Source: an uncultured bacterium
Lineage (GTDB): Bacteria > Patescibacteriota > Minisyncoccia > Phycocordibacterales > UBA6065
Reading direction: 5' to 3'
Assembly (NCBI GenBank): GCA_963841935.1
Contig: CAWJEP010000001.1
Span: 74,487-138,486 of the forward strand
Length of the DNA stretch: 64,000 nucleotides
Shown: positions 1 to 64,000 of the stretch, piece after piece
Layout of the letters: each line of letters starts with the position of its first letter
How positions within the stretch are numbered: the first letter of the stretch is position 1
Notes under the pieces: generated by a model
The model's input: only the letters and a program-made list of their open reading frames with translations
What the model was told of the DNA's origin: nothing
Database searches by the model: none
Translations under genes and position numbers: made by a program

Positions 1-1035
1 GGACTAAAAACTCCTTCATTTGCAAAAGCGCCAAAAGGCGGGTTTGCTGGTGCGCAGAAAGCCAGAACGAAAGCAGAAAGGGAGAGGGCGGCGGAATTGT
101 ATGCAACGGATGCGGAAGAACTTACCGTGAAACAAGCTCAGGATCGTAAACGTGCTAGGGCGGAAATCAATACCGCTAATACCACAGGAGCACAAGCAAA
201 CGTGAGGAATCGTAACAGACTAGAGGCCAATATTACTGCTCTTGACGTAGACATAGCAAATTACTCAACACAAATAAACAACGCAAAAACGGCTGGCAAT
301 ACAGTCATGCAAACCCAGTTTGAGGCAGCAAAGAGAGACGCCGAGAAACGAAAAGAGGAAACACAAAAGGAAATCGAGCAAAAGAAGACCGATTACGAGA
401 GTATGGTGAAATCAGAGATTGACAGTATGGTCGAGCAAGAAGCGAAAACAAACACATCTCTAGCTTCAGCTCTTGAAGCAACACAGCGTCTCGAAAATTT
501 TGCTCGACATACCGAGGACGCTGTCGTCAAAAAGACATTCGCGGCGGCAGCAGGAGCTGTTGTTGGTGGTTTAGCAGCAAAGGGTACGTGGCAAAGGGTT
601 TCTAAAGAAAATAAAATCCTTGCCGACCAATTCCGAAAAGATAAAGAAACTAACTGGGCAAAGAATCAGAAGAGTATCAACGCTCTTGCGGCACAACTTG
701 CTGCAGCAACTGCTGGTTCAACACCTCCTCCTACGACCCCACCGCCTACTGGTGCCCCGTGTTGGGTAGCAGAGGTGCTCTACGGAGTTGATGACCAGAA
801 AACACACGCCGCTAGACTGTGGGCAGCAACAAACGATAATTGGTTTACAAGAACGTATAGGACTTATGGGCGATCCTGGGCAAAATTACTTATTACCAAT
901 GGATGGGCACAAATCATGGTTAAACCTGTGTGGAATATTATGGCAATGAAAGGCCGAGGGCTTGCCATAAAAATTAGAAACGGCCAAGCAGTGTTGGATG
1001 AAAGATTTGGTTACCTGTTGGAGAAAATAAAATAA
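1..1035 (+). CDS. hypothetical protein, 5'-truncated by the window edge; coiled-coil N-part, Pro/Thr linker (TPPPTTPPPTG) and a Trp-rich C-terminal domain
   Basis: Frame 1 is open from nt 1 with no upstream stop before the listed TTG at 97, so the gene probably starts outside the window. The stop TAA at 1033-1035 sits directly before the next gene. It is the first gene of the T4SS-like cluster. Confidence 0.45.
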   Translation, partial: GLKTPSFAKAPKGGFAGAQKARTKAERERAAELYATDAEELTVKQAQDRKRARAEINTANTTGAQANVRNRNRLEANITALDVDIANYSTQINNAKTAGNTVMQTQFEAAKRDAEKRKEETQKEIEQKKTDYESMVKSEIDSMVEQEAKTNTSLASALEATQRLENFARHTEDAVVKKTFAAAAGAVVGGLAAKGTWQRVSKENKILADQFRKDKETNWAKNQKSINALAAQLAAATAGSTPPPTTPPPTGAPCWVAEVLYGVDDQKTHAARLWAATNDNWFTRTYRTYGRSWAKLLITNGWAQIMVKPVWNIMAMKGRGLAIKIRNGQAVLDERFGYLLEKIK

Positions 1036-1036
1036 A

Positions 1037-1594
1037 ATGGATAATAACGCTACAAAAAAAATAAAAGAAAAATTCGACACGTTGCCAGACGATATAAAAA
1101 AAGCAATCAACGAGGCAAATCTTCCAGAGAGAGTAGAAAAAATCTCGAAGAAAAATGACCTACTTATAGACCAAACTAGTGATCTTTATATGGAAATATT
1201 TCTTGCGATGCTTGGGATTGAGCCGTTGGCCGACCTTACAAAAAACATTTCAAAAAATGTCGCTGTTTCCGCAGCAACGGCCTTAGCAATATCTAAAGAC
1301 GTAAACACGGAGATACTTCTACCGATAAGAGAATCCTTGGAGAAAATCCAACTGCCTCAGGAGGAAGATGTTACTGACGGAGAATCATCACAAATTCCCG
1401 AGCGCGACGAGATTCTCCGCGACATAGAAAATCCGCAGCCGGTAGCGGAAAGGGCGCCGATAATTGACCCGGAAAGGGAACTCGAGACAAGAGCCGCGGC
1501 GGAAACTTTCGTCGAAAGCAAAATCTCCGCTACAAAAGCACCTGCGGTGGAGAAAAAATATTCCGCCGACCCGTATCGCGAGCCGCTAAATTAA
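1037..1594 (+). CDS. hypothetical acidic protein (185 aa) in the T4SS-like cluster
   Basis: The ORF abuts the preceding and following genes by 1-2 nt, which is typical operon packing. I recognise no motif. Confidence 0.45.
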   Translation: MDNNATKKIKEKFDTLPDDIKKAINEANLPERVEKISKKNDLLIDQTSDLYMEIFLAMLGIEPLADLTKNISKNVAVSAATALAISKDVNTEILLPIRESLEKIQLPQEEDVTDGESSQIPERDEILRDIENPQPVAERAPIIDPERELETRAAAETFVESKISATKAPAVEKKYSADPYREPLN

Positions 1595-1595
1595 T

Positions 1596-2042
1596 ATGAG
1601 ATTTCAAGTACCGCAATTTATCGAGGTCGAGGACAAAATATTCGGACCGCTCACCTTCAAACAGTTCGCTTACCTCATCGGCGGCGCGGGACTTTGCTTC
1701 GTCATTTATCATTTCATCGACAACCTGTACATAAGCGTCATCTTTATGCTTCCGGTCGCCATACTCGCCGCCATGCTGGCTTTTTACAAATATAACAGTA
1801 AGCCATTCGTCGAGCTTGTGGAGTCCGCGTTCAAATATTTCTTTGGCAGTAAGCTTTACATTTGGAAAAAAGAAGAAAAGGCGCCGGTAGCGAGAAAACA
1901 GTCAGCGGCACGGACGGAAAGCGCGCCGGATTTGTTTATTCCGAAACTTTCTGACAGTAAACTAAAAGAGCTCACTTGGTCTCTGGATATTAAACAAGCG
2001 GAAAACCCCGTAACAGACACGAGCGGCGGAAGAAATGTCTGA
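1596..2042 (+). CDS. small two-TM membrane protein, VirB3-like position directly upstream of the VirB4-like ATPase
   Basis: There are two hydrophobic helices (FAYLIGGAGLCFVIYHF... and ISVIFMLPVAILAAMLAF). Size and position match VirB3/PrgI-type T4SS components. The gene ends with TGA followed 10 nt later by the next ATG. Confidence 0.4.
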   Translation: MRFQVPQFIEVEDKIFGPLTFKQFAYLIGGAGLCFVIYHFIDNLYISVIFMLPVAILAAMLAFYKYNSKPFVELVESAFKYFFGSKLYIWKKEEKAPVARKQSAARTESAPDLFIPKLSDSKLKELTWSLDIKQAENPVTDTSGGRNV

Positions 2043-2054
2043 TATAATTGCCAT

Positions 2055-4504
2055 ATGGCGACTCCCTCAAAGACAACGCAGGAATTCGTGCCGATAAAAG
2101 AGATCCGGCAGGGGGTCGTCATTCTCAAAGACGGTTCTTTGCGCTCTATTGTCATGTGTTCGTCGCTAAACTTCGCCTTGAAATCCGCCGACGAGCAGCA
2201 ATCCATAATTTTTCAATTCCAAAATTTCCTAAACTCGCTCGACTTTTCCATTCAGATTTTTATTCAATCGAGAAAACTCGATATTCGTCCGTACATCGCT
2301 CTTCTCGAGGGAAGAGAGAAGGAGCAATCCACGGACCTGATGAAAATCCAGACTCGCGAATACATAGAATTCATAAAAACATTCACGGAGTCCACGAACA
2401 TCATGACCAAGACGTTTTTTATCGTCGTGCCGTACGCCGCGCCGGTGGTCGAAGGCGGTTCCAGCGTGAAAAATATCTTTGGCAAGAAAAAAAATCAGAG
2501 CCAGACGGACGCCGAGACGGAGTTGGCTTCTTTCGAGGAACACAGGAGTCAACTCGAACAGAGAACCGGGGTCATAGACCAAGGGCTCACGCGTTGCGGC
2601 CTCCGCACCATCAATCTCGGCACGGAAGAAGTCGTCGAACTCTTCTATAAAATATTCAATCCGGGGGACACGGAAAAACCGATACCGATTTCATAAAATT
2701 ATGGCATTATTTTCAAAATTATTCGGAAAAAAAGACGACAGCGTGAAGATGGCGCCAATACTGCCCCAGGAAATATACGAGGCCGGCGTTCTCGAACTAA
2801 AAGATATCATCGCTCCGTCGGCGCTAAAGATTTCTCCGCGCGAACTTTCCCTAGGCGACAAAATCGTCAGAACTTTTTTCGTCATTTCGTATCCTCGTTT
2901 CCTTTCCGAGAGCTGGTTCGCGCCAATCATCAATCTCGACAAAGTTTTTAATGTTTCGATTTTCGTCCACCCCGTGGACACGGCGAAAGTTTTGAAACAA
3001 TTTCAGAAAAAAGTCGCCGAGGTCCAAAGTCAAATCTCCATCCGCGAACAAAAAGGTTTGGTGCGCGACCCAATGCTCGACACGGCTTATCAGGACCTCG
3101 AAAGCTTGCGCGACAGTCTGCAACAAGCACAGGAAAAATTGTTTGACGTCGGACTTTATATCACGATTTACGCTGACAGCGACCAAGAATTGGATAAAAC
3201 CGAATCGGAAATAAAATCAATCCTCGAGTCCAAGCTGGTCTACGTGAAACCGGCACTTTTCCAGCAGGAAGAAGGTTATATTTCCAACTTGCCAACGATG
3301 ACCGACGAACTGGCCGTGCATTCCAAACTTAACTCCTCGCCCCTTTCGTCGCTTTTTCCCTTCGTTTCATTCGATTTGACTTCGGACAAAGGAATCCTTT
3401 ACGGCATAAACAGACACAATTCTTCGCTCGTGCTTTTCGACAGATTTTCTCTTGGAAAACTACAACTCAATAACTTTCGCCAAATCCGGCGCGGGAAAAT
3501 CATACGCCACCAAACTTGAAATACTGCGCACGCTTATGTTTGATACCGATGTCATAGTCATCGACCCGGAAAGGGAATATGAATTTCTCTCCGAAGCGAC
3601 CGGCGGAAAATATTTCAACATTTCCCTAAATTCCGAACACCATATAAATCCTTTCGATTTGCCGATTGCGCGCGAAGACGAAAGTCCGGCCGATGTTTTG
3701 CGCTGAAACATCATAAATCTCGTCGGGCTTTTCCGCATTATGATGGGAGGACTTACTCCGGAGGAAGACGCGATTGTCGACCGAGCCATCACCGAGACTT
3801 ACGCTCTCAAAGACATCACGCCGGATTCGGATTTCAAAAATATCGAACCTCCGCTTCTCTCGGATTTCGAATTTGTTCTCGCCGGAATGGAGGGCGGAGA
3901 ATCATTAGTCCAGAGACTTTCAAAATATACCAAGGGCACATGGTCAGGATTTATAAATCGTCCGACAAACGTGGATATCGAGAGCAAGTTTATCGTCTTT
4001 TCCATCCGTGATATGGAAGACGAACTCAAGCCAGTCGCTATGTATATCGTCACGCATCATATTTGGAACGCCGTGAGAAAAAACTTGAAGAAAAGACTAA
4101 TGGTCGTCGATGAGGCATGGTGGATGATGAAATCCGAAGACACGGCGTCGTTTTTACTTTCTATAGCGAAACGCGGACGCAAATACTACCTTGGTCTAGC
4201 CACTATCACCCAAGATGTTGATGACTTCCTCAAGTCTCCATACGGCGTGCCGATTATCACCAACTCATCTATCCAGATACTTCTAAAGCAATCACCAACG
4301 TCCATAGACAAAATCCAGCAGACTTTCAACCTTACCGACGAGGAAAAGTATTTGCTTTTGGAATCTGACGTCGGCGAGGGAATATTTTTCGTGGGACTCA
4401 AGCATGTGGCCATTAAAATCATCGCCTCTTACACCGAAGACCAAATATTGACATCCGACCCGTCTCAAATATTGGCCATAAAAGAAGCCAAGAAAAATGC
4501 GTGA
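2055..4504 (+). pseudogene. virB4: VirB4/TrbE/TraC-like conjugative type IV secretion ATPase, broken into four ORF fragments (2055..2696, 2701..3519, 3452..3706, 3740..4504)
   Basis: Fragment 1 resembles Gram-positive VirB4 N-termini (VPIKEIRQGVVILKDGSLRSIVMCSSLNFALKSADEQ). Fragment 3 carries Walker A (FAKSGAGKSYAT). Fragment 4 carries Walker B (LMVVDEAWWMM) and the C-terminal region. The fragments sum to about 816 codons, matching VirB4 size. The breaks are TAA at 2694-2696 with a frame change, a +1 frame overlap at 3452-3519, and an in-frame TGA at 3704-3706. Confidence 0.6.
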
Positions 4505-4516
4505 TATAATTTTCAC

Positions 4517-5503
4517 ATGAAAACGCTCCGGTTTTTTCTCCTCTTCGTCTTTCTAGTGCCGATCTTTTCCTTCGCCCAAAGTATTCCGGGCATAGCCAAT
4601 CCAGTTTCTATCATTATGGAGCCGACTAATCCCGGACCAGGAGACACGGTGACTTTGTCAGCGCAAAGTTCTTCTTTCGATGTAAATTCCGCAACGCTTA
4701 CCTGGACGGCAAACGGTTCGGTGGTGGCAAAAGGCACCGGTCAAAAGACAATAACACTCTCCGCCGGAGGTTTGGGGAAGAAGACCGTCATCGGACTATC
4801 GGCGCAAGTGTCCGGTCTTGGAACTTTTACCGATTCGCTGACCATAAATCCGGCTTTGGTCGACTTGATTTGGGAAGCGCAAACATCCGTTCCACCTTTT
4901 TATCAAGGCAAGGCGCTTCTTGGTTGGGGAGCGACCTATAAAGTCGTTGCCGTACCGGAAGTTTACGAAAATGGCGCGGCTGTGAACCCATCGCATCTCG
5001 TCTACACGTGGAGTAAAAATTATTCCGTGGACGAAAACTCTTCCGGCTACGGAAAAAACGTCTATCAAAGCGACGGGTCGATAAATTATACCCGCGGCGG
5101 TGACGTTATAAGCGTCACCGCCGCGACCGTGGGCAGCGCGGCTACGGCCCAAGGCTCTGTCACTGTTTCTCCGGTATCTTCAGCAATGCTTATTTATCTT
5201 GAGAGTCCTATTTACGGAGTACTTTACAACCAATCACTCGCTCAAGCATCGCTATCCGGAGATTCCATCACCCTCCACGCCGAGCCGTTTTTCTTTTCCG
5301 ATATTTCTTCCGCCTTAAGCGCTCTCACGTGGACAATGAACGGCGCGGCTGTGCCGAATTTTACCGGCAATCCGTCGCTCACGCTTGTGAGGCAAGATAA
5401 AACTGCAGGTACAAGCGCTATCGTGGCTAATCTGAACAATCCTTACGCTCTACTTCAAGGCGCGCAAGAAAGCGTTACAATAAACACCAATGTTGAACAA
5501 TAA
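4517..5503 (+). CDS. secreted beta-rich protein with internal repeats (signal peptide MKTLRFFLLFVFLVPIFSFAQS)
   Basis: An N-terminal signal peptide is present. The repeated segments are TLTWTANGSVVAKGTGQKTITLSAGG and ALTWTMNGAAVPNFTGNPSLTLV. It lies inside the T4SS-like cluster, so it is possibly a surface or adhesin component. Confidence 0.55.
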   Translation: MKTLRFFLLFVFLVPIFSFAQSIPGIANPVSIIMEPTNPGPGDTVTLSAQSSSFDVNSATLTWTANGSVVAKGTGQKTITLSAGGLGKKTVIGLSAQVSGLGTFTDSLTINPALVDLIWEAQTSVPPFYQGKALLGWGATYKVVAVPEVYENGAAVNPSHLVYTWSKNYSVDENSSGYGKNVYQSDGSINYTRGGDVISVTAATVGSAATAQGSVTVSPVSSAMLIYLESPIYGVLYNQSLAQASLSGDSITLHAEPFFFSDISSALSALTWTMNGAAVPNFTGNPSLTLVRQDKTAGTSAIVANLNNPYALLQGAQESVTINTNVEQ

Positions 5504-6497
5504 ACATTTATACAAAATATTTTTTTCTGTGATGTTTTTCGCGATTTTGTCTGTGGATTTCTCTCATTTGGCTCACGCACAAAATACCTATAACTACCAA
5601 CCACTAGCAACAATTCCCTTGGGTAACGGGGGCACAAACCTCACCACTTCCGGACAAAACGTCGACCCGGCAACCTATGTTTCTGGTTTGTACACACTGG
5701 CGTTTGGCATCGCAATAATCATAGCTGTCGTTTCCGGTGTCTGGGCTGGAATCGAATGGATGCTTGGCGGAGACAACCCGTCGAAAATATCCAGTGCTAA
5801 AAATCGTCTCCAAAACGTCGGCTGGGGATTTCTCTTGCTTCTTTGTTCGTACACCATCCTCTATATAATCAACCCGCAATTAGTCACTTTTAATTTGGAC
5901 CTCGGTAGCGTAAATGCCGGCGCGCAAATATCCGCTGAAGAAGCTGAACAAAAAGCTACCCAAGCGGCTATCAACGCGCTTGCGACTACCGCAAACAACG
6001 CCGTTATACAATCTCAGTCAGATGCCGCGGCTGCTGCCACTGCGGCACAAGCGTTAGCGAGTTGTCTTGCTGCTAATAATAACAATGCAGCTAATTGTGC
6101 CACACAACAGACAGCGGCTAATCAAACACAAACAACATCCACCCAAAGCGCCGAAAAGACTACGGTAACTCAAGCGAACCTCATGGTCTCCAGCGACATC
6201 ACGCAAATCACAACTGATTTGAATAGCAATAATGGAAACGCCGTGGCAGATCTTCAAAAATTTCAAAGTGACTATAATGCGGCTCTAACAAAACTCCAAC
6301 AAGAACAAGTTGCTGCAAGTAATGCTGGAAACGTCGCCCTTGCGAACCAAATCACAAAAGATGGAATTGCTCTTGTCAGTTCAATAACTCAGAAATATGG
6401 TTGCACCCCATCACAACTTCAGGTAAGTAATCAACAACTTCAGCTGAATAATACGGCTAGTTATGGTGGAAACCAAACGATTGGTTGTAGTCAATAA
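5490..6497 (+). CDS. TrbC/VirB2-like pilin with a long Q/A/T/N-rich C-terminal extension
   Basis: It has a signal peptide followed by two hydrophobic helices separated by a short polar loop (GLYTLAFGIAIIIAVVSGVWAGIEWMLGGDNPSKISSAKNRLQNVGWGFLLLLCSYTILYII). This is the conjugative-pilin topology. After that comes about 200 aa of low-complexity Ala/Gln/Thr/Asn sequence. Confidence 0.45.
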   Translation: MLNNKHLYKIFFSVMFFAILSVDFSHLAHAQNTYNYQPLATIPLGNGGTNLTTSGQNVDPATYVSGLYTLAFGIAIIIAVVSGVWAGIEWMLGGDNPSKISSAKNRLQNVGWGFLLLLCSYTILYIINPQLVTFNLDLGSVNAGAQISAEEAEQKATQAAINALATTANNAVIQSQSDAAAAATAAQALASCLAANNNNAANCATQQTAANQTQTTSTQSAEKTTVTQANLMVSSDITQITTDLNSNNGNAVADLQKFQSDYNAALTKLQQEQVAASNAGNVALANQITKDGIALVSSITQKYGCTPSQLQVSNQQLQLNNTASYGGNQTIGCSQ

Positions 6498-6501
6498 ATT
6501 T

Positions 6502-7725
6502 ATGTCCAAAAAAAATCTAACGTGGACCGCAATAATAGTTCTCATAATTCTCGGCCTCACCGCCTGGTGGTTTTTCTCGCGTGAAAGTTCCGCCGTGCCG
6601 GCAAATCAGCCGACACAGACAAGTCAAAATCTTTTTCCTTACGGAACAAACTCTACTTCGTCGGTAAACAATACACAAACTAATCCCCAAGGGACGGTGG
6701 TTCTCGGTGGTTCGTCCGCGACTCCTCCTCCGGCGCTTATCCACATTACCACCGCGCCGGTATCAGGAATGATCTTCCTGCCGGAAACGGCAAGTTCATC
6801 GGTAACACTTAGATATATAGACAGGGCTACGGGACATATATACGACTATTCATTCGGCACCGGTACGTCCACGGAGACTACGGAGACCACCGTTCCGAAA
6901 GTCTATAACGGAATTTTTTCAAATAACGGCACTCGTGTTTTGTTACAAACATTGGGGACGAGTAATCAAATAGAGACGATAACTGGTAGTATAGCCGAAA
7001 CAAATACCGGTCCGGTGGCACTGGAAAACGTTACGTTTTTGCCGACGAACGCCGTATCCATCGCGGTGAACGGTCCGTCGCTTTTTTACCTCGTATCCGT
7101 CTCGAGTGGCTCGCTCGGATACTTGAGCGCCTTGGACGGAACTAAGCCGTCGCAAATTTTTAACTCCGCGCTAAATGAGTTTATATCAAAATGGCAGGGA
7201 ACAAATCTGACACTTCAAACAAAAGACAGTGCCTCCGTCGGCGGATATTTCTTCGACCTAAACACAAAAACCGGCGCGCTTGTCCCGATCCTAAATAATA
7301 TATCGGGATTAACAGCGCTGGAAAATCCTGCGGGAACTTTTGTTTTTGGTTCGGCTTCGAACGGGGGTGTATTGCAGTCATTCATGTATGACGAGAAATC
7401 CGGTTCGGCACGGACGATACCCCTCTCGACGCTCGCGGACAAATGCGTGTGGAGTGACACCGATCCAAACTCTCTTTACTGCGCCGTGCCGACATCATTG
7501 TCGGGAACTTTGCCGGATGACTGGTATCAAGGTAACGTCTTCTTGCCTGACAACAATATTTGGAAAATAACCGCCGACACCGGGGTGACGAACGTTGTTG
7601 ACTTTCTTTCGGAAAGAAACGCGAACATAGACGCGGAGAACCTTGTTCTAGACGGCAAGGGAACTTGGCTCGCTTTTATGAATAAAGAGGACCTCACACT
7701 ATGGGCTCTGCGGATTTCGGAATAA
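6502..7725 (+). CDS. membrane-anchored extracellular protein (N-terminal TM, Ser/Thr-rich linker, large exported domain)
   Basis: The start is taken at ATG 6502 just after the preceding stop (the listed ORF begins at 6463). The TM segment is TWTAIIVLIILGLTAWWFF. It is the last gene of the T4SS-like cluster and its 3' end overlaps yidC convergently. Confidence 0.55.
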   Translation: MSKKNLTWTAIIVLIILGLTAWWFFSRESSAVPANQPTQTSQNLFPYGTNSTSSVNNTQTNPQGTVVLGGSSATPPPALIHITTAPVSGMIFLPETASSSVTLRYIDRATGHIYDYSFGTGTSTETTETTVPKVYNGIFSNNGTRVLLQTLGTSNQIETITGSIAETNTGPVALENVTFLPTNAVSIAVNGPSLFYLVSVSSGSLGYLSALDGTKPSQIFNSALNEFISKWQGTNLTLQTKDSASVGGYFFDLNTKTGALVPILNNISGLTALENPAGTFVFGSASNGGVLQSFMYDEKSGSARTIPLSTLADKCVWSDTDPNSLYCAVPTSLSGTLPDDWYQGNVFLPDNNIWKITADTGVTNVVDFLSERNANIDAENLVLDGKGTWLAFMNKEDLTLWALRISE

Positions 7726-8458
7726 GAGCGTTGGGATTTTTCTTAATCTGACGCCTGACAAAAAATTCCTGACCTATCATAAACAGGTTACTGACCGTCC
7801 AATATATGGCGACGACTCCGGTCGTGGAGTAAGCGATGAAAAAAATTACCACCGGCATCACGTATTTCATTTGGAGCGTCATATTTCTGGCAAAACTGTC
7901 GCTCATGGATTCTTTGCCGTCTTTTTTCGCCGGAGTGGGAGGAATCACAAGCTTCGCTTGAAAATATTGCGAAACGGCGGCAAGAAAAGCCAAGATGTAG
8001 CTCTTTTGCGTAACATCAAAAAATCCCAAAAAAATCGCGCTGGTGACGTGGGTCGGCATAGGTACGAACGGATAGAGAATGGCGGCGTCTATGTGTGTGA
8101 AACCCGCGAATAAAAATATCCTGTAAAGGGCGATAAGTATCGGCAATTGAATCAAGAGAAGTAAAACGCTGGCGAAAGGGTTGAGTTTGTATTTTTTATA
8201 AAGGGCGAATGTCTCGAGAGACTGTTTTTGTTTGTCGTTTTTATATTTTTCCTTTATCTTTTCCATTTCCGGATTTAGTTCGCGCATCAGGGCCTGAGTG
8301 CGCACGGATTTTTTCGCCAAAGGAAAAAGTACTAATCTGATAATCACCGTGAAAATCATGATTATCACTCCAGCGTCGAAGAACGGCAAAGCGTCAATCA
8401 AGAGGACGAACGCGTTGTAGAGGGGATAGAAAACGAATGTGTGGTATATGAATGTCAT
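7694..8458 (-). CDS. yidC: membrane protein insertase YidC (short Gram-positive type)
   Basis: It shows a multi-TM YidC/Oxa1 pattern (PLAKKSVRTQALMRELNPEMEKIKEKYKND... LLLLIQLPILIALY). It is in the conserved rpmH-rnpA-yidC arrangement, with a 4-nt overlap with rnpA. Confidence 0.85.
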   Translation of the reverse strand: MTFIYHTFVFYPLYNAFVLLIDALPFFDAGVIIMIFTVIIRLVLFPLAKKSVRTQALMRELNPEMEKIKEKYKNDKQKQSLETFALYKKYKLNPFASVLLLLIQLPILIALYRIFLFAGFTHIDAAILYPFVPMPTHVTSAIFLGFFDVTQKSYILAFLAAVSQYFQAKLVIPPTPAKKDGKESMSDSFARNMTLQMKYVMPVVIFFIAYSTTGVVAIYWTVSNLFMIGQEFFVRRQIKKNPNALIPKSAEPIV

Positions 8459-8787
8459 TTTGATATGTTAACACGAAGAAGGAGACTCTCTATGTCTCTT
8501 TTTAAAGTTTCAAAAGGGATTTTTACGATTTCTTTCTTCGGTAGGAAAACAATGTGGATGTTTGGCGGGTATTTTTTTATTTCCGACAAAGCGGAGTAGA
8601 CGCGGCGGCGGATTTTATTCCTATCCGAAGCATTCTTCATAATCTTTTTCGATATACTCACACCGAAAGCAGTCCTGCCTGACGAAATACAAAAAATCAT
8701 AGAAATAACCGACGACGTGCGACGGGCGCCTTTCTCAAAAACCTCTTTGACCTCTCTAAATCTGAGTCGGTCTATTGATGGAAGCAT
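8455..8787 (-). CDS. rnpA: ribonuclease P protein component
   Basis: It is a 110-aa basic protein sitting between rpmH and yidC. The RnpA-like motif is KKIMKNASDRNKIRRRVYSAL. Confidence 0.8.
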   Translation of the reverse strand: MLPSIDRLRFREVKEVFEKGARRTSSVISMIFCISSGRTAFGVSISKKIMKNASDRNKIRRRVYSALSEIKKYPPNIHIVFLPKKEIVKIPFETLKRDIESLLLRVNISK

Positions 8788-8790
8788 TTT

Positions 8791-8925
8791 TTAAGCTGAC
8801 AAACGCTTTCTGCCTTTGTGCATTCGTCTTTTTATCATCGCCCTACCTTTGGCGGTTTTTGTTCTCGTAAAAAATCCGTGCGTTCGAGCTCTTTTTCTTT
8901 TATTCGGTTTGTGGACTATTGCCAT
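8791..8925 (-). CDS. rpmH: 50S ribosomal protein L34
   Basis: It is below the ORF-track size cutoff. The hand translation is MAIVHKPNKRKRARTHGFFTRTKTAKGRAMIKRRMHKGRKRLSA, a classic L34. The stop TAA lies 3 nt upstream of the rnpA start. Confidence 0.85.
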   Translation of the reverse strand: MAIVHKPNKRKRARTHGFFTRTKTAKGRAMIKRRMHKGRKRLSA

Positions 8926-9032
8926 AAAATATTTTCTTGAAAATTATTAACAACTTGTTCACATATTATTAACATAGTATGCGGTTCAAGACAAGTTCTA
9001 AAATGCTTTTGCGCGTATATACTTACAAAACA
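8926..9032. promoter_or_regulatory. AT-rich rpmH<>dnaA intergenic region; candidate oriC/dnaA promoter region with degenerate DnaA-box-like 9-mers (TTGTTCACA)
   Basis: It is the divergent intergenic region between rpmH and dnaA. It is AT-rich and contains a TTGTTCACA 9-mer and a TGTGGACTA reverse match. DnaA boxes were assessed by eye only. Confidence 0.35.
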
Positions 9033-10385
9033 ATGATTGACCCGAAAAAACTTTGGGAGAGCGTTCTCGGAGAAATAGAACTTCAAGTTTCTAGGGCGAA
9101 TTTCGCGACATGGTTTAAAGACACTTTCATACTAAAAGTCACCGACGGCACGGTATATGTGGCAGTACCAAACCCTTTCGTTAAAGATTGGCTGGCCAGC
9201 AAGTATCACAAACTCATCCTCAAGGGTCTGCGGGACTTCGGTGAAGACGTCAGGGTACTTGAATACGCCATATCACAACACCCATCGAAAACTTCCAAAG
9301 AGGAGGAGGCCAGAAAGTCCGTGGACGTGACACTGGGAGCGCTCCCCCTAAACGATCACTACATAAATCAGGACGACAACCTCAACCCAAAGTACACCTT
9401 CGAAACTTTCGTCGTTGGTCCTTTCAACGAACTCGCTTATGCCGCGGCCCAAGCGGTCGTAAAAAATCCCGGACTTGTTTACAACCCTCTTTTCATATAC
9501 GGGGACACCGGTCGCGGTAAGACGCACCTCATGCAAGCTGTCGGAAATTACATAAAAAAAACAAATCCGACGAAAAAAGTCTTTTATCTGACTTCGGAAA
9601 AGTTTACTGTTGATTATCTAAATTCTCTCACGGCCGGCAAAGCCAACCAATTCAAAGAAAAATACAGAAAATACGACGTTTTGATAATGGATGACGTGCA
9701 ATTCTTCTCAAGCACGGAAAAAACTCAAGAGGAACTTTTCCATTTATTCAACACCCTACACGAAAACAACAAGCAGTTGATTTTTTCTTCGGACAAACAC
9801 CCAAACCATATTCCAAACCTTGAAAATCGCATCCAATCGAGATTTAAAGCCGGCATGATAGTGGATATTGCCGCCCCAGACCAAGAATCCCGCACGGTTA
9901 TACTGCGAACCAAGGCCTTGCAACAGAACTTAAACCTTTCAACCGAGGTGGTTGAGTATGTCGCTCAAAACATGCCGAGCAACATACGTGAACTTGAAGG
10001 AATCCTAAATATTATAGCCATTAGAACAAGCACTCGTGGCGTGCCGGTAAACATAATGGATTTGAAAGAAATTATAAAAGACCACGCCAAACCACAAAAA
10101 AACATGTCGGCAAAAGACATCGTGCGCGTCGTTTCAAGTTTTTATAACATAGACGAACATTCCATATACGAAAAAACCAGAAAAAAAGAAGTGGTCAAGC
10201 CACGACAAGTCATCATGTATTTGCTTAGGGAAGACATGGGTGTATCTTATCCTTCGATTGGGGAAAAACTGGGGGGAAGAGATCACACGACGGTGATACA
10301 TTCCTGCGAAAAAATCAAAAACGACATAAAAAGCAACCAGGGTCTCGTCCAGGAAATAAACCAGCTTCGTTCGCTTATTGTCTGA
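9033..10385 (+). CDS. dnaA: chromosomal replication initiator DnaA
   Basis: The AAA+ Walker A is GDTGRGKTHLMQAVGNY and Walker B is VLIMDDVQFF. The C-terminal DNA-binding domain ends ...DHTTVIHSCEKI. The start is chosen at the internal Met (MIDPKKLWESVLGEIELQVS); the listed ORF begins at 8979. Confidence 0.9.
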   Translation: MIDPKKLWESVLGEIELQVSRANFATWFKDTFILKVTDGTVYVAVPNPFVKDWLASKYHKLILKGLRDFGEDVRVLEYAISQHPSKTSKEEEARKSVDVTLGALPLNDHYINQDDNLNPKYTFETFVVGPFNELAYAAAQAVVKNPGLVYNPLFIYGDTGRGKTHLMQAVGNYIKKTNPTKKVFYLTSEKFTVDYLNSLTAGKANQFKEKYRKYDVLIMDDVQFFSSTEKTQEELFHLFNTLHENNKQLIFSSDKHPNHIPNLENRIQSRFKAGMIVDIAAPDQESRTVILRTKALQQNLNLSTEVVEYVAQNMPSNIRELEGILNIIAIRTSTRGVPVNIMDLKEIIKDHAKPQKNMSAKDIVRVVSSFYNIDEHSIYEKTRKKEVVKPRQVIMYLLREDMGVSYPSIGEKLGGRDHTTVIHSCEKIKNDIKSNQGLVQEINQLRSLIV

Positions 10386-10530
10386 AAAATAAAAATCAAC
10401 ATGAAATCAACAGCCAGAGAAAAAAACAAAAACCGCGGCGGCTTGCGTGGTAAGATTATGTTTAGGTTATCAACATACCCACAGCCATATTAGAATTATT
10501 AGATATTAAATTGAAATAAGTTATCCATAT
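10386..10530. promoter_or_regulatory. dnaA-dnaN intergenic region with DnaA-box-like motifs (TTATCAACA at 10467-10475; TTATCCATA at 10521-10529)
   Basis: These are near-consensus TTATCCACA-type 9-mers in an AT-rich spacer directly upstream of dnaN. The region is a plausible oriC segment or a dnaN regulatory site. Confidence 0.4.
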
Positions 10531-11628
10531 ATGAAGATCGAGTGCATAAAAGAAAAACTTTCCTCGGCTTTGACTAAAGCCGAAAAAATAACCAGCAAGA
10601 ACGCGACTTTACCTGTCCTTTCTTGTTTGATTTTGGAGACAAAAAACCAAAACATTATTGTTCGTTCCACAAACCTGGATTCGGCGCTGGAAATAGAGGT
10701 TCCCGGAAAAGTCGCCGTTCCCGGAAAAGTCGCCGTTCCCGGAACAATTTTCTCTTCGTTTATATCCTCGCTCAAAGAAAAATCAGTGACTCTTGATACC
10801 AAAGAAGGTAACCTGCTTGTCACGACGGAACACCACCAAACAACGATAAAAGCTTTAGCCCACGACGATTTTCCGGACATTCCGAGAATAGATAACGGTC
10901 ATTCTTTTTCCGTTCCGGCAAAAACTTTTCTCAAAGCTCTGCGTTCCGTGTCGTACAGCGCCTCCGTTTCTTCCGTCAAGCCGGAATTGGCCAGTGTTTA
11001 TATATACGGTAACGGGGACTTTCTTGTTTTTGTATCAACAGACTCTTTCAGACTTGCCGAAAAACGCCTAAAACTCAAAGAAGTTAAAGACGTCAAGGCC
11101 ATGGTCGTTCCCATAAAAAACGTCGGGGATATTTTGAAAGTTTTCGACGATAGCGATGAGGATATAAAGATTTCTTTCGAAAAAAACCAGATATCTCTTT
11201 CGACAAGGTCCGTGTATTTCGTTTCCCGCCTTGTCGACGCTCCGTTCCCCGACTACAAAGAGATTATTCCGAAAAATCCGACCACCGAGGCCACGCTTCT
11301 CAAACAAGACCTTACTGACGCCCTGAAGACACTCTCTGTCTTCTCAGACAAATTCAATCAGGCAAACATAAAAATCGTTCCATCTAAAAAGTCATTCATT
11401 CTTACGTCGAAAGCCAACGATATTGGTGAATCACAATCATCCGTTGACGCCGCAGTTTCTGGAGAATCCATAGACATGAATTTCAATCACAGATATATTT
11501 CCGAGTGTTTGCAATCCATAGACAGCGACGCGTTGTCTCTTTCTTTCAGCGGAGCGACCAAGCCGCTTGTCATAAGAGGTGTTTCGGATTCAAGCTTCAC
11601 GTATCTCGTGATGCCGATGAATAAATAA
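10531..11628 (+). CDS. dnaN: DNA polymerase III beta sliding clamp
   Basis: The N-terminus is MKIECIKEKLSSALTKAEKITSKNATLPVLSCLILE and the protein has three-domain length. It follows dnaA. It contains an in-frame tandem duplication VPGKVA VPGKVA VPG. Confidence 0.9.
   Translation: MKIECIKEKLSSALTKAEKITSKNATLPVLSCLILETKNQNIIVRSTNLDSALEIEVPGKVAVPGKVAVPGTIFSSFISSLKEKSVTLDTKEGNLLVTTEHHQTTIKALAHDDFPDIPRIDNGHSFSVPAKTFLKALRSVSYSASVSSVKPELASVYIYGNGDFLVFVSTDSFRLAEKRLKLKEVKDVKAMVVPIKNVGDILKVFDDSDEDIKISFEKNQISLSTRSVYFVSRLVDAPFPDYKEIIPKNPTTEATLLKQDLTDALKTLSVFSDKFNQANIKIVPSKKSFILTSKANDIGESQSSVDAAVSGESIDMNFNHRYISECLQSIDSDALSLSFSGATKPLVIRGVSDSSFTYLVMPMNK
10699..10746 (+). repeat. 18-bp in-frame tandem direct repeat (gttcccggaaaagtcgcc x2.6) inside dnaN
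   Basis: It was seen directly: two full units plus a partial third. The repeat encodes VPGKVAVPGKVAVPG in a beta-clamp loop. Confidence 0.8.
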
Positions 11629-11629
11629 T

Positions 11630-11893
11630 ATGTTTAATATTTCCGGGTATCTCCAAAAATTCAAAAAGCTCGGCGAGGACAAAGAAAAAACAAGACAGGT
11701 TATAGCGGACTCCTTCGGAAAAGAGACTGGGTTGGAAATAGATCCTTCGTCCATCCGCGTTTCTTCGGGAGAAATATCCATTTCCGTCCCGCCCGCGACC
11801 CAATCAGTGATTTTTATGAGGAAAGAGCGGATATTGAAAAATATAAGGGAGTCTTTGCCAAAAATTTCTATTGACCGGATACGCTGCCGTTGA
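11630..11893 (+). CDS. small DUF721/DciA-like protein immediately downstream of dnaN
   Basis: The 87-aa ORF starts 2 nt after the dnaN stop. Its position (dnaA-dnaN-DUF721) and the pattern RVSSGEISISVPPATQSVIFMRKERILKNIRE resemble DciA-family helicase-loading proteins. The assignment is tentative. Confidence 0.35.
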   Translation: MFNISGYLQKFKKLGEDKEKTRQVIADSFGKETGLEIDPSSIRVSSGEISISVPPATQSVIFMRKERILKNIRESLPKISIDRIRCR

Positions 11894-14423
11894 CGTTTAT
11901 TGTCGTCGTGGCGTCCACTTTGTTGAAGACGGAGTCCACGACTTCTATTTTTATGGTGTTTGTCGGCGACAGGGAATAAATATTTTTTATTGGGAACTTG
12001 AATACCGACTGGTTACCGTTTATGGTCGCGAGGATTCCGCCGTTCCCGTATATGAAAATCTTTTGGACGGGATATTTACCCGTCTCTGATATGTTTATAG
12101 TCGCGGTGTCGTTTTGGTTGTAAGGCGTGCCATTGTTTTCGTCCGTGACAGCTATGGAAGGAAAATTAGTCGGAACGTGTACATCGTCGTATTGCGTTGG
12201 CATTGAACCTGGTGATTCGGTCACATATCCGTTTTGAACCGCCCAATCGAGCACAGGTTTCTCCCAATTGGCGAATTGGGAGTCCGATGCTGGATTTGCC
12301 GGTGGCGGGCCTAGAGGGTTGTTTTTGTCTACCCAATAAAGAATAGAGTGAACGTTCGTTATCGCGATTTCTTTTTGCGTCTCCGGCGGGGTATATTGCG
12401 TTGCCAATTTTCCCGACACGGTGTCTATGGTATACGTTTGTCCGCCTTGCCATATACCGCGGAAAATCGGTTTGTCCGCGGACAAATCTTCCGGAGCGGG
12501 TTTTATGAAACTGTCAGCGGAAGTACTCGCCAAGGCGTCGGTCATAAGAGTATTCCAAAGGGGAGCTATCATTAGACCGGCTATTTTTTTGACCATCGGC
12601 GTGTCGTCGTCATTGCCGCCCCAAACTCCGACAACGATGTCAGGCGAATACCCTATGGTCCAGACATCATCATAATTGTTCGTCGTCCCGGTTTTTGCCG
12701 CGACATCATAGCCGGGAATATCGAAAACAGAATGAAGGCCGTATTCCGCCGCTCGCGCCTGATCATCGCTTAAAATGTCGGAGATTGTTTCCGCGATGTT
12801 CGCCGGCATAACAGATATTGGTGTTGGGTATTCGGCTTGTTCCAGAACATTGCCGCTCCCGTCCGTGACTTTTAGTATTGACCTGTAAGGCACGTAATTT
12901 CCGTTGTTGGCGAAAACATCGTAGGCGGTTGTCATTTCAAGTAGCGACACTCCACCACCACCTAAAACCAACGTGAGGCCGTACTTGTTTGGGTCAGTTC
13001 CAAGCGACGTGATACCCATTTTCTGGGCGAGGTTCAACGAGTCTCCAAGTCCGGCGAGATACGAAAGTTGTATTGACGGGATGTTTATTGATTGGGCCAA
13101 GGCGTCGCGCAAACTCATTGGTCCTCGATATAGTCCGTCGAAATCCTGCGGCATATAACACTGTGACGGGTCGGTTGAAGACGAAAGTGGTTGGCCTTCC
13201 GGGGAACATGAGGAGTCAAATTCCGTAGGCAAGTCGAATAATACCGTTTCGGGAGTGTAACCTTTCATGAAAGCTTCCGAATAAACGATGGGTTTAAACG
13301 TCGAACCCGGCTGACGGTTGTCGGCGGTCGCCACGTTAAAATTGCCCGGAGTTGTTGTTGAAAAATAATCGTATGAACCGACCATTGTGAGAATGTCTCC
13401 GGTTTTCGGGTCAACGGCGACCGTAGCGGCGTTTGACATATTGAAATTGGGTCCCTGATTTTCTATGTATGATTCCACCGCTTGCTCCGACTGTCTCTCT
13501 AGAGAATAATCCAAAGTCGTGATTACATTTAGTCCGCCGTTTTCTACTGCATCCGTGCCGTATTTTTGTTCGAGGTATTGGATAACGTACATCACAAAAT
13601 GAGGCGCCTTTATACTCTGCGAAGAACCCGGAAGGAAGGTCACTTTCTCGTTTATGGCTTGGTTGTACTGTGCCGCGGTGATGAAACCCAGCTGCTCCAT
13701 TTTTTGAAGCGTCAAATCCGCTCTGGCCGTGAGAGCCGCCGTGTTTGTTCCGTAGGGTGAATAGTAAGTTGGCGCTTGGGGGATCGAGGCAAGATAGGCG
13801 GCTTGAGCGATATCGAGACTACTCGCGTCCATACCAAAAAATTCTTTACTGGCTTCTTCGACACCGTAAACATTTCCTCCGTAGGGCACGTCGTTTAGAT
13901 AAAGCGTCAGAATATCATCTTTGGAAAAAATTTTTTCGATTTTTATCGCCAGAATCCACTCTTTTATTTTTCTAGCGATGGTCTTATCGTTGTTAAGGAG
14001 GGTATTTTTTATAAGTTGTTGGGTAATTGTCGAACCACCCTGAGCGAATCCGCCGGACAACACATCGTCCACCATCGCCCTAATGATGGAAAGCACGCGA
14101 ATGCCGCCGTGGCTGTAAAAACCGGCGTCCTCGATGGCGACAGTCGCGTTTTTTATGTTCGTAGAAATTTGGTCGGAAGTCACGACCGTGCGTCTGGCGT
14201 TTCCGGACACATCGTAAAGAAGCACCGCGCCGGTGCGGTCGTAAATTTTAGTCGATTGGTCCACTTCGCTTTGCTGGAACAGACTTATATCCGGAATGGA
14301 AAGAGAAGAAAACCAGAAAAAAAACACACTGCCAAGCAGGAGAAAGAAACAGAGGACGGCCATGAAAACATCCCGTTTGGTGTGCGCCTTAATATGAGTC
14401 AGAACGGCTCTGAAAAATTCCAT
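11868..14423 (-). CDS. class A penicillin-binding protein (bifunctional glycosyltransferase/transpeptidase, PBP1A-like) with C-terminal extension
   Basis: The N-terminal TM is followed by the GT51 motifs (EDAGFYSHGGI, GGSTITQQL). The transpeptidase motifs are STFKP (SxxK), SxN and KTGTT. The protein is 851 aa. Confidence 0.9.
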   Translation of the reverse strand: MEFFRAVLTHIKAHTKRDVFMAVLCFFLLLGSVFFFWFSSLSIPDISLFQQSEVDQSTKIYDRTGAVLLYDVSGNARRTVVTSDQISTNIKNATVAIEDAGFYSHGGIRVLSIIRAMVDDVLSGGFAQGGSTITQQLIKNTLLNNDKTIARKIKEWILAIKIEKIFSKDDILTLYLNDVPYGGNVYGVEEASKEFFGMDASSLDIAQAAYLASIPQAPTYYSPYGTNTAALTARADLTLQKMEQLGFITAAQYNQAINEKVTFLPGSSQSIKAPHFVMYVIQYLEQKYGTDAVENGGLNVITTLDYSLERQSEQAVESYIENQGPNFNMSNAATVAVDPKTGDILTMVGSYDYFSTTTPGNFNVATADNRQPGSTFKPIVYSEAFMKGYTPETVLFDLPTEFDSSCSPEGQPLSSSTDPSQCYMPQDFDGLYRGPMSLRDALAQSINIPSIQLSYLAGLGDSLNLAQKMGITSLGTDPNKYGLTLVLGGGGVSLLEMTTAYDVFANNGNYVPYRSILKVTDGSGNVLEQAEYPTPISVMPANIAETISDILSDDQARAAEYGLHSVFDIPGYDVAAKTGTTNNYDDVWTIGYSPDIVVGVWGGNDDDTPMVKKIAGLMIAPLWNTLMTDALASTSADSFIKPAPEDLSADKPIFRGIWQGGQTYTIDTVSGKLATQYTPPETQKEIAITNVHSILYWVDKNNPLGPPPANPASDSQFANWEKPVLDWAVQNGYVTESPGSMPTQYDDVHVPTNFPSIAVTDENNGTPYNQNDTATINISETGKYPVQKIFIYGNGGILATINGNQSVFKFPIKNIYSLSPTNTIKIEVVDSVFNKVDATTTINVNGSVSGQ

Positions 14424-14474
14424 ACCAAGGTATCATAACGCCAAAATTACGTTGCTACAATCTGTTAAAGAAAA

Positions 14475-14651
14475 TTACCACTCATCTTCCTCAAATGTTT
14501 CATCATCATCGTCATCACCGATGGTCTCACCCTCCATTTCGTCATCGTCACTCGCGACTTTCTTTGGGTCGACATCCTCGTCGTCTTTTTCTTCCAGCCC
14601 CTCTTCTTTTTCCTGTCGCTCGTCTTCGTTTTTTATTGATTTTCTTGGCAT
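14475..14651 (-). CDS. small highly acidic protein (MPRKSIKNEDERQEKEEGLEEKDDEDVDPKK...DDDDDETFEEDEW)
   Basis: The start is taken at the internal ATG 14649-14651, because the longer listed ORF (to 14789) would overlap ruvC. The gene sits between ruvC and PBP1A on the same strand. The low-complexity acidic tail makes the coding status uncertain. Confidence 0.3.
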   Translation of the reverse strand: MPRKSIKNEDERQEKEEGLEEKDDEDVDPKKVASDDDEMEGETIGDDDDDETFEEDEW

Positions 14652-14737
14652 AGGTCTTGTTCGTAGATTTAGACTGACTATTTTTAGCAAATCATTATTT
14701 TTTTGAAAAGACCCAAAAGAGCGTACCTGTGGATAAA

Positions 14738-15214
14738 TTAAAACCGACCACTTGCCGCCAGAGCTATAGCCACAGCCACCGCGTCGCATTCATCGTCTTT
14801 CGCGTTATCAAACTTTTTTCTAATAATGATTTCTATCATTTTTCGCACTTGGTTTTTGTCACTCCCCCCGTGTCCCGTGACGGCTATTTTTATTTGTCCC
14901 GGATTAAATTCGCTGACGGGTATGGCGCGGCCGGCAATCTCGGAAAGTATCACGCCGCGAGCCTCGGCGACGCCGAAAGCAGTCTTTTTGTTTTTGGAAA
15001 AAGTCAGACTCTCTATGCCGGCCGCGCCGGGAGAAAATTCCTCAATTATTTTTTTTATTTTTTCTTTTACCAGATTCAACCTTTCCGCGTGGGCGATTTT
15101 CGCACTTGTCTCGAAACACTCCGAATGCACTAAAATCTCTTTTTTGCCTTTTTCGGCGTCAATGACGGCGATACCGAGTCTGCCGTATCCCGGATCTATT
15201 CCCAAGATTCTCAT
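14738..15214 (-). CDS. ruvC: crossover junction endodeoxyribonuclease RuvC
   Basis: It begins MRILGIDPGYGRLGIAVID and carries the RuvC catalytic acidic residues pattern. The size is 158 aa. Confidence 0.9.
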   Translation of the reverse strand: MRILGIDPGYGRLGIAVIDAEKGKKEILVHSECFETSAKIAHAERLNLVKEKIKKIIEEFSPGAAGIESLTFSKNKKTAFGVAEARGVILSEIAGRAIPVSEFNPGQIKIAVTGHGGSDKNQVRKMIEIIIRKKFDNAKDDECDAVAVAIALAASGRF

Positions 15215-15741
15215 TCCGCGTTCGTGAAAACCTCCTGGACTTCGTCGCAGGCCTCGAGATTATTTACCAGATTTTCAAGAAGCGACAAATCAGCGTCGGA
15301 AAGTTCGGTGGTTGTCGTCGGATTCCATTTACCGTCTTTTTTTTCAAAAGCCCACGATGCGCTGCCGATGGACGCGAGAGAAAAACCATTTTCCACCAGA
15401 GCGTGTTTCACTTCCTGCGCCGCTTTATTTCTGTTGTCAGTCAATGCTTCGATAATCATCGCCACACCACCCGGACCGTAAGCTTCGTATACAATCGTTT
15501 CAAGCGCGGCACTACCAGCTTCCGTGGCTTTTTTTACAGCTCGGTCAATGACATCGTTTGTGACATCTTCCGCCCGTGCTCTTTCAATGACAGCACGGAG
15601 ACCCGGAGCATTTCTGTCGCCCTTGGCTAGCCGCGCTTCGCTCGCTATGAGTTTCGAGTATTTCGAATACACCTTGGCCTTCGCGCCATCGGTTTTCTCC
15701 TTTTTGTGCTTTATTTGTGACCATTTATTGTGTCCGGACAT
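15211..15741 (-). CDS. yebC: YebC/PmpR-family transcriptional regulatory protein (DUF28), short form
   Basis: The N-terminus is MSGHNKWSQIKHKKEKTDGAKAKVYSKYSKLI, typical of YebC. It has the canonical position between ruvB and ruvC. Confidence 0.8.
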   Translation of the reverse strand: MSGHNKWSQIKHKKEKTDGAKAKVYSKYSKLIASEARLAKGDRNAPGLRAVIERARAEDVTNDVIDRAVKKATEAGSAALETIVYEAYGPGGVAMIIEALTDNRNKAAQEVKHALVENGFSLASIGSASWAFEKKDGKWNPTTTTELSDADLSLLENLVNNLEACDEVQEVFTNAE

Positions 15742-15752
15742 ATTTTTACAAA

Positions 15753-16799
15753 TTATAAAGCAAGCTTCTGACTATGTTTTGAGCCGATATGTTCATAAGC
15801 TTTTGCCGTCGCCGAGCGGCCGCGCGGAGTGCGTTCGATGAGTCCGAGCTGGAGGAGGAAAGGCTCATAGACTTCTTCTATGGTGCCTTGGTCTTCCGAG
15901 AGCGCGGCCGCGAGAGTTCCGAGGCCGACGGGACCGCCGTTGAATTTGTTTATTATTACCGAAAGAAATTCTCTGTCACTTCTGGTGAGCCCCAGAGAAT
16001 CAATTCCAAGTAAATCTAGTGCTTTTTTCACGGCAGGAAGCGTGACATCAGATTTTTCCAATTGTGCCAGGTCTCTGGCGCGTTTTAGTAGGAAGTTTGC
16101 CGTGCGCGGCGTAGAACGGCTTCTTGCCGCTATCATTTTTTCTGCGTCTTTGGGGATGGAAACACCGAGAATTTTCGCCGAGCGAGAAATTATTTTTTCT
16201 ATTTCTTCCGGGGAATAATATTCAAGGCGGAAAGTACCACCGGAGAATCGTGAACGAAGCGGGGCAGATAGGAGTCCGATGCGCGTCGTGGCGGCAATAA
16301 GTGTAAACGCAGGAAGTTCCAGTTGTATGGTTCTTGCCGACGGACCTTTTCCTATTATTATGTCGAGTGACCGCATTTCCATCGCCGGATACAAGACTTC
16401 CTCAATTGTTTTGTTCAGTCTGTGTATTTCGTCTATGAAAAGTATGTCGCCCGGCGAAAGATTCGTGAGAATTGCCGCGAGGTCGCCGACTTTTTCGATT
16501 GCCGGACCGGAAGTGGACTTCATTTGGGTTCCGGTTTCCTTGGCTATGAGGTGGGCGAGGGTGGTTTTACCGAGTCCCGGCGGTCCGTAAAACAATAAAT
16601 GTTCCGGGGTATGTTTTCTTTCTTTCGCCGCGGCGAGAAGAATTTTTAGATTTTCCTTTATATGGTTTTGGCCGATGTATTCGTCCCAAGAAACAGGCCG
16701 GAGCGAGGAATCCAAAGATATATCGGTTTTCTCAAATACGGCTTCTTTTAAGCCTTTTTCTCCGGCGCCAGCATCTTTATTATGAATATTACTTGACAT
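15753..16799 (-). CDS. ruvB: Holliday junction branch migration ATPase RuvB
   Basis: Walker A is LLFYGPPGLGKTTLAHLIAKETG and Walker B is ILFIDEIHRL, with the RuvB C-terminal winged helix. The start is chosen at ATG 16797-16799 (MSSNIHNKD...). The listed ORF extends to a GTG at 16922, which is an alternative start. Confidence 0.85.
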   Translation of the reverse strand: MSSNIHNKDAGAGEKGLKEAVFEKTDISLDSSLRPVSWDEYIGQNHIKENLKILLAAAKERKHTPEHLLFYGPPGLGKTTLAHLIAKETGTQMKSTSGPAIEKVGDLAAILTNLSPGDILFIDEIHRLNKTIEEVLYPAMEMRSLDIIIGKGPSARTIQLELPAFTLIAATTRIGLLSAPLRSRFSGGTFRLEYYSPEEIEKIISRSAKILGVSIPKDAEKMIAARSRSTPRTANFLLKRARDLAQLEKSDVTLPAVKKALDLLGIDSLGLTRSDREFLSVIINKFNGGPVGLGTLAAALSEDQGTIEEVYEPFLLQLGLIERTPRGRSATAKAYEHIGSKHSQKLAL

Positions 16800-17063
16800 A
16801 AAGTCTACTATATGATAAGCTTTCGACGAAAGACTGTTTCGATATACAATATCTTTTCTTTCCAGGCCATAAATCTCTAAGCGATTAAGCCTCGTGCTTA
16901 CTAGCGATACCTCTAAGGACACTCTGGTTTTTGTCTTCGGACAAATTACTGTGGTTATCCTGTGATTGTTGCTTAACTTTCACCGTCCCGGTTTAAGTAT
17001 CGCTTAGAGATTCATGTTCTGGAACCTCTCCGTTTGAAATGCTACCCCCATCGTTTTTTTTGT

Positions 17064-18785
17064 CTACAGCATTTCATCAAGGTCAATCACTCGGCGCAAT
17101 TCGTCAAGCGAGGTCACTCCTCTCAACACTTTGACCACGCCATCTTCGCGCATATCGAGTATTCCTTGGTCTTTCGTCACCTCTTTTATCTCTCTGTCGC
17201 TCGGATTTTGCACGAGGATTTTTTCAAGCGCCTCGTCCGTAAGTATCGCCTCATAAAGTCCCGTTCGGCCTTTGTATCCCAAGTTATTGCACTTTGGACA
17301 ACCGACGGGTTGATACATAACACTCGCGTCAACGCCTGTTACGAGTGATTTGTCTTTTATTCCTGCGAGGACGGTATCTATGGTTTTTTTCGCGTCGCCC
17401 TCCACGGCGACTTTTTTCTTGCAATACGGACAAAGTTTTCGCACGAGACGCTGGGCCAGAGAAATATTTATGGCCGAAGTCATGACTTTTGGGTTTACGC
17501 CGAGGTCAATTAAACGCGGATACGTGCCGGCGGCGTCATTTGTGTGGAGCGTTGAAAAAACCAAATGTCCTGTGAGGGAAGAATTTATGGCAATGCTGGC
17601 CGTATCGGCGTCTCGGATTTCGCCGACCATTATAACGTCCGGGTCTTGCCGAAGCGCCGACCGGAGTCCGGAAGCGAATGTGTAATCATTGCGTTCCGAT
17701 TCTTCGTCTTCTTTTGTTCGTTGTCTTGCCGTGTGGACTTGTGTTTGAACGATTCCCGGCAAATGGTATTCTATCGGGTCTTCAATGGTAATTATTTTTA
17801 TTTCCGGAGAATATATTTTTCGGAGAAACGCGTATAGGGTAGTTGTTTTTCCTGAACCCGTCGGGCCGGTGGTGAGTATCATGCCGTTTGGTCTGTCTAT
17901 TTCTTTGAGCAAGATTTTCAGAAGTTTTTCCGGAATGCCGAGGTCTTCCAGGGGTACTTGTATTGATTTGGGGTTTAGAATACGCATGACAATTGACTCA
18001 TCGTAAGCCCCGGGAAGAATGGAAGTCCTGATTTCTATTTCATCGGCGCCGATTTTCACGCTGAAACGCCCATCCTGCGCTTCGTTTTTCACATTGAGCT
18101 TCAAACCGGACAGAAGTTTTATGCGCGAGAGTAAAAGTCCAAAAGTTTCTTTGTCGAACATCAAAATATCGGTGAGCACGCCATCGAGACGATACCTCAG
18201 ACGCACGTTTTCTTCCTCCGGTTCTATGTGCACGTCTGAAGCATCCGTTGCGAGTCCGCCGGATAGCACTATTTCCAATATTTTGGAAATCCTGAAACTT
18301 CTTTTTAATTTAATAACATCGCCTATGAGTTTTTTCACGTCCCCAATGGACTTTATCTGTGACATAAATTGCTCTATGTCGTAAGTGGAAATATCCAAAA
18401 CACCAGCCGAGGTTTCTTTGGAGAAAGAAAGGTCGGCGTAACGCGCCCAAACTTTTTCCAAGCTTTTTGGGGACGCTATGGCGACCGTAACCTCATATCC
18501 TTTGTCCGAAAGCCCGTTTATTACCTCTTTGGCTTTCAAATTTGTCGGCGAAAGGACGGCAATTTTTACTTTTTTGCCTATTTGGTTTGCCGGCGCCATT
18601 TGGGCTTCGCGCGCGACTTTCTCCGGTATGAGACGCAGAGAGTCCATGTCTACAGGTACGGCCGAAAGGTCAATATATTCAAGTTCGAAACGGCCGGCGA
18701 CGTCGCGCGCCAAATCCTCCTCCTCTTTTTCTTTCAGCTCGCCAAGTTTTCTGTTCTGTTTATCTTCGTCGAATTGGACTGCCAT
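17064..18785 (-). CDS. pilB: type II/IV secretion system ATPase, PilB/GspE family
   Basis: It has an N-terminal GSPII_E_N-like region. Walker A is LTTGPTGSGKTTTLYAFL, with Asp box and Walker B (MVGEIRD). The tetracysteine motif is CPYCKKK...CPKCNNLGYKGRTGLYE. Confidence 0.85.
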   Translation of the reverse strand: MAVQFDEDKQNRKLGELKEKEEEDLARDVAGRFELEYIDLSAVPVDMDSLRLIPEKVAREAQMAPANQIGKKVKIAVLSPTNLKAKEVINGLSDKGYEVTVAIASPKSLEKVWARYADLSFSKETSAGVLDISTYDIEQFMSQIKSIGDVKKLIGDVIKLKRSFRISKILEIVLSGGLATDASDVHIEPEEENVRLRYRLDGVLTDILMFDKETFGLLLSRIKLLSGLKLNVKNEAQDGRFSVKIGADEIEIRTSILPGAYDESIVMRILNPKSIQVPLEDLGIPEKLLKILLKEIDRPNGMILTTGPTGSGKTTTLYAFLRKIYSPEIKIITIEDPIEYHLPGIVQTQVHTARQRTKEDEESERNDYTFASGLRSALRQDPDVIMVGEIRDADTASIAINSSLTGHLVFSTLHTNDAAGTYPRLIDLGVNPKVMTSAINISLAQRLVRKLCPYCKKKVAVEGDAKKTIDTVLAGIKDKSLVTGVDASVMYQPVGCPKCNNLGYKGRTGLYEAILTDEALEKILVQNPSDREIKEVTKDQGILDMREDGVVKVLRGVTSLDELRRVIDLDEML

Positions 18786-18909
18786 AGCCGAATTGTAGCG
18801 TGTTTAAGCCGTATAGCATACCTATTGACAATATATACATATATGATACAATAGAAAAGTGGAGCAATTTTCACAAGAACAGAAACACTAAAACGAAGGT
18901 AATTCAGTC

Positions 18910-19203
18910 ATGAAGATTTACAACACGGTTCTTTTCATCGTCATTTGCGTCGCGACACTGTCTTCCGGTGGTTGTCTTTGCGTGACACCGGTAGGCTACG
19001 AGCCAGTGCAGTACATGGCGCCGGTAGTCGATGTAGACTCGGGTTTCTATTACTACAATGGTTACTACTACGGCTACGGGTATCGCCATTATGGTGGTCG
19101 GTCACACAATCGAAGGCCGGCAGGCAACGGCAACGGACACAGAGCCTCGACTACTACGACAAAGGGGACCGTTCGCACCCAGTCGACAAGCTCAAAACAC
19201 TGA
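18910..19203 (+). CDS. small secreted Tyr/Gly-rich protein (YYYNGYYYGYGYRHYGG) with signal peptide
   Basis: A GAAGGT Shine-Dalgarno lies 8 nt upstream. The N-terminus is hydrophobic with a Cys after SSGG (lipobox-like). A GC-rich hairpin follows at 19225-19250. Confidence 0.4.
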   Translation: MKIYNTVLFIVICVATLSSGGCLCVTPVGYEPVQYMAPVVDVDSGFYYYNGYYYGYGYRHYGGRSHNRRPAGNGNGHRASTTTTKGTVRTQSTSSKH

Positions 19204-19278
19204 CCAGCGTAAATGAAGTTTCGGGGCCCCGGCGTTTATCGCTCGGGGCCTCTTAGTTTTATCTGATAAAATGTATGT

Positions 19279-19710
19279 ATGATTTCTCATTCACTCGCCG
19301 AAACAGAAAAAATAGCGAAAAACTTTGCCAAAGATTTAATCACGCGAGGTAAAAAAAAGACCGCGACGATTGTCGGACTTTATGGAGATTTAGGTTCCGG
19401 CAAGACGGCTTTCGTTCAATCGGCGGCGAAAATATTCGGTGTTGAGGAAGTCGTGAGTCCGACATTTATAATAGAGAGGATTTATAAAACTAACGACGAT
19501 ATTTTTTCCACACTAATACACATTGACGCGTATCGGTTGGACAATGGCGAGGATTTGAAAAAACTCGGCTTCGAAAAAATCTTGAAAGACCCTTCGGCAC
19601 TTATTTTTATCGAGTGGCCGGAGCGCGTGGCCGAAATTTTACCCGACCACATCCGCGTCATGTGCGAATTTGTTTCGGAGAAAGAAAGAAAATATGAAAT
19701 CATTTTCTAA
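19279..19710 (+). CDS. tsaE: tRNA threonylcarbamoyladenosine biosynthesis protein TsaE
   Basis: The P-loop is LYGDLGSGKTAFVQ in a protein of about 140 aa, the typical YjeE/TsaE length. Confidence 0.8.
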   Translation: MISHSLAETEKIAKNFAKDLITRGKKKTATIVGLYGDLGSGKTAFVQSAAKIFGVEEVVSPTFIIERIYKTNDDIFSTLIHIDAYRLDNGEDLKKLGFEKILKDPSALIFIEWPERVAEILPDHIRVMCEFVSEKERKYEIIF

Positions 19711-22108
19711 AAAACTTATTCTTCTCGATTCTCACGCGATTTTGCATCGCGCTTATCACGCTTTGCCTGATTTTTCCACGGCCGCCGGGGTGCCGACCGG
19801 CGCGCTTTACGGACTCTCGCTAATGCTTTTGCGGATTATCGAGGATTTCAAACCGGACTACATTGTCGCGGCTTACGATTTGCCGAAACCAACATATCGT
19901 CATGAAGCGTTTAAGGATTACAAAGCCGGTCGGGCAAAAACAGACGAAGCTTTGATTGAGCAAATAAAAAATTCCAGGAAAATTTTCGACGCATTCAATG
20001 TTCCGATTTATGACAAAGAGGGTTTTGAGGCAGATGATGTTATAGGCACAATCGTGGAAAATACGAAAAAAGACAAAAACCTAGAGGTTGTTATTGCTTC
20101 CGGCGACATGGACACGCTCCAGCTCGTAAGCGGAGAAAAAGTGGAGGTTTTTACCCTGAAGAAAGGTATTAAAGACACTATTTTATATGACGAAGGAGCC
20201 GTGAAAAAAAGGTTTAGTTTCGGTCCGGAACTTATAACGGATTACAAGGGACTGCGTGGCGACCCTTCGGATAATATTCCAGGAATCAAGGGTATTGGAG
20301 AAAAAACCGCGACAATTCTCATATCGAATTTTGGCACAATAGAAAAAATCTACTCGGAACTTAAAAAAGGTGACGAGAAATTCCTGAAAGCAAAAATCAC
20401 GCCGAGAATCATTGAGCTTTTGAGAAACGGCGAGGAAGACGCGGAATTTTCGAAAATGCTCGCTACTATCCGCCGCGACGCCCCGATAAATTTTTCCTTA
20501 CCGAAAAAAACTTTCACGGAAAATATAGATTTTAAGAAAATCGATACGCTTTTTTCGGAACTTGAGTTTAGAACGCTTGGGCCGAGGTTGAGAAATATTT
20601 TGGGTAAAACCGAGGTAGGAGTGCCCGCCGGCGAGCGCGTAGTCTTAGCAGAGTCTTCGGAGCGCACAAGCGAGCCGGCGGGCACTCCGAACGAGGTTGT
20701 AGATCAACAGAAACTCAAAGAAGCCCAAGTGATGCTTTGGCTCGTCAATTCAAATATCAGTGACCCGAAACTCGAAGATATTTTTGCCCACACGAATACG
20801 GAAAATTTTTTTGAGGCTTATGAAAAACTCTCGAAGGAAATTGCAGAGAAAAAACTTTCTTTGGTTTACGGAGAAATAGAAAAGCCACTTATTCCGATAG
20901 TGGAAAAAATGAATGCCGTTGGCGTGAAATTGGATACGGAAATTTTGAAAAAGTTATCGGTCGAATACGGCAAGGAGGCAAAAAATCTTGAAGAAAAAAT
21001 CTGGTCGGCCGCGGGCAAAGAGTTCAACATTAATTCACCAAAACAACTCGGTGAAATTCTTTTTGTCACACTTGGTTTGAAAGCCAAAAACCAAAAGAAA
21101 ACATCGGGTGGAGCTTTTTCGACGAAAGAATCTGAGCTGGAAAAATTGCGCGACGAGCACCCGATTATCGAAAACATCCTGAATTATCGGGAGTTAAAGA
21201 AACTTTTGGGCACCTACATAGAACCCATGCCGACTTTGGTAGATAAAGACTCTCGGCTTCATGCTACTTTCATTCAGACTGGCACTACCACAGGCAGAAT
21301 GTCGTCGGAAAATCCGAATTTGCAGAATATTCCTAACAAAAACGAGCTTGGACAAAATATTCGCCGAGCTTTCGTCGCCGAAAGTGGAAACGAACTCCTA
21401 TCCTTGGATTATTCACAGGTAGAATTGCGCATAGCGGCGTTTCTTTCCGGTGATAAGAAGCTTATTTCTATTTTCAAAAACGGCGAGGACGTACACACCG
21501 CCGTGGCGGCAGAAGTTTTCAGCGTGGCGCAAAAAGACGTGACGAAAGAAATGCGCCGCCGCGCCAAAGTCATCAATTTCGGCGTGATGTACGGCATGGG
21601 AGTAAACGCTCTAAGGATAAATCTCGGCACCGACCGCGCGGCGGCGCAAAAATTCCTGACGGATTATTTCGAAAAATTCTCCGGTCTCGCTTCCTATTTG
21701 GAGAAAATAAAAAAAGAAGCCGCGGAACGCGGTTACACAGAGACTTTGTTCGGCCGGCGCAGGTATTTTGAAGGTATAAAATCCAAAGTGCCATTTATTA
21801 GGGCTTCCGCAGAACGCATGGCGATAAACGCGCCGATTCAAGGAACCGAAGCGGATATTGTGAAGTTGGCGATGATAAAACTAGACGAACTTATTCGATC
21901 CGAATCGCTCGAAAACAAGGCGAGACTCATTCTCCAAGTCCACGACGAACTTGTTTACGAAATCGAAAAGGGAATAGCGCCGAAAATCATGCCGAAAATT
22001 AAAAAAATAATGGAGTCCGTCGTTCCTTTGGAAAAATCCCACGGCATTGTCTGTGTCGCCGAAGCCAAAGTCGGGGACAACTGGCAAGATATGGAGGAGT
22101 TAAAATAA
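19694..22108 (+). CDS. polA: DNA polymerase I (5'-3' exonuclease + polymerase domains)
   Basis: The 5' nuclease N-terminus is KKLILLDSHAILHRAYHAL. The polymerase motifs are RRAKVINFGVMYGMG and QVHDELVYE. The start is taken at the internal ATG 19694; the listed ORF begins at 19670. Confidence 0.9.
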   Translation: MKSFSKKLILLDSHAILHRAYHALPDFSTAAGVPTGALYGLSLMLLRIIEDFKPDYIVAAYDLPKPTYRHEAFKDYKAGRAKTDEALIEQIKNSRKIFDAFNVPIYDKEGFEADDVIGTIVENTKKDKNLEVVIASGDMDTLQLVSGEKVEVFTLKKGIKDTILYDEGAVKKRFSFGPELITDYKGLRGDPSDNIPGIKGIGEKTATILISNFGTIEKIYSELKKGDEKFLKAKITPRIIELLRNGEEDAEFSKMLATIRRDAPINFSLPKKTFTENIDFKKIDTLFSELEFRTLGPRLRNILGKTEVGVPAGERVVLAESSERTSEPAGTPNEVVDQQKLKEAQVMLWLVNSNISDPKLEDIFAHTNTENFFEAYEKLSKEIAEKKLSLVYGEIEKPLIPIVEKMNAVGVKLDTEILKKLSVEYGKEAKNLEEKIWSAAGKEFNINSPKQLGEILFVTLGLKAKNQKKTSGGAFSTKESELEKLRDEHPIIENILNYRELKKLLGTYIEPMPTLVDKDSRLHATFIQTGTTTGRMSSENPNLQNIPNKNELGQNIRRAFVAESGNELLSLDYSQVELRIAAFLSGDKKLISIFKNGEDVHTAVAAEVFSVAQKDVTKEMRRRAKVINFGVMYGMGVNALRINLGTDRAAAQKFLTDYFEKFSGLASYLEKIKKEAAERGYTETLFGRRRYFEGIKSKVPFIRASAERMAINAPIQGTEADIVKLAMIKLDELIRSESLENKARLILQVHDELVYEIEKGIAPKIMPKIKKIMESVVPLEKSHGIVCVAEAKVGDNWQDMEELK

Positions 22109-22112
22109 ACTC

Positions 22113-22766
22113 ATGATTTATCTTTTTTACGGGCCTGATGTTGAGACTTCACGGACAAAAGCCAGAGCGCTTTTTGAATCGCTCAGGGCTAAAAAACCAG
22201 ACGCGGCATTCGGAGAGCTTGTTGCCGAAGGACTGATCGAAGACAAAATCAAAGAACTTGTCGGCGGCCAAGGACTTTTCTCTAACAAATGCGTCATTTT
22301 CTGCGATAATATTTTTTCCGACACAGAGGCACGGGAAATCGCCGAACCATTCATTTCAGACCTCAAAGAATCGCCGAACATTTTTATTTTGCTCGAAAAA
22401 TCGCCGATAAAAAAGATTTTCGAAAAACTGGAGAAAAACGCCGAGAAATCGCAGGAGTTTGAGGGAAATAACGTCGATACTAAAAAGGAATGGAACGATT
22501 TTGCTTTGGCTAATGCTATCGGCGCTCGAAATCCGTTCAAGGCCTGGAAAGAATACCGCGTGCTTGTCGAGCGAGACCCGGAGTTCGAGAAAATTCACGG
22601 GCAGATTTTCTGGAAGGTGAAGCAGATGATTTTTTACGGGAGCCCCGTTTTTTCGTCGAAAGAACTTGTATCAATGTCTCGGACCCTCGCGATCATTTAT
22701 CATCAAGCCCATAGGGGTAATTGCGACTTCGAGCTTTCCTTGGAAAAATTTTTGCTCAAATTGTGA
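22113..22766 (+). CDS. putative DNA polymerase III delta subunit (HolA-like), short
   Basis: The N-terminus MIYLFYGPDVETSRTKARALFESL resembles HolA starts. It sits directly after polA. The assignment is tentative. Confidence 0.4.
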   Translation: MIYLFYGPDVETSRTKARALFESLRAKKPDAAFGELVAEGLIEDKIKELVGGQGLFSNKCVIFCDNIFSDTEAREIAEPFISDLKESPNIFILLEKSPIKKIFEKLEKNAEKSQEFEGNNVDTKKEWNDFALANAIGARNPFKAWKEYRVLVERDPEFEKIHGQIFWKVKQMIFYGSPVFSSKELVSMSRTLAIIYHQAHRGNCDFELSLEKFLLKL

Positions 22767-22797
22767 TTTTGTGGCTTTGTGATAATATCGTTTTATT

Positions 22798-22870
22798 CCG
22801 CCCATAGCTCAGTCGGTAGAGCAGCTCCCTTTTAAGGAGAGGGTCGTTGGTTCGATTCCAACTGGGCGGA
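22798..22870 (+). tRNA. tRNA-Lys (anticodon UUU)
   Basis: Hand-folded cloverleaf: acceptor CCGCCCA/TGGGCGG, D-arm GCTC-AGTCGGTA-GAGC, anticodon loop CTTTTAA, T-arm GTTGG-TTCGATT-CCAAC, discriminator A. No CCA is encoded. Confidence 0.85.
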
Positions 22871-22910
22871 CAATGTCTTCGACTTTAGAAATCAAAACGG
22901 CGGATCATAT

Positions 22911-23381
22911 ATGAAGCGGATTTATATCGTCCTGCCGAACCTGAGAAGCGTGTACAACGTCGGCGCGATTTTCCGAACCGCCGACGCGGTTGGTGTCTCC
23001 AAAATATATCTCTCGGGCACGACACCGACACCACTCGACAGGTTCGGAAAATCGCGCAAAGATTTTTCCAAGTCCGCTCTCGGAGCCGAGAAAAATATTG
23101 AATGGGAATACATAAGAAGTCCGCTTGTGTTGATGAAAAAACTGCGAAAGGAGAAATTCGATATTATAGCCGTTGAACAGGCGAAAAAATCGGTTGATTA
23201 CAAGAAACTTAAGCCAAACAAAAAAACGGCGATTGTTTTCGGAAACGAAACGAGGGGGATATCAAAATCACTTTTGAAAAATGTTGATACTGTCGCCGAA
23301 ATACCCATGAGGGGGACGAAGGAATCGCTAAATGTTTCCGTCGCCGCTGGGATTGTCCTCTTCAGATGGTTTGACCGATAG
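22911..23381 (+). CDS. SpoU/TrmH-family RNA 2'-O-methyltransferase (TrmL-sized, 156 aa)
   Basis: SpoU motif 1 is NVGAIFRTADAVGVSKIY. The C-terminal motifs are IVFGNETRGIS and ESLNVSVAAGIVLF. Confidence 0.75.
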   Translation: MKRIYIVLPNLRSVYNVGAIFRTADAVGVSKIYLSGTTPTPLDRFGKSRKDFSKSALGAEKNIEWEYIRSPLVLMKKLRKEKFDIIAVEQAKKSVDYKKLKPNKKTAIVFGNETRGISKSLLKNVDTVAEIPMRGTKESLNVSVAAGIVLFRWFDR

Positions 23382-23609
23382 TTATTTTTTCAAACCAGGA
23401 ACTATCACGGTTGTGGTAGCCAACGGAACGTTCTTAATCGGCACGCCGCCATATATTTGTCCCGAACCGTTTGCCGCCGGCGGTGGCTTGATAAACACGC
23501 CCTCCTGTGAAGTCGCGCGGTTTGGACCGTTGGTGAAAAGCCACAAACAGAAAACCGCCGCAAAAATGATAAAGAAGAAACCGATTTCTTTCCAAACTTC
23601 TTCTGACAT
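23382..23609 (-). CDS. small single-TM protein downstream of fpg (75 aa)
   Basis: The TM helix is IGFFFIIFAAVFCLWLF. It competes with an overlapping + strand ORF, 23332..23625. Confidence 0.3.
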   Translation of the reverse strand: MSEEVWKEIGFFFIIFAAVFCLWLFTNGPNRATSQEGVFIKPPPAANGSGQIYGGVPIKNVPLATTTVIVPGLKK

Positions 23610-23616
23610 AATTGAA

Positions 23617-24534
23617 TTATATTAGTTTTTGGTGTTTATCGCAAAAATGTGCACTTCTGCCACCAACCTTGATTCGCCTGATTATTCCGGCGCAACCGCT
23701 CTTTCTACATTTTTCTCCCGTGCGTTGGTATGCTTCATGGCGCAATTGAAACTTACCTTTTTCGCCTAAAATATTTCTGTAATCCGACATCGAGTCACCA
23801 CCGAAATTCATCCCGAGTCGAAGAACCTTTTTCATAGCCCAAAAAAGCCCTTGCGCTTTTTTGGGCGTGACCTTATTTATTTTTTGGAGCGGATGGATTC
23901 CGGCGCGCCAAAGCATTTCGTCCGAGTAAATATTTCCGATGCCGGAAATCACGGACGAGTCCATCAAAGTCTTTTTTATTGGCCAGTTTGGCTTTGTTCG
24001 CAATCGCCCAATAAATTTTTCAAAAGTCAGTTTTGGATCGAGGGCGTCCGGGCCATGTTCTTCCAAGTGCTCTGATTTTTCTATGCCTCGCGTTTCTTCT
24101 ATCGAAACTCGCGCGAATTTTCTCATATCGGAAAGAGCCAGCGATTTTTCGTCCGAAAGAGAAAAAATCAAATGGACGAATCTGTTGAAGGGGTCGTCTT
24201 TAAGCGGTCCAGCGCCGGTCGCCAACCATTTATTTTCTTTTTTATCGAATTTGTATTTACCATAAAGTAAATGGCCGGTCATTTTCATATGAATAAGTAT
24301 TGTTTTGCCGTCGGAAAGATTTATCAGAACATTTTTTCCTACTCTTTTTGCCCCAATGATTTTTTTTCCGACGACCACGCGCTTAAATTTCTTGAAATAC
24401 TTTGGATTTTTTATGTTGTCTTTTCCGGCGTGAAAGGAACTGTTGTAATCAGTCCAAACTTTACGGACCGTAAGTCCGCTCATATACTTTTTTATTCCGT
24501 TTACCGTTGTTTGAACCTCCGGAAGTTCTGGCAT
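23617..24534 (-). CDS. mutM: formamidopyrimidine-DNA glycosylase (Fpg/MutM)
   Basis: The N-terminus is MPELPEVQT, carrying the catalytic Pro2 and Glu3. There is a helix-two-turn-helix region and a C-terminal zinc finger CRKSGCAGIIRRIKVGGRSAHFCDKHQK. Confidence 0.9.
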   Translation of the reverse strand: MPELPEVQTTVNGIKKYMSGLTVRKVWTDYNSSFHAGKDNIKNPKYFKKFKRVVVGKKIIGAKRVGKNVLINLSDGKTILIHMKMTGHLLYGKYKFDKKENKWLATGAGPLKDDPFNRFVHLIFSLSDEKSLALSDMRKFARVSIEETRGIEKSEHLEEHGPDALDPKLTFEKFIGRLRTKPNWPIKKTLMDSSVISGIGNIYSDEMLWRAGIHPLQKINKVTPKKAQGLFWAMKKVLRLGMNFGGDSMSDYRNILGEKGKFQLRHEAYQRTGEKCRKSGCAGIIRRIKVGGRSAHFCDKHQKLI

Positions 24535-24535
24535 T

Positions 24536-25786
24536 TTATTTCAAAATTTTTCTTAATTCCTCCTGTGCCACGGAGGAATCGCTCCACGGTATTTTGCTTC
24601 CGTTCGCGGTCATTATGTATGGGTCCGTGCCTTTGCCGGTGATGAGAACCGCGTCGCCGGATTTAGCCAGAGAAATGGCCTTATTTATAGCTATTCTTCT
24701 GTCCATTATGACAAGCGGCTTCGCGTCAGGAATTGCCGCCGCCATTCCCTCGACAATTTTCTGCGGGTCATCATCATAAGGGTCTTCGTTGGTGAGGATT
24801 ATTTCGTCACATTCTTTTTCGGCGATTTTCGCCATTTTGTCTCTTTTCCAAACATCGCGGCCGCCGCCGGTATTGCCGAGGACGCAGATTCGGCGGCGGC
24901 CTTTGAATGCGTCATACAAAGCCTGAAGCGATTCCGGCGTGTGGGCATAATCGACGACGACATCGAAATTTTGTCCCTCTTTTATCCGTTCCACACGACC
25001 AGGAATGTACGAAAATTTTTCCAAGGCCGCCACTATTTTCTCTTTCGGTATGCCTTGGGTTTCGGCGTATGTAACGGCGGCAAGTACATTCATCATATTG
25101 AAATCGCCGGTGAGAGGCGTCTTGTAACCTTTCGTGTCGGAAAGGGAAAAAGTCAGCTTTCCGCCGAAATTTTTGGCCAAAAATTTCGGCGTTTCTTTGT
25201 CGTCCGCGTTTCCGACGAAAATAGTTTTCGGTTTTTTCGATCTTACGACAGCGTCGGCTATGGAAAGCTTGGCCGCGACATAATTTTCATATGAGCCGTG
25301 AGCCTCGATGTGTTCTGGCGCCAAGTTTGTGAATATGAGTCCGTCAAAATCTATAAATCTGTGTCGGAAAAGTTCCGCACCTTGGCTGGTCACTTCCAAA
25401 ATCGCATAATCACATTTCGCGTCCACGGCGTGCCGCAAAAATCTTTGGACGAAAAATCTTCCGGGCATAGACATCTTATACATATTCGGTCGCGACTCAC
25501 TTCCAATTTTAAATCTGATGGTGTTTGAGACAGCGGTTTTATATCCAGCTTCCTCAAGAATCGCGTTTAAGATTTCCGTCACGGAACTTTTTCCTTTCGT
25601 CCCCGTGACGGCAATGACTTTTATATGTCGAGAAGGCCCGCCTCGACTCGACGTCTTCGGCGAGGCGGGGAAGCGATATACAACCGCCGAAAGAAAGGCC
25701 AAGGAGAAATGATACGCCGGAGCGAATGCCGAAAAAATCTTTGCCGGTATAAATTTCTTGGTCTTTTGGAGGAATGTGTCCATCAT
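24536..25786 (-). CDS. murE: Mur ligase family protein, MurE-like (UDP-MurNAc-dipeptide:diamino-acid ligase), short N-terminal domain
   Basis: The P-loop is VTGTKGKSS. DYAHTPESL and the downstream VLGNTGGGRDVWKRDKMAKIAEK..ILTNEDPYDDDP block are MurE-like; here EDPYD replaces the DNPR motif. The N-terminal region contains palindromic repeat copy 1. Confidence 0.75.
   Translation of the reverse strand: MMDTFLQKTKKFIPAKIFSAFAPAYHFSLAFLSAVVYRFPASPKTSSRGGPSRHIKVIAVTGTKGKSSVTEILNAILEEAGYKTAVSNTIRFKIGSESRPNMYKMSMPGRFFVQRFLRHAVDAKCDYAILEVTSQGAELFRHRFIDFDGLIFTNLAPEHIEAHGSYENYVAAKLSIADAVVRSKKPKTIFVGNADDKETPKFLAKNFGGKLTFSLSDTKGYKTPLTGDFNMMNVLAAVTYAETQGIPKEKIVAALEKFSYIPGRVERIKEGQNFDVVVDYAHTPESLQALYDAFKGRRRICVLGNTGGGRDVWKRDKMAKIAEKECDEIILTNEDPYDDDPQKIVEGMAAAIPDAKPLVIMDRRIAINKAISLAKSGDAVLITGKGTDPYIMTANGSKIPWSDSSVAQEELRKILK
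25637..25669. repeat. GC-rich palindromic repeat, copy 1 (cccgcctcgactcgacgtcttcggcgaggcggg), inside the murE 5' coding region
   Basis: It is a 9-bp perfect inverted repeat, CCCGCCTCG...CGAGGCGGG, with a 15-nt spacer. It shares 32 of 33 positions with copy 2 at 54440-54472. It encodes PASPKTSSRGGPS in murE. Confidence 0.8.
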
Positions 25787-25787
25787 A

Positions 25788-26354
25788 TTATTTACCCAGA
25801 ATTTTCAAGGCTTTTTTCACTCGTTCGCCGGTATCCGTGACTTTGTCACCGACTTTTTCCAGAGCTTCGCGAGATTCGGCGTGGCCGAAACCGAGAGATT
25901 TGAGCGCCTCGAGAGCGTCGGCCTCGTCGGCCGGCATAAGGCCGCCGTCTTCACCATCAAGCTTGCCTTTGAGTTCCAAAATAATTTTGTCCGCTAATTT
26001 CTTGCCGATGCCGGAAACACGCGTGAGGTGCGCCGTGTCGCCGGAGAAAACCGCACGACGCAAAGCTTGGGCAGATGAGACATTCAGAATATTTAACGCT
26101 GATTTTGGACCGACGCCGGAGACGGCTGAGACCAAAAGCTCGAACAAATCCAAGTCCTCTTTCGTCAAAAATCCGTACAAAGTTTGAGAATCTTCTCTGA
26201 CCGCGAAGTGCGTCCAAAGGGAAATGTTATTTCCGTCTTTCACGCCGCCGAGCGTTTTGCCCGTGACGAAAACCTTATAACCGATATCGCCAACTTCCAC
26301 GACGAGAGATTTTCCGTCTTTATATATGATTGTTCCTGAAATATGGGAAATCAT
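25788..26354 (-). CDS. ruvA: Holliday junction DNA helicase RuvA
   Basis: The N-terminal OB domain is MISHISGTIIYKDGKSLVVEVGDIGYKVFV. The helix-hairpin-helix motifs are GVGPKSALNIL and GIGKKLADKII. A C-terminal domain is present. The stop abuts the murE start. Confidence 0.85.
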   Translation of the reverse strand: MISHISGTIIYKDGKSLVVEVGDIGYKVFVTGKTLGGVKDGNNISLWTHFAVREDSQTLYGFLTKEDLDLFELLVSAVSGVGPKSALNILNVSSAQALRRAVFSGDTAHLTRVSGIGKKLADKIILELKGKLDGEDGGLMPADEADALEALKSLGFGHAESREALEKVGDKVTDTGERVKKALKILGK

Positions 26355-26410
26355 ATCTAAATCATATACCATTTGCCTTTTCCAGTCCTTTTTGTTAATC
26401 TCACCTCACA

Positions 26411-26674
26411 ATGCCGATAACAAGTTCAGCGAAAAAAGCTCTCCGCGCCAGCAAACGCAAGCGCATCTATAACATTCGCCACCGCGATTCTTTTGCCGAT
26501 GTCATAAAGAAAATAGAGAAGCTCGCCGTCGTCAAAAACGTGAAAGAAGCCATGAAACTTCTTCCGCTCGCTTACAAAGAAATAGACAAAGCGGCCAAGA
26601 CCGGTTTTATAAAGAAAAACAATGCGGCTCGCAAGAAATCCCGCCTTTCGGCTCTCATCAAGAAAATAAAATAA
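26411..26674 (+). CDS. rpsT: 30S ribosomal protein S20
   Basis: The sequence MPITSSAKKALRASKRKRIYNIRHRDSF...AARKKSRLSALIKK shows the typical S20 basic helical pattern. Confidence 0.9.
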   Translation: MPITSSAKKALRASKRKRIYNIRHRDSFADVIKKIEKLAVVKNVKEAMKLLPLAYKEIDKAAKTGFIKKNNAARKKSRLSALIKKIK

Positions 26675-26698
26675 AAAATCCCCGGAGAGGGGATTTTT
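26674..26698. terminator. bidirectional rho-independent terminator (AAAAATCCCC-GGAGA-GGGGATTTTT) between rpsT and the convergent oxidoreductase gene
   Basis: It is a perfect 10-bp stem flanked by A-run and T-run on both sides, located between convergent genes. Confidence 0.7.
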
Positions 26699-26699
26699 A

Positions 26700-27851
26700 C
26701 TAGAGAGCTTTTTTGATAATCTGATTTGCCGCGTATAGTCCCGTTATGAAAGCGTCCTCCATAAGGCTGAAGTTGTAATCCGAGGCTAGATAAAATCCCG
26801 CACCAAGTTTTTGTTTTATGACATTTTTGTCCGGGAGGTTCATTCCAGTTTCCCAAAATATTTTGTCCAAGACCTTAAAATCTTCATAATATTCAGTTAA
26901 ATCCAAATCACCGGTTTTTGCATAAATTAAATCGCCACCAGATTTCTGTTTCCACAACAAATACGTATTATGAGATTCAGGTCGAAGAACAACACCTTTT
27001 TTATGGGCATATTCTGCTTTTCGATCGCCCATTACGTAATATGTAAAGACAGAGGTGGTTTTATAAGGTTTTGGAACGTCGTATGCAATTTTAATATCCA
27101 AATAAGGCGCCGCCACAACAACATTTTTAGCAAGAAATTCGTTTTTGTTAGTGGTTATTAAATAATCACCGACTTTTTGTTTTTCTATGGAAATGACCGT
27201 ATCAATAATAATTTTTGACTCAAAACCACGCGACAATCGTTCGGCGGTTCTACTTGTATCCACGATATACGCCGGCCGAATCATGGTAAAAAAGAGATAG
27301 AGGTAGTAGAAGGCATTCATGTCTTTTGAAGTCGTGAACACGTTTGTCCCCGCAGTTGGCTGTCCAAATTGATAATCTAATTCTTCAAAACTATACAGCT
27401 TCAAAAAATCACTTGCCGATAAATGCCAATATTTTTTAAGTAGGGGGTCGTTTTCTATAAGAGTATATAGTTCCTCATGCTCGGCATTTTTTCTCATGAT
27501 ATTAAGCCGACTCCTAAACTGTTTCAGTAAATGGATAAATCGAATGATTTTTGGAAGATATTTTAAATTATTGAAAGAAAATATTGTTCTATAATTTTTA
27601 CCGTTGAAGAAATAAAAATCACGCACGCGAAAAGGTTCTATGATGTCTACGAACGGCATCAAGTTGAAATAATCCGAATTAATGTAGACCCCACCAAGGC
27701 TGACCGCCGAGTTTATTTTTGAAGTTTTAATTCGCCCACCAATATCTTTTGAAATAACGATGAAATCTTTGCCGGCGGAGTGTAATTTATTGGCACACGC
27801 AAGACCAGAGATACCGGCCCCAACGATTACTGTTTCTACAGATATAGCCAT
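26700..27851 (-). CDS. FAD/NAD(P)-binding oxidoreductase (amine-oxidase/phytoene-desaturase-like fold)
   Basis: The N-terminal dinucleotide-binding motif is VIVGAGISGLACANKL. The protein is 383 aa. Its AT content is markedly higher than in the flanking genes. Confidence 0.65.
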   Translation of the reverse strand: MAISVETVIVGAGISGLACANKLHSAGKDFIVISKDIGGRIKTSKINSAVSLGGVYINSDYFNLMPFVDIIEPFRVRDFYFFNGKNYRTIFSFNNLKYLPKIIRFIHLLKQFRSRLNIMRKNAEHEELYTLIENDPLLKKYWHLSASDFLKLYSFEELDYQFGQPTAGTNVFTTSKDMNAFYYLYLFFTMIRPAYIVDTSRTAERLSRGFESKIIIDTVISIEKQKVGDYLITTNKNEFLAKNVVVAAPYLDIKIAYDVPKPYKTTSVFTYYVMGDRKAEYAHKKGVVLRPESHNTYLLWKQKSGGDLIYAKTGDLDLTEYYEDFKVLDKIFWETGMNLPDKNVIKQKLGAGFYLASDYNFSLMEDAFITGLYAANQIIKKAL

Positions 27852-27934
27852 TTGCGGATGGGTGAGATTCGAACATAGCAGACAATTAAATTATATTAAA
27901 AACACAACGTTTAATATAGTGGTATAATGGACTA

Positions 27935-28414
27935 ATGGGTGAGTATATTAGAAAACCAAATATCAAATGTTTTGTTTGTGGCAAATCCGTCTACAGGAGA
28001 CCAATACAAATAAAACAGAGCGACGGAAGAGCTTTTTGCAGTCAGGTTTGTTATGGAATTTATTGCAGGAAAGAGAAACCTTGTATAATATGCGGGAAGC
28101 CGATTTTGGCTGGTCTTCACAAAAAGACCTGTAGTAGAGAATGTTCGAATAAAAATAGAGCGGGGATAAAGTATGGAGCCGGTAGACCAAATGATAAGGC
28201 AAAACAATATCGAAATCTAAAAACAATATTGTTTGAAGAACGAGGCAAGAAATGCGAACGGTGCGGATTCAATAAGTTTGAAATTCTCGAGATACATCAC
28301 AAAGACAGAGATAGACGACACAATACTCTCAGAAACCTCGAACTTATTTGCCCGAATTGTCATGCCGAGGAACATTATTCAAAAAACGGCTTGTTGAGAA
28401 AAGGCGGAAAATAA
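27935..28414 (+). CDS. HNH endonuclease family protein with N-terminal Cys-rich zinc-binding modules
   Basis: The HNH core is EIHHKDRDRRHN...LICPNCH. There are several CxxC pairs upstream. The region is AT-rich and ends 3 nt before tRNA-Ser. Confidence 0.75.
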   Translation: MGEYIRKPNIKCFVCGKSVYRRPIQIKQSDGRAFCSQVCYGIYCRKEKPCIICGKPILAGLHKKTCSRECSNKNRAGIKYGAGRPNDKAKQYRNLKTILFEERGKKCERCGFNKFEILEIHHKDRDRRHNTLRNLELICPNCHAEEHYSKNGLLRKGGK

Positions 28415-28417
28415 AAT

Positions 28418-28505
28418 GGAGGAATGGCTCGAGAGGTTTAAGGCACCGCTCTTGAAAAGCGGAATCCCCGCAAGGGGATCGTGAGTTCGAATCTCACTTC
28501 CTCCG
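28418..28505 (+). tRNA. tRNA-Ser (anticodon UGA)
   Basis: It is a type II tRNA: acceptor GGAGGAA/TTCCTCC, anticodon stem CCGCT/AGCGG with loop CTTGAAA, long variable arm AATCCCCGCAAGGGGATC, T-arm GTGAG-TTCGAAT-CTCAC, discriminator G. Confidence 0.85.
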
Positions 28506-28521
28506 CAAATATATCAACAAA

Positions 28522-28770
28522 CTATTTTGTCTCCGGAGTTTCTACGGATTTGTTCTTTCTTATTTTCGAAAAAAAGAATATGTAGAGGATTTCCAAAATA
28601 CCGGCGGTGTTGACGATGAGGAGAATGACGAACCACCAAGGGCTTTTGTTTCTCGCTGCTTTCCACAGGGCGTAGCCCTTCCACGGAATGGTCCAGAGCG
28701 CCAGGATTATCAATAGCGCCAACAAGAACGGATTATTAAGGGAACTGTGAATGATTGTCGTACTTTGCAT
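28522..28770 (-). CDS. small two-TM membrane protein (82 aa)
   Basis: The hydrophobic segments are FLLALLIILALWTIPW and WWFVILLIVNTAGILEILYIFFF. Confidence 0.4.
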   Translation of the reverse strand: MQSTTIIHSSLNNPFLLALLIILALWTIPWKGYALWKAARNKSPWWFVILLIVNTAGILEILYIFFFSKIRKNKSVETPETK

Positions 28771-28804
28771 ATGTAGAGTTTATCATGAAATAAGTGGTAT
28801 AATA

Positions 28805-29266
28805 ATGCCGATGCAACCTTTTGTTTGGGAAACTCACGAATATTTGCACAAGCCAAAGACCTCGGATTGGTTTTGGGCTATCGGCATTGTCGCGGCCGCC
28901 TGCGTTTTCATCTCCGTTCTTCTCGGCAACATCCTTTTCGCCATTTTCATTGCCCTCGCGGCTTTCGCCCTGTCTCTTTACGCCGCGAGGAAACCCAAGA
29001 AAATAAACGTGGAGATAAATTCCAAAGGCATTCGCGTGAGCGGCACGGTTTTTCCTTTCGCCCACATAAAAAATTTCGCCCTTCTGGTCGAGAGCCGTTC
29101 GCCGTCCTTGATTCTCACCGTGGACAAGCTTCTAATGCCGCACATTCTCATACCTCTGGGAGATATCGACGCCGAAGATGTTCGAACGCTACTTTTGCCG
29201 AGACTTCCGGAAAGTCACTACGAAGAACCGATTTCACAAAAACTTTTCGACGCTTTCGGCTTCTGA
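28805..29266 (+). CDS. membrane protein of unknown function (two TM helices then soluble domain)
   Basis: The start is chosen at MPMQPF; the listed ORF begins at 28751. The TM segments are WFWAIGIVAAACVFISVLLGNILFAIFIALAAFALSLYAA. Confidence 0.45.
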   Translation: MPMQPFVWETHEYLHKPKTSDWFWAIGIVAAACVFISVLLGNILFAIFIALAAFALSLYAARKPKKINVEINSKGIRVSGTVFPFAHIKNFALLVESRSPSLILTVDKLLMPHILIPLGDIDAEDVRTLLLPRLPESHYEEPISQKLFDAFGF

Positions 29267-29304
29267 TTTTCATTTTTCGCCGGTTTGGTGTAATTTGAAT
29301 ACGC

Positions 29305-29376
29305 GCTCTTGTCGTTCAATGGATAGGACACTCCCCTGCGAAGGGAGAAATGTAGGTTCGATTCCCACCAGGAGCA
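29305..29376 (+). tRNA. tRNA-Arg (anticodon GCG, unusual genomic anticodon)
   Basis: Acceptor GCTCTTG/CAGGAGC, D-arm GTTC-AATGGATA-GGAC, perfect anticodon stem CTCCC/GGGAG with loop CTGCGAA, T-arm GTAGG-TTCGATT-CCCAC with one A·C mismatch, discriminator A. The sequence is related to the Arg tRNA at 30227. Confidence 0.65.
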
Positions 29377-29377
29377 C

Positions 29378-29767
29378 ATGAGATTTCTCGGCATTGATTA
29401 CGGTTCGAAAAACATAGGTCTTTCGCTTTCCGACGAAAAAGGCGAGTGGGCTTTTCCGCATTCCGTTTTGGAAAATAATAAAAAAACTGTTGGCGAGATT
29501 TTGAAAATCGTTAAGGAAAATAATGTGAAAGATGTGGTGATAGGAGAGTCGAGAGATTTTAAAGGAAAAGCCAACGAGGTAATGGCGGCGGCGAAAGATT
29601 TGGCCAAATCTTTCGCCGCCGCCGGCCTCACTATTCATTTCGAACTGGAATATCTGACCTCGCATCAAGCTCAACATATCCAAGGCGTGAACAAGATGCT
29701 TGATGCCTCGGCCGCCACGATAATCCTCCAAAGTTTTTTGGATAAAAGGAAAAATAAAGTAGAATAA
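29378..29767 (+). CDS. ruvX: putative pre-16S rRNA nuclease / Holliday junction resolvase-like protein YqgF (RuvX)
   Basis: The N-terminus MRFLGIDYGSKNIGLSLSD and the DVVIGESRDFKGKANE block match YqgF. The ATG lies 2 nt after the tRNA-Arg 3' end. AGGAG within the tRNA acceptor strand serves as a possible SD. Confidence 0.85.
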   Translation: MRFLGIDYGSKNIGLSLSDEKGEWAFPHSVLENNKKTVGEILKIVKENNVKDVVIGESRDFKGKANEVMAAAKDLAKSFAAAGLTIHFELEYLTSHQAQHIQGVNKMLDASAATIILQSFLDKRKNKVE

Positions 29768-29771
29768 CGAA

Positions 29772-30101
29772 ATGATTTCATACGACGAATTCGCCAAAGT
29801 GGAAATACGGGTAGGGAAAATATTGTCGGCGGAAAAAGTTCCTGACACGGACAAACTCCTCAAGCTCTCCGTTGACTTTGCCGAAGGAGCGCCGCGGCAA
29901 ATCGTTTCCGGCATCGCCCTTTATTTCCCGGACGCCGCGGCGCTTGTCGGCAGAAAGGCGATGTTCGCGACGAACATCGAACCACGTATCATCCGTGGAC
30001 TCGAATCAAACGGCATGCTTTTCGCCGTTTCGACGGAAGACGGAAAATTCTCTCTTCTTGAGCCGTCGCAGGAAATTCCCGAAGGCACGAAAGCGAAATA
30101 G
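29772..30101 (+). CDS. tRNA-binding domain protein (CsaA/Trbp111/EMAP-II-like OB fold)
   Basis: The sequence EFAKVEIRVGKILSAEKVPDTDKLLKLSVDFAEGAPRQIVSGIA is the classic MetRS-C-terminal-like tRNA-binding domain. Confidence 0.8.
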   Translation: MISYDEFAKVEIRVGKILSAEKVPDTDKLLKLSVDFAEGAPRQIVSGIALYFPDAAALVGRKAMFATNIEPRIIRGLESNGMLFAVSTEDGKFSLLEPSQEIPEGTKAK

Positions 30102-30153
30102 TTTTTGTATTTACAACTTGTTCTTCGTATGTAATTGATGAGACTGGTATTAA

Positions 30154-30224
30154 CCCCCTGTAGTTAAATGGATATAACTGCGGACTTCTAAGCCGTTATG
30201 TTGGTTCGATTCCACGCGAGGGGA
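30154..30224 (+). tRNA. tRNA-Arg-like (anticodon UCU), atypical T-stem/variable region; possibly degenerate
   Basis: Acceptor CCCCCTG/CGAGGGG with one C·A mismatch, D-arm GTTA-AATGGATA-TAAC, anticodon stem GCGGA/GCCGT with loop CTTCTAA, TTCGATT T-loop. The T-stem 5' strand is one nt short relative to its neighbour. Confidence 0.5.
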
Positions 30225-30226
30225 TA

Positions 30227-30298
30227 GCTCTCGTCGTTTAATGGATAGGACACGGGCCTCCGAAGCTCGAAGTCGTGGTTCGATTCCACGCGGGAGCA
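30227..30298 (+). tRNA. tRNA-Arg (anticodon CCG)
   Basis: Acceptor GCTCTCG/CGGGAGC, D-arm GTTT-AATGGATA-GGAC, anticodon stem CGGGC/GCTCG with loop CTCCGAA, T-arm CGTGG-TTCGATT-CCACG, discriminator A. It starts 2 nt after the preceding tRNA. Confidence 0.8.
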
Positions 30299-30308
30299 AA
30301 ACTATCGG

Positions 30309-30381
30309 TGCGCCCTGAGGGACTCGAACCCCCGACCTTGTCAGTGTAAATGACCTGCTCTACCAACTGAGCTAAGGGCGC
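30309..30381 (-). tRNA. tRNA-Val (anticodon UAC)
   Basis: The reverse complement reads GCGCCCT-TA-GCTC-AGTTGGTA-GAGC-A-GGTCA-TTTACAC-TGACA-AGGTC-GGGGG-TTCGAGT-CCCTC-AGGGCGC-A. Confidence 0.85.
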
Positions 30382-30455
30382 GTGCTTTTTATCGCAAAGT
30401 AACAATATATGAGAAATATTGATTTATCAACGCCGCTGTGATAAATTGACGCCTC

Positions 30456-30884
30456 ATGAAAAACGCAGTCAAAACAAGTCCGATCAAGATGGAAGAACGC
30501 GTGGCGCTCGGTCTTCGCTCCGGCGACACCATCCGCGTTTGGCAGAAAATAAAAGAAGGGGAGAAGTCGCGCCTTCAAGCTTTTGAGGGTCTCGTTCTCG
30601 CGCGAAAACACGGCGACGAAGCCGGCGCGACCTTTACCGTCAGACGAACTATCGACGGCGTCGGCGTGGAAAGGATTTTTCCCCTATATTCTCCGATGAT
30701 AGATGAAATAGAAATCGTCCGTCGCTCGAAAGTCCACCGCTCGAAACTTTATTTCGTCCGCGAGAAAGCCGCTAAAGAAATAAAACGCCAGATGCGACAC
30801 ACGAGATTTGTCGAAGAGCTCGCCAAGACCGTGAAAGCCGCCCCCGAGCCGAAACCGGAAGAAAAAATCGAAGAGAAAAAATAA
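30456..30884 (+). CDS. rplS: 50S ribosomal protein L19
   Basis: The sequence [44 protein letters not shown] matches the L19 signature region. It has a Lys/Glu-rich C-terminal extension. Confidence 0.9.
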
Positions 30885-30944
30885 TTCTCCTCATCGGCGA
30901 ACCAAAATTGCCCATCGGGGCGATTTTTGTTAGCATACGCCTAC

Positions 30945-31029
30945 GCTCGGGTGGTGAAATTGGTATACACGTACGCTTGAGGTGCGTATGCCGTAAGGCG
31001 TGGAGGTTCAAGTCCTCTCCCGAGCACCA
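30945..31029 (+). tRNA. tRNA-Leu (anticodon GAG), genomically encoded CCA
   Basis: It is a type II tRNA: acceptor GCTCGGG/CCCGAGC, anticodon stem TACGC/GCGTA with loop TTGAGGT, long variable arm TGCCGTAAGGCGT, T-arm GGAGG-TTCAAGT-CCTCT, discriminator A followed by CCA. Confidence 0.85.
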
Positions 31030-31075
31030 TGTTAGTGGTGTGATGTGTAGATATCGCATAGCTACCATGACCACG

Positions 31076-31149
31076 GTGGCTATAGTTTAGTGGTAAAACT
31101 TCGGTTTGTGGAACCGATATCGAGAGTTCGATTCTCTCTAGCCACCCCA
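31076..31149 (+). tRNA. tRNA-His (anticodon GUG) with encoded G-1 and CCA
   Basis: An extra 5' G at -1 faces the C73 discriminator. Acceptor GTGGCTA/TAGCCAC, anticodon stem TCGGT/ACCGA with loop TTGTGGA, T-arm GAGAG-TTCGATT-CTCTC, followed by CCA. Confidence 0.85.
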
Positions 31150-31167
31150 AAATAAAGGATCAATTAT

Positions 31168-31503
31168 TTGTTGACAAAGTTCATGAAAGGTTTAGCTTAT
31201 GAAACTAGGGGGTTCCTCGAAAACTTGTTACTAACGAATATGAAAACTAAATATCCGCTACGTGTATTACTCGTGCTGAGCATGGTGGTTTTTTTGGGAT
31301 TGGTCATGCATCGTCTTACGAAACCGAAAACATCGGCAAGGACGATTCCTGCAATTGAAATTCAAGACGGTGTGACAATCGATTTCTCTACGGGCAAGCC
31401 GGTGATAGTCAATACTCCACAAAACAAGGCTGCCATAGCCACCGCTGTTAAGGAGATAGATGAAGCGGTGACGGATGTGAAATTCAAAGCAACGAAGCCC
31501 TAG
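31168..31503 (+). CDS. small membrane-anchored protein (hydrophobic N-terminus LRVLLVLSMVVFLGLVMH)
   Basis: The ORF is followed by a hairpin/T-run at 31520-31554. The real start may be the internal MKTKYP near 31240. Confidence 0.35.
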   Translation: MLTKFMKGLAYETRGFLENLLLTNMKTKYPLRVLLVLSMVVFLGLVMHRLTKPKTSARTIPAIEIQDGVTIDFSTGKPVIVNTPQNKAAIATAVKEIDEAVTDVKFKATKP

Positions 31504-31519
31504 GAAGGTTAGTTCTTCA

Positions 31520-31554
31520 AAGCCGTCTCTACCGAAAGGTGAGCGGCTTTTTAT
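31520..31554 (+). terminator. rho-independent terminator candidate (AAGCCG...CGGCTT + TTTTTAT)
   Basis: It is a 6-bp GC stem with an internal sub-hairpin and a trailing T-run, located after ORF 31168..31503. Confidence 0.45.
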
Positions 31555-31593
31555 TTATAACAAGTTCTAAATCCATCCACCCAACGACCCCAC

Positions 31594-31621
31594 TTGACAA
31601 CTATTTTTTTTGTTATAGTAT
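31594..31621 (+). promoter_or_regulatory. sigma70-like promoter (TTGACA -35 at 31594-31599; TAGTAT/TATAGT -10 region at 31614-31621) for the secreted protein gene at 31698
   Basis: It is a consensus -35 hexamer with a near-consensus -10 at 14-16 nt spacing. A strong SD (AAAGGAAAGGTGA) lies ahead of ATG 31698. Confidence 0.45.
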
Positions 31622-31697
31622 TCGCAATCGAACAGGTTATTTGAAAAGAATGTGCATTGAAACTTCCAACTTCTAACAACAAAAGGAAAGGTGAAAA

Positions 31698-32465
31698 ATG
31701 AAACTTGTAAAATCGTTATTCGTTCTCGTTATCGCGTTGTTTGTCCCGATGACCTACGCGGTCTTCGACCCGGCGACGCCTACAATGTCGACCGCGGTTC
31801 CAAAAGGCGAATACCTCGGCGTTTACGTTGAGATACACGATAACACCGGCAGTCGCAAGATTGAGTGTCTGCCAGAAGACGGTCTGGTCGAATTCAAGTA
31901 CCCATACCCGTTCTCGGGTATAAAGAAAGGTTTGGTTCTTCTCCTGAGGGGTTCCCCAGAAGGTGTCATAGATCGCGCTGACAAGCAACTTTCAAACGGA
32001 GAATGGTTGACCAATAATGGCCGACTTGTGACGGAAAGGAATTTTCTTGCTGTCATGACAAGGGTCATATCGATTAATGGGATGAAACGAATTCCTTCTT
32101 CTTGCTGGGGTAATACTCCGGTACCCGAAGGGAGCGTGAGAGCCCTATCGATTACTTGCGGGCTATCAATGTGGCCAGAATTTCCGGCGTGTTCTCTAAA
32201 CACAGTCATCATTGGTTATCCATGGGACAAACTACACTATGGGCCGGTTATTTATTGGAATGTTTACTGGGGACCCATCAACCACAACCTTGTTATCAAA
32301 TGGCCAAACAACAAGTGGACCGTGCGGGGTCATGGTGTGGGATTGAAAAAACCCATGCAGGAAGTAATGACCCCGGAAAATTTTGTGGCTGTGACGTGCC
32401 GCGTTTACAAGAAACTTCCCAAAGGTCCAGACACCGACTTGGCAGTCCTCTTGTCACCGAAGTAA
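31698..32465 (+). CDS. secreted Cys-containing protein of unknown function (signal peptide MKLVKSLFVLVIALFVPMTYA; six Cys)
   Basis: It is a stand-alone cassette, with its own promoter, a strong RBS, and terminators on both sides. DsbB is encoded 0.9 kb downstream. Confidence 0.6.
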   Translation: MKLVKSLFVLVIALFVPMTYAVFDPATPTMSTAVPKGEYLGVYVEIHDNTGSRKIECLPEDGLVEFKYPYPFSGIKKGLVLLLRGSPEGVIDRADKQLSNGEWLTNNGRLVTERNFLAVMTRVISINGMKRIPSSCWGNTPVPEGSVRALSITCGLSMWPEFPACSLNTVIIGYPWDKLHYGPVIYWNVYWGPINHNLVIKWPNNKWTVRGHGVGLKKPMQEVMTPENFVAVTCRVYKKLPKGPDTDLAVLLSPK

Positions 32466-32480
32466 ATCATTATTTGCGTA

Positions 32481-32512
32481 AACCCCGCCCAGAAATGGTG
32501 TCGGGGTTTTTT
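32481..32512 (+). terminator. rho-independent terminator (AACCCCG-N14-CGGGGTT + TTTTTT)
   Basis: It is a 7-bp GC-rich stem plus a T6 run immediately after the stop of 31698..32465. It overlaps the 3' end of the convergent hpf. Confidence 0.7.
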
Positions 32513-32921
32513 ATTCCTCGAATATATCTTCGTCTTTTTTCCGCCCACGGCGGAAATTGTAAACACCCTTGAAAAAGTTTTTCACTCGCAGAGCGCTTCG
32601 ACGGGTGAAGTGAGACTTCTTCTTTTTTTGTTTTTGCAGGGCCGAGGCCAATTCTCTTTTGATTTCGTCCAGAGCTTGGACCGGAGTCTCCCCCGTGGAA
32701 CGCGCGGATATGTCTATATGTTCGGCGCGAAAATTTACCCGAGCCTCGAATATTTCCCCGGAGCGATGGTGGTTGGTGGCCCGGCCCACGTCTATGTCGA
32801 CAATCGCCGAACCGTCTCCGTCATACACGTAGCGCTCCAGATTTCGCGTGATTTTATTTATTTGTTTTTCGATTTCTTGGTTCGTTTCCACTCCTCTCAA
32901 AGTGACGGTCTTTTTTATCAT
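32511..32921 (-). CDS. hpf: ribosome hibernation promoting factor / ribosome-associated inhibitor A (short HPF/YfiA form)
   Basis: The sequence MIKKTVTLRGVETNQEIEKQINKITRNLERY...DIDVGRATNHHRSGEIFEARVNF shows the HPF fold pattern. Confidence 0.8.
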   Translation of the reverse strand: MIKKTVTLRGVETNQEIEKQINKITRNLERYVYDGDGSAIVDIDVGRATNHHRSGEIFEARVNFRAEHIDISARSTGETPVQALDEIKRELASALQKQKKKKSHFTRRSALRVKNFFKGVYNFRRGRKKDEDIFEE

Positions 32922-32924
32922 AGG

Positions 32925-33305
32925 TTACATGAAACCTTTATAGAGCAAGACGATACCTATGACAAAAGCCAAAATACCGGCAAAGGCGAACAGACCCTCC
33001 TTGTTCATTTTTCTGTAGAAAGAAGACGCGGACTTCGGAAAGACGAGAATATATATTCCTTTAAGCAAAGCCAACCAGCCGATGACGCTGACAAGCGACT
33101 CAAGCCCCGAACCCCACAAGTTGTTCATCGAGACAAGCACGGCGCCGAAAATCAAAGCCGAGAGCCCGTAAATCCAAAGAAAACCTTTGTCGTGAGTTAC
33201 TTCTACCATGAGCGCCGCGAAAGTTTTTTTGTTTACGAGAAGCGACAAACCGACGACGGTAATGACTATTCCCAACACCTGAGCCAATACAATGGTGTGA
33301 CTCAT
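32925..33305 (-). CDS. four-TM membrane protein of unknown function (126 aa)
   Basis: It is hydrophobic throughout and abuts hpf. Confidence 0.45.
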   Translation of the reverse strand: MSHTIVLAQVLGIVITVVGLSLLVNKKTFAALMVEVTHDKGFLWIYGLSALIFGAVLVSMNNLWGSGLESLVSVIGWLALLKGIYILVFPKSASSFYRKMNKEGLFAFAGILAFVIGIVLLYKGFM

Positions 33306-33374
33306 ATTATTTGAGATAATGATAATGATGACCTATTCGGCTATCATTATAACTCCGTGGTAAGATAATCTCCA

Positions 33375-33959
33375 ATGACAGCTCTTGCTTCAGACACGAC
33401 GGCGATATTGTCTTGGGCGACGCTGGTTACCCAGATTGTCATTGTCTGCGCCGCAATAGTTCTTGCGGCGGTAATATTCGAACACCCGAACATCCGCCTG
33501 CATCATTTGGCGAAAAAAGCCGCCGACCACGCTTTTCTCATCGGCTTTTTCGTAAGTTTTTTCTCTCTTATCGCCAGTTTTTTTTATTCGAATATCATCG
33601 GTTTTTCGCCGTGCGAGCTTTGCTGGTGGCAGAGGATTTTTCTTTATCCGCAAGTCGTTCTTTTCGCCGTGGCTTTTTATAACGAAAAAGTTAAAAAAGT
33701 TTCGGACGAAATGGTCTTTTTGTACAGCTTCATTCTTTCTTTAATCGGCGGTGGCATAGCTTTATTTCATTATTACGCCCAAATGTTTAACCCGGACGCT
33801 TTAGCCATCTGCGGCAAGACCGGCGTCTCTTGCTCGCAGATTTTTTTCGTGTCTTTCGGCTACATTACGATACCAATGATGTCTCTCACGGCCTACCTGA
33901 TTCTCATTTTGGTTTATTTTTTCCGCAAACACCACGTTCGCAAAGATATTTCCCGATAA
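33375..33959 (+). CDS. disulfide bond formation protein B (DsbB/BdbC family)
   Basis: It is a four-TM protein with the first-loop CxxC-type pair SPCELCWWQRIFLYP (BdbC-like) and a second Cys pair ICGKTGVSC in the later loop. Confidence 0.7.
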   Translation: MTALASDTTAILSWATLVTQIVIVCAAIVLAAVIFEHPNIRLHHLAKKAADHAFLIGFFVSFFSLIASFFYSNIIGFSPCELCWWQRIFLYPQVVLFAVAFYNEKVKKVSDEMVFLYSFILSLIGGGIALFHYYAQMFNPDALAICGKTGVSCSQIFFVSFGYITIPMMSLTAYLILILVYFFRKHHVRKDISR

Positions 33960-33971
33960 AAACAAAAAAAG

Positions 33972-34775
33972 ATGAATTCCAAAGCTCAAATTATCGCCAC
34001 TATCGGTCCGTCATCCGAGCGACCGGAGGTTTTACTTTCGATGATTAAGCACAAGATGGACGTGGCTCGGCTAAATTTTTCCTGGGGAGATTTTGATGAG
34101 AAGAAATCGCAAATAAAGACGATTAGAGAGACGTCAAAAAAGGCCGGGAGAAAAATAATCATCATCGGCGACCTTTCCGGACCTCGCGTTCAAGAAAAAA
34201 TCGGCCACACTTACGACAAGAGTGCCGTTTCGTCGCTTACGGAAAAAGACAAAGATTATATCCGTTTTGGAATCGAACAGAAATTGGATTATTTCGCCCT
34301 GTCTTTCGTTGGTTCGGCAAAAGACGTGTTACTTTGTCGAAAAACAATAAAATCCTTCGGCGGCAACCAGCCAATAATAGCCAAAATCGAGCGCGCTTGC
34401 GCCGTCGATTTGATTGACGAAATAATTTCCGCCGCCGACGCGGTCATGGTCGCGCGCGGCGACCTCGGCAACGAAGTACCGCTCGAGACTATTCCGTTTA
34501 TTCAGGCGAGAATCATAGCCAAGGCCAAAGCCGCGGGCAAGCCCGTCATCACCGCCACCCAAATGCTTTTGTCCATGACCGAAAATCCGACGCCGACTCG
34601 CGCCGAGGTTACCGACGTGGCGAACGCTATCCTGGAGGGCTCCGACGCGGTGATGCTTTCCGAAGAGTCGGCGTCGGGGAAGTATCCCATTCAATCGGTG
34701 GCAATGATGGAAAAAATAGTTTTGGAAGCCGAAAAACACCTAAAAGGCAGAGCGCATTTTAATATTCTTGCGTAA
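33972..34775 (+). CDS. minimal pyruvate kinase-like protein (A-domain barrel only; lacks B and C domains)
   Basis: The PK motifs present are IIATIGPSS, MDVARLNFSWGD, IIAKIE, MVARGDLG, ITATQML, PTRAEVTDVANA and SEESASGKYP. The B-domain insertion after GPRVQEK and the C-terminal regulatory domain are absent. Trp replaces the His of NFSHG. Confidence 0.65.
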   Translation: MNSKAQIIATIGPSSERPEVLLSMIKHKMDVARLNFSWGDFDEKKSQIKTIRETSKKAGRKIIIIGDLSGPRVQEKIGHTYDKSAVSSLTEKDKDYIRFGIEQKLDYFALSFVGSAKDVLLCRKTIKSFGGNQPIIAKIERACAVDLIDEIISAADAVMVARGDLGNEVPLETIPFIQARIIAKAKAAGKPVITATQMLLSMTENPTPTRAEVTDVANAILEGSDAVMLSEESASGKYPIQSVAMMEKIVLEAEKHLKGRAHFNILA

Positions 34776-34802
34776 TTTCGCAACTATGTAATTATAATCA
34801 GT

Positions 34803-35932
34803 ATGTTGACCCTGAAAGACGAGGTCGTGAAGTTTCGCAATAGTTTGTCCCATGGAATATACGGTTCCATTCTTAAACCCATATTTTTCAAGAGCGATCC
34901 GGAGACCATTCACGAGTCAATGGTCTCTTTTGGTTCTCAACTCGGAAGACACGCCGTTTCGCGTGTCGGGACAAAAATCCTTTTCGGTTATTCCGATAAA
35001 AAATTGGAGCAGAAGATTTTGGGTATGACTTTTAAAAACCCCATCGGTCTTGCCGCCGGTTTTGACAAGAACGCAGAGCTAACCGACATTATTCCCGATG
35101 TCGGTTTTGGTTTCGAGGAAGTCGGCTCGATTACGGGTCGCAAATGCGAAGGCAATCCTTTGCCGCGACTCTGGCGCCTGCCAGAGTCGCGCGGCCTTGT
35201 CGTTTATTACGGACTGAAAAACGATGGAGCCGTGAGAATCGCCAACAGACTGAAGCGTAAAAATTTTAAAGGAATTTTGGGAACAAGTATCGCCATGACC
35301 AACTGCTCGGACAATTTGGAACTGTCGAACGCAGTCAAAGATTATGCCGAGGCCTTTGAAGCACTTGCCGATGTCGGAGATTATTTTACTTTAAACATAA
35401 GTTGTCCAAATACCGAAGGAGGCCAGCCGTTTGTCGCTCCTTACAAACTTGATTATCTTTTGGATATCATCGACGAAATACCGACGGAAAAACCGATATT
35501 TATAAAACTTTCTCCGGATATGTCTTTTAGGGAAGCCGACGAAGTTTTGGTTATCGCCAAAAAACATCGCGTTGCCGGTATCATAACCACCAATCTGACA
35601 AAAAAAGAGACGACCGCAGAATCCTTGATGAAAACGTACCGTCCGTCGGAGGAATTTCCGGCAAACCCGTTCAAGAATCAGCCGACAAGCTTCTTTCATA
35701 TATTTACAAAAGAGAAGGCAAGCGTTTCGTTCTCATCGGCACGGGCGGCGTATTTTCCGCCGCCGACGCTTACAAAAAAATCCGGCTCGGTGCTTCCTTG
35801 GTGCAGATGATTACCGGAATGATATACGAGGGACCGCAAGTCGTGAGCGAAATAAACAGGGGGCTTGTCGAACTTCTAAACCGCGACGGATTCAAGAACA
35901 TAAGCGAGGCGGTTGGCGTCGACGCGTGGTAA
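34803..35932 (+). CDS. pyrD: dihydroorotate dehydrogenase (quinone-type, class 2) with a -1 frameshift near 35627-35655
   Basis: The class-2 N-terminal extension and the GLAAGFDKNAE and NISCPNT motifs are in frame 3. The conserved C-terminus (GGISGKP...LIGTGGVFSAADAYKKIRLGASLVQMITGMIYEGP) is in frame 2, ending TAA 35930-35932. Frame 2 is closed upstream by TGA at 35624-35626. Confidence 0.75.
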
Positions 35933-35941
35933 TCTATATAT

Positions 35942-36586
35942 ATGGCCGAAACAAAAATGGGCGAACTGATTATCGCTCGTCATCATGAATCAGACTGGAA
36001 CAAACTCGGACTCTGGACCGGCATGCGAGACAGGCATTTGACCGATTATGGATTCCAAAAATCCAGCGAAATGGGCGAGTGCATAAGAAACATTCACATT
36101 GATTACGCTTTCGCTTCAATGGAAGTCAGAGCCATAGAAACGCTCTCATCAATGCTCGAAGAAGTCGGCGACTACAAAGTTCCGACCGAACACTCAGATG
36201 CTTTAGACGAACGCGATTACGGCGACTACACGGCGAAAAACAAATGGGATATGGAAAAAATCCTAGGGCAGGAGAATTGGGACAGACTTCGTCGCGAGTG
36301 GAACTATCCGGTGCCCAACGGTGAGACTTTAAAAATGGTTTACGAGAGAACGGTGCCTTTTTTTCTTTCAAGAATTCTTCCGCTTCTGAAAAAAGGCAAG
36401 AATGTTCTGGTGGTCGCTCACGGAAATTCTCTGAGGGCTTTGATGAAATACGTGGAAAAAATATCCGACGACAATATCAAAAACGTCGAGATGCCTTTCG
36501 GCGCCGTTTACATTTATGACCTTGATATTGACGGTCATATGATTAAAAAAGAAATTAAATCCGTGCCGTCGACCGTTAATGCTTAA
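35942..36586 (+). CDS. histidine phosphatase superfamily, 2,3-bisphosphoglycerate-dependent phosphoglycerate mutase-like
   Basis: It has the RHG-type motif LIIARHHESDWN near the N-terminus and a later HGNSLRAL block with catalytic His. Confidence 0.7.
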   Translation: MAETKMGELIIARHHESDWNKLGLWTGMRDRHLTDYGFQKSSEMGECIRNIHIDYAFASMEVRAIETLSSMLEEVGDYKVPTEHSDALDERDYGDYTAKNKWDMEKILGQENWDRLRREWNYPVPNGETLKMVYERTVPFFLSRILPLLKKGKNVLVVAHGNSLRALMKYVEKISDDNIKNVEMPFGAVYIYDLDIDGHMIKKEIKSVPSTVNA

Positions 36587-37562
36587 AAATATGAGTAAAA
36601 AAATTTTCGTCACGAGAAGGATTCCTCAAGTCGGTCTTGATATGTTAACGCAGAAAGGTTTCGAAATGGATATTTATCCGAAAGACGAGATTTTGCCGCG
36701 GAAAAAACTTTTGAGCATTCTCAAAAAAGGAAATTACGACGGTGTTTTATCTCTCATCACCGACAACATAGACGCATCGGTTTTTTCCGCGGCGGGGGCG
36801 GTGAAAATTTTCGCTAATTACGGTACCGGTTTTGACAACATTGATCTTGCCGAAGCAAAAAGACGCGGAGTTACGATCACGAACGCCCCGTCGGACACCG
36901 CGTCAGAGGCGGTCGCCGAGCACGCCATCGCGCTCACGCTTGCTTTAGCGGCACAGATTGTGGATGGAGACGAATTTATGCGAAAAAACAAATATAGGGG
37001 CTGGGATCCGATGGGTTTTATCGGTACGGATATTTTAGGAAAGACTTTGGGCATCGTCGGCGTCGGCAGGATAGGTAGCCGTGTTGCGCATTATGCGAGA
37101 GGCTTAGGACTCAATGTCACATACACGGATATTGCCAGGAACGGACAGCTTGAAAAAGATTGTGGCGCAATATTTTGTTCATCGGTCGAAGAACTTTTGC
37201 CGAAAGCCGATGTCGTAAGTCTTCACACACCGCTTCTCGATTCCACTCGCCATTTAATAAACGAAAATCGTCTGAAAATGATGAAGCCGACGGCATTTCT
37301 CATAAATACTTCCCGCGGTCCGGTCATTGACGAGAAAGCATTAGTCACGGCGCTTCAAAACAAAACCATAGCCGGCGCTGGACTCGATGTTTTTGAATTT
37401 GAACCGAAGCTTTCACAAGGACTTTCGAAACTTTCAAATGTTGTGCTCACGCCGCACATTGCGTCCGCAAGCATTGAAGCTAGAAATCAGATGTCCGTCA
37501 TTGCCGCGCAAAATATTATTGATTTCTTCGACGGCAAAACTCCCAAGAATAAAGTCGCTTAG
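36579..37562 (+). CDS. D-isomer-specific 2-hydroxyacid dehydrogenase (glycerate/phosphoglycerate dehydrogenase-like)
   Basis: The NAD-binding motif is GKTLGIVGVGRIGSRVA. The catalytic region includes LINTSRGPVIDEKAL, and His is in LTPHIASAS. Confidence 0.8.
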   Translation: MLKNMSKKIFVTRRIPQVGLDMLTQKGFEMDIYPKDEILPRKKLLSILKKGNYDGVLSLITDNIDASVFSAAGAVKIFANYGTGFDNIDLAEAKRRGVTITNAPSDTASEAVAEHAIALTLALAAQIVDGDEFMRKNKYRGWDPMGFIGTDILGKTLGIVGVGRIGSRVAHYARGLGLNVTYTDIARNGQLEKDCGAIFCSSVEELLPKADVVSLHTPLLDSTRHLINENRLKMMKPTAFLINTSRGPVIDEKALVTALQNKTIAGAGLDVFEFEPKLSQGLSKLSNVVLTPHIASASIEARNQMSVIAAQNIIDFFDGKTPKNKVA

Positions 37563-37568
37563 CGTTGC

Positions 37569-39881
37569 TTACGCTATTTCGCAGACTCCCGCGACGCAAG
37601 CCAATTCTTTTTTGATGTCGAGCTCGTCCGTTTTCTCGTAAGTGATGATTCTCGAATAGTCGATGTGGGCGAGGGCGGCGGAAAGTTCCAAATATTTTTT
37701 CTCGTCAATGGCTTCATACGGCGCGAGCTGATAGATGTGGTTGTCTCGCGGCAGGAAAGACAGACCGCCGACGATATCCCAGTTTTTGTACACCCAATTG
37801 GCGACCTCTATCCATTCGTCTTCGCCGACGGAAACAGTAACCGACGGATTGTGCTCGGTATAATTCTCTTTTACCACTTTCCAATGCTCCAGCTGGTCTA
37901 TGGCCGATATATCGTCTTTGTAGACGGACCTTTCAGGAGCTTTAACGGGGAATTCCAATACGAATGTCGTAGCGTCATCTTCAGATTGTCCGACCTCGGG
38001 GTAATACGGCACGCCTTGGTCCTTGAGCATTTTGAAAAGTCCGTCAGTCGCCGAGATTCTGATTCTTCGAATGTAATACGGAGCGTGTCGCGGGTGCATT
38101 CCCGAAGAACAATCCACGACTTGAGACAGCGTGCCCGATGGTTTGACCGCCGTCGTGCAGGTCGAAACGCCAATGCCGAACTTTTTCGCGTAGATTTCGT
38201 TGACTTTTATAACTTCTTCTTTCAATTTTCTTAAAATTTTCGGGTCGCGAGCCACGGTCGAGTCCCATTGGCCGGTGAGAGAGACGCCCAGCAACCTTTC
38301 TTCCTCGCACCGCTCTTTCCATTCTTTAGAGAGGTAAGGGAAATGGGTGAGACTTGCTTGGTAGGTGCCGAGAATCGTCGCCAGACGGATTTTTTTCAAA
38401 AGAGATTTCTCGTCGTCTTCCGCTCGAGTCACGACTTCGGAGAGATTACAGAATTGTTTGGACTGCAGAATTATTTCCCCACAAGGATTCGTTCCGATGG
38501 GACCGATAATATTTTTTCCGGAAGGGTCGAAATAGCCGCTGTGTTTCTTGAGAACTTTTATTCTTCTCTCCGGCAACATTTTGGCCAGTGAGCCGCGATT
38601 AAATATGCCGCGTTCGCCCGAGCCGGATTTCATTAAGGCGGTCCACTCCTCCAAAAATTCGACGTTTGACGGCTTCTGAATGTAAACGGCGGAATTGTTG
38701 GCAAGCATTCTTTGCGGTTCGCTTGTGTAAAAGGCGCCTTTTTTTGAATCACGAATATCGTTGTCGTCTAGGTCGGAAAGGGAAATCATCGCGCTGCGTC
38801 TTACTCCGCCTGAAACGACACAATCGCCGATCATGCAAATAATATCGTGGATGTCGATATTTCGGAGGCGTCTGCCTTGGCGGGAGAGCATTTTTTCACG
38901 GGTGGAGGTTAGAAGTCTCTTTAATGGTTCTGGACCGGAAGCTTTGCCCCCCATTGTCTTTAATCTCGTTCCAGAAGGCCGCAATGCCGAATAGTCAAAA
39001 TCCACGTCGTTGCCATCGGCCCAAACGCTCATGCCACAAGACAGGGAATCCGCCCAACCCTCCTTGCTGTCCGGAATTAGGTAAGTCGGAAGTTTTTTTC
39101 CTGACTGAAGTTTTATTTGCGGAAATTTCTGAACGTTCTGACTCTCAACCGACCAGCCGGCGCCGGTGCCGCACATTGAGATGTACATAATTTCTGCCAG
39201 GTCCTGAAAACATTCGGGCGCCACATAAGAACAGTTGTAAGCGCAGACGTTTGTTTTTCTCGCCGCCGTTCCGGCGAATTGCATGAGCCGCATCGAAGGC
39301 ATAGCTTCGTGTCGGAGAATTCCTTCGCGAAGCTCCGCGTATTCTTCTGCCGAAAGTTTTTCACCAAGATTTTCTTTCATAAAAGAAATATATCTCTCGA
39401 CCGTCTCTATCCAAGTCTCGCGTCTGCTTTCTGAATCTATCCAGCGCGAGTAGGTGCGGTAGTAAACAAATTCTCCCAAAGAGTTTCTGAAATATTTTTT
39501 GCTTTCCTCCGCCAACTTTTTTATTTCCGGCGGCACCTGTTCCGCGCGCATGCGAAGTTTCGCTCGTTCTTCGCGATAAAGGATGTAAGCTTTGGCCGTC
39601 GTCACGTGTTCACTCAAAATAAGTTGTTTCTCCACCATATCTTGAATGCCCTCGACGGTCGGAATGAAATTTCCGTACTTTTTTGTCATGTCGAGGAGTT
39701 CGTCTTTGACTTTGTTCGCCACAATCGCGGCGTCGGACTCCTTTCCCTCACCCGAAGCGCTCATTGCCTTCAAAATCGCGTTGGTTATTTTCTGAATATC
39801 AAAGGATACGATAGTCCCGTCTCTTTTTTGAATTTTTTTTATCGCCATTTCCGTACCCTCCGCGTTCTTTTTTGGTGCCAT
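37569..39881 (-). CDS. nrdJ: class II (adenosylcobalamin-dependent) ribonucleotide reductase, NrdJ-like, with N-terminal ATP-cone
   Basis: The ATP-cone is IQKRDGTIVSFDIQKI. The active-site thiyl-Cys loop is TNPCGEIILQ. There is a C-terminal Cys pair CVAGVC. The protein is 770 aa; the start may be the internal Met at 39848. Confidence 0.75.
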   Translation of the reverse strand: MAPKKNAEGTEMAIKKIQKRDGTIVSFDIQKITNAILKAMSASGEGKESDAAIVANKVKDELLDMTKKYGNFIPTVEGIQDMVEKQLILSEHVTTAKAYILYREERAKLRMRAEQVPPEIKKLAEESKKYFRNSLGEFVYYRTYSRWIDSESRRETWIETVERYISFMKENLGEKLSAEEYAELREGILRHEAMPSMRLMQFAGTAARKTNVCAYNCSYVAPECFQDLAEIMYISMCGTGAGWSVESQNVQKFPQIKLQSGKKLPTYLIPDSKEGWADSLSCGMSVWADGNDVDFDYSALRPSGTRLKTMGGKASGPEPLKRLLTSTREKMLSRQGRRLRNIDIHDIICMIGDCVVSGGVRRSAMISLSDLDDNDIRDSKKGAFYTSEPQRMLANNSAVYIQKPSNVEFLEEWTALMKSGSGERGIFNRGSLAKMLPERRIKVLKKHSGYFDPSGKNIIGPIGTNPCGEIILQSKQFCNLSEVVTRAEDDEKSLLKKIRLATILGTYQASLTHFPYLSKEWKERCEEERLLGVSLTGQWDSTVARDPKILRKLKEEVIKVNEIYAKKFGIGVSTCTTAVKPSGTLSQVVDCSSGMHPRHAPYYIRRIRISATDGLFKMLKDQGVPYYPEVGQSEDDATTFVLEFPVKAPERSVYKDDISAIDQLEHWKVVKENYTEHNPSVTVSVGEDEWIEVANWVYKNWDIVGGLSFLPRDNHIYQLAPYEAIDEKKYLELSAALAHIDYSRIITYEKTDELDIKKELACVAGVCEIA

Positions 39882-40055
39882 GAGCTGTTAGTTAATTGAT
39901 TAATTGATTTTGAAATTAGTATAGCACCGACACTATCGATTTAAAGTGGAAAAAAGTGATTTTTTTCTTCCCACATCAAGCTTTTCGCCCTGTCAATCCG
40001 GATTTGAAAAATTTTTCGGAACTTGATACACTAAAACTACTTAAATATCGAAATT

Positions 40056-40367
40056 ATGAAATTGAAATCCCCGCTTCCGCAGGAGGCATATCACAAAAAC
40101 GCCAGTATTTACAAGATTCTCGCCAATTCCAAGCGGTTGGAAATGCTAAACATCCTCAAAAAAGGGGAAGCCGGCGTGGATGAGCTCCTAAAAATCACCA
40201 AACTCTCGAAAGCCAACCTTTCTCAGCACTTGGCGCTTCTTCGACACAATGGTTTGGTCCAAACTCGCCGCAGCGGACTAAATGTCTTTTATAAAATCGT
40301 TGACCCGCGAATCGTGGAGCCCTGTAAAATTCTCCACCAACTTCGTCATCGCCAACTTGTTTCTTAG
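40056..40367 (+). CDS. ArsR/SmtB-family transcriptional regulator, divergent from nrdJ
   Basis: It has a winged HTH (LKILANSKRLEMLNILKKGEAGVDELLKITKLSKANLSQHLALLRHNGLV). Confidence 0.75.
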   Translation: MKLKSPLPQEAYHKNASIYKILANSKRLEMLNILKKGEAGVDELLKITKLSKANLSQHLALLRHNGLVQTRRSGLNVFYKIVDPRIVEPCKILHQLRHRQLVS

Positions 40368-41402
40368 TTGCCCGGTCGCTCCGCGACACTTGATTTTTTT
40401 TCGTATTATAATATAGGTGTGAAAAATCTTTTGCGAGATATCCTTTCTTTTGTCCCAAGTCTCTTGCTGGCATTCTGTCTGTTATTTTTTTTGACCACGC
40501 CGGCCGCCGCTTCTTCTATCGCGTGTACAAACCTAGCGGCAGACCTTTCTTACGGCGAGACGGATTCTTTTTCCGGCGGACCAATAACGTTGCTTCAAAA
40601 TTTTCTTTCGGCCGAAGGATATATGTCGGCGACGCCGAACGGCCATTTTGGTCCCGCGACGCTCTCGGCCGTAATTCTGTTCCAAACTTCGCGAGGCATT
40701 TCTTCCACCGGATATGTCGGACCGCTTACTCGCGCCGCGATTGGGGCCGAGAGCTGTCCTTCGAGCGTCGTGCAACAAACGAACGCGTCGACGAATGTCG
40801 CGGCGAATTCAAACACGGAGACGCCGTCGTCAAATATTACCGCGCCGCTTGCCGGAGCGAATCTTTCGGTCGGACAAAACTACACTATCACTTGGAATGG
40901 TCAGAGTAATACCGGCTACACTATAGTTCTTGAAGACCAAAACGGCTTGAGCCAAGGTTTCATCACTCCGAACACCCAAACTTCCGGATCTTTCGTCTGG
41001 CAAGTGGGAAACGTTCTTTCCTCCATTACCGACGCGTATTCCGCCGTGTCCTCCGGCACTTACAGAATTCATTTTGAGAGTCTTTCAAGCAACGCGCCGG
41101 ACATGTACAGCGGCATTTTTACCATCGTTACTCCGCCGGTCTCGATAAATTCCATCATGCCGCAAAGTATTTCTTTGTCCGGCAACCACACAATAGTCGT
41201 TTACGGTTCAGGTTTTAATTCACGCGCTGAAATAAATATCGACGGATATTACAACTCGTCGTTCAACGCCCTATACGCTTCGCCGGACGGCACGATTCTC
41301 GTTTTTTCTCTCCCGTCAGGTGTGCCGGCCGGCAATCACACAGTGGACGTATCAAATTCCGTTTCCTTCGCCGTTTCGCCGTCTTTTACCGTAACGCAAT
41401 AA
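40368..41402 (+). CDS. exported protein with peptidoglycan-binding domain (PG_binding_1-like) and Ser/Thr-rich beta-domain
   Basis: After the signal/TM comes LLQNFLSAEGYMSATPNGHFGPATLSAVILFQTSRGISSTGYVGPLTRAAI, the PG-binding repeat. The C-terminal region is IPT/TIG-like. Confidence 0.55.
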   Translation: MPGRSATLDFFSYYNIGVKNLLRDILSFVPSLLLAFCLLFFLTTPAAASSIACTNLAADLSYGETDSFSGGPITLLQNFLSAEGYMSATPNGHFGPATLSAVILFQTSRGISSTGYVGPLTRAAIGAESCPSSVVQQTNASTNVAANSNTETPSSNITAPLAGANLSVGQNYTITWNGQSNTGYTIVLEDQNGLSQGFITPNTQTSGSFVWQVGNVLSSITDAYSAVSSGTYRIHFESLSSNAPDMYSGIFTIVTPPVSINSIMPQSISLSGNHTIVVYGSGFNSRAEINIDGYYNSSFNALYASPDGTILVFSLPSGVPAGNHTVDVSNSVSFAVSPSFTVTQ

Positions 41403-41405
41403 CAA

Positions 41406-41801
41406 ATGAAAGATAAAAAAGGAAAGAAACTTGTGGGCATCGCCATCATAGCCATGATTGTCGCGGTTTTTGTGCTTTCCATTTTTCTTGTGGTCGGTGT
41501 CCGCCGCGCCGCCCACGAAAACTCGATATCGTCATTTCGAGACTTTCTCTCCGTTAGACGCGAAAGAGGACCTCTGCCAGACGCTGACGCCGGGCTCGTC
41601 CGTCCTTGGATGACTTTTGATTACATCAATCACCTGTTTTCTTTGCCGACGGATTATTTGAAAGCGGATTTAAACGTGAACGATTCACGATACCCAAACC
41701 TTTCTGTTTCCGAGTATGCCGAATCGCTTTCCACCAGCTCACCCTCATTTCTCGACGCCGTTAGGGAGGCCGTTTTGAAAGCCACGACCACACAGCAATG
41801 A
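41406..41801 (+). CDS. single-TM membrane protein of unknown function
   Basis: The TM is LVGIAIIAMIVAVFVLSIFLVV. It overlaps the start of the next DedA gene by 4 nt. Confidence 0.45.
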   Translation: MKDKKGKKLVGIAIIAMIVAVFVLSIFLVVGVRRAAHENSISSFRDFLSVRRERGPLPDADAGLVRPWMTFDYINHLFSLPTDYLKADLNVNDSRYPNLSVSEYAESLSTSSPSFLDAVREAVLKATTTQQ

Positions 41802-42379
41802 ATTTCATTCTTTCCGGATTGCTTTCTTTTCTTCTCGTCTATAAATATCCGGCGCTTTTTTTTATGGTTCTTTTGTCGGCGATTTTTTTGCCTCTGCCGA
41901 TAGACACTTCTCTTGTCGCCGTCGGTGCTTTCGCCAGCCAGGGATATTTCAGCGCCGTCATTGCTTACGCGGCGGCGTTCCTGGGTAATGTCATCGGCGA
42001 CGTGACGAGTTACGTCATCTGGAAACGTTACGGCAGAGACATAATCCGCGACAAGTACGCAAAAAAGTACAGATTTTTCTCCAAACTCGAGGAATACGTT
42101 AAAACATACGCCGGTCCGACGGTTTTCGCTTCGCGTTTCGTCGGAGTTTTCGGTCCCATAGTCAATTTTCTCTGCGGCTACGGCCGCGTGAGTTTTGAGA
42201 TTTTTCTTATCGGGAGCATCTCAGGAAACGCCGTAGACACAGTCTGGCCGATAGCTCTTGGCTACGCGGTAGGGAGCTCGTGGGAGAATTTTTCCGGTCT
42301 TATTGGAGTCTTCGGCGCCGTCATTGCTCTCATCGCCGTCATCGGTGCGCTTGTTAGAGTTTATTTAGAAAAGAAATAA
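41798..42379 (+). CDS. DedA/TVP38-family membrane protein (paralog 1)
   Basis: It is multi-TM, carries the glycine-rich motif and the conserved FxxRFVxxFGP region (FASRFVGVFGPIVNFLCG). Confidence 0.7.
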   Translation: MNFILSGLLSFLLVYKYPALFFMVLLSAIFLPLPIDTSLVAVGAFASQGYFSAVIAYAAAFLGNVIGDVTSYVIWKRYGRDIIRDKYAKKYRFFSKLEEYVKTYAGPTVFASRFVGVFGPIVNFLCGYGRVSFEIFLIGSISGNAVDTVWPIALGYAVGSSWENFSGLIGVFGAVIALIAVIGALVRVYLEKK

Positions 42380-43469
42380 CGACGATTTCCGGGTCTGTGC
42401 CTATTCTCATGGGCGGTCCCCAAGTGCCGGCGCCACTCGACGTGTACACCGTCATTTTTTCCAAACGCGAGAGTCCGTAATTTCTGTCTTTGAAAATAAG
42501 AGGCGTGATGAGATTGAAGGGGAAAACCTGTCCGCCGTGCGTGTGGCCGGAAAGTTCCAGATCGACGCCGAGTTCCTCGGCGACTTCGGTAAATATCGGA
42601 GTGTGTTTGAGGAGGATTCTCGGCGCGGTTTTTCTCTCCCCGACGATTTTCCGGAGAATTTCTTCGTACACTGGTTTTTTCGACGTATCGCCGTCGGAAA
42701 CGCCGATGATTTCCATTCCGTCGACGAGAATTTTTTCGTTGTCGAGAACTTTGAAACCGGCGCGCCGCATGGCGGCGCCGTATTTTTCGGCGGAATTTTT
42801 CCTGAATTCTTCATGATTGCCGGTGACGAAGAAATTTCCGAGTGGCGCGCCGATTTTCGATAGTGGTAAAAGGCATCCGTCCTCATCCGTCTTGGCGCCG
42901 TCGAAGATGTCTCCCGCGAAGAAAACGATATCTGGACGCACACTCCGAATGATGCCCGAGATTTTCTCCGAGAAATTTTCTCTTCTGGTTTGACCGAGAT
43001 GCAGGTCGCTTACGAGCACGGCTTTTCTTTTGGTCCACGATACCGGCAGATTATGAATTTCCACAGAAATATTTTTTATCCTGATTTTATTCGCGTTGAC
43101 GAGACCGAATATTCCCATAGCTGCGGCAAAGGCGAAAAAAATCGCGCCGGCGAAACTCGTTTCAGTTCCGGAAATTTCTTTTCCACCCAAAATGACCACA
43201 AGCCAATAAAGCGCCGATGCCAAAAGAAAGTAAATCATGAATCCGAACCATACGGCTGAGACGGCGTATGTCGTTCTAGAGATTTTATTGTAAAAAATCT
43301 GGGCGGTTATCGAAGTGAGTATGAAAGACACGGACAAAATTCCGAGAATTATTTTCATAGTGGAAAGAATTTCGCCGTTTAGTCCGAACACGTCTTTGAC
43401 CGTCAGATATATGAGAAAGTGCGCTTCGAAAAGTATGGTCTGGATGATTATGAGAGAAAAATAAAACAT
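42354..43469 (-). CDS. membrane-anchored calcineurin-like metallophosphoesterase (YkuE-like)
   Basis: The N-terminal TMs are followed by the motifs VLVSDLHLG, FFAGDIFDG, VTGNHE and SGHTHGGQ. Confidence 0.75.
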   Translation of the reverse strand: MFYFSLIIIQTILFEAHFLIYLTVKDVFGLNGEILSTMKIILGILSVSFILTSITAQIFYNKISRTTYAVSAVWFGFMIYFLLASALYWLVVILGGKEISGTETSFAGAIFFAFAAAMGIFGLVNANKIRIKNISVEIHNLPVSWTKRKAVLVSDLHLGQTRRENFSEKISGIIRSVRPDIVFFAGDIFDGAKTDEDGCLLPLSKIGAPLGNFFVTGNHEEFRKNSAEKYGAAMRRAGFKVLDNEKILVDGMEIIGVSDGDTSKKPVYEEILRKIVGERKTAPRILLKHTPIFTEVAEELGVDLELSGHTHGGQVFPFNLITPLIFKDRNYGLSRLEKMTVYTSSGAGTWGPPMRIGTDPEIVVISFLNKL

Positions 43470-43473
43470 AAAA

Positions 43474-44067
43474 TTATTTTTTCCTAAAAAATTCCGGCGT
43501 TATCGGCAGAAAGGATATTATCACTATGGCAAAAGCGATAAGGGTGATGTAATTTCCGGCGCTCGGCAATACGTTGCCTAGAACAAACCCTCCGCAGATG
43601 AGAACAAAAGACCAAGCGATACCCCCGACGATATTGTACGAAAGGAATTTCTTATATTCCATATTTCCGACACCGGCCAGTATCGGAGCGAAAGTTCTGA
43701 CCACCGGCACGAAACGGGCGAGGATTATAGTTCTAGAGCCGTATCTTTCGTAGAATTTCTTGGTTTTTTCCACGTGGCTTTTTCGGAAAAATTTCGAATC
43801 TTCGCGAGAAAATATTTTCGGCCCGACTTTTTTGCCGAACCAAAAGCCGACGCTGTCGCCCAGTATGGCGCATATGGATACAAAGACAACGAGTTGCCAC
43901 AAGCCAAAGACCCCCGTCGCCGACAGGAGTCCCGCGGAAAAAAGCAGACTGTCGCCCGGAAGGAAAAATCCGAAGAAGAGTCCGGATTCGGCGAAGACGG
44001 CGAGGCACAATCCGCCAAGGCCGAGGGTTTCGACTATTACCGTTGGGTCGAGGTGGGTAAGTGACAT
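43474..44067 (-). CDS. DedA-family membrane protein (paralog 2)
   Basis: It has the canonical DedA pattern: FLPGDSLLFSAG ... ILARFVPVVRTFAPILAGVGNM. Confidence 0.8.
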   Translation of the reverse strand: MSLTHLDPTVIVETLGLGGLCLAVFAESGLFFGFFLPGDSLLFSAGLLSATGVFGLWQLVVFVSICAILGDSVGFWFGKKVGPKIFSREDSKFFRKSHVEKTKKFYERYGSRTIILARFVPVVRTFAPILAGVGNMEYKKFLSYNIVGGIAWSFVLICGGFVLGNVLPSAGNYITLIAFAIVIISFLPITPEFFRKK

Positions 44068-44104
44068 AAGTGGGAGGTTGTATTATATTCGTAAGAACCA
44101 TCTA

Positions 44105-44758
44105 ATGAAAGCTCACGTTCAAAGGATAAAGAAATCTTACCTTTCTCATTTTGGTAACCGACAGTTTGTCGTTTCCTTTCTCGTGTCTTTAGGGTTTTTG
44201 ATTATTTCGCTCGCAATAAGTTTTTACGCGTCGAATTACGCTCTCGACAAAGCGAGTAATCCGGTCACGGATATAATATTGAGCAACACGCGCGTCTACG
44301 ACGTGGATTGGTCTTTTATATATGGTGTCTTGATTTTTTGGATATTTGTCGTCTTGCTTCTTTTGAACGAACCGAAACGCATCCCTTTCACGCTCAAATC
44401 AATAGCTCTTTTCGTTATCATTCGCTCGGCTTTTATTACTCTCACCCACATAGCCGTGTTTCCGACACACGAGATAATACCGACTACCGGTTTTATGAGC
44501 TATTTTATTACCGCCGACGATTTATTTTTTTCCGGCCACACAGGTTTGCCTTTTCTTCTCGCGCTTATTTTTTGGGATGAAAAAATTCTACGATATTTTT
44601 TCATCACGGCCTCCACTTTTTTCGGAATCGTGGTTCTTCTTGGCCATTATCACTACTCAATAGACGTCGCCGCGGCTTTCTTTATTACTTACACGATTTA
44701 TCACATCTCCAAAATCTTTTTTCGCAAAGATCTGGAAATTTTCAAAAAAGAAACGTAA
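44105..44758 (+). CDS. PAP2_C / sphingomyelin-synthase-like membrane phosphotransferase
   Basis: The start is taken at ATG 44105, because the longer listed ORF overlaps the DedA gene. It is multi-TM, with the conserved motifs FSGHTG and HYHYSIDVAAAFFITYTIYH (SGHT / HYxxDV...YH). Confidence 0.55.
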   Translation: MKAHVQRIKKSYLSHFGNRQFVVSFLVSLGFLIISLAISFYASNYALDKASNPVTDIILSNTRVYDVDWSFIYGVLIFWIFVVLLLLNEPKRIPFTLKSIALFVIIRSAFITLTHIAVFPTHEIIPTTGFMSYFITADDLFFSGHTGLPFLLALIFWDEKILRYFFITASTFFGIVVLLGHYHYSIDVAAAFFITYTIYHISKIFFRKDLEIFKKET

Positions 44759-45451
44759 TCATTTTCCCGACGAAAAAAGTATTCGAAAGAAGTGAAATAT
44801 ATATCTCGCGCCTATTTTTATCGTTCCTTCGGTCTTGAATCTGCGCGCCGACGTCTTAAGTACGAGTGAGCCGTCGAAAATTATTTTTCCTTTGGAGGAT
44901 AGTCGTTTCGGCAAGTCGGTGTCGTCGCCGTAGAAAGTGATTGCCGTGTTGAAGCCTCCGATTGAAGAGAGCGCCGAAGCGCGAATAAATGTGTTTCCGC
45001 CCAAAGTTATGCCGCCTATGCTGAGCATCGAAAGGATTACGTTGACCGGCGAGTAGACGTATTTTTCTAGGCCTAAAGCGAAATATCTGAAACCAGCGGG
45101 ACCGTCGAAATAATCGTAAGGCCCGCTCACGACTACGACTTTTTTGTCCATGAAATGTTTTGCTCCGCGGGAAAGCCAATCAGTTTCCGGCAGGCAGTCG
45201 GCGTCAAGCCTGACTATTATGTCGCCGTGGGCCACTTTACGCCCCGCTTCGCACGCCCACATGGTGCCCTTTCTCTCCTCGCGAACGACTTTTACGCCTT
45301 TTGCCCGCGCTATGTCAGAAGTCTTATCGGTGCTTCCGTTATCGGAAACTATGACTTCGAAATTCGGATAATCTGACGAGAGAATGGCATCGATGGCTTT
45401 TCCGATATTTTTTTCTTCGTTTAGGGCGGGGATGATGACTGATATTTTCAT
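44759..45451 (-). CDS. family 2 glycosyltransferase (small, polyprenyl-phosphate sugar synthase-like)
   Basis: The sequence KISVIIPALNEEKNIGKAIDAIL...EVIVSDNGSTDKT...RLDADC carries the DXD-type motif. It is 230 aa. Confidence 0.8.
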   Translation of the reverse strand: MKISVIIPALNEEKNIGKAIDAILSSDYPNFEVIVSDNGSTDKTSDIARAKGVKVVREERKGTMWACEAGRKVAHGDIIVRLDADCLPETDWLSRGAKHFMDKKVVVVSGPYDYFDGPAGFRYFALGLEKYVYSPVNVILSMLSIGGITLGGNTFIRASALSSIGGFNTAITFYGDDTDLPKRLSSKGKIIFDGSLVLKTSARRFKTEGTIKIGARYIFHFFRILFSSGK

Positions 45452-45454
45452 AAT

Positions 45455-46174
45455 CTATCTTATTGGTTTCCACTCTTTGGATTTGGTCTTTTTGAAAAAC
45501 ATTCTGTACAAAGTGTCCACGAACCATGTCCATAGAAGATGGATCCAACCTATCTGGTTTGCCCGACGATTTGGGTGGAAAACTCGCAGCCGTGGGTCTA
45601 TACGGGTTTTTCCAATCGTCGCCAGTTTACCGAAAAAGTCCATGTCCTCGCCGGCGGCTAGCTCCGGATTAAACCCACCGATTTTTTCAAACGCAGTTTT
45701 TCTTACCATCATAAATTTGCCCCAAGCACTGCCTCGGTCTATGACATTGTTCAGAAACCAGTGTCCGCCGTTTATTATGCCGGACATCATTTTGTCCACC
45801 CAAGTGGCGATTTCCGGCATGACTTCTATTTTGCCGGAAATCGCCACGATTTTTTCGTCCTTAAAATTTTCTAGGGCCTGGTTAAAGAAACTGTCCGGGT
45901 CCGTGATGAAACATCCGGAATCTATAAAGGCAAAAAATTCTCCTTTAGCCTCCGCCGCGCCGCGGTTCCTTGCTCCTCCGCCGTATATTCTTTTTTCTTC
46001 CGAGTAAGTGATTACTTTGTCCGCGCATTTTTTCGCGATTTCCACGGTTTTGTCGGAACTGTTACAGTCGGATACGATAATTTCGTTTTGAATAGTTAGC
46101 CGCGACTTGAGCGCCACGACCGTTTTGCCGATCCATTTTTCTTCGTTCAAAGTCGGTATAATGATGGAAATCAT
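45455..46174 (-). CDS. family 2 glycosyltransferase (second small GT2)
   Basis: The sequence ISIIIPTLNEEKWIGKTVVALK...IVSDCNSSDKT...FIDSGCF matches GT2. The start is taken at MISIIIPT, abutting the upstream DedA gene. Confidence 0.8.
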   Translation of the reverse strand: MISIIIPTLNEEKWIGKTVVALKSRLTIQNEIIVSDCNSSDKTVEIAKKCADKVITYSEEKRIYGGGARNRGAAEAKGEFFAFIDSGCFITDPDSFFNQALENFKDEKIVAISGKIEVMPEIATWVDKMMSGIINGGHWFLNNVIDRGSAWGKFMMVRKTAFEKIGGFNPELAAGEDMDFFGKLATIGKTRIDPRLRVFHPNRRANQIGWIHLLWTWFVDTLYRMFFKKTKSKEWKPIR

Positions 46175-46761
46175 TTTGAGTATTTTTCCACGGTTCGGTC
46201 TCGCAAATATTTCGCGAAACCGACCACGCCCACACATAATACTACGAGCACCGCCGTTACCGCGACCTCTTCAAGAAAGTTGTTGGCCGTGACATAAAAA
46301 TTTCCCAAATAATATCCTATGCCGACGAGTAGCGCGGTCCAGAAAAATTGTCCGACGATGTTTATCGTCATGTATTTTGCGAAAGACACGCGCGACATGC
46401 CGGCGGTAAAGAGGACTAAGGGAGCAAAGCCGAAACCGGTTGTCAGTTTGGAAATGACCAATATTTTCGAGTGATATTTGTCGAACATTTTTTTTACCAC
46501 GGCGACATTTCTGTCGGTGACGGAGACATATTTGCCGTATTTGGATATGAACCTTTCGCCGTATCGGTATCCCAGCCAATAATAGATGACATCGCCTATG
46601 AGGTCTCCGGCCATCAGGGCGAAATAAGTCGGGATGAAATCAAGCGGCCCAAATCGCACCACGAATCCGGCAACGAGGGCGACGAGAGGGCCTTGGACGA
46701 CGGCCAAGGGCGTAATGATGGCGTATCGGTATATGGATAGAAGGGAAATAATCGCTGACAT
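46171..46761 (-). CDS. DedA-family membrane protein (paralog 3)
   Basis: It shows the DedA pattern: MAGDLIGDVIYYWLGYRYG ... ISKLTTGFGFAPLVLFTAGMSRVSF. Confidence 0.75.
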   Translation of the reverse strand: MSAIISLLSIYRYAIITPLAVVQGPLVALVAGFVVRFGPLDFIPTYFALMAGDLIGDVIYYWLGYRYGERFISKYGKYVSVTDRNVAVVKKMFDKYHSKILVISKLTTGFGFAPLVLFTAGMSRVSFAKYMTINIVGQFFWTALLVGIGYYLGNFYVTANNFLEEVAVTAVLVVLCVGVVGFAKYLRDRTVEKYSK

Positions 46762-46829
46762 TCCTGAAATAGTAGCATTTTTTTGGGTCGTGTGGACTCG
46801 TCGAGGATTTCTTGGTTATAATCAAGAAG

Positions 46830-47819
46830 ATGAAAAAGACGCTAGTTTTTCTCTTAATTTTTCTCGGAATTTTTTCAGTTTTTTCAATCGCCGGCGCGCA
46901 CGAAGTCTATGTTCTGTCGCCGGCCGAGATCACTCAAGCCATCGGCACGCCGCCTTTCAATATGATCGCGGTCGTCGCTCAAAACCTCGGCGAGTTTACT
47001 TTTTGGGCCTTTATTTCCGTACTTGTCGTTTTCATAGTTTTTTTCTCGTCGATTTCCAGGTGGCTGGAAAAAAAGTTTGACCCGTTTTTCGTCAAAATAA
47101 AAAAATACGCTCCGGCTATAGCGCGCGTTACCGTTGGTGTCTCGTTTCTCGCCGCGGCGTATTATCAGGCAAGTTATGGTCCGGAACTTCCTCTCGCGCC
47201 GGCCTACGGAATATTTACTCCAGCCGTGACGGTCGTTCTTGTGGTAATCGGGCTTCTGATTATTTTCAATTTATGGACGAGGTGGGCGGCCCTCATCGCG
47301 TTTTGTCTTTTTTGTTACGCCGTTTATAGAAACGGCTGGTATATGTTCACTTACACCAACTATCTAGGAGAAATAATAGTGCTTCTTTTGAGTATAGAGG
47401 TAATGAAGGTCGGCAAAAAACTTTCAAAATACGGATTTCTCACTATTCGAGTATGTTTCGGTATATCGCTTATTTTTGCTTCCGCCTACGCCAAGGTCAT
47501 TTATAACAATCTGGGACTTTTCACGGTCGAAAAATATCATCTGGACAAAATTTTGGGTTTTGAACCCCATTTTCTGGTCCTCGGAGCGGCGATAATAGAA
47601 ATTTTAATCGGCACGTTTATCATTCTCGGTATCGAAATCCGCTTTACGTCGGTTTTCTTTCTCTTTTGGCTTACACTCTCGCTTTTATTTTTCGGCGAGG
47701 TCGTCTGGCCGCACATCATTCTCATCGGCATTCCCATCGCCTTGATTTGTTACGGCTACGACAAATATTCCATTGAAGGATATTTTTTTAAACGTGACGG
47801 CAGGGAACCGGTTCTCTGA
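46830..47819 (+). CDS. polytopic membrane protein of unknown function (about 8 TM)
   Basis: It has a signal-like N-terminus and is hydrophobic throughout. Confidence 0.5.
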   Translation: MKKTLVFLLIFLGIFSVFSIAGAHEVYVLSPAEITQAIGTPPFNMIAVVAQNLGEFTFWAFISVLVVFIVFFSSISRWLEKKFDPFFVKIKKYAPAIARVTVGVSFLAAAYYQASYGPELPLAPAYGIFTPAVTVVLVVIGLLIIFNLWTRWAALIAFCLFCYAVYRNGWYMFTYTNYLGEIIVLLLSIEVMKVGKKLSKYGFLTIRVCFGISLIFASAYAKVIYNNLGLFTVEKYHLDKILGFEPHFLVLGAAIIEILIGTFIILGIEIRFTSVFFLFWLTLSLLFFGEVVWPHIILIGIPIALICYGYDKYSIEGYFFKRDGREPVL

Positions 47820-47853
47820 TGCGAGTTTTTCTTTTTTGGGGTAGCATAGCCGC

Positions 47854-48657
47854 ATGCTTATTCTTGACGGAAAAAAGGCCAGAGACTTCTACGCGCAGAT
47901 GTTGGCGGCGAAAATCCGAAACCTCGGATTTTCGCCGCGCCTCGCTATTATCCAAGTCGGTGACAACCTTTCTTCCACTTCTTACATAAACCAAAAGAAA
48001 AAATTTGGAGAAAAAATCGGCGCCGAGGTCGTTTGTGTGAAATTTCCTACGAGTATTTCTTTCGAAGAACTGAAAAAAGAAATTTCCACATTAAACGAAG
48101 AAAAAAATATTCACGGCATAATCGTTCAGCTTCCTTTGCCGGAACATATAGATAAAATTTCGCTTATAAATCTGATTTCTCCGAAAAAGGACGTTGACGG
48201 ACTCACTTCACAAAGTCCTTTCACTCCAGCAACCGCTCGCGGCATCAAATCGCTTTTGGATTTCTATAAAATAGAAGTTAAGGACAAGGAAATCGCGGTT
48301 CTTGGCCGCTCGATGCTCGTCGGCGCGCCGACGGCAAAGCTTCTGGAATCGTTCGGCGCCTATGTAGCCGTTTGTCACTCAAAAACAGAAAATACCAGAG
48401 AGATAACGAGAAACTCCGACATCATTATCGTTGCGGTAGGCAAGGCTCGGCTCGTTGATGAAACATACATAGGAAAAAATAAACCTGTCATAGTAGATGT
48501 CGGTTTAAGTTCTCATGACGGTAAACTTAAGGGCGACGTGAATTTCGACAGAGTCGGAGGCATTGTTTCGGCTATCACGCCGGTGCCGGGCGGGGTAGGC
48601 CCCATGACAGTACTTTCTCTTTTTGAAAATCTTGTTTTGGCCGCGGAGAAAGAGTAA
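47854..48657 (+). CDS. folD: bifunctional methylenetetrahydrofolate dehydrogenase/cyclohydrolase FolD
   Basis: The motifs are MLILDGKKARDFY, HGIIVQLPLP, VLGRSMLVGAPTA and GGVGPMTV. Confidence 0.9.
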   Translation: MLILDGKKARDFYAQMLAAKIRNLGFSPRLAIIQVGDNLSSTSYINQKKKFGEKIGAEVVCVKFPTSISFEELKKEISTLNEEKNIHGIIVQLPLPEHIDKISLINLISPKKDVDGLTSQSPFTPATARGIKSLLDFYKIEVKDKEIAVLGRSMLVGAPTAKLLESFGAYVAVCHSKTENTREITRNSDIIIVAVGKARLVDETYIGKNKPVIVDVGLSSHDGKLKGDVNFDRVGGIVSAITPVPGGVGPMTVLSLFENLVLAAEKE

Positions 48658-48690
48658 AATTAAGTTTCGATTAATTCTAATAAAAACAAT

Positions 48691-49551
48691 ATGAACGAAG
48701 ATAAAAAATGCGACTGCAAAAAGCCCTGGCACAGAAACCGCTGGATAATCAAGATTCTGGGAATTTTTCTTATCATTTGGGTCTGGGTAAATATAGTAAA
48801 TACCATTGAAGCCTCGCATTATATCGGCGAGACGAACGGGCCGGCGACCATCACTGTTTCCGGTACTGGCGATGTTGTTGCCACACCGAATATTGCCACT
48901 TTCGATTTCACGGTAACGAATACCGCCGCCGCGGTCGTCGACGCTCAAACCCAGACGACGAACAAAATGAATTCCATCATAGATTTTCTGAAGAAAAACA
49001 ACATTGCCGCCGCTGATATTCAGACCACGGATTACAGCATTTATCCGCAGTATGAATATCAGAATTTCGCCTGCCCAGTCTACAATTCGGCAAATTCTGA
49101 GGGAAGTGTTTCAAACGGCGCAATGGTTCCGACTACGGCGATGCCCGTTTGTCCTCCAAGTCAAAATATTTTGACTGGATACAATGTCAGCGAATCAATT
49201 ACCGTAAAAATCCGCGACCTTTCGACCGCCGGTACGATTCTTTCCGGAGTAGGGGAGTTTGGGGTGACGAATGTCAGCCAGCTTTCTTTTACCGAAGACA
49301 ATTACAACGACTTGGTAAAGCAGGCCGAGGCCTCGGCGATAAATGACGCCAAAGCGAGCGCGGAAACTCTGGCGAAAAATCTCGGGGTGAAAATCGTCAG
49401 GCTTCAAAGCTATTCAAACCAATCGCAAGGACCGATTATGTATGCCGTTCCGATGGCGGCAAACGCCGAATCTAAATCCGCGGCGCCGGAAATTTCCGCG
49501 GGACAAAATAAAATTACGGCAAACGTAACGCTAGTTTACGAGATAGAATAA
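48691..49551 (+). CDS. SIMPL/DUF541-domain exported protein
   Basis: The N-terminal TM is followed by the SIMPL pattern (ITVSGTGDVVATPNIATFDFTVT...IQTTDYSIYPQYEY...). Confidence 0.65.
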   Translation: MNEDKKCDCKKPWHRNRWIIKILGIFLIIWVWVNIVNTIEASHYIGETNGPATITVSGTGDVVATPNIATFDFTVTNTAAAVVDAQTQTTNKMNSIIDFLKKNNIAAADIQTTDYSIYPQYEYQNFACPVYNSANSEGSVSNGAMVPTTAMPVCPPSQNILTGYNVSESITVKIRDLSTAGTILSGVGEFGVTNVSQLSFTEDNYNDLVKQAEASAINDAKASAETLAKNLGVKIVRLQSYSNQSQGPIMYAVPMAANAESKSAAPEISAGQNKITANVTLVYEIE

Positions 49552-49579
49552 GTAGTTGACAGGAAATTGAAAGTGTGAT

Positions 49580-49750
49580 ATGCTATCAGGTATGAAATCA
49601 ATTAAGGGTCTTGCTGGGTGCAGGAACTTGGTTGAGATTGGCCGAATACCGAGACGTGTTTGGTGGACAAAGAAAAAGGCGGAAATTCTTACGGGCCTTA
49701 TTGTCCTAATCGGAATTCTGGCAATCGCGCTCTTCGCACCGGGGCGATAG
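49580..49750 (+). CDS. candidate SecE-like small membrane protein (56 aa; not in the ORF track)
   Basis: The hand translation is MLSGMKSIKGLAGCRNLVEIGRIPRRVWWTKKKAEILTGLIVLIGILAIALFAPGR. It has a single C-terminal TM preceded by a basic RVWWTKKKAE segment, resembling minimal bacterial SecE. It is followed by a terminator. Confidence 0.3.
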   Translation: MLSGMKSIKGLAGCRNLVEIGRIPRRVWWTKKKAEILTGLIVLIGILAIALFAPGR

Positions 49751-49761
49751 GTTTTAAATTC

Positions 49762-49797
49762 GGGGGCGCAGTCACGGGACTGCGCCCCCTTTTCGTT
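49762..49797 (+). terminator. rho-independent terminator (GGGGGCGCAGTC-ACGG-GACTGCGCCCCC + TTTT)
   Basis: It is a 12-bp perfect GC-rich stem followed by a T-run, after the SIMPL/SecE-like genes. Confidence 0.7.
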
Positions 49798-49830
49798 TCA
49801 GCTGTTTCTTGTTATATTCCACAGACGATT

Positions 49831-49903
49831 GCGCGCATAGCTCAGTTGGTAGAGCACATCACTGATACTGATGGGGTCCTAGGTTCGAATCCTAGTGCGC
49901 GCA
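49831..49903 (+). tRNA. tRNA-Ile (anticodon GAU)
   Basis: Acceptor GCGCGCA/TGCGCGC, D-arm GCTC-AGTTGGTA-GAGC, anticodon stem CATCA/TGATG with loop CTGATAC, T-arm CTAGG-TTCGAAT-CCTAG, discriminator A. Confidence 0.85.
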
Positions 49904-49937
49904 CATTTTGGCCATAAATATAGCCACAGCTTGGCTA

Positions 49938-49966
49938 TTGACTTATTTTTGTATATGTGATAATAT
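49938..49966 (+). promoter_or_regulatory. near-consensus sigma70 promoter: TTGACT (-35, 49938-49943), 17-nt spacer, TAATAT (-10, 49961-49966)
   Basis: It was seen directly in the AT-rich 120-bp spacer between tRNA-Ile and the GC-rich gene. An inverted repeat TAGCCA-cagc-TTGGCTA lies just upstream at 49921-49937. Confidence 0.55.
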
Positions 49967-50039
49967 TAATAGGTAAGGCAAAGCGCTTTACATGCTCTCT
50001 GTCAGTTAAAAATCAACCAAATCCACAGAAAGGTAAATC

Positions 50040-50888
50040 ATGAAAACCGCCAACGGCAACGTTGTCAGTGTTAAGTTGTTCAAGAACAGCGACCTAGAAA
50101 TCACCCCAAGCGTACACGGACACATCGGCAGTTTCAATTCCGGCGATGTTATCGAAATGCGCATCTCGATCGCCGAGCCCACGGTGGGCAAGGCGATGTT
50201 TATCACGACCAATCGCGACCGTGACGACGCCCAGCTTCTTCATGGACTCGCCAGCGGATACTTCAGGCACACGGTTCCGGTAATTCCGGCGCCGCAGGGC
50301 ACGAAGTTCGACAGGGATGACGCGAACAAGAATTGCGTCCACCTCGTCGAGATGAGTCCGACCGGACTCGTTTCCGTCACGAACATCGTGATCAGCGCTC
50401 AGGACGGGGAGTTCTTCCTCGTCTTTCACCCGACATACGTCGTTCAGGCGTACAAGGGCGAACAGGGTGTCGCCGTTCCGTCGCTATGGATCGAGCCCGG
50501 TTTTCCGGCGCTCGTCCCGTTCGTCGAGTACGGCTACATTAGGACAATCAACTCGCTTCCGCCCATCTCCTCCTACAATGGGGACGAGGGCGCGAAGCCG
50601 GAAATCCTCGAGGCTGTAGCAGCCCTCTCGGACGAAAACCATCTGGTGGTCAAGTTCTGGTCGGTTCGCACCGGCACCGGTGGCGCGCTTCGCAAGCTTG
50701 CCAATGGGGAAACGGAGATGGTCAAACTCTACTGGAAGAATCTCAATGTCGCCGACAGGTGCCCCAGGCACCTTCTCGAAGGCGAGACGATCCATGCCAA
50801 GGGATTCCGTTCGACCCGTTCGGGCCGGATGTCTACCGAGGCAATCGGGATTACCCGAGTCGAGTTTAACGCCGCGGTTTCATCGTAA
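50040..50888 (+). CDS. hypothetical protein (282 aa), strongly GC-rich with foreign codon usage
   Basis: It has a continuous ORF with a good RBS (GAAAGGTAAATCATG), a consensus promoter and a strong terminator. The GC content and the G/C-ending codons contrast visibly with all neighbours. No family was recognised. Confidence 0.6.
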   Translation: MKTANGNVVSVKLFKNSDLEITPSVHGHIGSFNSGDVIEMRISIAEPTVGKAMFITTNRDRDDAQLLHGLASGYFRHTVPVIPAPQGTKFDRDDANKNCVHLVEMSPTGLVSVTNIVISAQDGEFFLVFHPTYVVQAYKGEQGVAVPSLWIEPGFPALVPFVEYGYIRTINSLPPISSYNGDEGAKPEILEAVAALSDENHLVVKFWSVRTGTGGALRKLANGETEMVKLYWKNLNVADRCPRHLLEGETIHAKGFRSTRSGRMSTEAIGITRVEFNAAVSS

Positions 50889-50899
50889 ACCGCGTTTCA

Positions 50900-50944
50900 A
50901 AGACCTCTAGCACAAGCGCAAGCTCGTGCTAGAGGTCTTTTTGT
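50900..50944 (+). terminator. rho-independent terminator (AAGACCTCTAGCAC-N12-GTGCTAGAGGTCTT + TTTT)
   Basis: It is a 13-14-bp perfect stem with a T-run, immediately after the stop of 50040..50888. Confidence 0.75.
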
Positions 50945-50959
50945 TTGTATAATTGTCAT

Positions 50960-51916
50960 ATGAAGTCAGTGGAATCGATATACATACCTTCTCGCCCTCA
51001 ACCAGACACCATCGTCGCGATTTTTTTGCTGAAAACTTTCGGCAGAGAATTATTTCCCGGAGTTGAAAAAGCCAAGGCGGAGGTTTTGTCGGACATTTCG
51101 AAAACCGCGCCGGAAGGCGGCATCGCCCTCGATGTCGGCGGCGGAGAGTTTGACCATCACAAAAAAATTCCGGCGGTAACATGCTCTGAACTTGTCGCCG
51201 CCAAGCTCGGCGTAGCGGAAAATCCGGCTATAGCAAAACTCCTCGAATACTCTCGCAGAGACGATATGGCGGGTAAGGGCACGATCTCGAGCGACCCACT
51301 GGACAAAGCATTTGGTCTTTCCGGTCTGGTCGCGGCCCTCAACAAAACCCGACCAAACGACGCCGCCGGAATCGTCAGAGACGTTTTGCCGCTTATCGAA
51401 GGACATTATCTTGAAGAGATTCAGCGCACGATCGAGTTGCCCAAAGAATTTGAAAAGAAAAAATCTGAAGGCAAAGTCGATATTTTTGAAGTTAGACAAA
51501 GAGACAAAAAATTAAGCGTCATTATTTTGGAGTCGGACAACACGAGTATGCCGGGGTTTTTGCGCTCGCAAATCGGCGGCAGATTCGATGTGGTCGTCCA
51601 AAGAATGAGCTCCGGTCATATGAACATTCTCACCCGACCGACGAAAAGAGTTGATTTAAGATCACTCGCTTTAGTTATTAGACTTGAGGAGGCTAACCAA
51701 GCTGGCTTACAAATGAAAGACGATTCAAGATATCTGTCGCAACCAGGAAAAATTAGCGAAGTTTCAAATTGGTATTACGACACCGCGACGAATTCAATAC
51801 AAAACGGCGGTGCGAATCCCAAAGATACTGCGCCGACCAGAATAGATGCTTTTGCGATGAGAAAACTTGTTGAAGTAGGTCTTGAAGAGAAAATTTGGAG
51901 TCCGATACCGAGATAG
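50960..51916 (+). CDS. MYG1/UPF0160-family metal-dependent hydrolase
   Basis: The signature is IALDVGGGEFDHHKK, corresponding to the VVDVGG-x-YD...YDHHQ motif of the MYG1 family. The start is taken at MKSVES; the listed ORF begins at 50945. Confidence 0.65.
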   Translation: MKSVESIYIPSRPQPDTIVAIFLLKTFGRELFPGVEKAKAEVLSDISKTAPEGGIALDVGGGEFDHHKKIPAVTCSELVAAKLGVAENPAIAKLLEYSRRDDMAGKGTISSDPLDKAFGLSGLVAALNKTRPNDAAGIVRDVLPLIEGHYLEEIQRTIELPKEFEKKKSEGKVDIFEVRQRDKKLSVIILESDNTSMPGFLRSQIGGRFDVVVQRMSSGHMNILTRPTKRVDLRSLALVIRLEEANQAGLQMKDDSRYLSQPGKISEVSNWYYDTATNSIQNGGANPKDTAPTRIDAFAMRKLVEVGLEEKIWSPIPR

Positions 51917-51918
51917 AT

Positions 51919-52785
51919 TTATTTTCCGCCGATTATGCAGACGATCGAGCCGGAGAATTTCCGGCCGGCGGAGATGGCGCGGCAAAGTCCGGCAAAGGAG
52001 AGCGCTCCGTTTGGCGTCGTAGGGACGCCAAACGGGGCAAGTTTTTCTTGCGCCGATTTTATTTCCTCGTTTGAAACAATCCAGCCGAAGCCATTTGTTT
52101 GAGATACGAGAGCCATAACTTTTTCTCTTCTATGGGCGACTTTGTCCGTTATCGCGCTCGCGACGGAAGTTTCTCTCAAGTCTTTTCTCTCGTCGAAAAT
52201 CGCGGCCATTGGATGACAAGAGCTTGTTTGGACGATGTGGATTTCCGGCGAATTTTTTCTCGCGAGGAAAAATTCGCCCAAAGCCTCGGCCGTCGTGCCG
52301 GAAGAGGTCGCTATAAATACCGCCAACAGGTTCGGGATTTCCGAGATTTCTTTGGCCAAAGATTCGTAGCCGATGAGGGCCGTGTCGTCAGTTGATTGGC
52401 GCAAACTTCGCGCGCCAAGATGAATTGTTTCGAGCAGTGCTTTCAGAGGTTTTTCTTTCTCCGAAATTTTTATGTTTTCGTCGGCCAAAGAAAAAAGAGT
52501 AGATTTTTTATCCAGGGATATATTTTGTCCGACGAAAATTTCAAGAGAAAGTCCGGCACCACCAGCGTTTTTTTCTTTTATGTGGCGCGCCGCGGCGAGA
52601 GCGGCGTTGCCGGAGCTTGATATGGAAAACTTCTTTTCACCGCGGCGCGCGTACTCGTCGATCATTACGGGGATCGAACGGCCTTTATGCGAGCCAAGGG
52701 GGTGCAAGTCTTCGCGCTTCAGAAAAAGTCTAGGTATATTAAGTTCTTTGGCGAGCGCTGGATATTCTTCCTGTGGAGTAACCAT
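51919..52785 (-). CDS. PLP-dependent enzyme of the tryptophan-synthase-beta/threonine-synthase fold (fold type II)
   Basis: The PLP-lysine motif is LHPLGSHKGRSIPV. There is a glycine-rich loop and a C-terminal region. The start is ambiguous (52785 or 52824); either choice overlaps the divergent gene. Confidence 0.65.
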   Translation of the reverse strand: MVTPQEEYPALAKELNIPRLFLKREDLHPLGSHKGRSIPVMIDEYARRGEKKFSISSSGNAALAAARHIKEKNAGGAGLSLEIFVGQNISLDKKSTLFSLADENIKISEKEKPLKALLETIHLGARSLRQSTDDTALIGYESLAKEISEIPNLLAVFIATSSGTTAEALGEFFLARKNSPEIHIVQTSSCHPMAAIFDERKDLRETSVASAITDKVAHRREKVMALVSQTNGFGWIVSNEEIKSAQEKLAPFGVPTTPNGALSFAGLCRAISAGRKFSGSIVCIIGGK

Positions 52786-52826
52786 TCTTGTATAGTATCT
52801 TTTTTCACGTATCATATAAAGCACTT

Positions 52827-52994
52827 ATGAAATGCACGTGTCCTGAATGCAAAAACGAAATAGAACTTTCGCGATACCCGAAACTCGCCGCCGGTCACAC
52901 GATAGAATGCGGCAGTTGCGGCATACTTCTTCAAATAAAAAATATTTCGAAAGACGGAATTGTGGAAACGGAAATCATTGACGAAGGAAAGTAG
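52827..52994 (+). CDS. small zinc-ribbon protein, LysW-like (amino-group carrier protein fold?)
   Basis: The sequence MKCTCPECKNEIELSRYPKLAAGHTIECGSCGILLQIKNISKDGIVETEIIDEGK has the CPEC...(G)E.IECG.CG..L pattern of LysW/ArgW-type ribbons. It lacks the canonical EDWGE C-terminus. Confidence 0.35.
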   Translation: MKCTCPECKNEIELSRYPKLAAGHTIECGSCGILLQIKNISKDGIVETEIIDEGK

Positions 52995-52997
52995 CGC

Positions 52998-54494
52998 TTA
53001 AACTTTCGCCAGCTTTTTTACCGTTTCCTCAATCATTCCTCTAAAGCCGTGAGAGCCCAAGAACGCGATACAGCCGTTTTCGTCAGGATTTTTCGTTATT
53101 TCTTCCACGAGTTTCGCGTCATCGTCAACGTAAATGACGTTTTTGTGAGTTTTTGAAATGATTTTCGCCAGTCCGTCGCCTTCAAAAGTCTTTTGAGGAT
53201 TTTCTTCGTCAACTTTGAGTTTCGTAAGTTTGGGAATGACGACAAGGTCGGCGTTTTCGAAAGCGCCGCCGTAGGACGGCGCGGATTCTTTCGTGCGATT
53301 GCCGGTGTTTGGTTCATACACGGCGGTGATTTTGCCTTTGTAGATTTCACGCAAGTTTTTCAGTACGGATTTCACTTTTTCCGGAGAGTGAGCTATATCG
53401 TCAATGACCGTTATGCCGTGTTCATATCTTTTCTCCATACGGCGCTTCATCCCTTTGAAAGTTTTTATGGCGTCGGTGATATCTCCAGGCGCGATGCCAA
53501 TTTCTTTCGCCATGGCAAAACAACCCGTTATGTTTTCCGCGTTGTAGGCACCGAGCAGGGGGCTTTTTATTTTGTATTTTTTCCCGTGATAATCAATGTC
53601 AAACTCAATGCCGTCTTTTGATTGCCTAATATTTTCATAACGATACGTCGCGTCTTCTTTTTTGCCGTAGGTAACGGGCGAAGGAAGCGGCATTTGCGAA
53701 TTTTCAACTGTTTGAGCATTCATCTGATTTGGCGAGTTTTGAAAATTCGCAAATGCCGCCTTCCGGGCCTCTTCGTTATCTGCGCATACTACGATTTTTC
53801 CGTTTTCCGGAATCATTTTCAGAAGTTTCTCGAAAGCCGAGAAATACGACTCTTCCGTCGGATACATATCGGCGTGGTCCCAAGATACGGCGGTGAGCAG
53901 GAGGTGCGTCGGCTTGTAATGAAAAAATTTCGCTTCATTGTCCCATTTTGCCGTTTTGTATTCGTCGCCTTCGACCACGCTCCAACTCCCTGAATCAATA
54001 GCCGCCGACGGTGCACCGTCTTGCGTCAATCCGCCAATCATGTATGACGGATGCATTTTCGCGTGTTTCAAAATATGCGAAAGAAGCGCGCTCGAAGTCG
54101 TCTTGCCCCAAGTGCCGGTGCAGACGATTGAATTTTTCTTTATCAAAACTTCCCCGATGATTTCCGGAAATGATTTAAACGGAATTTTATTTTCTTGCGC
54201 GTAAACGAATTCCGGATTCGTCGAACCGATGGCGTTACCCACGACGACGAGGTCCGGCACGCCGTCAGCGATCATTTTTTCCGGATGCCAGCCGCTATAG
54301 TAGGGAATGCCGATGTTTTTCAAATGCGTCGAAACCGGCGGGAAAAATCCGGCGTCGCTTCCGGTGACTTTCCATCCTTTTTGCCAAAGCGCCGTCGCGA
54401 CGGCGCTCATAGCCACGCCGCAAATGCCTATAAAATGGACCCGCCTCGACTCGACGCCTTCGGCGAGGCGGGCTTTTTTAGTTACCGATTTCAT
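52998..54494 (-). CDS. murC: UDP-N-acetylmuramate--L-alanine ligase (MurC/Mpl-like)
   Basis: The N-terminal Rossmann region is HFIGICGVAMSAVATALWQKGWKVTGSD and the P-loop is CTGTWGKTTSSALL. The start is taken at MKSVTKK (54494); the listed ORF is longer. The N-terminal codons contain palindromic repeat copy 2. Confidence 0.85.
   Translation of the reverse strand: MKSVTKKARLAEGVESRRVHFIGICGVAMSAVATALWQKGWKVTGSDAGFFPPVSTHLKNIGIPYYSGWHPEKMIADGVPDLVVVGNAIGSTNPEFVYAQENKIPFKSFPEIIGEVLIKKNSIVCTGTWGKTTSSALLSHILKHAKMHPSYMIGGLTQDGAPSAAIDSGSWSVVEGDEYKTAKWDNEAKFFHYKPTHLLLTAVSWDHADMYPTEESYFSAFEKLLKMIPENGKIVVCADNEEARKAAFANFQNSPNQMNAQTVENSQMPLPSPVTYGKKEDATYRYENIRQSKDGIEFDIDYHGKKYKIKSPLLGAYNAENITGCFAMAKEIGIAPGDITDAIKTFKGMKRRMEKRYEHGITVIDDIAHSPEKVKSVLKNLREIYKGKITAVYEPNTGNRTKESAPSYGGAFENADLVVIPKLTKLKVDEENPQKTFEGDGLAKIISKTHKNVIYVDDDAKLVEEITKNPDENGCIAFLGSHGFRGMIEETVKKLAKV
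54440..54472. repeat. GC-rich palindromic repeat, copy 2 (cccgcctcgactcgacgccttcggcgaggcggg), followed by TTTTTT on the + strand; inside the murC N-terminal codons
   Basis: It is identical to copy 1 except for one position. It encodes ARLAEGVESRRV in murC (minus strand). Confidence 0.8.
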
Positions 54495-55180
54495 TGGAGT
54501 GTAAGTATAACCTTTAGCGGCTCGATATCTGTTCGCCACCCGCCTCGCGTTGACAAGTCTCCGCGAGTCGAGGCGGGTTTTTCGCCGTCGAACCACTCTC
54601 CTCCGCGGAATTGAAGTTTATATGTATCGCTCGAGCGTTGAAGTGAGCCGAGATAAATATATTTTTTGCCGAGTTCTTTCGCACGCTCGATGGCTATTAT
54701 CATCATGCCAAGTCCACGCGACGGTTCCCGGGGATTTTCCATATAGAATGGATAGCTATAGTGAGAAATGTTTTTTGTTTCAAAACATATCGCGTAGCCG
54801 ATAGTTTTTTTCTCCTCCGTGTAGATCAGAAATTTATTAAAGTTCGAAGCGTCTCTGTCGGTAAGCAACTCTTTTATTTTGTTTGCGGAAAAAACGGCGT
54901 TGCGTTTTTCGTAAAAATCTTTTGCGAGTTTACTGATAGACCAATCATAATTTTCGTAAGGAATTTTCGCGGTCGAAAGGGAAATATTTTCCGATTTTTT
55001 CGCCACGCGCCTGTTCTCACTCGTCATTTCGAATTTCGAAAGGTCTACTCGGAAACTTCGCGTCTTATTCATCACGCCTTTGCCCACGCGGGTGAAAACA
55101 TACCCGGCGTCATACATTTTCTCGATGTTTTCCGCCGAAAAATCGGTAATTATTTTCGTGTCCCAGTTGAGGTACGGCAT
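54491..55180 (-). CDS. aminoacyl-tRNA--protein transferase-family protein (Bpt/ATE C-terminal domain-like, GNAT fold)
   Basis: The C-terminal block GLGMMIIAIERAKELGKKYIYLGSLQRSSDTYKLQFRGGEWFDGE resembles the ATE_C/Bpt signature (...AKELGLPYVYLGYWI..S.KM.YK..F.P.E...G.W). Its 3' end contains palindrome copy 3. Confidence 0.5.
   Translation of the reverse strand: MPYLNWDTKIITDFSAENIEKMYDAGYVFTRVGKGVMNKTRSFRVDLSKFEMTSENRRVAKKSENISLSTAKIPYENYDWSISKLAKDFYEKRNAVFSANKIKELLTDRDASNFNKFLIYTEEKKTIGYAICFETKNISHYSYPFYMENPREPSRGLGMMIIAIERAKELGKKYIYLGSLQRSSDTYKLQFRGGEWFDGEKPASTRGDLSTRGGWRTDIEPLKVILTLQ
54539..54577. repeat. GC-rich palindromic repeat, copy 3 (cccgcctcgcgttgacaagtctccgcgagtcgaggcggg), followed by TTTTT; in the 3' end of the bpt-like gene, 45-85 nt upstream of the murC start
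   Basis: It has the same terminal arms CCCGCCTCG/CGAGGCGGG, extended to CCCGCCTCGACTCGCG in inverted orientation. It encodes PASTRGDLSTRGG. Confidence 0.75.
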
Positions 55181-55184
55181 AGCA

Positions 55185-56321
55185 TTAATGAAGCGCTATC
55201 CAGATACCGAGAAGAACGAAAGCTAAATGAATAACCCAGAAACGCATTATCGTTTTCTCCTCGCTCCAGCCTAAAAGTTCGAAATGATGATGAAGCGGCG
55301 CCATCTTGAATATTCGTCTGCCGAAAAAAACGCGACCGATGACTTGGACGACGACGGAAAGCGCCTCGACATAAAACATAAAGGCAATGAACGGAAGAAT
55401 TGCCATAGCGTTGATGACCAAAGCGTTTATGGCGAGAAGCGTGCCTAGCGCAAGCGACCCCACGTCGCCCATTTGGAATTTAGCGGGCTTGACGTTGAAG
55501 AACGTGTACGCGACCAAAGCTCCGGCCGTGACGGCATTCAGTATCGCAAGCGGTCCATAGCCGAAGATGGCGCTCAAAAACGAAAGGGCGATAAATGTCG
55601 GAATGAGCATGCCGCCGGCGAGACCATCCATGCCGTCGGAAATGTTCACGGCGTTTGCGGTAAACATCACGACGATTATGATGAGCGGAATAATCCAAGC
55701 GCCGATATTTAGAAATCCGTGAAAGGGGATGTAAATTTCTTTCCATGTTTCTCCTAGTTTGAAGTAAATCCACCAAGCGGTAATGGCGCCGGCGGCGAAT
55801 TGCAGGAGCAATTTTTCGTGCGCGTGGACGCCCGTGCCGCGCTTACTGCCAAACGACGAAGCAAAAGTCTTGAAAGCGGCCCACGGCAAGACGAGAGCGT
55901 ACCAGATTCTCGCCAAAATATTTTTATGGACGCGGACTAGTATTAATGTTTGCCGAAAAGACCTGTCGCGGCGTTTTCTTCCGAGGACGGAGAACATATC
56001 GTCTAGCGCCCCGAGGACCGCGGCGATAAGCATGCCGCCTATCGGTACCCACGTAAATTGTCTATTCCAGTTAAAAAGAAAAGTCAGAAGTCCGACGGAA
56101 AGAACGACGATAAGTCCGCCCATAATCGGCGTGTGAGCTTTACTTGAACGGCCGTCAATGCCAAGAGTCGGGTCCGCTTGGCCGTTCGTTCGCCAGATTT
56201 TGAAATGGTAAAGAAAAGCTACGACAATAGGCGTCAAAAGCAGACTCACAAAAAGTCCAAGCAGGCCGAAACCTATGGTGTGAGAAACTACGGCAATCTG
56301 TTCTGGAGAGAATTCGGACAT
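55185..56321 (-). CDS. mraY: phospho-N-acetylmuramoyl-pentapeptide transferase MraY
   Basis: The motifs are HTPIMGGLIVV, NAVNISDGMDGLAGG, MGDVGSLALG and HHHFEL, in a 10-TM protein. Confidence 0.9.
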   Translation of the reverse strand: MSEFSPEQIAVVSHTIGFGLLGLFVSLLLTPIVVAFLYHFKIWRTNGQADPTLGIDGRSSKAHTPIMGGLIVVLSVGLLTFLFNWNRQFTWVPIGGMLIAAVLGALDDMFSVLGRKRRDRSFRQTLILVRVHKNILARIWYALVLPWAAFKTFASSFGSKRGTGVHAHEKLLLQFAAGAITAWWIYFKLGETWKEIYIPFHGFLNIGAWIIPLIIIVVMFTANAVNISDGMDGLAGGMLIPTFIALSFLSAIFGYGPLAILNAVTAGALVAYTFFNVKPAKFQMGDVGSLALGTLLAINALVINAMAILPFIAFMFYVEALSVVVQVIGRVFFGRRIFKMAPLHHHFELLGWSEEKTIMRFWVIHLAFVLLGIWIALH

Positions 56322-56335
56322 AAATGAAGTCTAAA

Positions 56336-57099
56336 TCAGCTTTCGAGAGCCCGCAAACGACGAATGGAAATATCTTTGGCTTCCGAAGAGGACACGAAAG
56401 TGTAATTCTCTTTTCCAGTTTTGTCTTTTTCCGTCCAAACGCCGTTCACTATAGGTTCGTTATTTTTTACGAAAATCGTTCCGCGCCTGACGCCATGATT
56501 GTATAGTCCGTCAGAAGGCCACATATACGAGTGAACGTAATTTATTTTTTTCGCGTCGTTCAAAACCTCGACGGACTCGACGACCATCATATGATTGTAT
56601 TTTTTTTCTGGACCCGTACCGATGACCGAGATGAAATCTCCGGCTTCCACCGCGGATTCCGACACGGCGTTTGAATTCCGACTGTGGGAGAAGTCGAGAC
56701 GCCCGTGTTTTCCGCCGGACGAAGCCAATGTTTTAATTTTCTTTTGAAACCGCTCCACGGTTTTACCGACGAAGACAATTTCTTTCCGGTTTTTGCGGAT
56801 ATTTCCACCGAAAGGACGTGGTAAGCGAAGCCGGAGCAATCGACGCCGAGATTGTGCTCGACGAGAAACTTTTTCAATGCCGCGGAGTCCATTTTTTTTA
56901 TGCCGGCGCGGTCTCGGATAGAAAACATCTCCGCCTCCTCGGCGATTTCTTCTGGGCGCCCTTTGCCGACGAGGGCGCGTAGACCAGCTCGGATTTTCGT
57001 CCGGCGGTTGTTGAAATACGGCGTCTGACACCCCGCTCCGATGGGGAGAGACAAGTATTTTTCCACGACTTTTTGGGCTTCGGAAGATAGGATGTTCAT
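56336..57099 (-). pseudogene. NlpC/P60-family cysteine peptidase (cell-wall hydrolase-like), split by a frameshift near 56760
   Basis: The N-part (frame of 56587..57099) contains the catalytic Cys motif NLGVDCSGFAYHVL. The C-part (frame of 56336..57031) contains GDFISVIGTGPEKKYNHMMVVESV with His and downstream polar residues. The two frames overlap over about 56587-57031. This is either an authentic pseudogene or a sequencing error. Confidence 0.5.
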
Positions 57100-58283
57100 T
57101 TTTTGAAAATTATTGAAGAAATTTCTTCTCCAACGGAATTGAGTTTTCCGTGTTTTTCCATAATACCCTTGTCGGAGCGGACGCGCGATAGGTCGGCGTT
57201 GTGCTCGGTATTTTCGTATTCGATAAAGGAAAATCCAGCCTCGGGAAGCCGCTCAACAGGGACGGGGTGATTTTCCTGCTTCGCTTTTATTCTCAAAACT
57301 ATTTGCGCCCCATCTTTTATTTTTTGAATCTCGCTTACGTTTTCGCCGAGTAGCGCTTTTATATGAGCTTCAAAAGTCGTCATATTTTTTCCGGCGGCTT
57401 TTTGCAAGATGGATTCGCATGTCGTAGATGCCGGCTGGCGCGCGTTTATCTCAAGCAGATATATTTTTCGTGATTTCTCGTCGAGAATGACATCAATACC
57501 GAAAAGCCCGCGCCAACCGTCTTTTTTCATTTTTTCTCCGACTTTCTCCGCTATTCCAAAAATATTTTCTTTTTCCTTGTCGGACAAAATTTTATTCGGC
57601 AATTTCCAATCGTTGCCGACCGTGGAAAAAGGGTTGTCCGTGAAATCGGGAAGGCCTGTGATCTGATAGCTTATGTTTGCCGGAAAGATTCCGTTTTTTG
57701 CCGCGATGACATTTAGCGTGAATGGAATACCTTCAATATAATCAGCCACACGCACGGGTCTTTTGGGAAATTTTGTTTTGAATTCGGAAAGTTTTTCTTT
57801 TGACTCGATGAGAAAAGTGCCTTCACCCGTGTGAGAAAAATTGAATTGGAGGATAAACGGTTTTTTGTAATCGATATCATCGAGAATTTTGATTTCGTTT
57901 TTCGGCATCAAGTCTGCCAATTGACCAAGCCATTTTGATTGGGAATTTTTTCCTTCGATTTCCGAGGCTTTGTCCGCCGATGGATTGAGAAGATTTAATT
58001 TTTGCTTGTTAACGGCTTCTTCCGCGCTTTGATTGCCGACAAAAACGACAACCGAAGCACCTTTGTCGTCTATGAATTTTTTTGTTTCGGCCAACAGAAG
58101 AATCCTGCTAGTCGGCAAGAGTTCATCACTTGACACCAAGTGAACATTTTTCGGATATTTGGCCTGAACCACCTTCCCATATTCCGTGTTGTTTGAAACA
58201 ACAAAGTAATTTCCGGCTGGTTCTACGCCCAAGGCGTGTTCAATATCGCGCGTCACATAGACGATAGGTTTGTCCCATTTCAT
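57096..58283 (-). CDS. ATP-grasp superfamily ligase (carboxylate-amine ligase)
   Basis: The ATP-grasp C-terminal signature is WRGLFGIDVILDEKSRKIYLLEINARQPAST. It is 395 aa and is the first gene of the operon ATP-grasp, NlpC/P60, mraY, bpt-like, murC. Confidence 0.65.
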   Translation of the reverse strand: MKWDKPIVYVTRDIEHALGVEPAGNYFVVSNNTEYGKVVQAKYPKNVHLVSSDELLPTSRILLLAETKKFIDDKGASVVVFVGNQSAEEAVNKQKLNLLNPSADKASEIEGKNSQSKWLGQLADLMPKNEIKILDDIDYKKPFILQFNFSHTGEGTFLIESKEKLSEFKTKFPKRPVRVADYIEGIPFTLNVIAAKNGIFPANISYQITGLPDFTDNPFSTVGNDWKLPNKILSDKEKENIFGIAEKVGEKMKKDGWRGLFGIDVILDEKSRKIYLLEINARQPASTTCESILQKAAGKNMTTFEAHIKALLGENVSEIQKIKDGAQIVLRIKAKQENHPVPVERLPEAGFSFIEYENTEHNADLSRVRSDKGIMEKHGKLNSVGEEISSIIFKK

Positions 58284-58303
58284 CCCTCGTATGCTACCAA
58301 AAT

Positions 58304-59011
58304 ATGGCCAAAATGCTATTGTTCTTCAATATGAAAGGCAACCTATATATTGTCGCCACGCCGATTGGGAATCTCGAAGATATGACTTTTCGCGCGGTTA
58401 GGATTCTTTCCGAAGCAGATTTGATTTTGTGCGAAGACACGCGTGTCACGGCGAAACTTTTGGCAAAATACGAAATCAAGAAAAGCTTGCGTCGTTTTGA
58501 CGCGCACTCAAGCGAAAGCGGCAGAGAAGCGATAATCGAACTTTTGCGCGAGGGAAAAAATATCGCTCTCGTGACCGACGCCGGCACGCCGGGGATTTCC
58601 GACCCCGCGTCGCTTCTAGTGGAGGAAATCAGGCGAGAGTTTGGAGCCGAGGCGCCAGTCGTTCCGATTCCAGGCGCCTCGGCTCTCACGACGGCGCTTT
58701 CCGCCTCCGGCGTGCCGGCGTCGGATTTTCTTTTCTTGGGGTTTTTGCCGCACAAAAAAGGCAGACAGACACTCATGAAAGAAATCGCCGAATCAAAAAG
58801 AGCTGTGGTTTTTTACGAGTCGCCGCATCGTATTATGAAAGCTCTCAATGAGCTCGACTTGGTCGTACCCGAAAGCAAAATTATTATTGCGCGCGAACTT
58901 ACAAAGATTTACGAGGAATATATTTCCGGCACGCCGAGAGAGATAATAAAAATACTTACAGATACGCCTGAGAAGCAAAGAGGGGAATTTGTTGTTATAA
59001 TCTCCGCATGA
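58304..59011 (+). CDS. rsmI: 16S rRNA (cytidine1402-2'-O)-methyltransferase RsmI
   Basis: The motifs GNLYIVATPIGNLEDMTFRAVRIL and LILCEDTR form a tetrapyrrole-methylase fold. The start may be the internal Met at 58331. Confidence 0.85.
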   Translation: MAKMLLFFNMKGNLYIVATPIGNLEDMTFRAVRILSEADLILCEDTRVTAKLLAKYEIKKSLRRFDAHSSESGREAIIELLREGKNIALVTDAGTPGISDPASLLVEEIRREFGAEAPVVPIPGASALTTALSASGVPASDFLFLGFLPHKKGRQTLMKEIAESKRAVVFYESPHRIMKALNELDLVVPESKIIIARELTKIYEEYISGTPREIIKILTDTPEKQRGEFVVIISA

Positions 59012-59220
59012 TCAAACAATCGCTCATATCCGGAATATTGCTCGTCATTTTGCCGCTTTTGGGTATTCCAAACGAATGGAAAACATACGCTTATGTGATT
59101 GTCGGGCTTTGTTTTATCGGTCGTTTTATTTATGAAAAAAGAGCCATCTTCGAAAAATATTTTGGACAAAAGCCGAACATATCGGTAGAGTCCAATACGG
59201 AAACAACGGCGTCCAATTAA
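59008..59220 (+). CDS. small two-TM membrane protein (70 aa)
   Basis: It overlaps the rsmI stop by 4 nt. The hydrophobic segments are ILLVILPLLGI and YAYVIVGLCFIG. Confidence 0.4.
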   Translation: MIKQSLISGILLVILPLLGIPNEWKTYAYVIVGLCFIGRFIYEKRAIFEKYFGQKPNISVESNTETTASN

Positions 59221-59223
59221 CAC

Positions 59224-59297
59224 CCGCCCTTAGCTCAGTTGGTTAGAGCATCGAGCTTATACCTCGAGGGTCCTTGGTTCGAGTCCAAGAGGGCGGA
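59224..59297 (+). tRNA. tRNA-Ile (anticodon UAU), AUA-decoding isoacceptor encoded directly with T34
   Basis: Acceptor CCGCCCT/AGGGCGG, D-arm GCTC-AGTTGGTTA-GAGC, perfect anticodon stem TCGAG/CTCGA with loop CTTATAC, variable GGGTC, T-arm CTTGG-TTCGAGT-CCAAG, discriminator A. The body resembles the tRNA-Ile(GAU) at 49831. Confidence 0.65.
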
Positions 59298-61588
59298 CAA
59301 GAGATATCCATGCACCACGGATTTGTCTGTTTTCGTATTTTTAGGTAAGGTCGAAGAGGGTTTTTCGACCCAAAATTGAAGGCCCTGCGCTGTCCGCCGC
59401 CGCGGACAGCGCAGGGCTTTTTTATTCGAAATAAATTTCTTTTTGCCTGCGCCGAAGCAAGCTCTTCGTTAAGCGCCGGAAAATCCGACAAGTTTTCGTC
59501 TTTTTCGACGATTTTCTCCGCTTCGGCGCGGGCGGCTTCGACCATTTTCAGGTTTTGCAGAGCTTCCATGCCGACGTCCGAAATGCCCCATTGTTTTCTG
59601 CCGTAAAGCTCGCCCGCGCCGCGGAGTTTCAAATCCTCCTCGGCGAGTTCAAAGCCATTTTTGGCGTTTACTATGGCACTAAGTCTCGCGAGAGTTTTTT
59701 CTCCTGCCGTTTCAGCGTAGAGGAAACAATAAGCCTGATGCGTGCTTCTGATGACCCGGCCGCGCAGTTGATGAAGTTGGGCGAGACCGAATCTTTCCGC
59801 GCCTTCGATGAGGATGACCGTGGCGTTTTCGACATTGACGCCCACTTCGACTACGGATGTGGCGCAGAGAATATTTATTTTTCCAGCTTTGAAATCGTCC
59901 ATGATTTTTTCTTTTTCGGCGTCTTTCATCTTGCTGTGGAGGATTCCTATTTCATATTCCGGAAAAATATCTTTTTTCAGGCGTTTGGCTTCGGCTTTGA
60001 CCGAACGGGCAATGAGAGCCAGGGCTTTTGTTTGGTCCGGTTCGTCGATGCGCGGACAAATGATATAGGCTTGCCGTCCCGATTTGAGTTCTAGTCGGAT
60101 TTTTTCGTACATTTCCGCGCGGGAATTCTCCGTGACGACCTCCGTGATAATTTTTTTCCTGCCACTTGGCATCTGGTCGAGAAGAGAGAGGTCAAGGTCG
60201 CCGTAAATCGTGAGAGCGAGAGTGCGGGGAATGGGCGTCGCGGTCATTGAGAGCAAGTGCGGGACGATTTTTTCTTTTTGCGTCAATTTTTTCCTTTGCG
60301 CGGTGCCGAAACGATGTTGTTCGTCGATTATGACATATGCGAGATGTTTGAAGCGGACTTTTTTTTGAATCAAAGCGTGTGTGCCGATAAGAACAGGGAT
60401 TTCTCCGTTAGCCACCCATTTCAAAAGTTGCGGACGGGATATGTCGGTCCAGCCGGCGGGATTTACTTTCGACGGAAATTTTCTCGCCCCGCTTCCGGTA
60501 ATGAGGGCGATAGGAATTGGGAAATGGCGAAAGTATGAAATGAAAGATTCGAAATGCTGTTTCGCCAATATTTCCGTCGGCGCCATATAGGCGACTTGAA
60601 GAGTGCCGAAATTCTGATTTTTTGGCCTCGCCGCCGCCACGGCATATGCCGTGGCGGCGGCCACGGCGGTTTTCCCCGAACCGACGTCGCCTTCGAGAAG
60701 GCGCGCCATGGGCGCGCCGCGCTTGAAATCAGTGAGAATCGTCTCGATGCTTTTCTTCTGCGCTTCCGTCGGCTCGAAAGGAAATTTCGAGACGAAGTTT
60801 GCGAGTTCGGCGAACGACTTGTCGATGACGAATGCCGGGTCTTTGGCCCGGACAGCCCTTTCTTTTTGTCTCGCTAGCTGAATAAAAAATATTTCCTCGA
60901 AAGCGAATCTTTTTCTCGCGGACATTGCGTCGTTTTGGTCCTGCGGCGCGTGAATCCAAACCATGGCCGTTTGAAAATGCGGCAGATTATATTTTTTCAA
61001 AATTTCTTCCGGAATCGGATCTTTCACCTCGTCCAAAACTCCGCTTTTGAAAATTTTCTGGACGGCGTGATATATCCAATTACTGGAAATTCCCGCAGTT
61101 TCCGGATAAACGGGATAGAGAGAGTGTGTCATACCGTCTTCACCGAATAGCGACGAGCCGGCGACATCCGGAATTTTCGGCACGCGTTCTATTTTCGGAT
61201 TGGAAAAATAAAGTTCGCCTTTTCGCTCGGCCACTTTGCCTTCGACGCGCACGATTGAACCCTCGGCGATCATCTTTGCGATGTACGGCTGGTTGAACCA
61301 GACGATTTTCATTTTTCCAGTCTCGTCTTCGACGTGAGCTTCGGCCATCGTGATTCTCGTGTGAAATCCTTTGCTTGCCTTGAGTTTAGAAATTTTTCCA
61401 AAAATCGTCGCCGTCGCTCCTTTGGCTAGCGAATCGATTGTCACGAAGTCCGCCGTGTCGCCGTACCTTACGGGGAAGTGATAAAGCAAATCCTCTACCG
61501 TTTTTATTCCAAGTTTCGCCAGAGCGGATTTTTGTCTCGTGTCGGTCCGAAAATGCTCTTCGAGGGAATCCGTGAGATTCATTTTCAT
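59243..61588 (-). CDS. recG: ATP-dependent DNA helicase RecG
   Basis: The wedge/N-terminal region is SALAKLGIKTVEDLLYHFPVRYGD. Helicase motif I is GDVGSGKTAVAAATAYAVAAA, motif II is IIDEQHRFG, and the TRG-like C-terminal region is present. The start is taken at ATG 61586-61588, directly after tRNA-Ser. The ORF stays open to 59243, giving about a 55-aa C-terminal tail that runs through the terminator hairpin and antisense to tRNA-Ile. Confidence 0.8.
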   Translation of the reverse strand: MKMNLTDSLEEHFRTDTRQKSALAKLGIKTVEDLLYHFPVRYGDTADFVTIDSLAKGATATIFGKISKLKASKGFHTRITMAEAHVEDETGKMKIVWFNQPYIAKMIAEGSIVRVEGKVAERKGELYFSNPKIERVPKIPDVAGSSLFGEDGMTHSLYPVYPETAGISSNWIYHAVQKIFKSGVLDEVKDPIPEEILKKYNLPHFQTAMVWIHAPQDQNDAMSARKRFAFEEIFFIQLARQKERAVRAKDPAFVIDKSFAELANFVSKFPFEPTEAQKKSIETILTDFKRGAPMARLLEGDVGSGKTAVAAATAYAVAAARPKNQNFGTLQVAYMAPTEILAKQHFESFISYFRHFPIPIALITGSGARKFPSKVNPAGWTDISRPQLLKWVANGEIPVLIGTHALIQKKVRFKHLAYVIIDEQHRFGTAQRKKLTQKEKIVPHLLSMTATPIPRTLALTIYGDLDLSLLDQMPSGRKKIITEVVTENSRAEMYEKIRLELKSGRQAYIICPRIDEPDQTKALALIARSVKAEAKRLKKDIFPEYEIGILHSKMKDAEKEKIMDDFKAGKINILCATSVVEVGVNVENATVILIEGAERFGLAQLHQLRGRVIRSTHQAYCFLYAETAGEKTLARLSAIVNAKNGFELAEEDLKLRGAGELYGRKQWGISDVGMEALQNLKMVEAARAEAEKIVEKDENLSDFPALNEELASAQAKRNLFRIKKPCAVRGGGQRRAFNFGSKNPLRPYLKIRKQTNPWCMDISCPPSWTRTKDPRGISSML
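59382..59423 (+). terminator. rho-independent terminator (GCCCTGCGCTGTCCGC-cgcc-GCGGACAGCGCAGGGC + TTTTTT) downstream of tRNA-Ile(UAU)
   Basis: It is a 16-bp perfect stem plus a T6 run on the + strand. It lies inside the 3' coding tail of the recG ORF on the opposite strand. Confidence 0.7.
60630..60661. repeat. 32-bp perfect palindrome (gccgccgccacggcatatgccgtggcggcggc) inside recG
   Basis: It was verified base-by-base as its own reverse complement, centred on CATATG. It encodes AVAAATAYAVAAA just after the Walker A motif. Confidence 0.85.
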
Positions 61589-61589
61589 G

Positions 61590-61676
61590 CGGAGACGATG
61601 GGATTCGAACCCATGAGGCCCTTGCGAGCCTAACACCTTAGCACGGTGCCGCTTTCGACCACTCAGCCACGTCTCC
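61590..61676 (-). tRNA. tRNA-Ser (anticodon GCU)
   Basis: It is a type II tRNA on the minus strand: acceptor GGAGACG/CGTCTCC, anticodon stem GCACC/GGTGT with loop GTGCTAA, long variable arm TAGGCTCGCAAGGGCCTC, T-arm ATGGG-TTCGAAT-CCCAT, discriminator G. Confidence 0.85.
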
Positions 61677-61825
61677 AATATGAAAGACATTAACACGCTG
61701 GGGTGTTTTTTTCTATACTGCACCCTTGCCATCTCCGCCGGCGTATGAATAGTACGCGGGCTTCACGGCTCGTGTTTAAGAACAAAAAAATACGGCGAAA
61801 GATTAATAGATTAAAAATAAAAGTT

Positions 61826-62650
61826 ATGAATAAAAAATATTTTGGACTCTTGACGGGATTAGCAATGATTCTCGGTTTTGCAGTAGCTATTCCGGCCTTC
61901 GCTCAGACGACGGGCGCTCCTTCCGCTCCGCAAGGCGGATGGCAAGGACACGGCGGATTTGGCGGTGGAATGCGTGGCACGATGAAGCCGGGCGTCTTTG
62001 GAACGGTCGCTTCGATAAACGGCGACATTATTACCGTTACGGGCAGAAGCGGTTTCGGCGGACATCGACCGACGACTACTAGTGGTACGACACCTGTTGC
62101 TCCTACAGCTCCGACGCCTGTGACTTATACCGTTGATGCCACAAACGCGGTTGTAAAGAAAAATAACGCGACGTCGACTCTCTCGGCTATTGTTGTTGGC
62201 GACACCGTTATGGCACAAGGCACGCTCACGGGTACAAATCTCGTAGCGACGATGATTCGCGACGGCGTCGTCCCGACAATGATGCGCGGCGGTCAAAATG
62301 GTGGCGGACAAAATCATGCGACTTCAACACCGGCATTTACCGGTAACGGCGAGCCGGTGACAGCAGGTAATGTCACGGCAGTAAACGGCACAAGTATTAC
62401 CATCACGAACAAAAGCAATGTGACGTACACGATAGACGCTACAAACGCGAAAATCGTCGGCGGATCGCTCTCAAACATCGCCGTCGGTGATCCCGTTGTA
62501 GTGCAAGGCACGGTCAACGGCACGTCAGTCACGGCAACGACCATCATCGACCAAGCCGCGCCGACCGTATCTGCGATAGCGGGAAAGCCAGCTTCCAAAG
62601 GTTTCTTCGGAAACATTGGCTCATTCTTCTCCCACCTCTTCGGATTCTAA
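61826..62650 (+). CDS. secreted protein with tandem internal beta-domain repeats (signal peptide MNKKYFGLLTGLAMILGFAVAIPAFA)
   Basis: The start is taken at ATG 61826; the listed ORF begins at 61703. The repeats are TYTVDATNAVVKK...VVGDTVMAQGTLTGTNLVATMI and TYTIDATNAKIVG...AVGDPVVVQGTVNGTSVTATTI. Gly-rich linkers separate them. Confidence 0.6.
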   Translation: MNKKYFGLLTGLAMILGFAVAIPAFAQTTGAPSAPQGGWQGHGGFGGGMRGTMKPGVFGTVASINGDIITVTGRSGFGGHRPTTTSGTTPVAPTAPTPVTYTVDATNAVVKKNNATSTLSAIVVGDTVMAQGTLTGTNLVATMIRDGVVPTMMRGGQNGGGQNHATSTPAFTGNGEPVTAGNVTAVNGTSITITNKSNVTYTIDATNAKIVGGSLSNIAVGDPVVVQGTVNGTSVTATTIIDQAAPTVSAIAGKPASKGFFGNIGSFFSHLFGF

Positions 62651-62666
62651 ATTAAAAGTCTAAAAC

Positions 62667-62705
62667 AAAAGGGCGGCGCGCTTCGCGCGCCGCCCTTTTG
62701 TTTTT
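62667..62705 (+). terminator. rho-independent terminator (AAAAGGGCGGCGCGC-ttc-GCGCGCCGCCCTTTTGTTTTT)
   Basis: It is an 11-bp perfect GC stem with a 3-nt loop and a T-rich tail, after 61826..62650. Confidence 0.75.
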
Positions 62706-62732
62706 CCGCCTTTGGTATAGAGTGGTGTCGTT

Positions 62733-63842
62733 ATGACAAAACACAAACAATTTATCGAGGAACTTCTCTCCCACGCCGACGTGAAAATCGGCGGCACGCG
62801 GGCATGGGACATCACGGTTCACGACGAGCGACTCTACTCGCGACTCATTTCCGGCGGCTCATTAGCTTTGGGCGAATCATATATGGACGGCTGGTGGGAC
62901 TGCCAAAATATCGACCAGCTTATCGCGAAAATTCTCTCCGCTCATCTCGACCAAAAAGTGGCGGTCAATATTTCAAATGCCGCAAATTATATCTCGGCTT
63001 TCTTCGTAAATGGCGGAGCGAAAAAGCGCGCATTTGAAATCGGTCAAAAACATTACGATATCGGCAACGATCTCTTCACCGCTATGCTCGACAAGAGGAT
63101 GGTCTACACCTGCGCCTATTGGAACGGCGCCAAAAATCTCGATGAAGCTCAAGAAAATAAACTCGACCTTGTCTGCCGAAAATTGGGACTCAAAAATGGC
63201 GACAGAGTTCTCGACATCGGTTGCGGCTGGGGAAGTTTCGCCAAATTCGCCGCGGAGCGTTACGGTGTCTCGGTCGTCGGCATCACCGTCTCGCAGGAGC
63301 AAGTCGAATTGGGCAACAAACTGTGCGCCGGATTGCCCGTGGAAATTCGCCTGCAGGATTATCGCGACGTCAACGAGAAATTCGACCACATCGTTTCGCT
63401 CGGCATGTTTGAGCATGTCCACGTCAAGCAATACGAGACTTATATGAAAGTCGCCGCGAGATGTCTCAAAGACGGCGGACTTTTTCTTCTTCACACGATT
63501 GGCAGCAACGAGACGACGAACGTCACCGACCCGTGGATTTCAAAATATATTTTTCCCAACAGCAAACTGCCGTCCATCGTCCAAATATCCAAAGCCATCG
63601 AAGGAATATTTATAATGGAAGACTGGCACAATTTCGGTCCCGACTACGACAAGACTTTGATGGCGTGGTTTCGCAATTTTGACGCGCGCTATCCGCAACT
63701 GAAAGACAAATACAACGAGCGTTTCTACCGAATGTGGAAATATTATTTGCTCTCGTGCGCCGGCTCTTTCCGCGTCAGAAATATTGAACTCTGGCAGATT
63801 GTCCTTTCAAAAGAAGGCACCCTGGCGGATACAAGTCGGTGA
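62733..63842 (+). CDS. cfa: cyclopropane-fatty-acyl-phospholipid synthase family SAM-dependent methyltransferase
   Basis: The SAM-binding motif is VLDIGCGWGSFAKFAAERYG. The CFA/mycolic-acid-synthase family blocks are ESYMDGWWDC and GMFEHV. Confidence 0.85.
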   Translation: MTKHKQFIEELLSHADVKIGGTRAWDITVHDERLYSRLISGGSLALGESYMDGWWDCQNIDQLIAKILSAHLDQKVAVNISNAANYISAFFVNGGAKKRAFEIGQKHYDIGNDLFTAMLDKRMVYTCAYWNGAKNLDEAQENKLDLVCRKLGLKNGDRVLDIGCGWGSFAKFAAERYGVSVVGITVSQEQVELGNKLCAGLPVEIRLQDYRDVNEKFDHIVSLGMFEHVHVKQYETYMKVAARCLKDGGLFLLHTIGSNETTNVTDPWISKYIFPNSKLPSIVQISKAIEGIFIMEDWHNFGPDYDKTLMAWFRNFDARYPQLKDKYNERFYRMWKYYLLSCAGSFRVRNIELWQIVLSKEGTLADTSR

Positions 63843-64000
63843 GATAGTTTTAGCGATTCAAAAAGAAAATGGCGAAATTGAGATAGGCGGCAAACGTCGT
63901 CCAGAGAAGATACGGCAGAAGAAGCCATGCCGCGCTTTTCGAAACTTTCCAAAAGGCGACGATAGTCCAGACGATAGTAAGCCAGATGAGTGAGACGTCG

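Follow-up and report, generated by a model that had tools for sequence, protein, structure and literature searches.

A conserved, origin-proximal type IV secretion locus of Paceibacteria with a virB4 gene interrupted in the assembly

Quinonero-Coronel et al. (2025, Microb Genom, PMC12102498) described in Paceibacteria a type IV secretion system (T4SS) with TrsD, PrgI, VirB6 and VirB2 components, which has no relaxase and lies in a dnaA/dnaN/rnpA/rpmH/ksgA neighbourhood. No other T4SS component is as abundant in Patescibacteria as TrsD (PMC12102498). According to the available accounts of the work of Wang et al. 2023 (in PMC12857230 and PMC11665869), the saccharibacterium Southlakia epibionticum ML1 cannot grow epibiotically without its T4SS. 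The MPF-FATA machines of monoderm bacteria include those of pGO1/pSK41 (TrsC-TrsD-TrsE), pCF10 (PrgH-PrgI-PrgJ) and CTn2 (CD1110), and the ComB system of Helicobacter pylori and the archaeal Ced system are relaxase-free and import DNA. Uptake of DNA or nucleotides has also been proposed for Patescibacteria (PMC12857230/PMC11665869).

The stretch of DNA analysed here (64 kb, the window) begins, with a probability of about 0.85, with the distal two-thirds of a vertically inherited, origin-proximal T4SS locus of a Paceibacteria (Parcubacteria, CPR) genome (positions 1-7725), and at the same confidence we assign this locus to the 'Patescibacteria-clade' T4SS, kin to the monoderm MPF-FATA machines. 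The cluster is not a new system but the one described in 2025 (PMC12102498), which almost every member of the Paceibacteria has beside its replication origin. Its part of the window is filled by co-directional, tightly packed ORFs with spacers of 1-12 nt or overlaps (Table 1). The upstream contig of the source organism carries a UvrD-like gene, ksgA, genes A and B and the start of gene C, and the complete order is A (290 aa)-B (574 aa)-C (VirB6-like)-D-E (PrgI/VirB3)-F (TrsD-like)-G (VirB4)-H (Ig-like, secreted)-I (VirB2-type pilin)-J (predicted anchored beta-propeller), flanked by ksgA on one side and yidC/rnpA/rpmH/dnaA/dnaN on the other. Gene A encodes a helical, anchored protein and gene B a protein with a discoidin domain. 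An earlier note on this DNA had recognised a T4SS-like cluster beside yidC and the origin, and profile searches bore this out with matches to the PrgI/VirB3, TrsD-like, VirB4 and VirB2-type pilin families. The genes are co-directional, as the note said, but the window holds eight native genes of the cluster and not seven, the 213-aa ORF being separate.

Table 1. Positions of the T4SS genes, the virB4 lesions and the neighbouring origin genes in the window
Feature	Position	Strand	Description
gene C, 3' part	1-1035	+	hydrophilic basic C-terminal tail, 344 aa in window, pI 9.7; probable VirB6/TrbL-like polytopic protein
gene D	1037-1594	+	acidic soluble protein, 185 aa, pI 4.6
gene E	1596-2042	+	PrgI family (VirB3-like) small membrane protein, 148 aa; Pfam PF12666 E=2.7e-12; TcpE E=1e-4
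gene F	2055-2696	+	TrsD/TraC-like, 213 aa; homologous to N-terminal domain of VirB4
gene G, virB4	2701-4504	+	native length 600 aa; interrupted in this assembly
lesion 1	3451-3456	+	one-base insertion: CTTGGA; relatives CTTGA or TTGGA
lesion 2	3704-3706	+	in-frame TGA replacing Ser codon, between Walker A and Walker B
gene H	4517-5503	+	secreted, 328 aa; Ig-like beta-sandwich repeats; N-terminal signal-like segment
gene I	5490-6497	+	VirB2/TrbC-type T4SS pilin, 335 aa; PF18895 T4SS_pilin E=1.1e-8, aa 64-126
gene J	6463-7725	+	membrane-anchored, predicted extracytoplasmic beta-propeller; one N-terminal TM helix
yidC	7694-8458	-	ORF; Pfam label in related loci 60KD_IMP
rnpA	8455-8787	-	ORF; Pfam label in related loci Ribonuclease_P
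rpmH	8791-8925	-	ORF; same neighbour in related loci
dnaA	8979-10385	+	ORF; Pfam label in related loci Bac_DnaA
dnaN	10531-11628	+	ORF; Pfam label in related loci DNA_pol3_beta

Most single assignments of the note agree with ours: its acidic protein is gene D, its VirB3-like mini membrane protein gene E (PF12666), its VirB4/TrbE-like ATPase gene G (VirB4 and conju_CD1110 matches), its secreted beta-rich protein gene H, its TrbC/VirB2-like pilin with a long tail gene I, and its TM-anchored exported protein gene J. The exception is the ORF at the start of the window, labelled a coiled-coil protein, which corresponds to the tail of gene C. The gene C product is probably an extended VirB6/TrbL-like membrane protein of ca. 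700-800 aa, with a signal peptide and about six TM helices encoded upstream of the window, where the gene starts. A Logan contig identical to the window carries the ORF a further 523 nt upstream, where TM segments are encoded, and the full-length orthologue in a related locus (L002) has a signal peptide, six TM helices and the tail. Matches to TrbL/VirB6 (PF04610), the only recurrent Pfam family, are weak and occur in 5 of 40 family members (best E=6e-5). Gene D has counterparts at this place in 44 related loci (22-50% identity), and searches of Pfam and NCBIfam profiles gave no significant family match for it. The gene E product has one hydrophobic hairpin region and is 45-83% identical in 73 loci.

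Gene F matches NCBIfam TrsD (NF041427, E=7e-7), VirB4_plasma at model positions 100-233 (E=1.3e-11) and conju_CD1110 at positions 2-120, and carries a precomputed PF26593 TraC-like label. It is an ORF of its own, of 202-272 aa, in 80 related loci, and on these comparisons gene F is a native, separate gene and no fragment of virB4. Downstream of virB4, gene H keeps its position in 72 loci, and the domains found in 38 members of its family are BiPBP_C (17 members), Ig_3 (9) and PKD-like (5). The pilin encoded by gene I combines a signal peptide and two TM helices with a tail of 206 aa that is acidic, rich in A/Q/N/T and contains 4 Cys; the protein also matches the NCBIfam Mbov_0395 pilin-like model (E=4e-4), and PF18895 is present in its orthologues. 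For gene J, the 3' end of which overlaps the convergent yidC, the true start is probably the ATG at 6502, giving 407 aa; the corresponding Met14 is invariant in an alignment of 38 sequences and nearly so in one of 111. The fold of the gene J product is predicted to be a beta-propeller: the AlphaFold2 model is all beta (mean pLDDT 89, ca. 97 for residues 90-420), Foldseek ranks WD40 and TolB propellers highest (E about 1e-9 to 1e-8), and family members show weak PD40/DPPIV_N matches.

A VirB4 search of a species-representative genome collection gave 585 confirmed matches, of which the 80 best-scoring loci were compared, a selection that is biased towards intact genes. In these best 80 of 585 loci (about 80 Paceibacteria species, essentially all) genes A to J are followed by yidC(-), rnpA(-), rpmH(-), dnaA and dnaN; placement between ksgA and the yidC/rnpA/rpmH/dnaA/dnaN genes is seen wherever a locus reaches far enough to include the flanks, and the closest relatives have the same layout. 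There are more than 8000 VirB4 homologues; among the matches listed, the top 120 have 571-615 aa and 83-95% identity, and those that carry a name are Paceibacterota, Parcubacteria or Taylorbacteria. VirB4 is under strong purifying selection, with identities across the compared species of 78-95% versus 54-73% for DnaA, and a virB4 dN/dS of 0.026-0.032.

Similar to the described Paceibacteria T4SS, the cluster has TrsD-like, PrgI/VirB3, VirB6-like and VirB2-like pilin genes beside virB4, no nearby relaxase or T4CP, and the same dnaA, dnaN, rnpA, rpmH and ksgA neighbourhood; it differs in the frameshift and nonsense codon of virB4 in this assembly (PMC12102498). The conserved accessory genes H (Ig-repeat), J (anchored, putative beta-propeller), B (discoidin), A (helical anchored) and D (acidic), unassigned in PMC12102498, are newly defined here. 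As far as the accounts of S. epibionticum ML1 describe it, that system is likewise a chromosomal monoderm T4SS with VirB3-, VirB4- and VirB6-like parts, a TrsD homologue and VirB2-like pilins, but it belongs to another class, has six pilin genes compared to one long-tailed pilin here, and carries a peptidase and a lysozyme downstream of virB4, neither of which was seen here. The CD1110-type VirB4 (fragment scores sum to ca. 344 bits on NF045971), the TrsD-like and PrgI-like partners and the absence of outer-membrane parts are shared with the MPF-FATA machines. Unlike these, the cluster is chromosomal and vertically inherited, lacks a relaxase, T4CP, VirB1 hydrolase, VirB8-like protein and PrgB-type surface adhesin (none of its genes was recognised as VirB8-like or VirB1-like), and has a VirB2-type pilin, which MPF-FATA systems lack (PMC12102498). 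A VirB4-family ATPase, a VirB6-like channel and small pilin-like proteins are in common with ComB and Ced, and the C-terminal VirB4 fragment gives a weak NCBIfam CedB match (E=3e-7). However, ComB has outer-membrane parts (VirB7-10), the Ced parts beyond the ATPase are without detectable homology to the cluster, and the DNA import typical of both is a feature for which the locus gives no evidence.

The earlier note took the cluster for a decayed conjugative relic. On such a reading an ICE or plasmid would have inserted near the origin and decayed there, and its relaxase, coupling protein and integrase would be lost or lie upstream. Homology of the parts to monoderm conjugation proteins (TrsD, PrgI, CD1110-type VirB4, Mycoplasma ICE pilin-like models), the missing relaxase and T4CP and the interrupted virB4 would fit such a remnant, which we nevertheless consider very improbable, given that content, order and chromosomal position are kept in about 80 species of the class and VirB4 is more conserved than DnaA at a dN/dS of about 0.03. 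The cluster does run on past position 1, as the note anticipated, but with genes A, B and the start of C followed by ksgA and the UvrD-like helicase, and no mobile-element genes were found upstream of the window. Relaxase, T4CP and integrase genes, reported missing from the window by the note, were also not found by search in the cluster, in the 20 largest other window ORFs or in the upstream contigs; to be without relaxase and coupling protein is native to this system (PMC12102498) and no sign of decay, and lack of a relaxase is the norm for the clade. The cluster GC of 0.45-0.48 equals that of the remaining window and the genomic background, the window partners of virB4 are intact, and nothing beyond the two true lesions of virB4 points to decay. 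A chromosomal type IV pilus or competence (Com) locus would be in keeping with a PilB-like T2SSE ATPase 9 kb away (17064-18785) and with the richness of Patescibacteria in such genes (PMC12857230, PMC11665869). This identity was rejected and can practically be dismissed: no cluster gene matches T4P/Com families, the ATPase is of the VirB4/TraC and not the PilB/PilT type, and the pilin belongs to PF18895 and is not a type IV prepilin.

The note was right that the ATPase ORF is broken, but part of the apparent breakage is the native boundary between the TrsD-like gene and virB4. The virB4 pieces (frame 1, 2701-3519; frame 2, 3452-3706, and 3740-4504 after the in-frame TGA) are collinear on NCBIfam conju_CD1110 (model positions 185-413, 414-490 and 514-733; E down to 2.7e-44), and are separated by exactly two lesions. 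At the first, around 3454, comparison with the DNA of L002 and L005 and with the codons of 85 relatives shows CTTGGAAAAC here but CTTGAAAAC in relatives; the extra base shifts the frame just ahead of the Walker A motif (GAGKS). At the site of the second, 78 of 85 relatives have a TCN serine codon (TCA in 59; TCG also occurs). Once repaired, the protein shares 95% identity with intact proteins of 600 aa and has no private changes at 217 otherwise invariant columns; the gene is intact in all 82 other full-length homologues, and the remaining window genes examined are all full length and free of frameshifts. Because the repaired VirB4 is otherwise undamaged and the other checked genes are intact, the lesions are either a consensus artefact or a very recent inactivation.

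Programmed recoding, with a +1 ribosomal frameshift at CUU-GGA and UGA read-through giving full-length VirB4, is scarcely credible. The frame-2 ORF resumes exactly at a conserved ENYNS motif and the CUU at the shift site is also the codon at which slippage occurs in the prfB +1 frameshift, but neither feature occurs in any of the 85 relatives, the shift site has no Shine-Dalgarno-like stimulator and no hungry or stop codon, TGA is an ordinary stop here that ends 18 of 58 window ORFs (virB4 and the prgI-like gene among them), and the sole suppressor tRNA call is a misidentified tRNA-Lys(UUU). We lean towards a local consensus error in the assembly. Besides the unchanged invariant columns and the low dN/dS, Logan contigs of run ERR11630400 match the window exactly yet are interrupted at 3023 and 4301, with the lesions between these points; at the frameshift site the sequence looks like a superposition of two synonymous variants of relatives (TCT CTT GAA and TCT TTG GAA); and in a second MAG, of another species, virB4 is broken by two homopolymer deletions and otherwise pristine. 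Against such an error, the deposited 226,187-bp contig holds both lesions, with products of 256 aa (2749-3519) and 254 aa (3740-4504) on record, a k-mer assembler cannot make a junction that is absent from the reads, and the assembly is generally accurate, since the rest of the 64-kb window is frameshift-free. Distinctly less probable, though a serious alternative, are real lesions in a population that recently lost its T4SS ATPase, a natural virB4 knock-out with the remaining apparatus not yet decayed. The deposited products, the low general sequencing error suggested by some 58 other intact window ORFs, the non-random concentration of two lesions in one 1.8-kb gene of 64 kb, and the fact that known recoding can read through neither lesion, TGA being a normal stop, speak for this. 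However, two independent disabling changes with no other neutral change would be unexpected after long drift, the nine partner genes are all intact, the same-run contigs end short of the lesion region on both sides, and the one Patescibacterium in which the system was tested cannot do without it, as far as the citing accounts report (PMC12857230, PMC11665869), with 82 of 82 other loci intact.

For the Paceibacteria machine a mechanism may be proposed by analogy with homologous parts. VirB4, which PrgI and the VirB6-like channel protein would hold at the membrane, would work with the TrsD-like protein to power extraction and polymerisation of the VirB2-type pilin and also the movement of a substrate across the single membrane. 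The Ig-like, propeller and discoidin domains of H, J and B, together with the long pilin tail, might form a wall-spanning or host-binding exterior. The substrate would not be conjugative DNA; in its most likely role the system would exchange material with a host cell in a contact-dependent way, either taking up host macromolecules or delivering effectors.

Profile searches of window 1-7725 (+) gave matches to PF12666, to a VirB4 model and to PF18895, in agreement with the earlier description of a cluster like those of type IV secretion systems (T4SS). The ORFs are co-directional, with spacers of 1-12 nt or overlaps, and end convergently against yidC; they represent genes C (3′ part) to J of a ten-gene cluster, A to J. 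A scan for promoters and terminators gave no signal above chance level. Several earlier gene descriptions were borne out: gene D encodes an acidic protein (185 amino acids, pI 4.6), gene E the VirB3-like small membrane protein, gene H a secreted beta-rich protein of 328 amino acids with a signal peptide and Ig-like repeats, gene I the pilin with its long low-complexity tail, and gene J (a 420-aa ORF) a protein with a single TM helix at its N-terminus. The start of gene J is probably ATG 6502, 4 nt past the pilin stop, and not 6463; Met14 is invariant in 38 orthologues (A2) and nearly so in 111 homologues (A5), which are 397-420 amino acids long. The coding sequence of gene H contains a perfect 14-bp GC-rich inverted repeat (5092-5126) with 11 G-C pairs and a 7-nt loop.

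Features of the T4SS cluster and its upstream flank (window positions, except for the first line, which refers to contig L090 of the source organism)
Feature	Position	Strand	Remarks
217-aa secreted protein, Cys-rich C-terminal region	L090 1801-2454	-	between ksgA and gene A
Gene E, PrgI family (VirB3-like)	1596-2042	+	PF12666, E=2.7e-12, profile search
Gene F, TrsD-like	2055-2696	+	213 aa; TrsD NF041427, E=7e-7
Gene G, native virB4	start 2701, to 4504	+	600 aa
Gene I, VirB2/TrbC-type pilin	5490-6497	+	T4SS_pilin PF18895, E=1.1e-8; then 206-aa A/Q/N/T-rich tail

Two gene calls had to be revised. The ORF at 1-1035, previously taken for a free-standing coiled-coil protein, is the C-terminal tail of the polytopic gene C: on L001, a contig of the source organism that matches the window over 3,023 nt, its upstream extension reaches transmembrane segments, and full-length orthologues possess a signal peptide, six TM helices and a hydrophilic tail. 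Gene C would fit a VirB6-like protein and agrees with the 'extended VirB6' type. TrbL/VirB6 is the sole recurrent Pfam family in gene C (5 of 40 members, best E=6e-5), and is matched neither by the orthologue on the related locus L002 nor by the partial gene C of the source organism on L001. The second revision concerns gene F. The CD1110-type VirB4 model of NCBIfam is collinear with four consecutive ORFs in 2055-4504 (at 2-120, 185-413, 414-490 and 514-733), but the possibility that gene F is a fragment broken off VirB4 was rejected because of its TrsD match and because 80 related loci have it as an ORF of its own; it is annotated as TraC-like on other contigs. TrsD is the commonest T4SS part across Patescibacteria (PMC12102498). 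Of the earlier claim of a broken ATPase, the interruption of virB4 by a frameshift and a TGA is confirmed for this sequence; gene F is native.

As the earlier note had suspected, the element extends beyond position 1. On the upstream contig L090, a UvrD-like gene and ksgA are followed by the 217-aa gene, which is on the opposite strand, and then by A (290 aa), B (574 aa) and the first part of C; the cluster continues three genes upstream of the window, and housekeeping genes follow. The closest relatives have the same layout, with ksgA and the UvrD-like helicase upstream. At the position and strand of the 217-aa gene, close relatives have a gene of 114-217 amino acids with no Pfam match. Comparison by tblastn with all window proteins showed the order A-J, followed by yidC(-), rnpA(-), rpmH(-), dnaA and dnaN, in nearly all 80 fetched species loci, the origin-side flank being scored in those loci long enough to show it. 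In one related locus (L086, 1-21785) F and G lie together, with E-D-C-B-A in inverted orientation to the far side of them and J-H-yidC-dnaA to the opposite side, so the operon order is not absolutely fixed.

The repaired VirB4 sequence has more than 8,000 homologues, of which the top 120 are 571-615 amino acids long and 83-95% identical; where names are given among these, they are Paceibacterota, Parcubacteria or Taylorbacteria. Among genomes taken as one per species, 585 matches were confirmed. Identity of the repaired protein to the 80 species loci is 78-90%, and in the same loci (L007-L086; window 2701-4504 vs 8979-10385) VirB4 shows 78-95% amino-acid identity as compared to 54-73% for DnaA. 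The dN/dS ratio of virB4 is 0.026-0.032 relative to the nearest relatives, at a nucleotide identity of ~82-84% and dS >1. The GC content of the cluster (0.45-0.48) is that of the rest of the window. The conserved order and site, the low dN/dS and the higher identity of VirB4 than of DnaA indicate a core, vertically inherited machine and no relic of a mobile element. The earlier reading as a decayed conjugative relic is contradicted by these data and by the housekeeping genes upstream. A conjugative element or remnant was also rejected on gene content and distribution: relaxase, coupling protein (T4CP) and integrase genes, already noted as lacking in the earlier inspection, are absent from the cluster, from the 20 longest of the remaining window ORFs and from 5.6 kb of the upstream contig of the source organism, and neither patchy distribution, a variable insertion site nor foreign base composition was seen. 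The alternative of a type IV pilus or competence locus fails as well, as the cluster has no matches to PilB/PilT-type ATPases, class III prepilins, PilC/PilM-Q or ComE/ComG. A full-length PilB-like T2SSE/MshEN ATPase (17064-18785, - strand, E=1.8e-113) is encoded 9 kb off the cluster, beside ruvA/ruvB/ruvC.

This locus belongs to a system that has been described before, and its type is not new. Quinonero-Coronel et al. 2025 (PMC12102498) reported a monophyletic Patescibacteria clade of VirB4 nested in the monoderm MPF-FATA class, with TrsD, PrgI/VirB3, VirB6 and VirB2-like pilins near virB4 and almost never a relaxase; PF18895 was among the profiles used there, and the Paceibacteria locus adjoins dnaA, dnaN, rnpA, rpmH and ksgA. 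Similarly, TrsD and PrgI/VirB3 homologues adjoin virB4 here, a VirB2-like pilin (PF18895) is nearby, relaxase and T4CP are lacking, and the chromosomal site is near the same dnaA/dnaN/rnpA/rpmH/ksgA genes. The topology of gene C (six TM helices and a hydrophilic tail) fits the VirB6-like part, with weak profile matches, and, judging by its identity to Paceibacterota and Parcubacteria proteins, the repaired VirB4 probably belongs to the Patescibacteria clade. The VirB8-like (NTF2-fold) bitopic protein of MPF-FATA was not found among models of the bitopic proteins A and J or in profile searches against the PDB: of these two candidates, gene A models as an all-helical bundle with no PDB match and gene J as a beta-propeller. 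Genes A-J gave no match to a hydrolase family that could represent a VirB1-like peptidoglycan hydrolase. A PG_binding_1 protein is encoded at 40368-41402, 33 kb off the cluster. According to two reports (PMC12857230, PMC11665869), the Saccharibacterium S. epibionticum cannot grow as an epibiont without its homologous locus; the role of that T4SS is called 'completely unknown' there, the proposals being effector delivery or nucleotide/DNA uptake. A 2026 preprint describes tubular structures at a parasite-host interface which are possibly T4SS pili.

For the partner genes, folds were predicted. The AlphaFold2 model of gene J (111 homologues) has a mean pLDDT of 89 and ~97 over residues 90-420, and gene J is confidently predicted to form an all-beta propeller after the TM anchor and a disordered linker; a Foldseek search with this model returned generic WD40 and TolB propellers only. 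Gene H is a stack of Ig-like domains, and gene B, upstream of the window, has a weak match to an F5/8 type C (discoidin) domain. Family profiles of C, H and J compared to PDB sequences gave noise only (TolB E=0.11; Ig-like E ~0.05). Two conserved partners that lacked annotation are thus given a fold, gene J as an anchored beta-propeller and gene H as an Ig-repeat protein. The partner genes suggest a lineage-specific superstructure that may be extracellular or host-binding.

The interrupted virB4 is the sole unusual feature of the cluster, and no other sign of decay supports it. Relatives read ...TTT TCN CTT GAA AAC TAC... where the window has TCT CTT G GAA AAC, a single additional base that puts the reading frame out just ahead of Walker A. 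Codon 335, between Walker A and Walker B, is Ser in all ten relatives aligned and reads TCN in 78/85, and is TGA in the window. As it stands, virB4 does not encode one uninterrupted polypeptide with the N-terminal domain, Walker A and Walker B, and the window holds no second copy. The repaired protein has no private changes at 217 columns that are invariant in 79 other distinct sequences. Genes D-F and H-J, which lie wholly in the window, are uninterrupted, A and B are complete on L090, and all further genes tested in the window have their full length; the RuvC, SpoU and TsaE/PolA junctions, considered as split genes, proved to be whole genes whose ORFs overlap by chance. When JGI metagenomes were scanned for the exact pattern of either allele of the frameshift site, no match was obtained. 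The contigs of two closer relatives found via gene J, P0139 (80%) and P0140 (75%), stop short of virB4. The related contig L088 starts inside gene H, and L002 ends just after it.

Recoding of the TGA is very unlikely, since TGA is an ordinary stop here (18 of 58 ORFs end in it) and neither lesion occurs in any relative. A candidate suppressor, the 'tRNA-Stop(tta)' called by ARAGORN at 22798-22871 (+), is a tRNA-Lys(UUU) and could not read UGA anyway: by canonical numbering its D-loop has 8 nt, and U33 and A37 lie in the loop CUUUUAA, which gives the anticodon UUU, so the call is an error of the tool. The window also encodes a tRNA-Ile with anticodon UAU (loop CUUAUAC, 59224-59298, +) besides tRNA-Ile(GAU) at 49831-49904. 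An isoleucine tRNA with UAU is the route by which some bacteria read AUA without TilS.

We favour an artefact of the assembly consensus as the origin of the virB4 lesions over a recent inactivation, with a probability of about 0.6. The Logan contigs L001, L006 and L090 of the same run (ERR11630400), from a different assembler, match the window wherever they are present, and none covers 3024-4300, where both lesions lie (L001 ends at 3023 and L006 starts at 4301). Other metagenome contigs too end beside virB4, which suggests that this gene tends to be difficult to assemble where related species co-occur. The frameshift string can be read as a superposition of the synonymous variants TCT CTT GAA and TCT TTG GAA of relatives. 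A consensus of mixed strains, carrying CTT and TTG Leu variants, is conceivable as the source of the lesions, but explains the TGA poorly, AGY being found in only 5/85 relatives. At k=21 virB4 has the top share of k-mers in common with other species (144 of 528 shared 21-mer positions in the region), but at k=31 rpmH (30 positions) and dnaA (25) exceed virB4 (15); cross-recruitment of reads is therefore plausible and not specific to virB4.

A second case is L087 (ERZ25039529 contig_20315, a name in the 'contig_N' style), which comes from a metagenome-assembled genome (MAG) of another Paceibacteria species. There, two single-base homopolymer deletions split virB4 (6001-7801), B-F and H-J are uninterrupted, and the repaired protein is pristine, with no changes at the 217 invariant columns. 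On the other side, the lesions would be genuine if a natural Paceibacteria population had very recently lost its T4SS ATPase. The rest of the assembly is clean, two hits in one gene are non-random, and both lesions are part of the public record, being present in the deposited 226,187-bp contig with products of 256 and 254 amino acids; we nevertheless regard such a loss as rather unlikely.

If the loss were real, the ATPase of a system thought indispensable would just have disappeared, and such populations would be natural knock-outs for probing what the T4SS is for; together with the doubly hit virB4 of L087, inactivation could then recur in nature. As a caution, an interrupted virB4 in MAGs should not be taken as decay unless the reads have been checked. 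The Paceibacteria version of the T4SS emerges as a ten-gene origin-proximal operon with an ATPase that evolves slower than DnaA. Few machines, probably for host interaction, are conserved in the huge uncultured radiation of the Patescibacteria, and their T4SS is among them.

Follow-up and report, generated by a model that had tools for sequence, protein, structure and literature searches.

A large part of bacterial diversity belongs to the CPR/Patescibacteria, and to our knowledge mobile DNA in them has been little reported. Yeast mitochondrial GC clusters and 'byp' elements are organellar, the byps being skipped by the ribosome, and the Rickettsia palindromic elements that Ogata is said to have described in 2000, including RPE-1, reportedly lie in frame in functional genes of reduced genomes. 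RPE-4 and RPE-6 are CGTC REPs that occur within genes (Di Nocera 2013, PMC3733652), and the Ssn proteins are single-domain GIY-YIG ssDNA nucleases flanked by cognate hairpin repeats (Chenal et al. 2025, PMC11893778); in Neisseria, Ssn/NTS gates transforming DNA. Here we set beside these systems a short hairpin repeat found in a 64-kb stretch of DNA (the window, meaning the whole stretch analysed). The repeat belongs to a family that is spread across Patescibacteria and linked to a GIY-YIG nuclease gene, both of which go beyond the initial annotation of this DNA, and its three copies in the window are very probably inserted, translated members of that dispersed, Patescibacteria-wide family. Literature searches for the family in CPR, literal sequences included, found no report of it.

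The three copies are exact CCCGCCTCG-N-CGAGGCGGG matches lying where the initial annotation had placed them, and the pattern had no match in 100 dinucleotide-preserving shuffles of the window. No half-site stands alone elsewhere in the window, and a covariance model of the hairpin family matches it exactly three times, at these same copies, with the best score (59 bits) for copy 3. All three host genes are on the minus strand:

24536-25786, minus strand: host gene 1, a Mur ligase of the MurE type that lacks the N-terminal domain (Mur_ligase_M + Mur_ligase_C)
25637-25669: copy 1, 33 bp, CCCGCCTCGACTCGACGTCTTCGGCGAGGCGGG on the plus strand, in frame in the Mur ligase gene, with the Phe45 codon on one side and a Pro codon on the other
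52998-54500, minus strand: host gene 2, a MurC/Mpl-like Mur ligase with all three Mur ligase domains, its start (ATG at 54500) chosen by orthologue comparison
54440-54472: copy 2, 33 bp, inside the GTC codon after MKSVTKK of the MurC/Mpl-like gene
54491-55180, minus strand: host gene 3, 229 aa, weakly matching the C-terminal domain of Arg-tRNA-protein transferase (ATE_C, bpt-like)
54539-54577: copy 3, 39 bp, of the main subfamily, between GEK and WRTD of the ATE_C/bpt-like gene

Copies 1 and 2 are identical at 32 of 33 positions, the sole difference being T/C at position 18, and copy 3 is inverted relative to both, its conserved asymmetric bulge (ACTCG/CGAGT) falling on the opposite strand; the alignment and the bulge bear out what had been annotated. 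The different reading frames noted at the outset were also recovered: copy 1 reads PASPKTSSRGG from the minus strand (residues 46-56), copy 2 reads ARLAEGVESRR (codons 8-18, counted from the chosen ATG) and copy 3 reads PASTRGDLSTRGG (residues 206-218 of 229). Copy 3 had been assigned to the last codons of the bpt-like gene, which needs correcting, since a conserved 10-residue C-terminal stretch (WRTDIEPLKV...) lies downstream of it. In the Mur ligase, the copy 1 peptide maps to a coil of low confidence that separates helix 14-35 from strand 55-60. All three copies are predicted to fold into hairpins, at about -22 to -24 kcal/mol as RNA and about -11 to -13 kcal/mol as ssDNA.

The comparison with orthologues had been named beforehand as the test able to overturn the reading of a dispersed REP/MITE-like element rather than conserved protein sequence. 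In alignments, the copy 1 segment is missing in 38 of the 40 closest MurE-like orthologues, the copy 2 segment in 40 of 40 MurC orthologues and the copy 3 segment in 25 of 25 bpt-like homologues, the bpt-like protein being 229 aa long in the window versus 216 aa in a relative without the insertion. The relatives' DNA is equally precise: for copy 1 there is a clean empty site in the close relative L122, with a gap of exactly 33 bp, and a decayed copy at the identical site in L121, and in L245 copies 2 and 3 correspond to exact gaps of 33 and 39 bp. At these three filled/empty pairs (L122 for copy 1; L245 for copies 2 and 3) no flanking repeat or target-site duplication was found, and the copies thus entered the chromosome as exact insertions. 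The segments in all three proteins are therefore insertions and the original reading survives; a MITE in the proper sense (terminal inverted repeats with target-site duplication, 70-300 bp) was rejected, since no duplication accompanies these pairs and the elements are too short. As far as sequence comparison can tell, copies 1-3 were probably inserted after divergence from the close relatives. In one MurE orthologue, P0003, the position of copy 1 is occupied by a segment of 10 residues, derived from a decayed copy of the same palindrome. P0003 and the window carry their copies at the same MurE nucleotide, yet in the tree each clusters with copy-less relatives, which points to recurrent gain.

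In database scans, more than 130 hairpin copies were recovered from low-GC metagenome and Patescibacteria (CPR) contigs. A generic pattern run on reference genomes matched Moranbacteria, Parcubacteria, Gottesmanbacteria and Saccharibacteria (all low-GC CPR), with conserved inner sequence; its matches in high-GC genomes are mostly chance, and those in low-GC CPR alone are informative. A more specific pattern gave at least 120 metagenome loci, with a GC content of 0.31-0.56 in all matches listed. The elements are 31-53 bp long, with invariant arms of 6-9 bp, CCCGCC(TCG)/(CGA)GGCGGG, and stable predicted hairpins, the family consensus being CCCGCCTCGACTCGCG..GTCGACGCGAGGCGGG. Two 5-nt inner modules are swapped between the arms, leaving a conserved 5-nt bulge that gives the element an orientation, and inside them come a co-varying inner stem and then a variable loop. 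Base pair 16-36 covaries (GC 51, CG 16, AU 3, UA 2), and, judging from this covariation and the predicted folds, the hairpin is selected as a structure. Viral contigs gave two matches only, both unrelated perfect palindromes in phage contigs of GC 0.57. The searches turned up no long autonomous element sharing these termini, and lone half-sites were rare and mostly degenerate or nested copies. The flanks of 132 copies show a purine at -1 and a pyrimidine at +1 and nothing further, no target-site motif or loop-target complementarity being recognised on them; 90 of the 132 have no target-site duplication whatever, and where one of 7-8 bp is seen, in a few cases, the context is one of tandem repeats. 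Some copies are nested or stand in tandem, and the density of extra copies is low, about 1 per 80 kb.

About half of the sampled copies (61 of 124) lie within long ORFs. The host genes are diverse and housekeeping, among them gyrB, atpA, secA, topA and transketolase, with Pfam matches to 129 families across 64 host ORFs; genes of DNA replication and repair (gyrB, uvrB, topA, helicases) are frequent hosts. Gene ends had been described as the element's habit, a view that we abandon, since copies occur anywhere along the length of more than 60 unrelated genes. Intragenic copies are nearly all a multiple of three nucleotides long (3n) and without stop codons: 68 of 72 copies in long ORFs have 3n length (binomial p 7.5e-28), and copies inside and outside long ORFs differ in this respect (Fisher p 1.6e-8). 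Because 68 of the 72 are 3n long, copies in long ORFs are almost certainly translated, as short hydrophilic loops. The inserts would then be Pro/Ala/Ser/Thr/Arg/Gly-rich surface loops of 11-15 residues that the host proteins tolerate.

That the segments are conserved Mur ligase protein features could be argued from the segment of P0003 at the same MurE position, and they might also be assembly artefacts, but the chance of either is negligible: the P0003 segment is a decayed palindrome in a non-sister lineage, the orthologues otherwise lack the segments, with the counts given above, different genes between them use all six reading frames of the same hairpin DNA, and the family turns up in many independent assemblies (NCBI, JGI, ENA, Logan). 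It is very unlikely, if less so, that the hairpins are RNA-level regulators or terminators for murC and its neighbours, as had also been suggested. The murC start is indeed bracketed by two stable hairpins, both terminator-like on the plus strand, and the T-runs 3' of copies 2 and 3 on that strand are real, have a terminator-like score and are antisense to the genes, as annotated; they lie outside the element, for a close relative with empty sites already has the Lys codons to which they are complementary. An intrinsic terminator was rejected for the same reasons, the T-runs being antisense only and older than the insertion. A close relative with an MraY in the same cluster at 90% identity keeps this gene arrangement although neither hairpin is there, the family occupies all positions of unrelated genes in an orientation that is random with respect to transcription (35 to 33), and Rfam holds no family matching the hairpin, all of which speaks against regulation of murC.

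In regards to a possible partner, 18 of the 124 unique sampled copies (about 15%) are linked to a GIY-YIG gene, lying 4-98 nt upstream of it. The linked nuclease has 78-89 aa, with PF01541 as the sole confident domain (PF10544, T5orf172, is also listed for 3 of 17 proteins, weak or faint at the fetched loci), and its nearest solved structures are UPF0213 proteins and SLX1. The gene is lodged beside, and ahead of, a tRNA gene, and the cassette hairpin is located in a duplicated 5' fragment of that downstream tRNA gene. In the upstream remnant it is the D-arm that the hairpin breaks, at either of two positions. Six copies had been taken as candidates for tRNA interruption; ARAGORN found no tRNA there with or without the element, the sites being duplicated 5' tRNA fragments, and a 'suppressor tRNA' call by the program was a register artefact on inspection. 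When GIY-YIG homologue loci were fetched irrespective of hairpins, 8 of 8 carried one; all of them are related to a gene with a linked hairpin, and common ancestry may therefore account for some of this pattern. In the nuclease tree the hairpin accompanies 22 of the 23 members of one clade, at 4-98 nt upstream of the gene, versus 0 of 9 in the sister paralogue clade at the same loci. Hairpins lie on both sides of the nuclease gene in L249 and L251, and copy 1 of the window is identical in sequence to the GIY-YIG-linked hairpin of L154. The linked CPR protein is 41% identical to an Azospirillum GIY-YIG protein flanked on both sides by CGTC-type hairpin dimers and 35-44% identical to YazA-type UPF0213 proteins. 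Since one CPR locus (L157) also has a canonical Ssn-like gene with CGTC-type hairpins, the linked nuclease and hairpin stand as a separate pair. Within the source genome, the search for the partner gene covered the 64-kb window, which encodes neither a GIY-YIG homologue nor a transposase.

We incline slightly towards the linked nuclease being the functional partner of the hairpin, against two other accounts of how the copies spread. They could be ordinary elements of the REP type, mobilised by a RAYT, an HUH tyrosine transposase like those of IS200/IS605, with the GIY-YIG adjacency incidental. Short GC-rich imperfect palindromes with a bulge would fit, the lack of target-site duplication and the seamless empty sites are hallmarks of single-strand 'peel and paste' elements, and intragenic REPs are known (PMC3733652). 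We nevertheless consider this improbable, since neither Y1 nor any other transposase lies in the window or between the paired copies in L145, L212, L151 and L128, the element ends in neither a GTAG nor a CGTC tag, a conserved target of 4-5 nt is missing from both flanks, and the sole recurrent neighbour of the hairpin is the GIY-YIG gene. A somewhat better, though still unlikely, account makes the GIY-YIG protein a free-standing homing endonuclease on tRNA genes and the hairpin a patch over its cleavage site or a hot spot, solo copies having spread otherwise, for example by capture at DNA breaks. Each cassette duplicates the tRNA 5' segment of its own genome and its hairpin is always in the D-arm of the remnant, these D-arm sites host both hairpin orientations and unrelated hairpins too, the linked proteins weakly match group I intron endonucleases, and the insertions come without target-site duplication and almost without target motif; the 5' fragment of the tRNA gene may be no more than a hot spot for insertions. 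Yet hairpin subtypes follow the nuclease phylogeny and the sister paralogue clade is free of hairpins, which indicates a specific partnership, and arms that stay invariant across phylum-level lineages need a conserved factor that recognises them.

If nuclease and hairpin are partners, the route by which the repeat spreads could be as follows. Copies 1-3 are very probably 'solo' copies of the 31-53-bp GC-rich hairpin family, and the nuclease would be its cognate trans-acting partner, recognising the hairpin in single-stranded DNA much as Ssn nucleases do with SRM/NTS hairpins and RAYTs with REPs. It would keep the arms uniform, and it may, by its own action or by way of host repair, cause copies to be gained and seamlessly lost. 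GIY-YIG nucleases cut DNA by hydrolysis, however, and are not known to rejoin strands, which leaves the proposed mechanism of mobility incomplete. It is tempting, if doubtful, to go further and propose a distinct two-component system of Patescibacteria, in which a GIY-YIG gene ahead of a tRNA gene and its cognate hairpin would seed and remove exact 3n insertions chromosome-wide, place short loops in essential proteins (gyrase, ATP synthase, SecA, Mur ligases) and possibly gate transforming DNA. Were that so, repeats would be mobilised by a hydrolytic nuclease without a transposase, in organisms dependent on DNA uptake.

In either case, tightly packed CPR genomes appear to be colonised by a miniature repeat that survives through being translatable, with consequences for gene calling, ortholog alignment and structure prediction of many core proteins. 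The GIY-YIG link would extend the Ssn/hairpin paradigm to hairpins of a new sequence class that lie in tRNA-linked cassettes and within genes, a genomic setting new to it, and offers candidate nuclease/hairpin pairs for ssDNA tools. It would also be interesting to pursue two questions that are now testable, namely how hairpins are gained and lost seamlessly without a transposase and whether nuclease/hairpin pairs of this sort govern DNA uptake or recombination in episymbiotic bacteria.

Compared with the known systems, the family shares with the yeast GC clusters and byps the invasion of compact lower-GC genomes, coding sequence included, by short GC-rich palindromes, but the 3n rule here indicates ordinary translation. 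Like the Rickettsia RPEs, the copies are palindromes in frame in functional genes, almost certainly translated as an extra peptide that orthologues lack; they are set apart, by description, in being 31-53 bp long versus 100-150 bp for RPE-1, in having no terminal tag, in that intragenic copies are the rule, and in arms identical across phylum-level CPR lineages. REP/REPIN-RAYT systems likewise combine imperfect, GC-rich hairpins (about 35 bp), present or absent without a scar, with a partner gene in single copy adjoining the repeats, but the putative partner here is a GIY-YIG nuclease, not an HUH tyrosine transposase; the unpaired GTAG/CGTC end tag of REPs (PMC3733652) is missing from the 132 flanks, and classical REPs are mostly extragenic and of high copy number, unlike the largely intragenic, sparse copies described above. 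The likeness to Ssn/SRM lies in a single-domain GIY-YIG gene (78-89 aa here, about 94 aa in SsnA) adjoining a dispersed, oriented hairpin repeat of 20-50 nt, enriched in symbiotic, reduced-genome bacteria. In regards to the Ssn cd10448 clade, the CPR protein is equally similar to YazA/UPF0213 and to the SRM-flanked Azospirillum homologue at the identities given above. The hairpin, however, is unrelated in sequence, with no CGTC tag and no ATTCCC stem, its consensus not fitting that of SRM, CGTCATTCCCGCG..GCGGGAATC; it usually lies only upstream of the gene, in the duplicated tRNA 5' fragment, its copy number per genome is low, and about half of its copies are intragenic, compared with 2% for NTS.

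The pattern CCCGCCTCG-N(10-35)-CGAGGCGGG matched three times in the window and in none of 100 dinucleotide-preserving shuffles, which confirms the three hairpin copies of the initial annotation. A covariance model built from the whole repeat family found these three as its sole matches in the window, and the lone 9-mer arm (zero mismatches) was absent elsewhere in it. The copies and their host genes are as follows:

25637-25669, 33 bp, copy 1: pattern match, in the MurE-type Mur ligase gene
54440-54472, 33 bp, copy 2: pattern match, in the MurC/Mpl-like ligase gene
54539-54577, 39 bp, copy 3: pattern match, in the ATE_C (bpt-like) gene
24536-25786, minus strand, host gene 1: MurE-type Mur ligase without N-terminal domain
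ATG at 54500, minus strand, host gene 2: MurC/Mpl-like ligase
54491-55180, minus strand, host gene 3: 229-aa protein with a weak ATE_C (bpt-like) match

Copies 1 and 2 differ by a single base across 33 bp, and for each of the three a stable hairpin is predicted whichever strand is folded, both as RNA and as ssDNA. They are read in their host genes as PASPKTSSRGG, ARLAEGVESRR and PASTRGDLSTRGG, respectively, and in an AlphaFold2 model the MurE insert falls in a coil of low confidence that follows the N-terminal helix and precedes the first strand of the ATP-binding domain. Homologue names put the window organism in Paceibacterota/Parcubacteria, within CPR/Patescibacteria.

Sequence comparison with orthologues and empty sites identifies all three copies as insertions. 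The MurE-like YRF|PSR junction is uninterrupted in 38 of the 40 closest orthologues, the short Lys-rich N-terminus of MurC runs directly into VHFIGICG in 40/40, and in 25/25 bpt-like homologues GxK is followed by the conserved W with no segment between. At the DNA level, the MurE site is empty in L122, from a relative that shares the 90%-identity protein cluster. L245, a Logan contig of a relative whose MraY belongs to the same 90% cluster, has exact gaps of 39 bp at the copy 3 site and 33 bp at the copy 2 site, its bpt-like gene being 216 aa long as against 229 aa in the window. Insertion was precise, and the comparison of filled and empty sites revealed no target-site duplication at any of the three window sites; the A/T runs flanking copies 2 and 3 consist of Lys codons that L245 already has at its empty sites. 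Copies recur at the same site, or at a neighbouring one, in orthologous genes, and one MurE orthologue (P0003, locus L121) carries a decayed copy at the identical nucleotide. In a neighbour-joining tree the window sequence groups with the insert-free P0001, P0002 and P0004, and P0003 with the insert-free P0006, so that the MurE site was either struck twice or precisely emptied in several lineages.

The hairpin consensus, in one orientation, is CCCGCC-TCGAC-TCGCG...GTCGA-CGCGA-GGCGGG. Its two 5-nt inner modules are exchanged between the arms and only one pairs at a time, which leaves a 5-nt bulge and so makes the hairpin polar. Structural covariation is seen at the base pair immediately inside the bulge (GC 51, CG 16, AU 3, UA 2), and pairing in shifted registers is not comparable. 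No conserved tag marks the flanks, where the element is just preceded by a purine and followed by a pyrimidine. Copies are nested in two loci (L032, L189) and form a tandem triple in L249.

Most matches to a generic pattern were chance ones in high-GC genomes, but they also included ten low-GC CPR contigs (Moranbacteria, Parcubacteria, Gottesmanbacteria, Saccharibacteria and unclassified Patescibacteria) whose elements have the inner sequence of copy 3. A more specific pattern gave at least 120 metagenome-contig loci, with a GC content of 0.31-0.56 in all matches listed and element length classes of 31-53 bp. Host genes include gyrB, atpA, secA, topA, rfbB, pth, smpB, transketolase, uvrB, helicases, radical-SAM enzymes and other Mur ligases, 64 host ORFs matching 129 Pfam families combined. 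Within long ORFs the copies are filtered for length, 68 of 72 non-redundant ones being 3n long (binomial p 7.5e-28), as against 33 that are 3n and 30 that are not outside them (Fisher p 1.6e-8). Copies are read in all six frames, and the two orientations relative to the host gene are balanced (35 vs 33). Such a pattern marks an element that acts at the DNA level and is translated when it lands in a gene; neither an RNA motif nor a spliced sequence would give it. Copy density is low, with about nine additional, mostly intact copies in 725 kb of CPR sequence. Family members in L025, L035 and L112 come from MAG contigs (GC 0.41-0.46) that carry the labels Bdellovibrionales, Phycisphaerae and Spirochaetia, which could reflect mis-binned CPR contigs or genuine spread beyond CPR. 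The orthologues lacking the segments, the empty sites and the family itself support, and considerably extend, the view that the copies are a dispersed repeat and not conserved protein; both the conserved-peptide reading and the annotation's suggestion of a murC regulator are effectively excluded.

The first pointer to a linked gene came from six copies that interrupt a tRNA D-arm-like sequence, each within a duplicated 5' fragment of its own genome's tRNA-Gln. The fragment with its hairpin is directly followed by an 81-89-aa GIY-YIG ORF and then by the intact tRNA. Eight contigs with GIY-YIG homologues, picked regardless of hairpins, all carried a hairpin of the family at this position, and a protein profile searched against the CPR loci sampled linked 18 of 124 unique copies (15%) to such a gene, next to tRNA-Gln, tRNA-Asn, tRNA-Leu or tRNA-Glu. 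The linkage is clade-specific: the hairpin lies 4-98 nt upstream in 22 of the 23 members of one clade of the GIY-YIG tree, all nine members of a paralogous clade from the same loci lack a hairpin, and hairpin subtypes are related where the nucleases are. The cassette hairpin of L154 is identical to copy 1.

Small GIY-YIG genes lie directly 5' of tRNA-Gln, -Asn, -Leu or -Glu in L183, L231, L232, L126, L152, L159, L246-L253, L140, L226, L241, L190, L195 and L210. Each is preceded by a duplicate of the tRNA's first 9-24 nt (two successive fragments in L247), and the unit itself resembles a mobile cassette that targets tRNA genes. In L142 (6880-7200) an Mfd-like gene is represented by its C-terminal part, which borders on hairpin, GIY-YIG gene and tRNA-Gln at the exact site of a solo hairpin in the intact Mfd of L240; either hairpin copies have recombined here or the assembly is chimeric at the 33-bp repeat. 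In the window, an HNH endonuclease ORF (27935-28414) ends 4 nt before a tRNA-Ser (28418), a small nuclease gene abutting a tRNA that is reminiscent of these cassettes.

The family is a compact translatable hairpin repeat common to a very large bacterial radiation, not ordinary background, and is probably paired with a miniature nuclease. The inserts would be translated as tolerated loops, and the linked nuclease may recognise the hairpin in ssDNA and act in copy gain, seamless loss and arm homogenisation. To our knowledge GIY-YIG enzymes only hydrolyse DNA, so joining would be left to host repair or recombination. The cassette could instead be a homing endonuclease, or a RAYT-type transposase could be encoded elsewhere in the genome; the 64-kb window holds neither a homologue of the linked GIY-YIG gene nor a transposase. 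That the pair forms a nuclease-driven, transposase-free repeat system, perhaps also gating DNA uptake, is a tentative and somewhat doubtful proposal.

The window has other palindromes. One in murC (53687-53759; single-copy in the window, perfect 21-nt arms, 31-nt spacer, encoding AAFANFQNSPNQMNAQTVENSQMPL) is unrelated to the main family and lies in a ~20-residue insertion common only to the closest orthologues, P0121-P0124. Another, GC-rich and imperfect, lies in the polA linker (20605-20701; 28-nt arms, 82% complementary, core GGAGTGCCCGCCGGCGAGC, translated as GKTEVGVPAGERVVLAESSERTSEPAGTPNEVV); it has the CCCGCC/GGCGGG core in common with the family, but a 47-nt interior and a weak covariance-model score (11 bits). 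Other palindromes, perfect or nearly so and 30-42 nt long, at 60630-60661, 59379-59420, 25162-25191 and 29584-29623, are far more numerous than chance predicts for perfect palindromes this long: two in a large putative helicase-like ORF with a GSGKT P-loop (one encoding AAATAYAVAAA), one in the Mur ligase gene, encoding the conserved TPKFLAKNFGG, and a perfect 40-nt one in the tRNA gene cluster region (~29-31 kb). A tRNA-Ile(UAU) lies at 59224-59298. The 'tRNA-Stop (anticodon tta)' called by ARAGORN at 22798-22871 (anticodon loop CUUUUAA) looks like an off-by-one artefact and not a suppressor, the standard register giving an ordinary tRNA-Lys(UUU). A type IV secretion-like cluster (1037-7725; PrgI family, T4SS pilin) has its VirB4/TraC/TraG-type ATPase signal across two of three consecutive ORFs (2701-3519, 3740-4504), as if the gene were frameshifted or broken up; the first of the three (2055-2696) gives no Pfam match.

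In regards to known systems, the literature consulted, searched also with the DNA and peptide sequences themselves, gave no account of the CCCGCC/GGCGGG family. Di Nocera et al. class REPs by the terminal tags GTAG or CGTC and report intragenic ones, among them RPE-4/-6 of Rickettsia, frequently in genes for replication and repair (PMC3733652). Chenal et al. describe Ssn (cd10448), a single-domain GIY-YIG of ~94 aa encoded between CGTC-type hairpin repeats (SRM/NTS), which are seldom intragenic and which Ssn proteins bind as ssDNA only and cut beside (PMC11893778). The CPR protein gives weak matches to UPF0213 structures and SLX1, and is 41% identical to an Azospirillum GIY-YIG and similarly close to YazA-type proteins; the Azospirillum gene, with CGTCATCCCCGCGAAGGCGGGGATCCAG dimers on both sides, is a textbook Ssn arrangement. 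Also, L157 (~1090-1400) has a longer GIY-YIG with a ...KKWKREWK...NPNW C-terminus, by eye resembling the Azospirillum protein, flanked by ATTCCC..GGGAAT hairpins of canonical SRM/CGTC type, so that classical Ssn-like pairs may coexist with the CCCGCC family in Patescibacteria. Since the CPR hairpin falls outside the SRM definition and both the GTAG and CGTC definitions of REPs, and the MITE criteria fail for it, we file the hairpin and its nuclease by analogy, as a pair that may work like Ssn/SRM or REP/RAYT and not as a demonstrated member of either.

Follow-up and report, generated by a model that had tools for sequence, protein, structure and literature searches.

What does a gene for an aminoacyl-tRNA transferase-like protein do between mraY and murC? 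The question is raised by a 64,000-nt stretch of DNA (the window) from an uncultured bacterium of the Patescibacteriota, in which the initial annotation had described five abutting, co-directional genes on the minus strand. The ORF list and profile searches recovered all five, tightly packed in the order ATP-grasp ligase gene, P60-like amidase gene, mraY, ATE/Bpt-like (hereafter Bpt-like) gene and murC (Table 1). That the organism makes peptidoglycan is shown by the class A PBP and MurE encoded elsewhere in the window.

Table 1 Features of the cell-wall cluster and its flank in the window
Feature	Coordinates	Strand	Basis or remark
Threonine-synthase-like PLP enzyme (PALP fold), start codon uncertain	51919..52824	-	PALP 6.8e-33
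LysW-like zinc-ribbon protein, 55 aa	52827..52994	+	Zn_ribbon_LysW 5e-5; LysW/ArgW carrier 2.2e-5
MurC-type UDP-MurNAc ligase	52998..54494	-	Mur_ligase, Mur_ligase_M, Mur_ligase_C
Palindromic element, second copy, murC codons 8-18	54441..54471		Repeat search
ATE/Bpt-like single-GNAT protein, aminoacyl-tRNA transferase fold, 229 aa	54491..55180	-	ATE_C and fold matches
Palindromic element, C-terminal loop of the Bpt-like protein	54540..54576		Encodes a 14-aa insertion
MraY (phospho-MurNAc-pentapeptide transferase), 378 aa	55185..56321	-	Glycos_transf_4 3.8e-25
NlpC/P60-like cysteine amidase gene, about 254 aa when repaired	56336..57099	-	Split over two frames
ATP-grasp carboxylate-amine ligase, 395 aa, not Ddl-like	57096..58283	-	Pfam ATP-grasp_3 3.7e-11

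Layout of the cluster and its linkage in CPR lineages

As read from the sequence, the stop codon of the ATP-grasp gene overlaps the P60 start in the tetranucleotide ATGA, and only 4 nt separate mraY from the Bpt-like gene. A further ATGA at 54491-54494 joins the Bpt-like stop to the murC start, provided that murC begins with MKSVTKK; the ATG at 54494 is its probable start. Since stop and start codons overlap, co-translation of the block is suggested. The mraY product scored 89 bits for Glycos_transf_4 (cutoff 27) and 172 bits for TIGR00445 (1.9e-50), just below the cutoff of 192; it contains the HHH motif as PLHHHFE, is 39% identical to E. coli MraY and is assigned to MraY on these sequence features. 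For the MurC-type ligase, TIGR01082 was the best model (282 bits, 8e-84; cutoff 335), with mpl at 230 bits.

The module is larger than the unit first delimited, as the genes for the LysW-like protein and the ThrC-like PLP enzyme lie just outside 52998-58283. The LysW-like gene, which other pipelines call as a gene of 54-55 aa, is convergent with murC and divergent from the PLP enzyme gene. Matches of the PLP enzyme to the ThrC and SbnA families were weak, and homologues of it occur inside the module in the distant clusters L087 (33% identity) and L094 (29%).

Palindromes had been reported to mark the junction of the Bpt-like gene and murC. Such elements are present, with 3 copies of CCGCCTCG-N-CGAGGCGG where 0.01 would be expected, but they lie inside the coding sequence on either side and are not intergenic. 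The insertion that one of them encodes in the Bpt-like protein corresponds to a gap in most homologues in the alignment, and residues 203-207 in this region have low pLDDT in the structural model. The copy in murC differs by 1 nt from one at 25638-25668 inside murE, where the reading frame is different.

The linkage of the Bpt-like gene to mraY and murC is kept in relatives, contrary to what would have refuted the initial annotation. Among the GTDB Paceibacteria loci, mraY is directly upstream of the Bpt-like gene in 73/73 and murC downstream in 61/63, and the ATP-grasp and P60 genes are found upstream in 45 of 49; four loci have neither of the latter two within 8-9 kb. Where enough flank was available, the LysW-like and PALP genes were each present in 50 of 51 loci. 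Part of this linkage could be inherited gene order, because synteny covers the entire region and takes in unrelated genes as well: rsmI accompanies the cluster in 35/49 loci, and in 11 loci rlmH has been inserted. Further weight comes from P0373, in which a Pro/Ser linker joins a Bpt-like domain to MurC; this fusion was found on three contigs in the dcw cluster MraZ-RsmH-FtsL-FtsI-MurE-[fusion]-MurA. In L087, a short MurE is followed by the Bpt-like protein and a MurC/Mpl-type ligase, with genes for PALP, a LysW-like protein and two P60-like paralogues nearby. The order in Dojkabacteria (L089) is Bpt-like, MurC, PgeF, MurB, MurA. All seven genes are co-directional in L094 (LysW-like, Bpt-like, MurC, PALP, ATP-grasp, P60-like, MraY), in an order unlike that of the window. 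The module genes are re-assorted in at least four distinct arrangements in divergent CPR lineages, two of which can be named (Paceibacteria and Dojkabacteria). Cell-wall context was absent around more distant relatives on contigs with non-CPR-like neighbours (one cluster member is labelled Bacteroidota).

Identity of the Bpt-like protein

The Bpt-like protein scored 24.0 bits for ATE_C, for which the Pfam gathering score is 25, whereas relatives in other CPR lineages, including those of other classes, exceed this score (27-41 bits). Its AF2 model (pLDDT 90.9) had only aminoacyl-tRNA-dependent transferases as top Foldseek matches, namely ATE1, aaPGS/MprF, FemX and Sbb17. Each of these had a probability of 1.00; the lowest E was 5e-10 and the highest TMq 0.64. 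The model thus assigns the protein to the fold of the aminoacyl-tRNA transferase GNAT superfamily. The many invariant Arg and Lys residues in the family alignment are compatible with tRNA binding; an aminoacyl-tRNA is the putative acyl donor.

ATE1, which acts in the N-degron pathway like Bpt, is the best structural match (TMq 0.63), and the motif ...YLGS...YKLQF.GGEW... resembles the conserved core of ATE_C. Unlike ATE1 and Bpt, the window protein has neither ATE_N, which the Pfam search did not detect, nor the N-terminal cysteine cluster: its single Cys (residue 132) is non-conserved and the N-terminal half contains none. Its gene lies in a cell-wall cluster, whereas the usual genomic context of Bpt is of the clpS/aat type. 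The NCBIfam arginyltransferase equivalogs gave 18-34 bits (best 34.4) against cutoffs of 170-358. These results rule out an ordinary Bpt or Aat, the N-end-rule enzyme that would have deprived the initial annotation of its argument.

FemX, FemAB and MurM have in common with the Bpt-like protein the GNAT-derived aminoacyl-tRNA transferase fold, Weissella FemX being among the top structural matches, as well as a cytoplasmic location and genomic ties to peptidoglycan-precursor genes. They are structurally more remote than ATE1 (TMq about 0.5). FemX consists of two GNAT domains in a chain of about 335 aa. FemXAB membership was judged by a FemAB match and by the presence of two GNAT domains within about 330-420 aa; the Bpt-like protein, with 215-229 aa, one domain and no match to Pfam FemAB, was therefore rejected as a member. 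Its linkage and fusion moreover concern specifically MurC, which catalyses the first ligation of the stem peptide, rather than late steps. The homologue search returned 1751 sequences, every named one from Patescibacteria, and the family profile retrieved only 374 clusters from 1.84 billion representatives. The family is small and largely restricted to CPR.

The ATP-grasp ligase and the P60-like amidase

The ligase belongs to the ATP-grasp superfamily. Its ATP-grasp_3 score was 43.8 bits (cutoff 23.2), and the E-x-N Mg-binding motif is present in the alignment, with E278, N280 and R282 invariant within LIEINARQP. NCBIfam matches were weak (58 bits for PRK06524, whose cutoff is 684; 32 bits for Ddl_archaea, cutoff 500). 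The best fold matches of the AF2 model (pLDDT 95.2) were PurK, PurD, biotin carboxylase and L-amino-acid/peptide ligases, with E about 1e-18. Neither RimK nor LysX types were among its Pfam and NCBIfam matches, nor does either name appear in the descriptions of the 50 fold matches listed. With Aslfm-type D-aspartate ligase and Ddl the ligase shares the ATP-grasp fold and the placement of its gene among those for cell-wall precursors. The searches nevertheless speak against a divergent ddl, which would have made the gene unremarkable: Pfam gave ATP-grasp_3 alone and no Dala_Dala_lig match, NCBIfam no bacterial Ddl model, and Ddl was absent from the 50 best fold matches, so that the ligase shows no preference for Ddl at either level.

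The frameshift that had been noted in the NlpC/P60 gene is real. The gene consists of two overlapping ORFs (56587-57099 and 56336-57031); the first ends ...RPAENTGVST and the second goes on FSHSRNS..., matching RPAENTGVSTFSHEKNS of the intact homologue in locus L002, against which the interruption was located as a 1-nt deletion, one missing T at 56691-56692. An independent Logan assembly (run ERR11630400, contig L081), 100% identical over 53500-58317, contains the same frameshift, while one uninterrupted ORF encodes the protein in 63/63 related loci. At least the amidase component can therefore be lost.

Assignment of this protein holds at the level of the papain-like Cys peptidase clan only. 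Sub-threshold NLPC_P60 matches were obtained for 31 of 40 family members (best 2.2e-5), the window protein reached 15.6 bits against a cutoff of 23, and the weak matches were spread across NLPC_P60, Amidase_6 and CHAP, none of them above threshold. The catalytic residues expected of the clan are nevertheless conserved: across the 40 sequences Cys88 (in DCSG) and His170 do not vary, His190 is kept in at least 90%, and GIDCSGF aligns to the catalytic motif of LytE. The protein is probably cytoplasmic, since no signal peptide or membrane segment was seen by eye. Cleavage of mature wall peptides by this protein is thus unlikely, which corrects the initial annotation, where NlpC/P60 enzymes were cited as cleaving stem peptides.

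The two genes are fused into a single ORF in two genomes (L034 and L040). The pairing of an ATP-dependent amide-forming ligase with a papain-like (NlpC/P60-CHAP clan) cysteine amidase recalls GspSA, the glutathionylspermidine synthetase/amidase, which combines a ligase and a CHAP cysteine amidase in one protein. The domain order of GspSA is reversed relative to the ATP-grasp::P60 fusion, and no sequence similarity to GspS was detectable. By analogy, the pairing suggests that the two enzymes may make and break the same bond.

Proposed role in precursor synthesis and rival explanations

A functional tie of the module to the cytoplasmic synthesis of peptidoglycan precursors is well supported. We slightly favour, with a probability of roughly 0.55, a conserved CPR module around MurC and MraY that acts in the cytoplasm on peptidoglycan precursors by a Fem-type mechanism. 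The Bpt-like enzyme would draw an amino acid from a charged tRNA and attach it to a free amino group on a MurC-pathway intermediate; Fem-type chemistry would here be the work of another branch of the fold that the Fem enzymes have. The ATP-grasp enzyme would then make a second amide bond at the expense of ATP, and the P60-like amidase would hydrolyse or edit that bond, as a ligase/amidase pair comparable with glutathionylspermidine synthetase/amidase. Context and fold together suggest that the module products may tailor the stem peptide or the cross-bridge; the chemistry could be Fem-like branch addition or a carrier-protein route. Gene identities, fold classes, linkage across CPR classes and two fusions are what the data show; which substrates are used, in what order the steps run and what the LysW-like and PLP proteins do is inferred. 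The Fem-type model gives these two proteins no role, which counts against it, and a simple Fem/Asl analogy does not account for their genes. Further points against the model are the synteny shared with unrelated genes, the distant relatives with no wall context, the four Paceibacteria loci lacking ATP-grasp and P60 genes and the amidase frameshift in the window. Parcubacteria were reported to have a separate FemAB-type 'pentaglycine bridge' protein (PMC4508563), so a cross-bridge enzyme may already be present apart from the module.

The LysW-like and PLP proteins would find a place in a carrier-protein pathway, a possible but rather unlikely reading in which the LysW-like protein is an amino-group or peptide carrier and the module makes or supplies a non-canonical wall amino acid or a preformed peptide instead of tailoring the finished stem. 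The Bpt-like protein or the ATP-grasp enzyme, as the counterpart of LysX, would charge the ...DEGK tail with an amino acid, which the PLP enzyme would alter while it is tethered, the P60-like protein would free the product as LysK does, and a MurC/Mpl-type ligase would put it on UDP-MurNAc. LysW and LysX belong to an amino-group carrier protein system of lysine and arginine biosynthesis in Thermus and archaea. As in that system, the genes for an ATP-grasp ligase and a hydrolase are accompanied here by one for a small zinc-ribbon protein whose C-terminal tail is acidic. The tail is invariant as EI(V/I)DEGK in 68 loci (EIVDEGK in the window), tails ending in EEEK occur in L087 and L094, and the gene co-travels with PALP, ATP-grasp and P60-like genes and is directly upstream of the Bpt-like and MurC genes in L094. 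The L087 ligase adjoining the Bpt-like protein scores equally for MurC and for Mpl, a peptide-adding ligase, and the MurE copies adjoining the module are without the N-terminal UDP-binding domain. The zinc ribbon is present and scored 23.3 bits for Zn_ribbon_LysW (cutoff 27). Against this reading, the tail differs from the EDWGE motif of LysW, so that the protein was not accepted as a LysW carrier by its tail. The partners are a ThrC-like PLP enzyme, an aminoacyl-tRNA transferase-like protein and MurC, not LysZ, LysY, LysJ and LysK, and no LysY/Z/J-type partners were seen; the ATP-grasp fold matches the PurK and L-amino-acid-ligase types, not RimK or LysX among the matches listed, and the window LysW-like gene is on the opposite strand.

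That the genes are merely neighbours, with the Bpt-like protein a divergent N-degron transferase acting on proteins, the ATP-grasp and P60-like proteins a small-molecule synthetase/amidase pair and the gene order frozen in small genomes, appears quite improbable. The JGI label of the Bpt-like homologues (arginyl-tRNA--protein arginylyltransferase), the inclusion of rsmI and rlmH in the synteny and the distant relatives outside any wall context are in its favour; the Bpt-like::MurC fusion, the re-assortment of the gene set across divergent CPR lineages and the distance from all Bpt equivalogs, together with the missing ATE_N, speak against it. It is very improbable that the ATP-grasp protein is the lineage's D-Ala-D-Ala ligase, or performs another canonical step by non-orthologous replacement, and that nothing non-canonical is made. 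A MurC-Ddl fusion does occur in other bacteria (NF011171 is among the weaker MurC matches), and neither the window nor 1.43 Mb of related loci yielded a canonical ddl, a weak argument as these are local neighbourhoods only. The family and fold searches spoke against Ddl, for which fusion to a cysteine amidase would be unexpected, and the Bpt-like, LysW-like and PLP partners would be left unexplained.

No description of the module was found in the searchable literature. A tRNA-dependent type of transferase beside or fused to murC would point to a previously undescribed step in the building of cell-wall precursors in CPR bacteria.

Gene order and linkage of the murC-mraY module

Five co-directional ORFs separated by nearly no intergenic space were found at 52998-58283 on the minus strand, encoding an ATP-grasp protein, an NlpC/P60-like (P60-like) protein, MraY, an ATE/Bpt-like (Bpt-like) protein and MurC (see the table), which bears out the gene arrangement described in the initial annotation. 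The stop and start codons of the ATP-grasp and P60-like genes overlap, as do those of the Bpt-like gene and murC if the ATG at 54494 is the murC start. A scan for promoters and terminators was uninformative: promoter-like sites were rarer than in shuffled sequences and terminator-like sites were noisy. None of the 11 tRNA genes in the window, considered as dedicated donors, lies inside the block.

Coordinates of the module genes and of further features in the window and in related loci
Feature	Position	Strand	Description
ATP-grasp protein	57096-58283	-	395 aa; Pfam ATP-grasp_3, 3.7e-11
MraY	55185-56321	-	378 aa; Glycos_transf_4; MraY equivalog, 1.9e-50; PLHHHFE motif
Bpt-like protein	54491-55180	-	229 aa; ATE_C, 24.0 bits, 1 bit below gathering score
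MurC	52998-54596 (ORF)	-	all three Mur ligase domains; murC is top NCBIfam model, 8e-84
LysW-like protein	52827-52994	+	55 aa; zinc ribbon; directly past murC; weak LysW carrier family match
PLP enzyme	51919-52824		301 aa; PALP fold, threonine-synthase-like; divergent from LysW-like gene
LysW-like/PLP pair	51919-52994		window
LysW-like/PLP pair	about 11490-12555		locus L087
LysW-like/PLP pair	3569-3772 and 6673-7833		locus L094
Short MurE	24536-25786	-	window
Short MurE	5739-7004		locus L087
Short MurE	7201-8532		locus L082
P0356 fusion protein	7001-9430		locus L086; 809 aa
Cu-oxidase_4 gene	3355-4179		locus L089
Cu-oxidase_4 gene	2574-3443		locus L094
Palindrome copies	25638-25668, 54441-54471, 54540-54576		all within coding sequence
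tRNA	22798-22871	+	anticodon TTA according to ARAGORN
tRNA-Ile	59224-59298	+	anticodon TAT
RecG	59243-61732	-	long ORF as listed
TraC/TraG/pilin-domain genes	2701-6497	+	genes with TraC-like, TraG P-loop and type IV secretion pilin domains
yidC-dnaA-dnaN	7694-11628		replication-origin gene set
Class A PBP	11868-14423		follows the origin gene set

The linkage noted in the initial annotation is conserved. Scanning one genome per GTDB species gave 80 loci, of which those with enough flank were counted: the gene directly upstream of the Bpt-like gene is mraY in 73/73, murC is found downstream in 61/63, and the ATP-grasp/P60-like pair upstream in 45/49. The insertions that some relatives carry between the Bpt-like gene and murC vary, with rlmH in 11 loci and unrelated ORFs in the remainder, and were rejected as module members. 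Synteny also takes in unrelated genes such as rsmI (35/49 loci). Since all the species come from one class and unrelated genes are syntenic too, linkage within Paceibacteria could by itself be inherited gene order.

The module is larger than the five genes initially delimited, since a LysW-like protein and a PLP enzyme encoded outside these coordinates belong to it as well. Each was present in 50 of the 51 Paceibacteria loci with enough flank, and both recur in distant clusters. The C-terminus of the LysW-like protein, EI(V/I)DEGK, is invariant in 68 loci, and distant homologues end in EEEK. A search with this protein retrieved no fusions and just 28 relatives, all close. Across lineages of the CPR (Patescibacteria), the LysW-like and PLP genes accompany the murC module as a pair.

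Distant relatives detected with the Bpt-like family profile provided stronger evidence for the linkage than the synteny within Paceibacteria. In the 645-aa protein P0373, a Pro/Ser-rich linker connects a Bpt-like domain with a complete MurC-type ligase, and this fusion was found on three contigs of three assemblies inside the order MraZ-RsmH-FtsL-FtsI-MurE-[fusion]-MurA. In the P0304 lineage (loci L087 and L088, UniRef and NCBI accessions), the gene for a short MurE is followed by the Bpt-like gene and then by that for a MurC/Mpl-type ligase, the last with overlapping stop and start codons; two P60-like paralogues (31% and 26% identity) flank these genes, and at a distance of 2 kb are a PLP-enzyme homologue and a LysW-like gene in divergent orientation. 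The Dojkabacteria locus L089 has the order Bpt-like, MurC, PgeF (Cu-oxidase_4), MurB, MurA. Seven co-directional genes in a single L094 cluster encode, in this order, the LysW-like protein, Bpt-like protein, MurC, PALP enzyme, ATP-grasp protein (40% identity), P60-like protein (35%) and MraY; the order differs from that of the window. The ATP-grasp and P60-like proteins are joined in one 653-660-aa ORF in L034 and L040. The same genes in differing orders, together with two independent fusions, are hard to explain without a shared function. Remoter relatives (tiers near E 1e-20) were on contigs with neighbouring genes of no CPR-like appearance, one cluster member being labelled Bacteroidota, and had no wall context; the association is thus specific to the CPR branch of the Bpt-like family.

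In L089 and L094, the gene adjoining the Bpt-like and MurC genes encodes a Cu-oxidase_4 (YfiH/PgeF-type) protein. This family includes a peptidoglycan editing factor, which would be in keeping with a quality-control step on precursors in such clusters. The short MurE proteins matched only Mur_ligase_M and Mur_ligase_C; relative to the usual MurE model, the window copy and the distant copies beside Bpt-like genes are some 70 residues shorter at the N-terminus, and L087 carries both full-length and short paralogues.

Protein classes and the split P60-like gene

The Bpt-like protein is not an ordinary Bpt, which would have counted against the reading of the initial annotation: neither ATE_N nor the N-terminal cysteines are present, and its scores of 18-34 bits fall short of the equivalog cutoffs (170-358). 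Its 1751 homologues are 212-240 aa long, and the named ones are Paceibacterota or Patescibacteria. The family profile matched 374 clusters (E<=1e-3) among 1.84 billion representatives, which seem too few to contain the widespread canonical Bpt family. The AlphaFold model (pLDDT 90.9) matched enzymes using aminoacyl-tRNA as acyl donor with probability 1.00, namely ATE1 (TMq 0.63), alanyl- and lysyl-phosphatidylglycerol synthases/MprF, Weissella FemX and the Sbb17/Sba18 peptide synthases. In P0356, from another lineage, the Bpt-like domain is fused to PPDK_N (ATP-grasp type) and a PEP-utilizers swivel domain; 4.4 kb upstream there is a gene for a Mur ligase.

The model of the ATP-grasp protein (pLDDT 95.2) resembles PurK, PurD, biotin carboxylase and L-amino-acid/peptide ligases, and the E-x-N-x-R motif is invariant. 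The P60-like protein gave no family match above threshold; weak NLPC_P60 matches were obtained for 31 of 40 members, and others matched Amidase_6 or CHAP. Conservation is complete at Cys88 (in GIDCSGF) and His170 and almost complete at His190. No significant matches to PDB sequences were found with the Bpt-like, ATP-grasp or P60-like profiles. No signal peptide or membrane segment was visible by eye in the three sequences, which are therefore probably cytoplasmic.

The frameshift reported in the P60-like gene was confirmed at sequence level as two overlapping ORFs in different frames between the ATP-grasp gene and mraY. Frame A ends with ...RPAENTGVST and frame B goes on with FSHSRNS..., and comparison with the intact 230-aa homologue from L002 indicates that a single T is missing at 56691-56692. 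The window sequence, frameshift included, recurs unchanged over 4.8 kb in an independent Logan assembly of run ERR11630400, so the frameshift is not an artefact of one assembler. The gene is a single ORF in 63/63 related loci carrying both halves. Programmed frameshifting was rejected, as the relatives are all in frame and a slippery heptamer is absent at ACTTCTCC.

Palindromes and other features of the window

The palindrome CCGCCTCG-N-CGAGGCGG (31-37 nt) occurs in three copies against 0.01 expected. One copy lies at the N-terminal end of murE, another at that of murC, where it is read in a different frame, and the third encodes part of a Bpt-like surface loop, a 14-aa addition that most homologues lack. 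The sequence resembles small mobile palindromes that, like the Rickettsia palindromic elements, insert into genes in frame.

The TTA anticodon assigned by ARAGORN would read the UAA stop; in an alternative register of the anticodon stem, the same tRNA has the canonical CUUUUAA loop of tRNA-Lys(UUU). Since 15/30 genes in the window end in TAA, more than in any other stop codon, a suppressor is unlikely. The RecG ORF overlaps tRNA genes at both ends, and its true start and end must therefore be internal. The genes with TraC-like, TraG P-loop and pilin domains adjoin the replication-origin gene set directly.

Proposed function and its alternatives

Direct support exists for the fold classes, the fusions and the conserved linkage to MurC and MraY. 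Based on homology, fold and gene context, we consider Fem-type transfer to a MurC-pathway intermediate, combined with a ligase/amidase pair, to be the general reading (probability roughly 0.55). The Bpt-like enzyme would take its amino acid from aminoacyl-tRNA and attach it to an amino group on such an intermediate, which would be Fem-type chemistry performed by the ATE branch of the fold. A further amide bond would be made by the ATP-grasp enzyme, and the P60-like amidase may reverse or edit it, as in synthetase/amidase pairs.

The main rival is a LysW-type carrier, on whose ...DEGK tail an amino acid or peptide would be built or modified; the amidase would then release the product and the MurC/Mpl-type ligase install it. 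This gives roles to the LysW-like and PLP proteins, but neither the ATP-grasp subtype nor the tail motif supports it, and we regard it as rather unlikely. Somewhat more doubtful is its tRNA-dependent form, in which the carrier would be the site where CPR assemble either a non-canonical wall amino acid or part of the peptidoglycan stem peptide. The aminoacyl-tRNA transferase and the ATP-grasp ligase would build on the invariant tail, the PLP enzyme would modify the tethered residue, the P60-like cysteine amidase would free it, and the ligase, fused to the transferase in some lineages, would place the product on UDP-MurNAc. If true, core cell-wall synthesis would include a branch that is both protein-templated and tRNA-dependent. 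Coincidental synteny, compatible with the gene order within Paceibacteria and hard to reconcile with the distant clusters, is less likely again. A plain replacement of Ddl appears improbable. The ATP-grasp protein does not look like a Ddl, an identity that would have counted against the initial annotation: there was no Ddl among its best 50 fold matches and no Ddl family match. With E. coli queries, which also included murD, murF, murG and ftsW, no canonical ddl was retrieved from the window or from related loci totalling 1.43 Mb, which are local neighbourhoods only.

The module resembles several known systems. It shares fold and pathway with the Fem transferases and differs from them in branch and architecture; ATE1/Bpt is closest in fold to the Bpt-like protein, which nevertheless lacks ATE_N and scores below the equivalog cutoffs. 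The logic of the ligase-amidase pair is like that of the GspS synthetase/amidase, and the carrier-type protein is similar to that of LysW/LysX, whereas its tail and partners differ. There is a smaller chance that the module is something categorically new than that it is a variant of such systems. A large part of bacterial diversity consists of Patescibacteria, nearly all of them uncultivated. They retain peptidoglycan synthesis in their tiny core genomes, and a genome survey reported that this synthesis belongs to the core in Parcubacteria and that a 'pentaglycine bridge' protein is common (PMC4508563). A full-text literature search found no description of the seven-gene module.

An N-degron-type transferase, a ligase/amidase pair, a LysW-like protein and a PLP enzyme form a conserved, uncharacterised enzyme set wired into murC/mraY. 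As the proteins are small and soluble, the hypothesis is directly testable in vitro without culturing. If true, the aminoacyl-tRNA transferase fold would have been recruited to cell-wall synthesis twice independently, the Fem enzymes being the first case. If the module acts on wall precursors, the wall chemistry or assembly route of Patescibacteria would depart from the textbook pathway.
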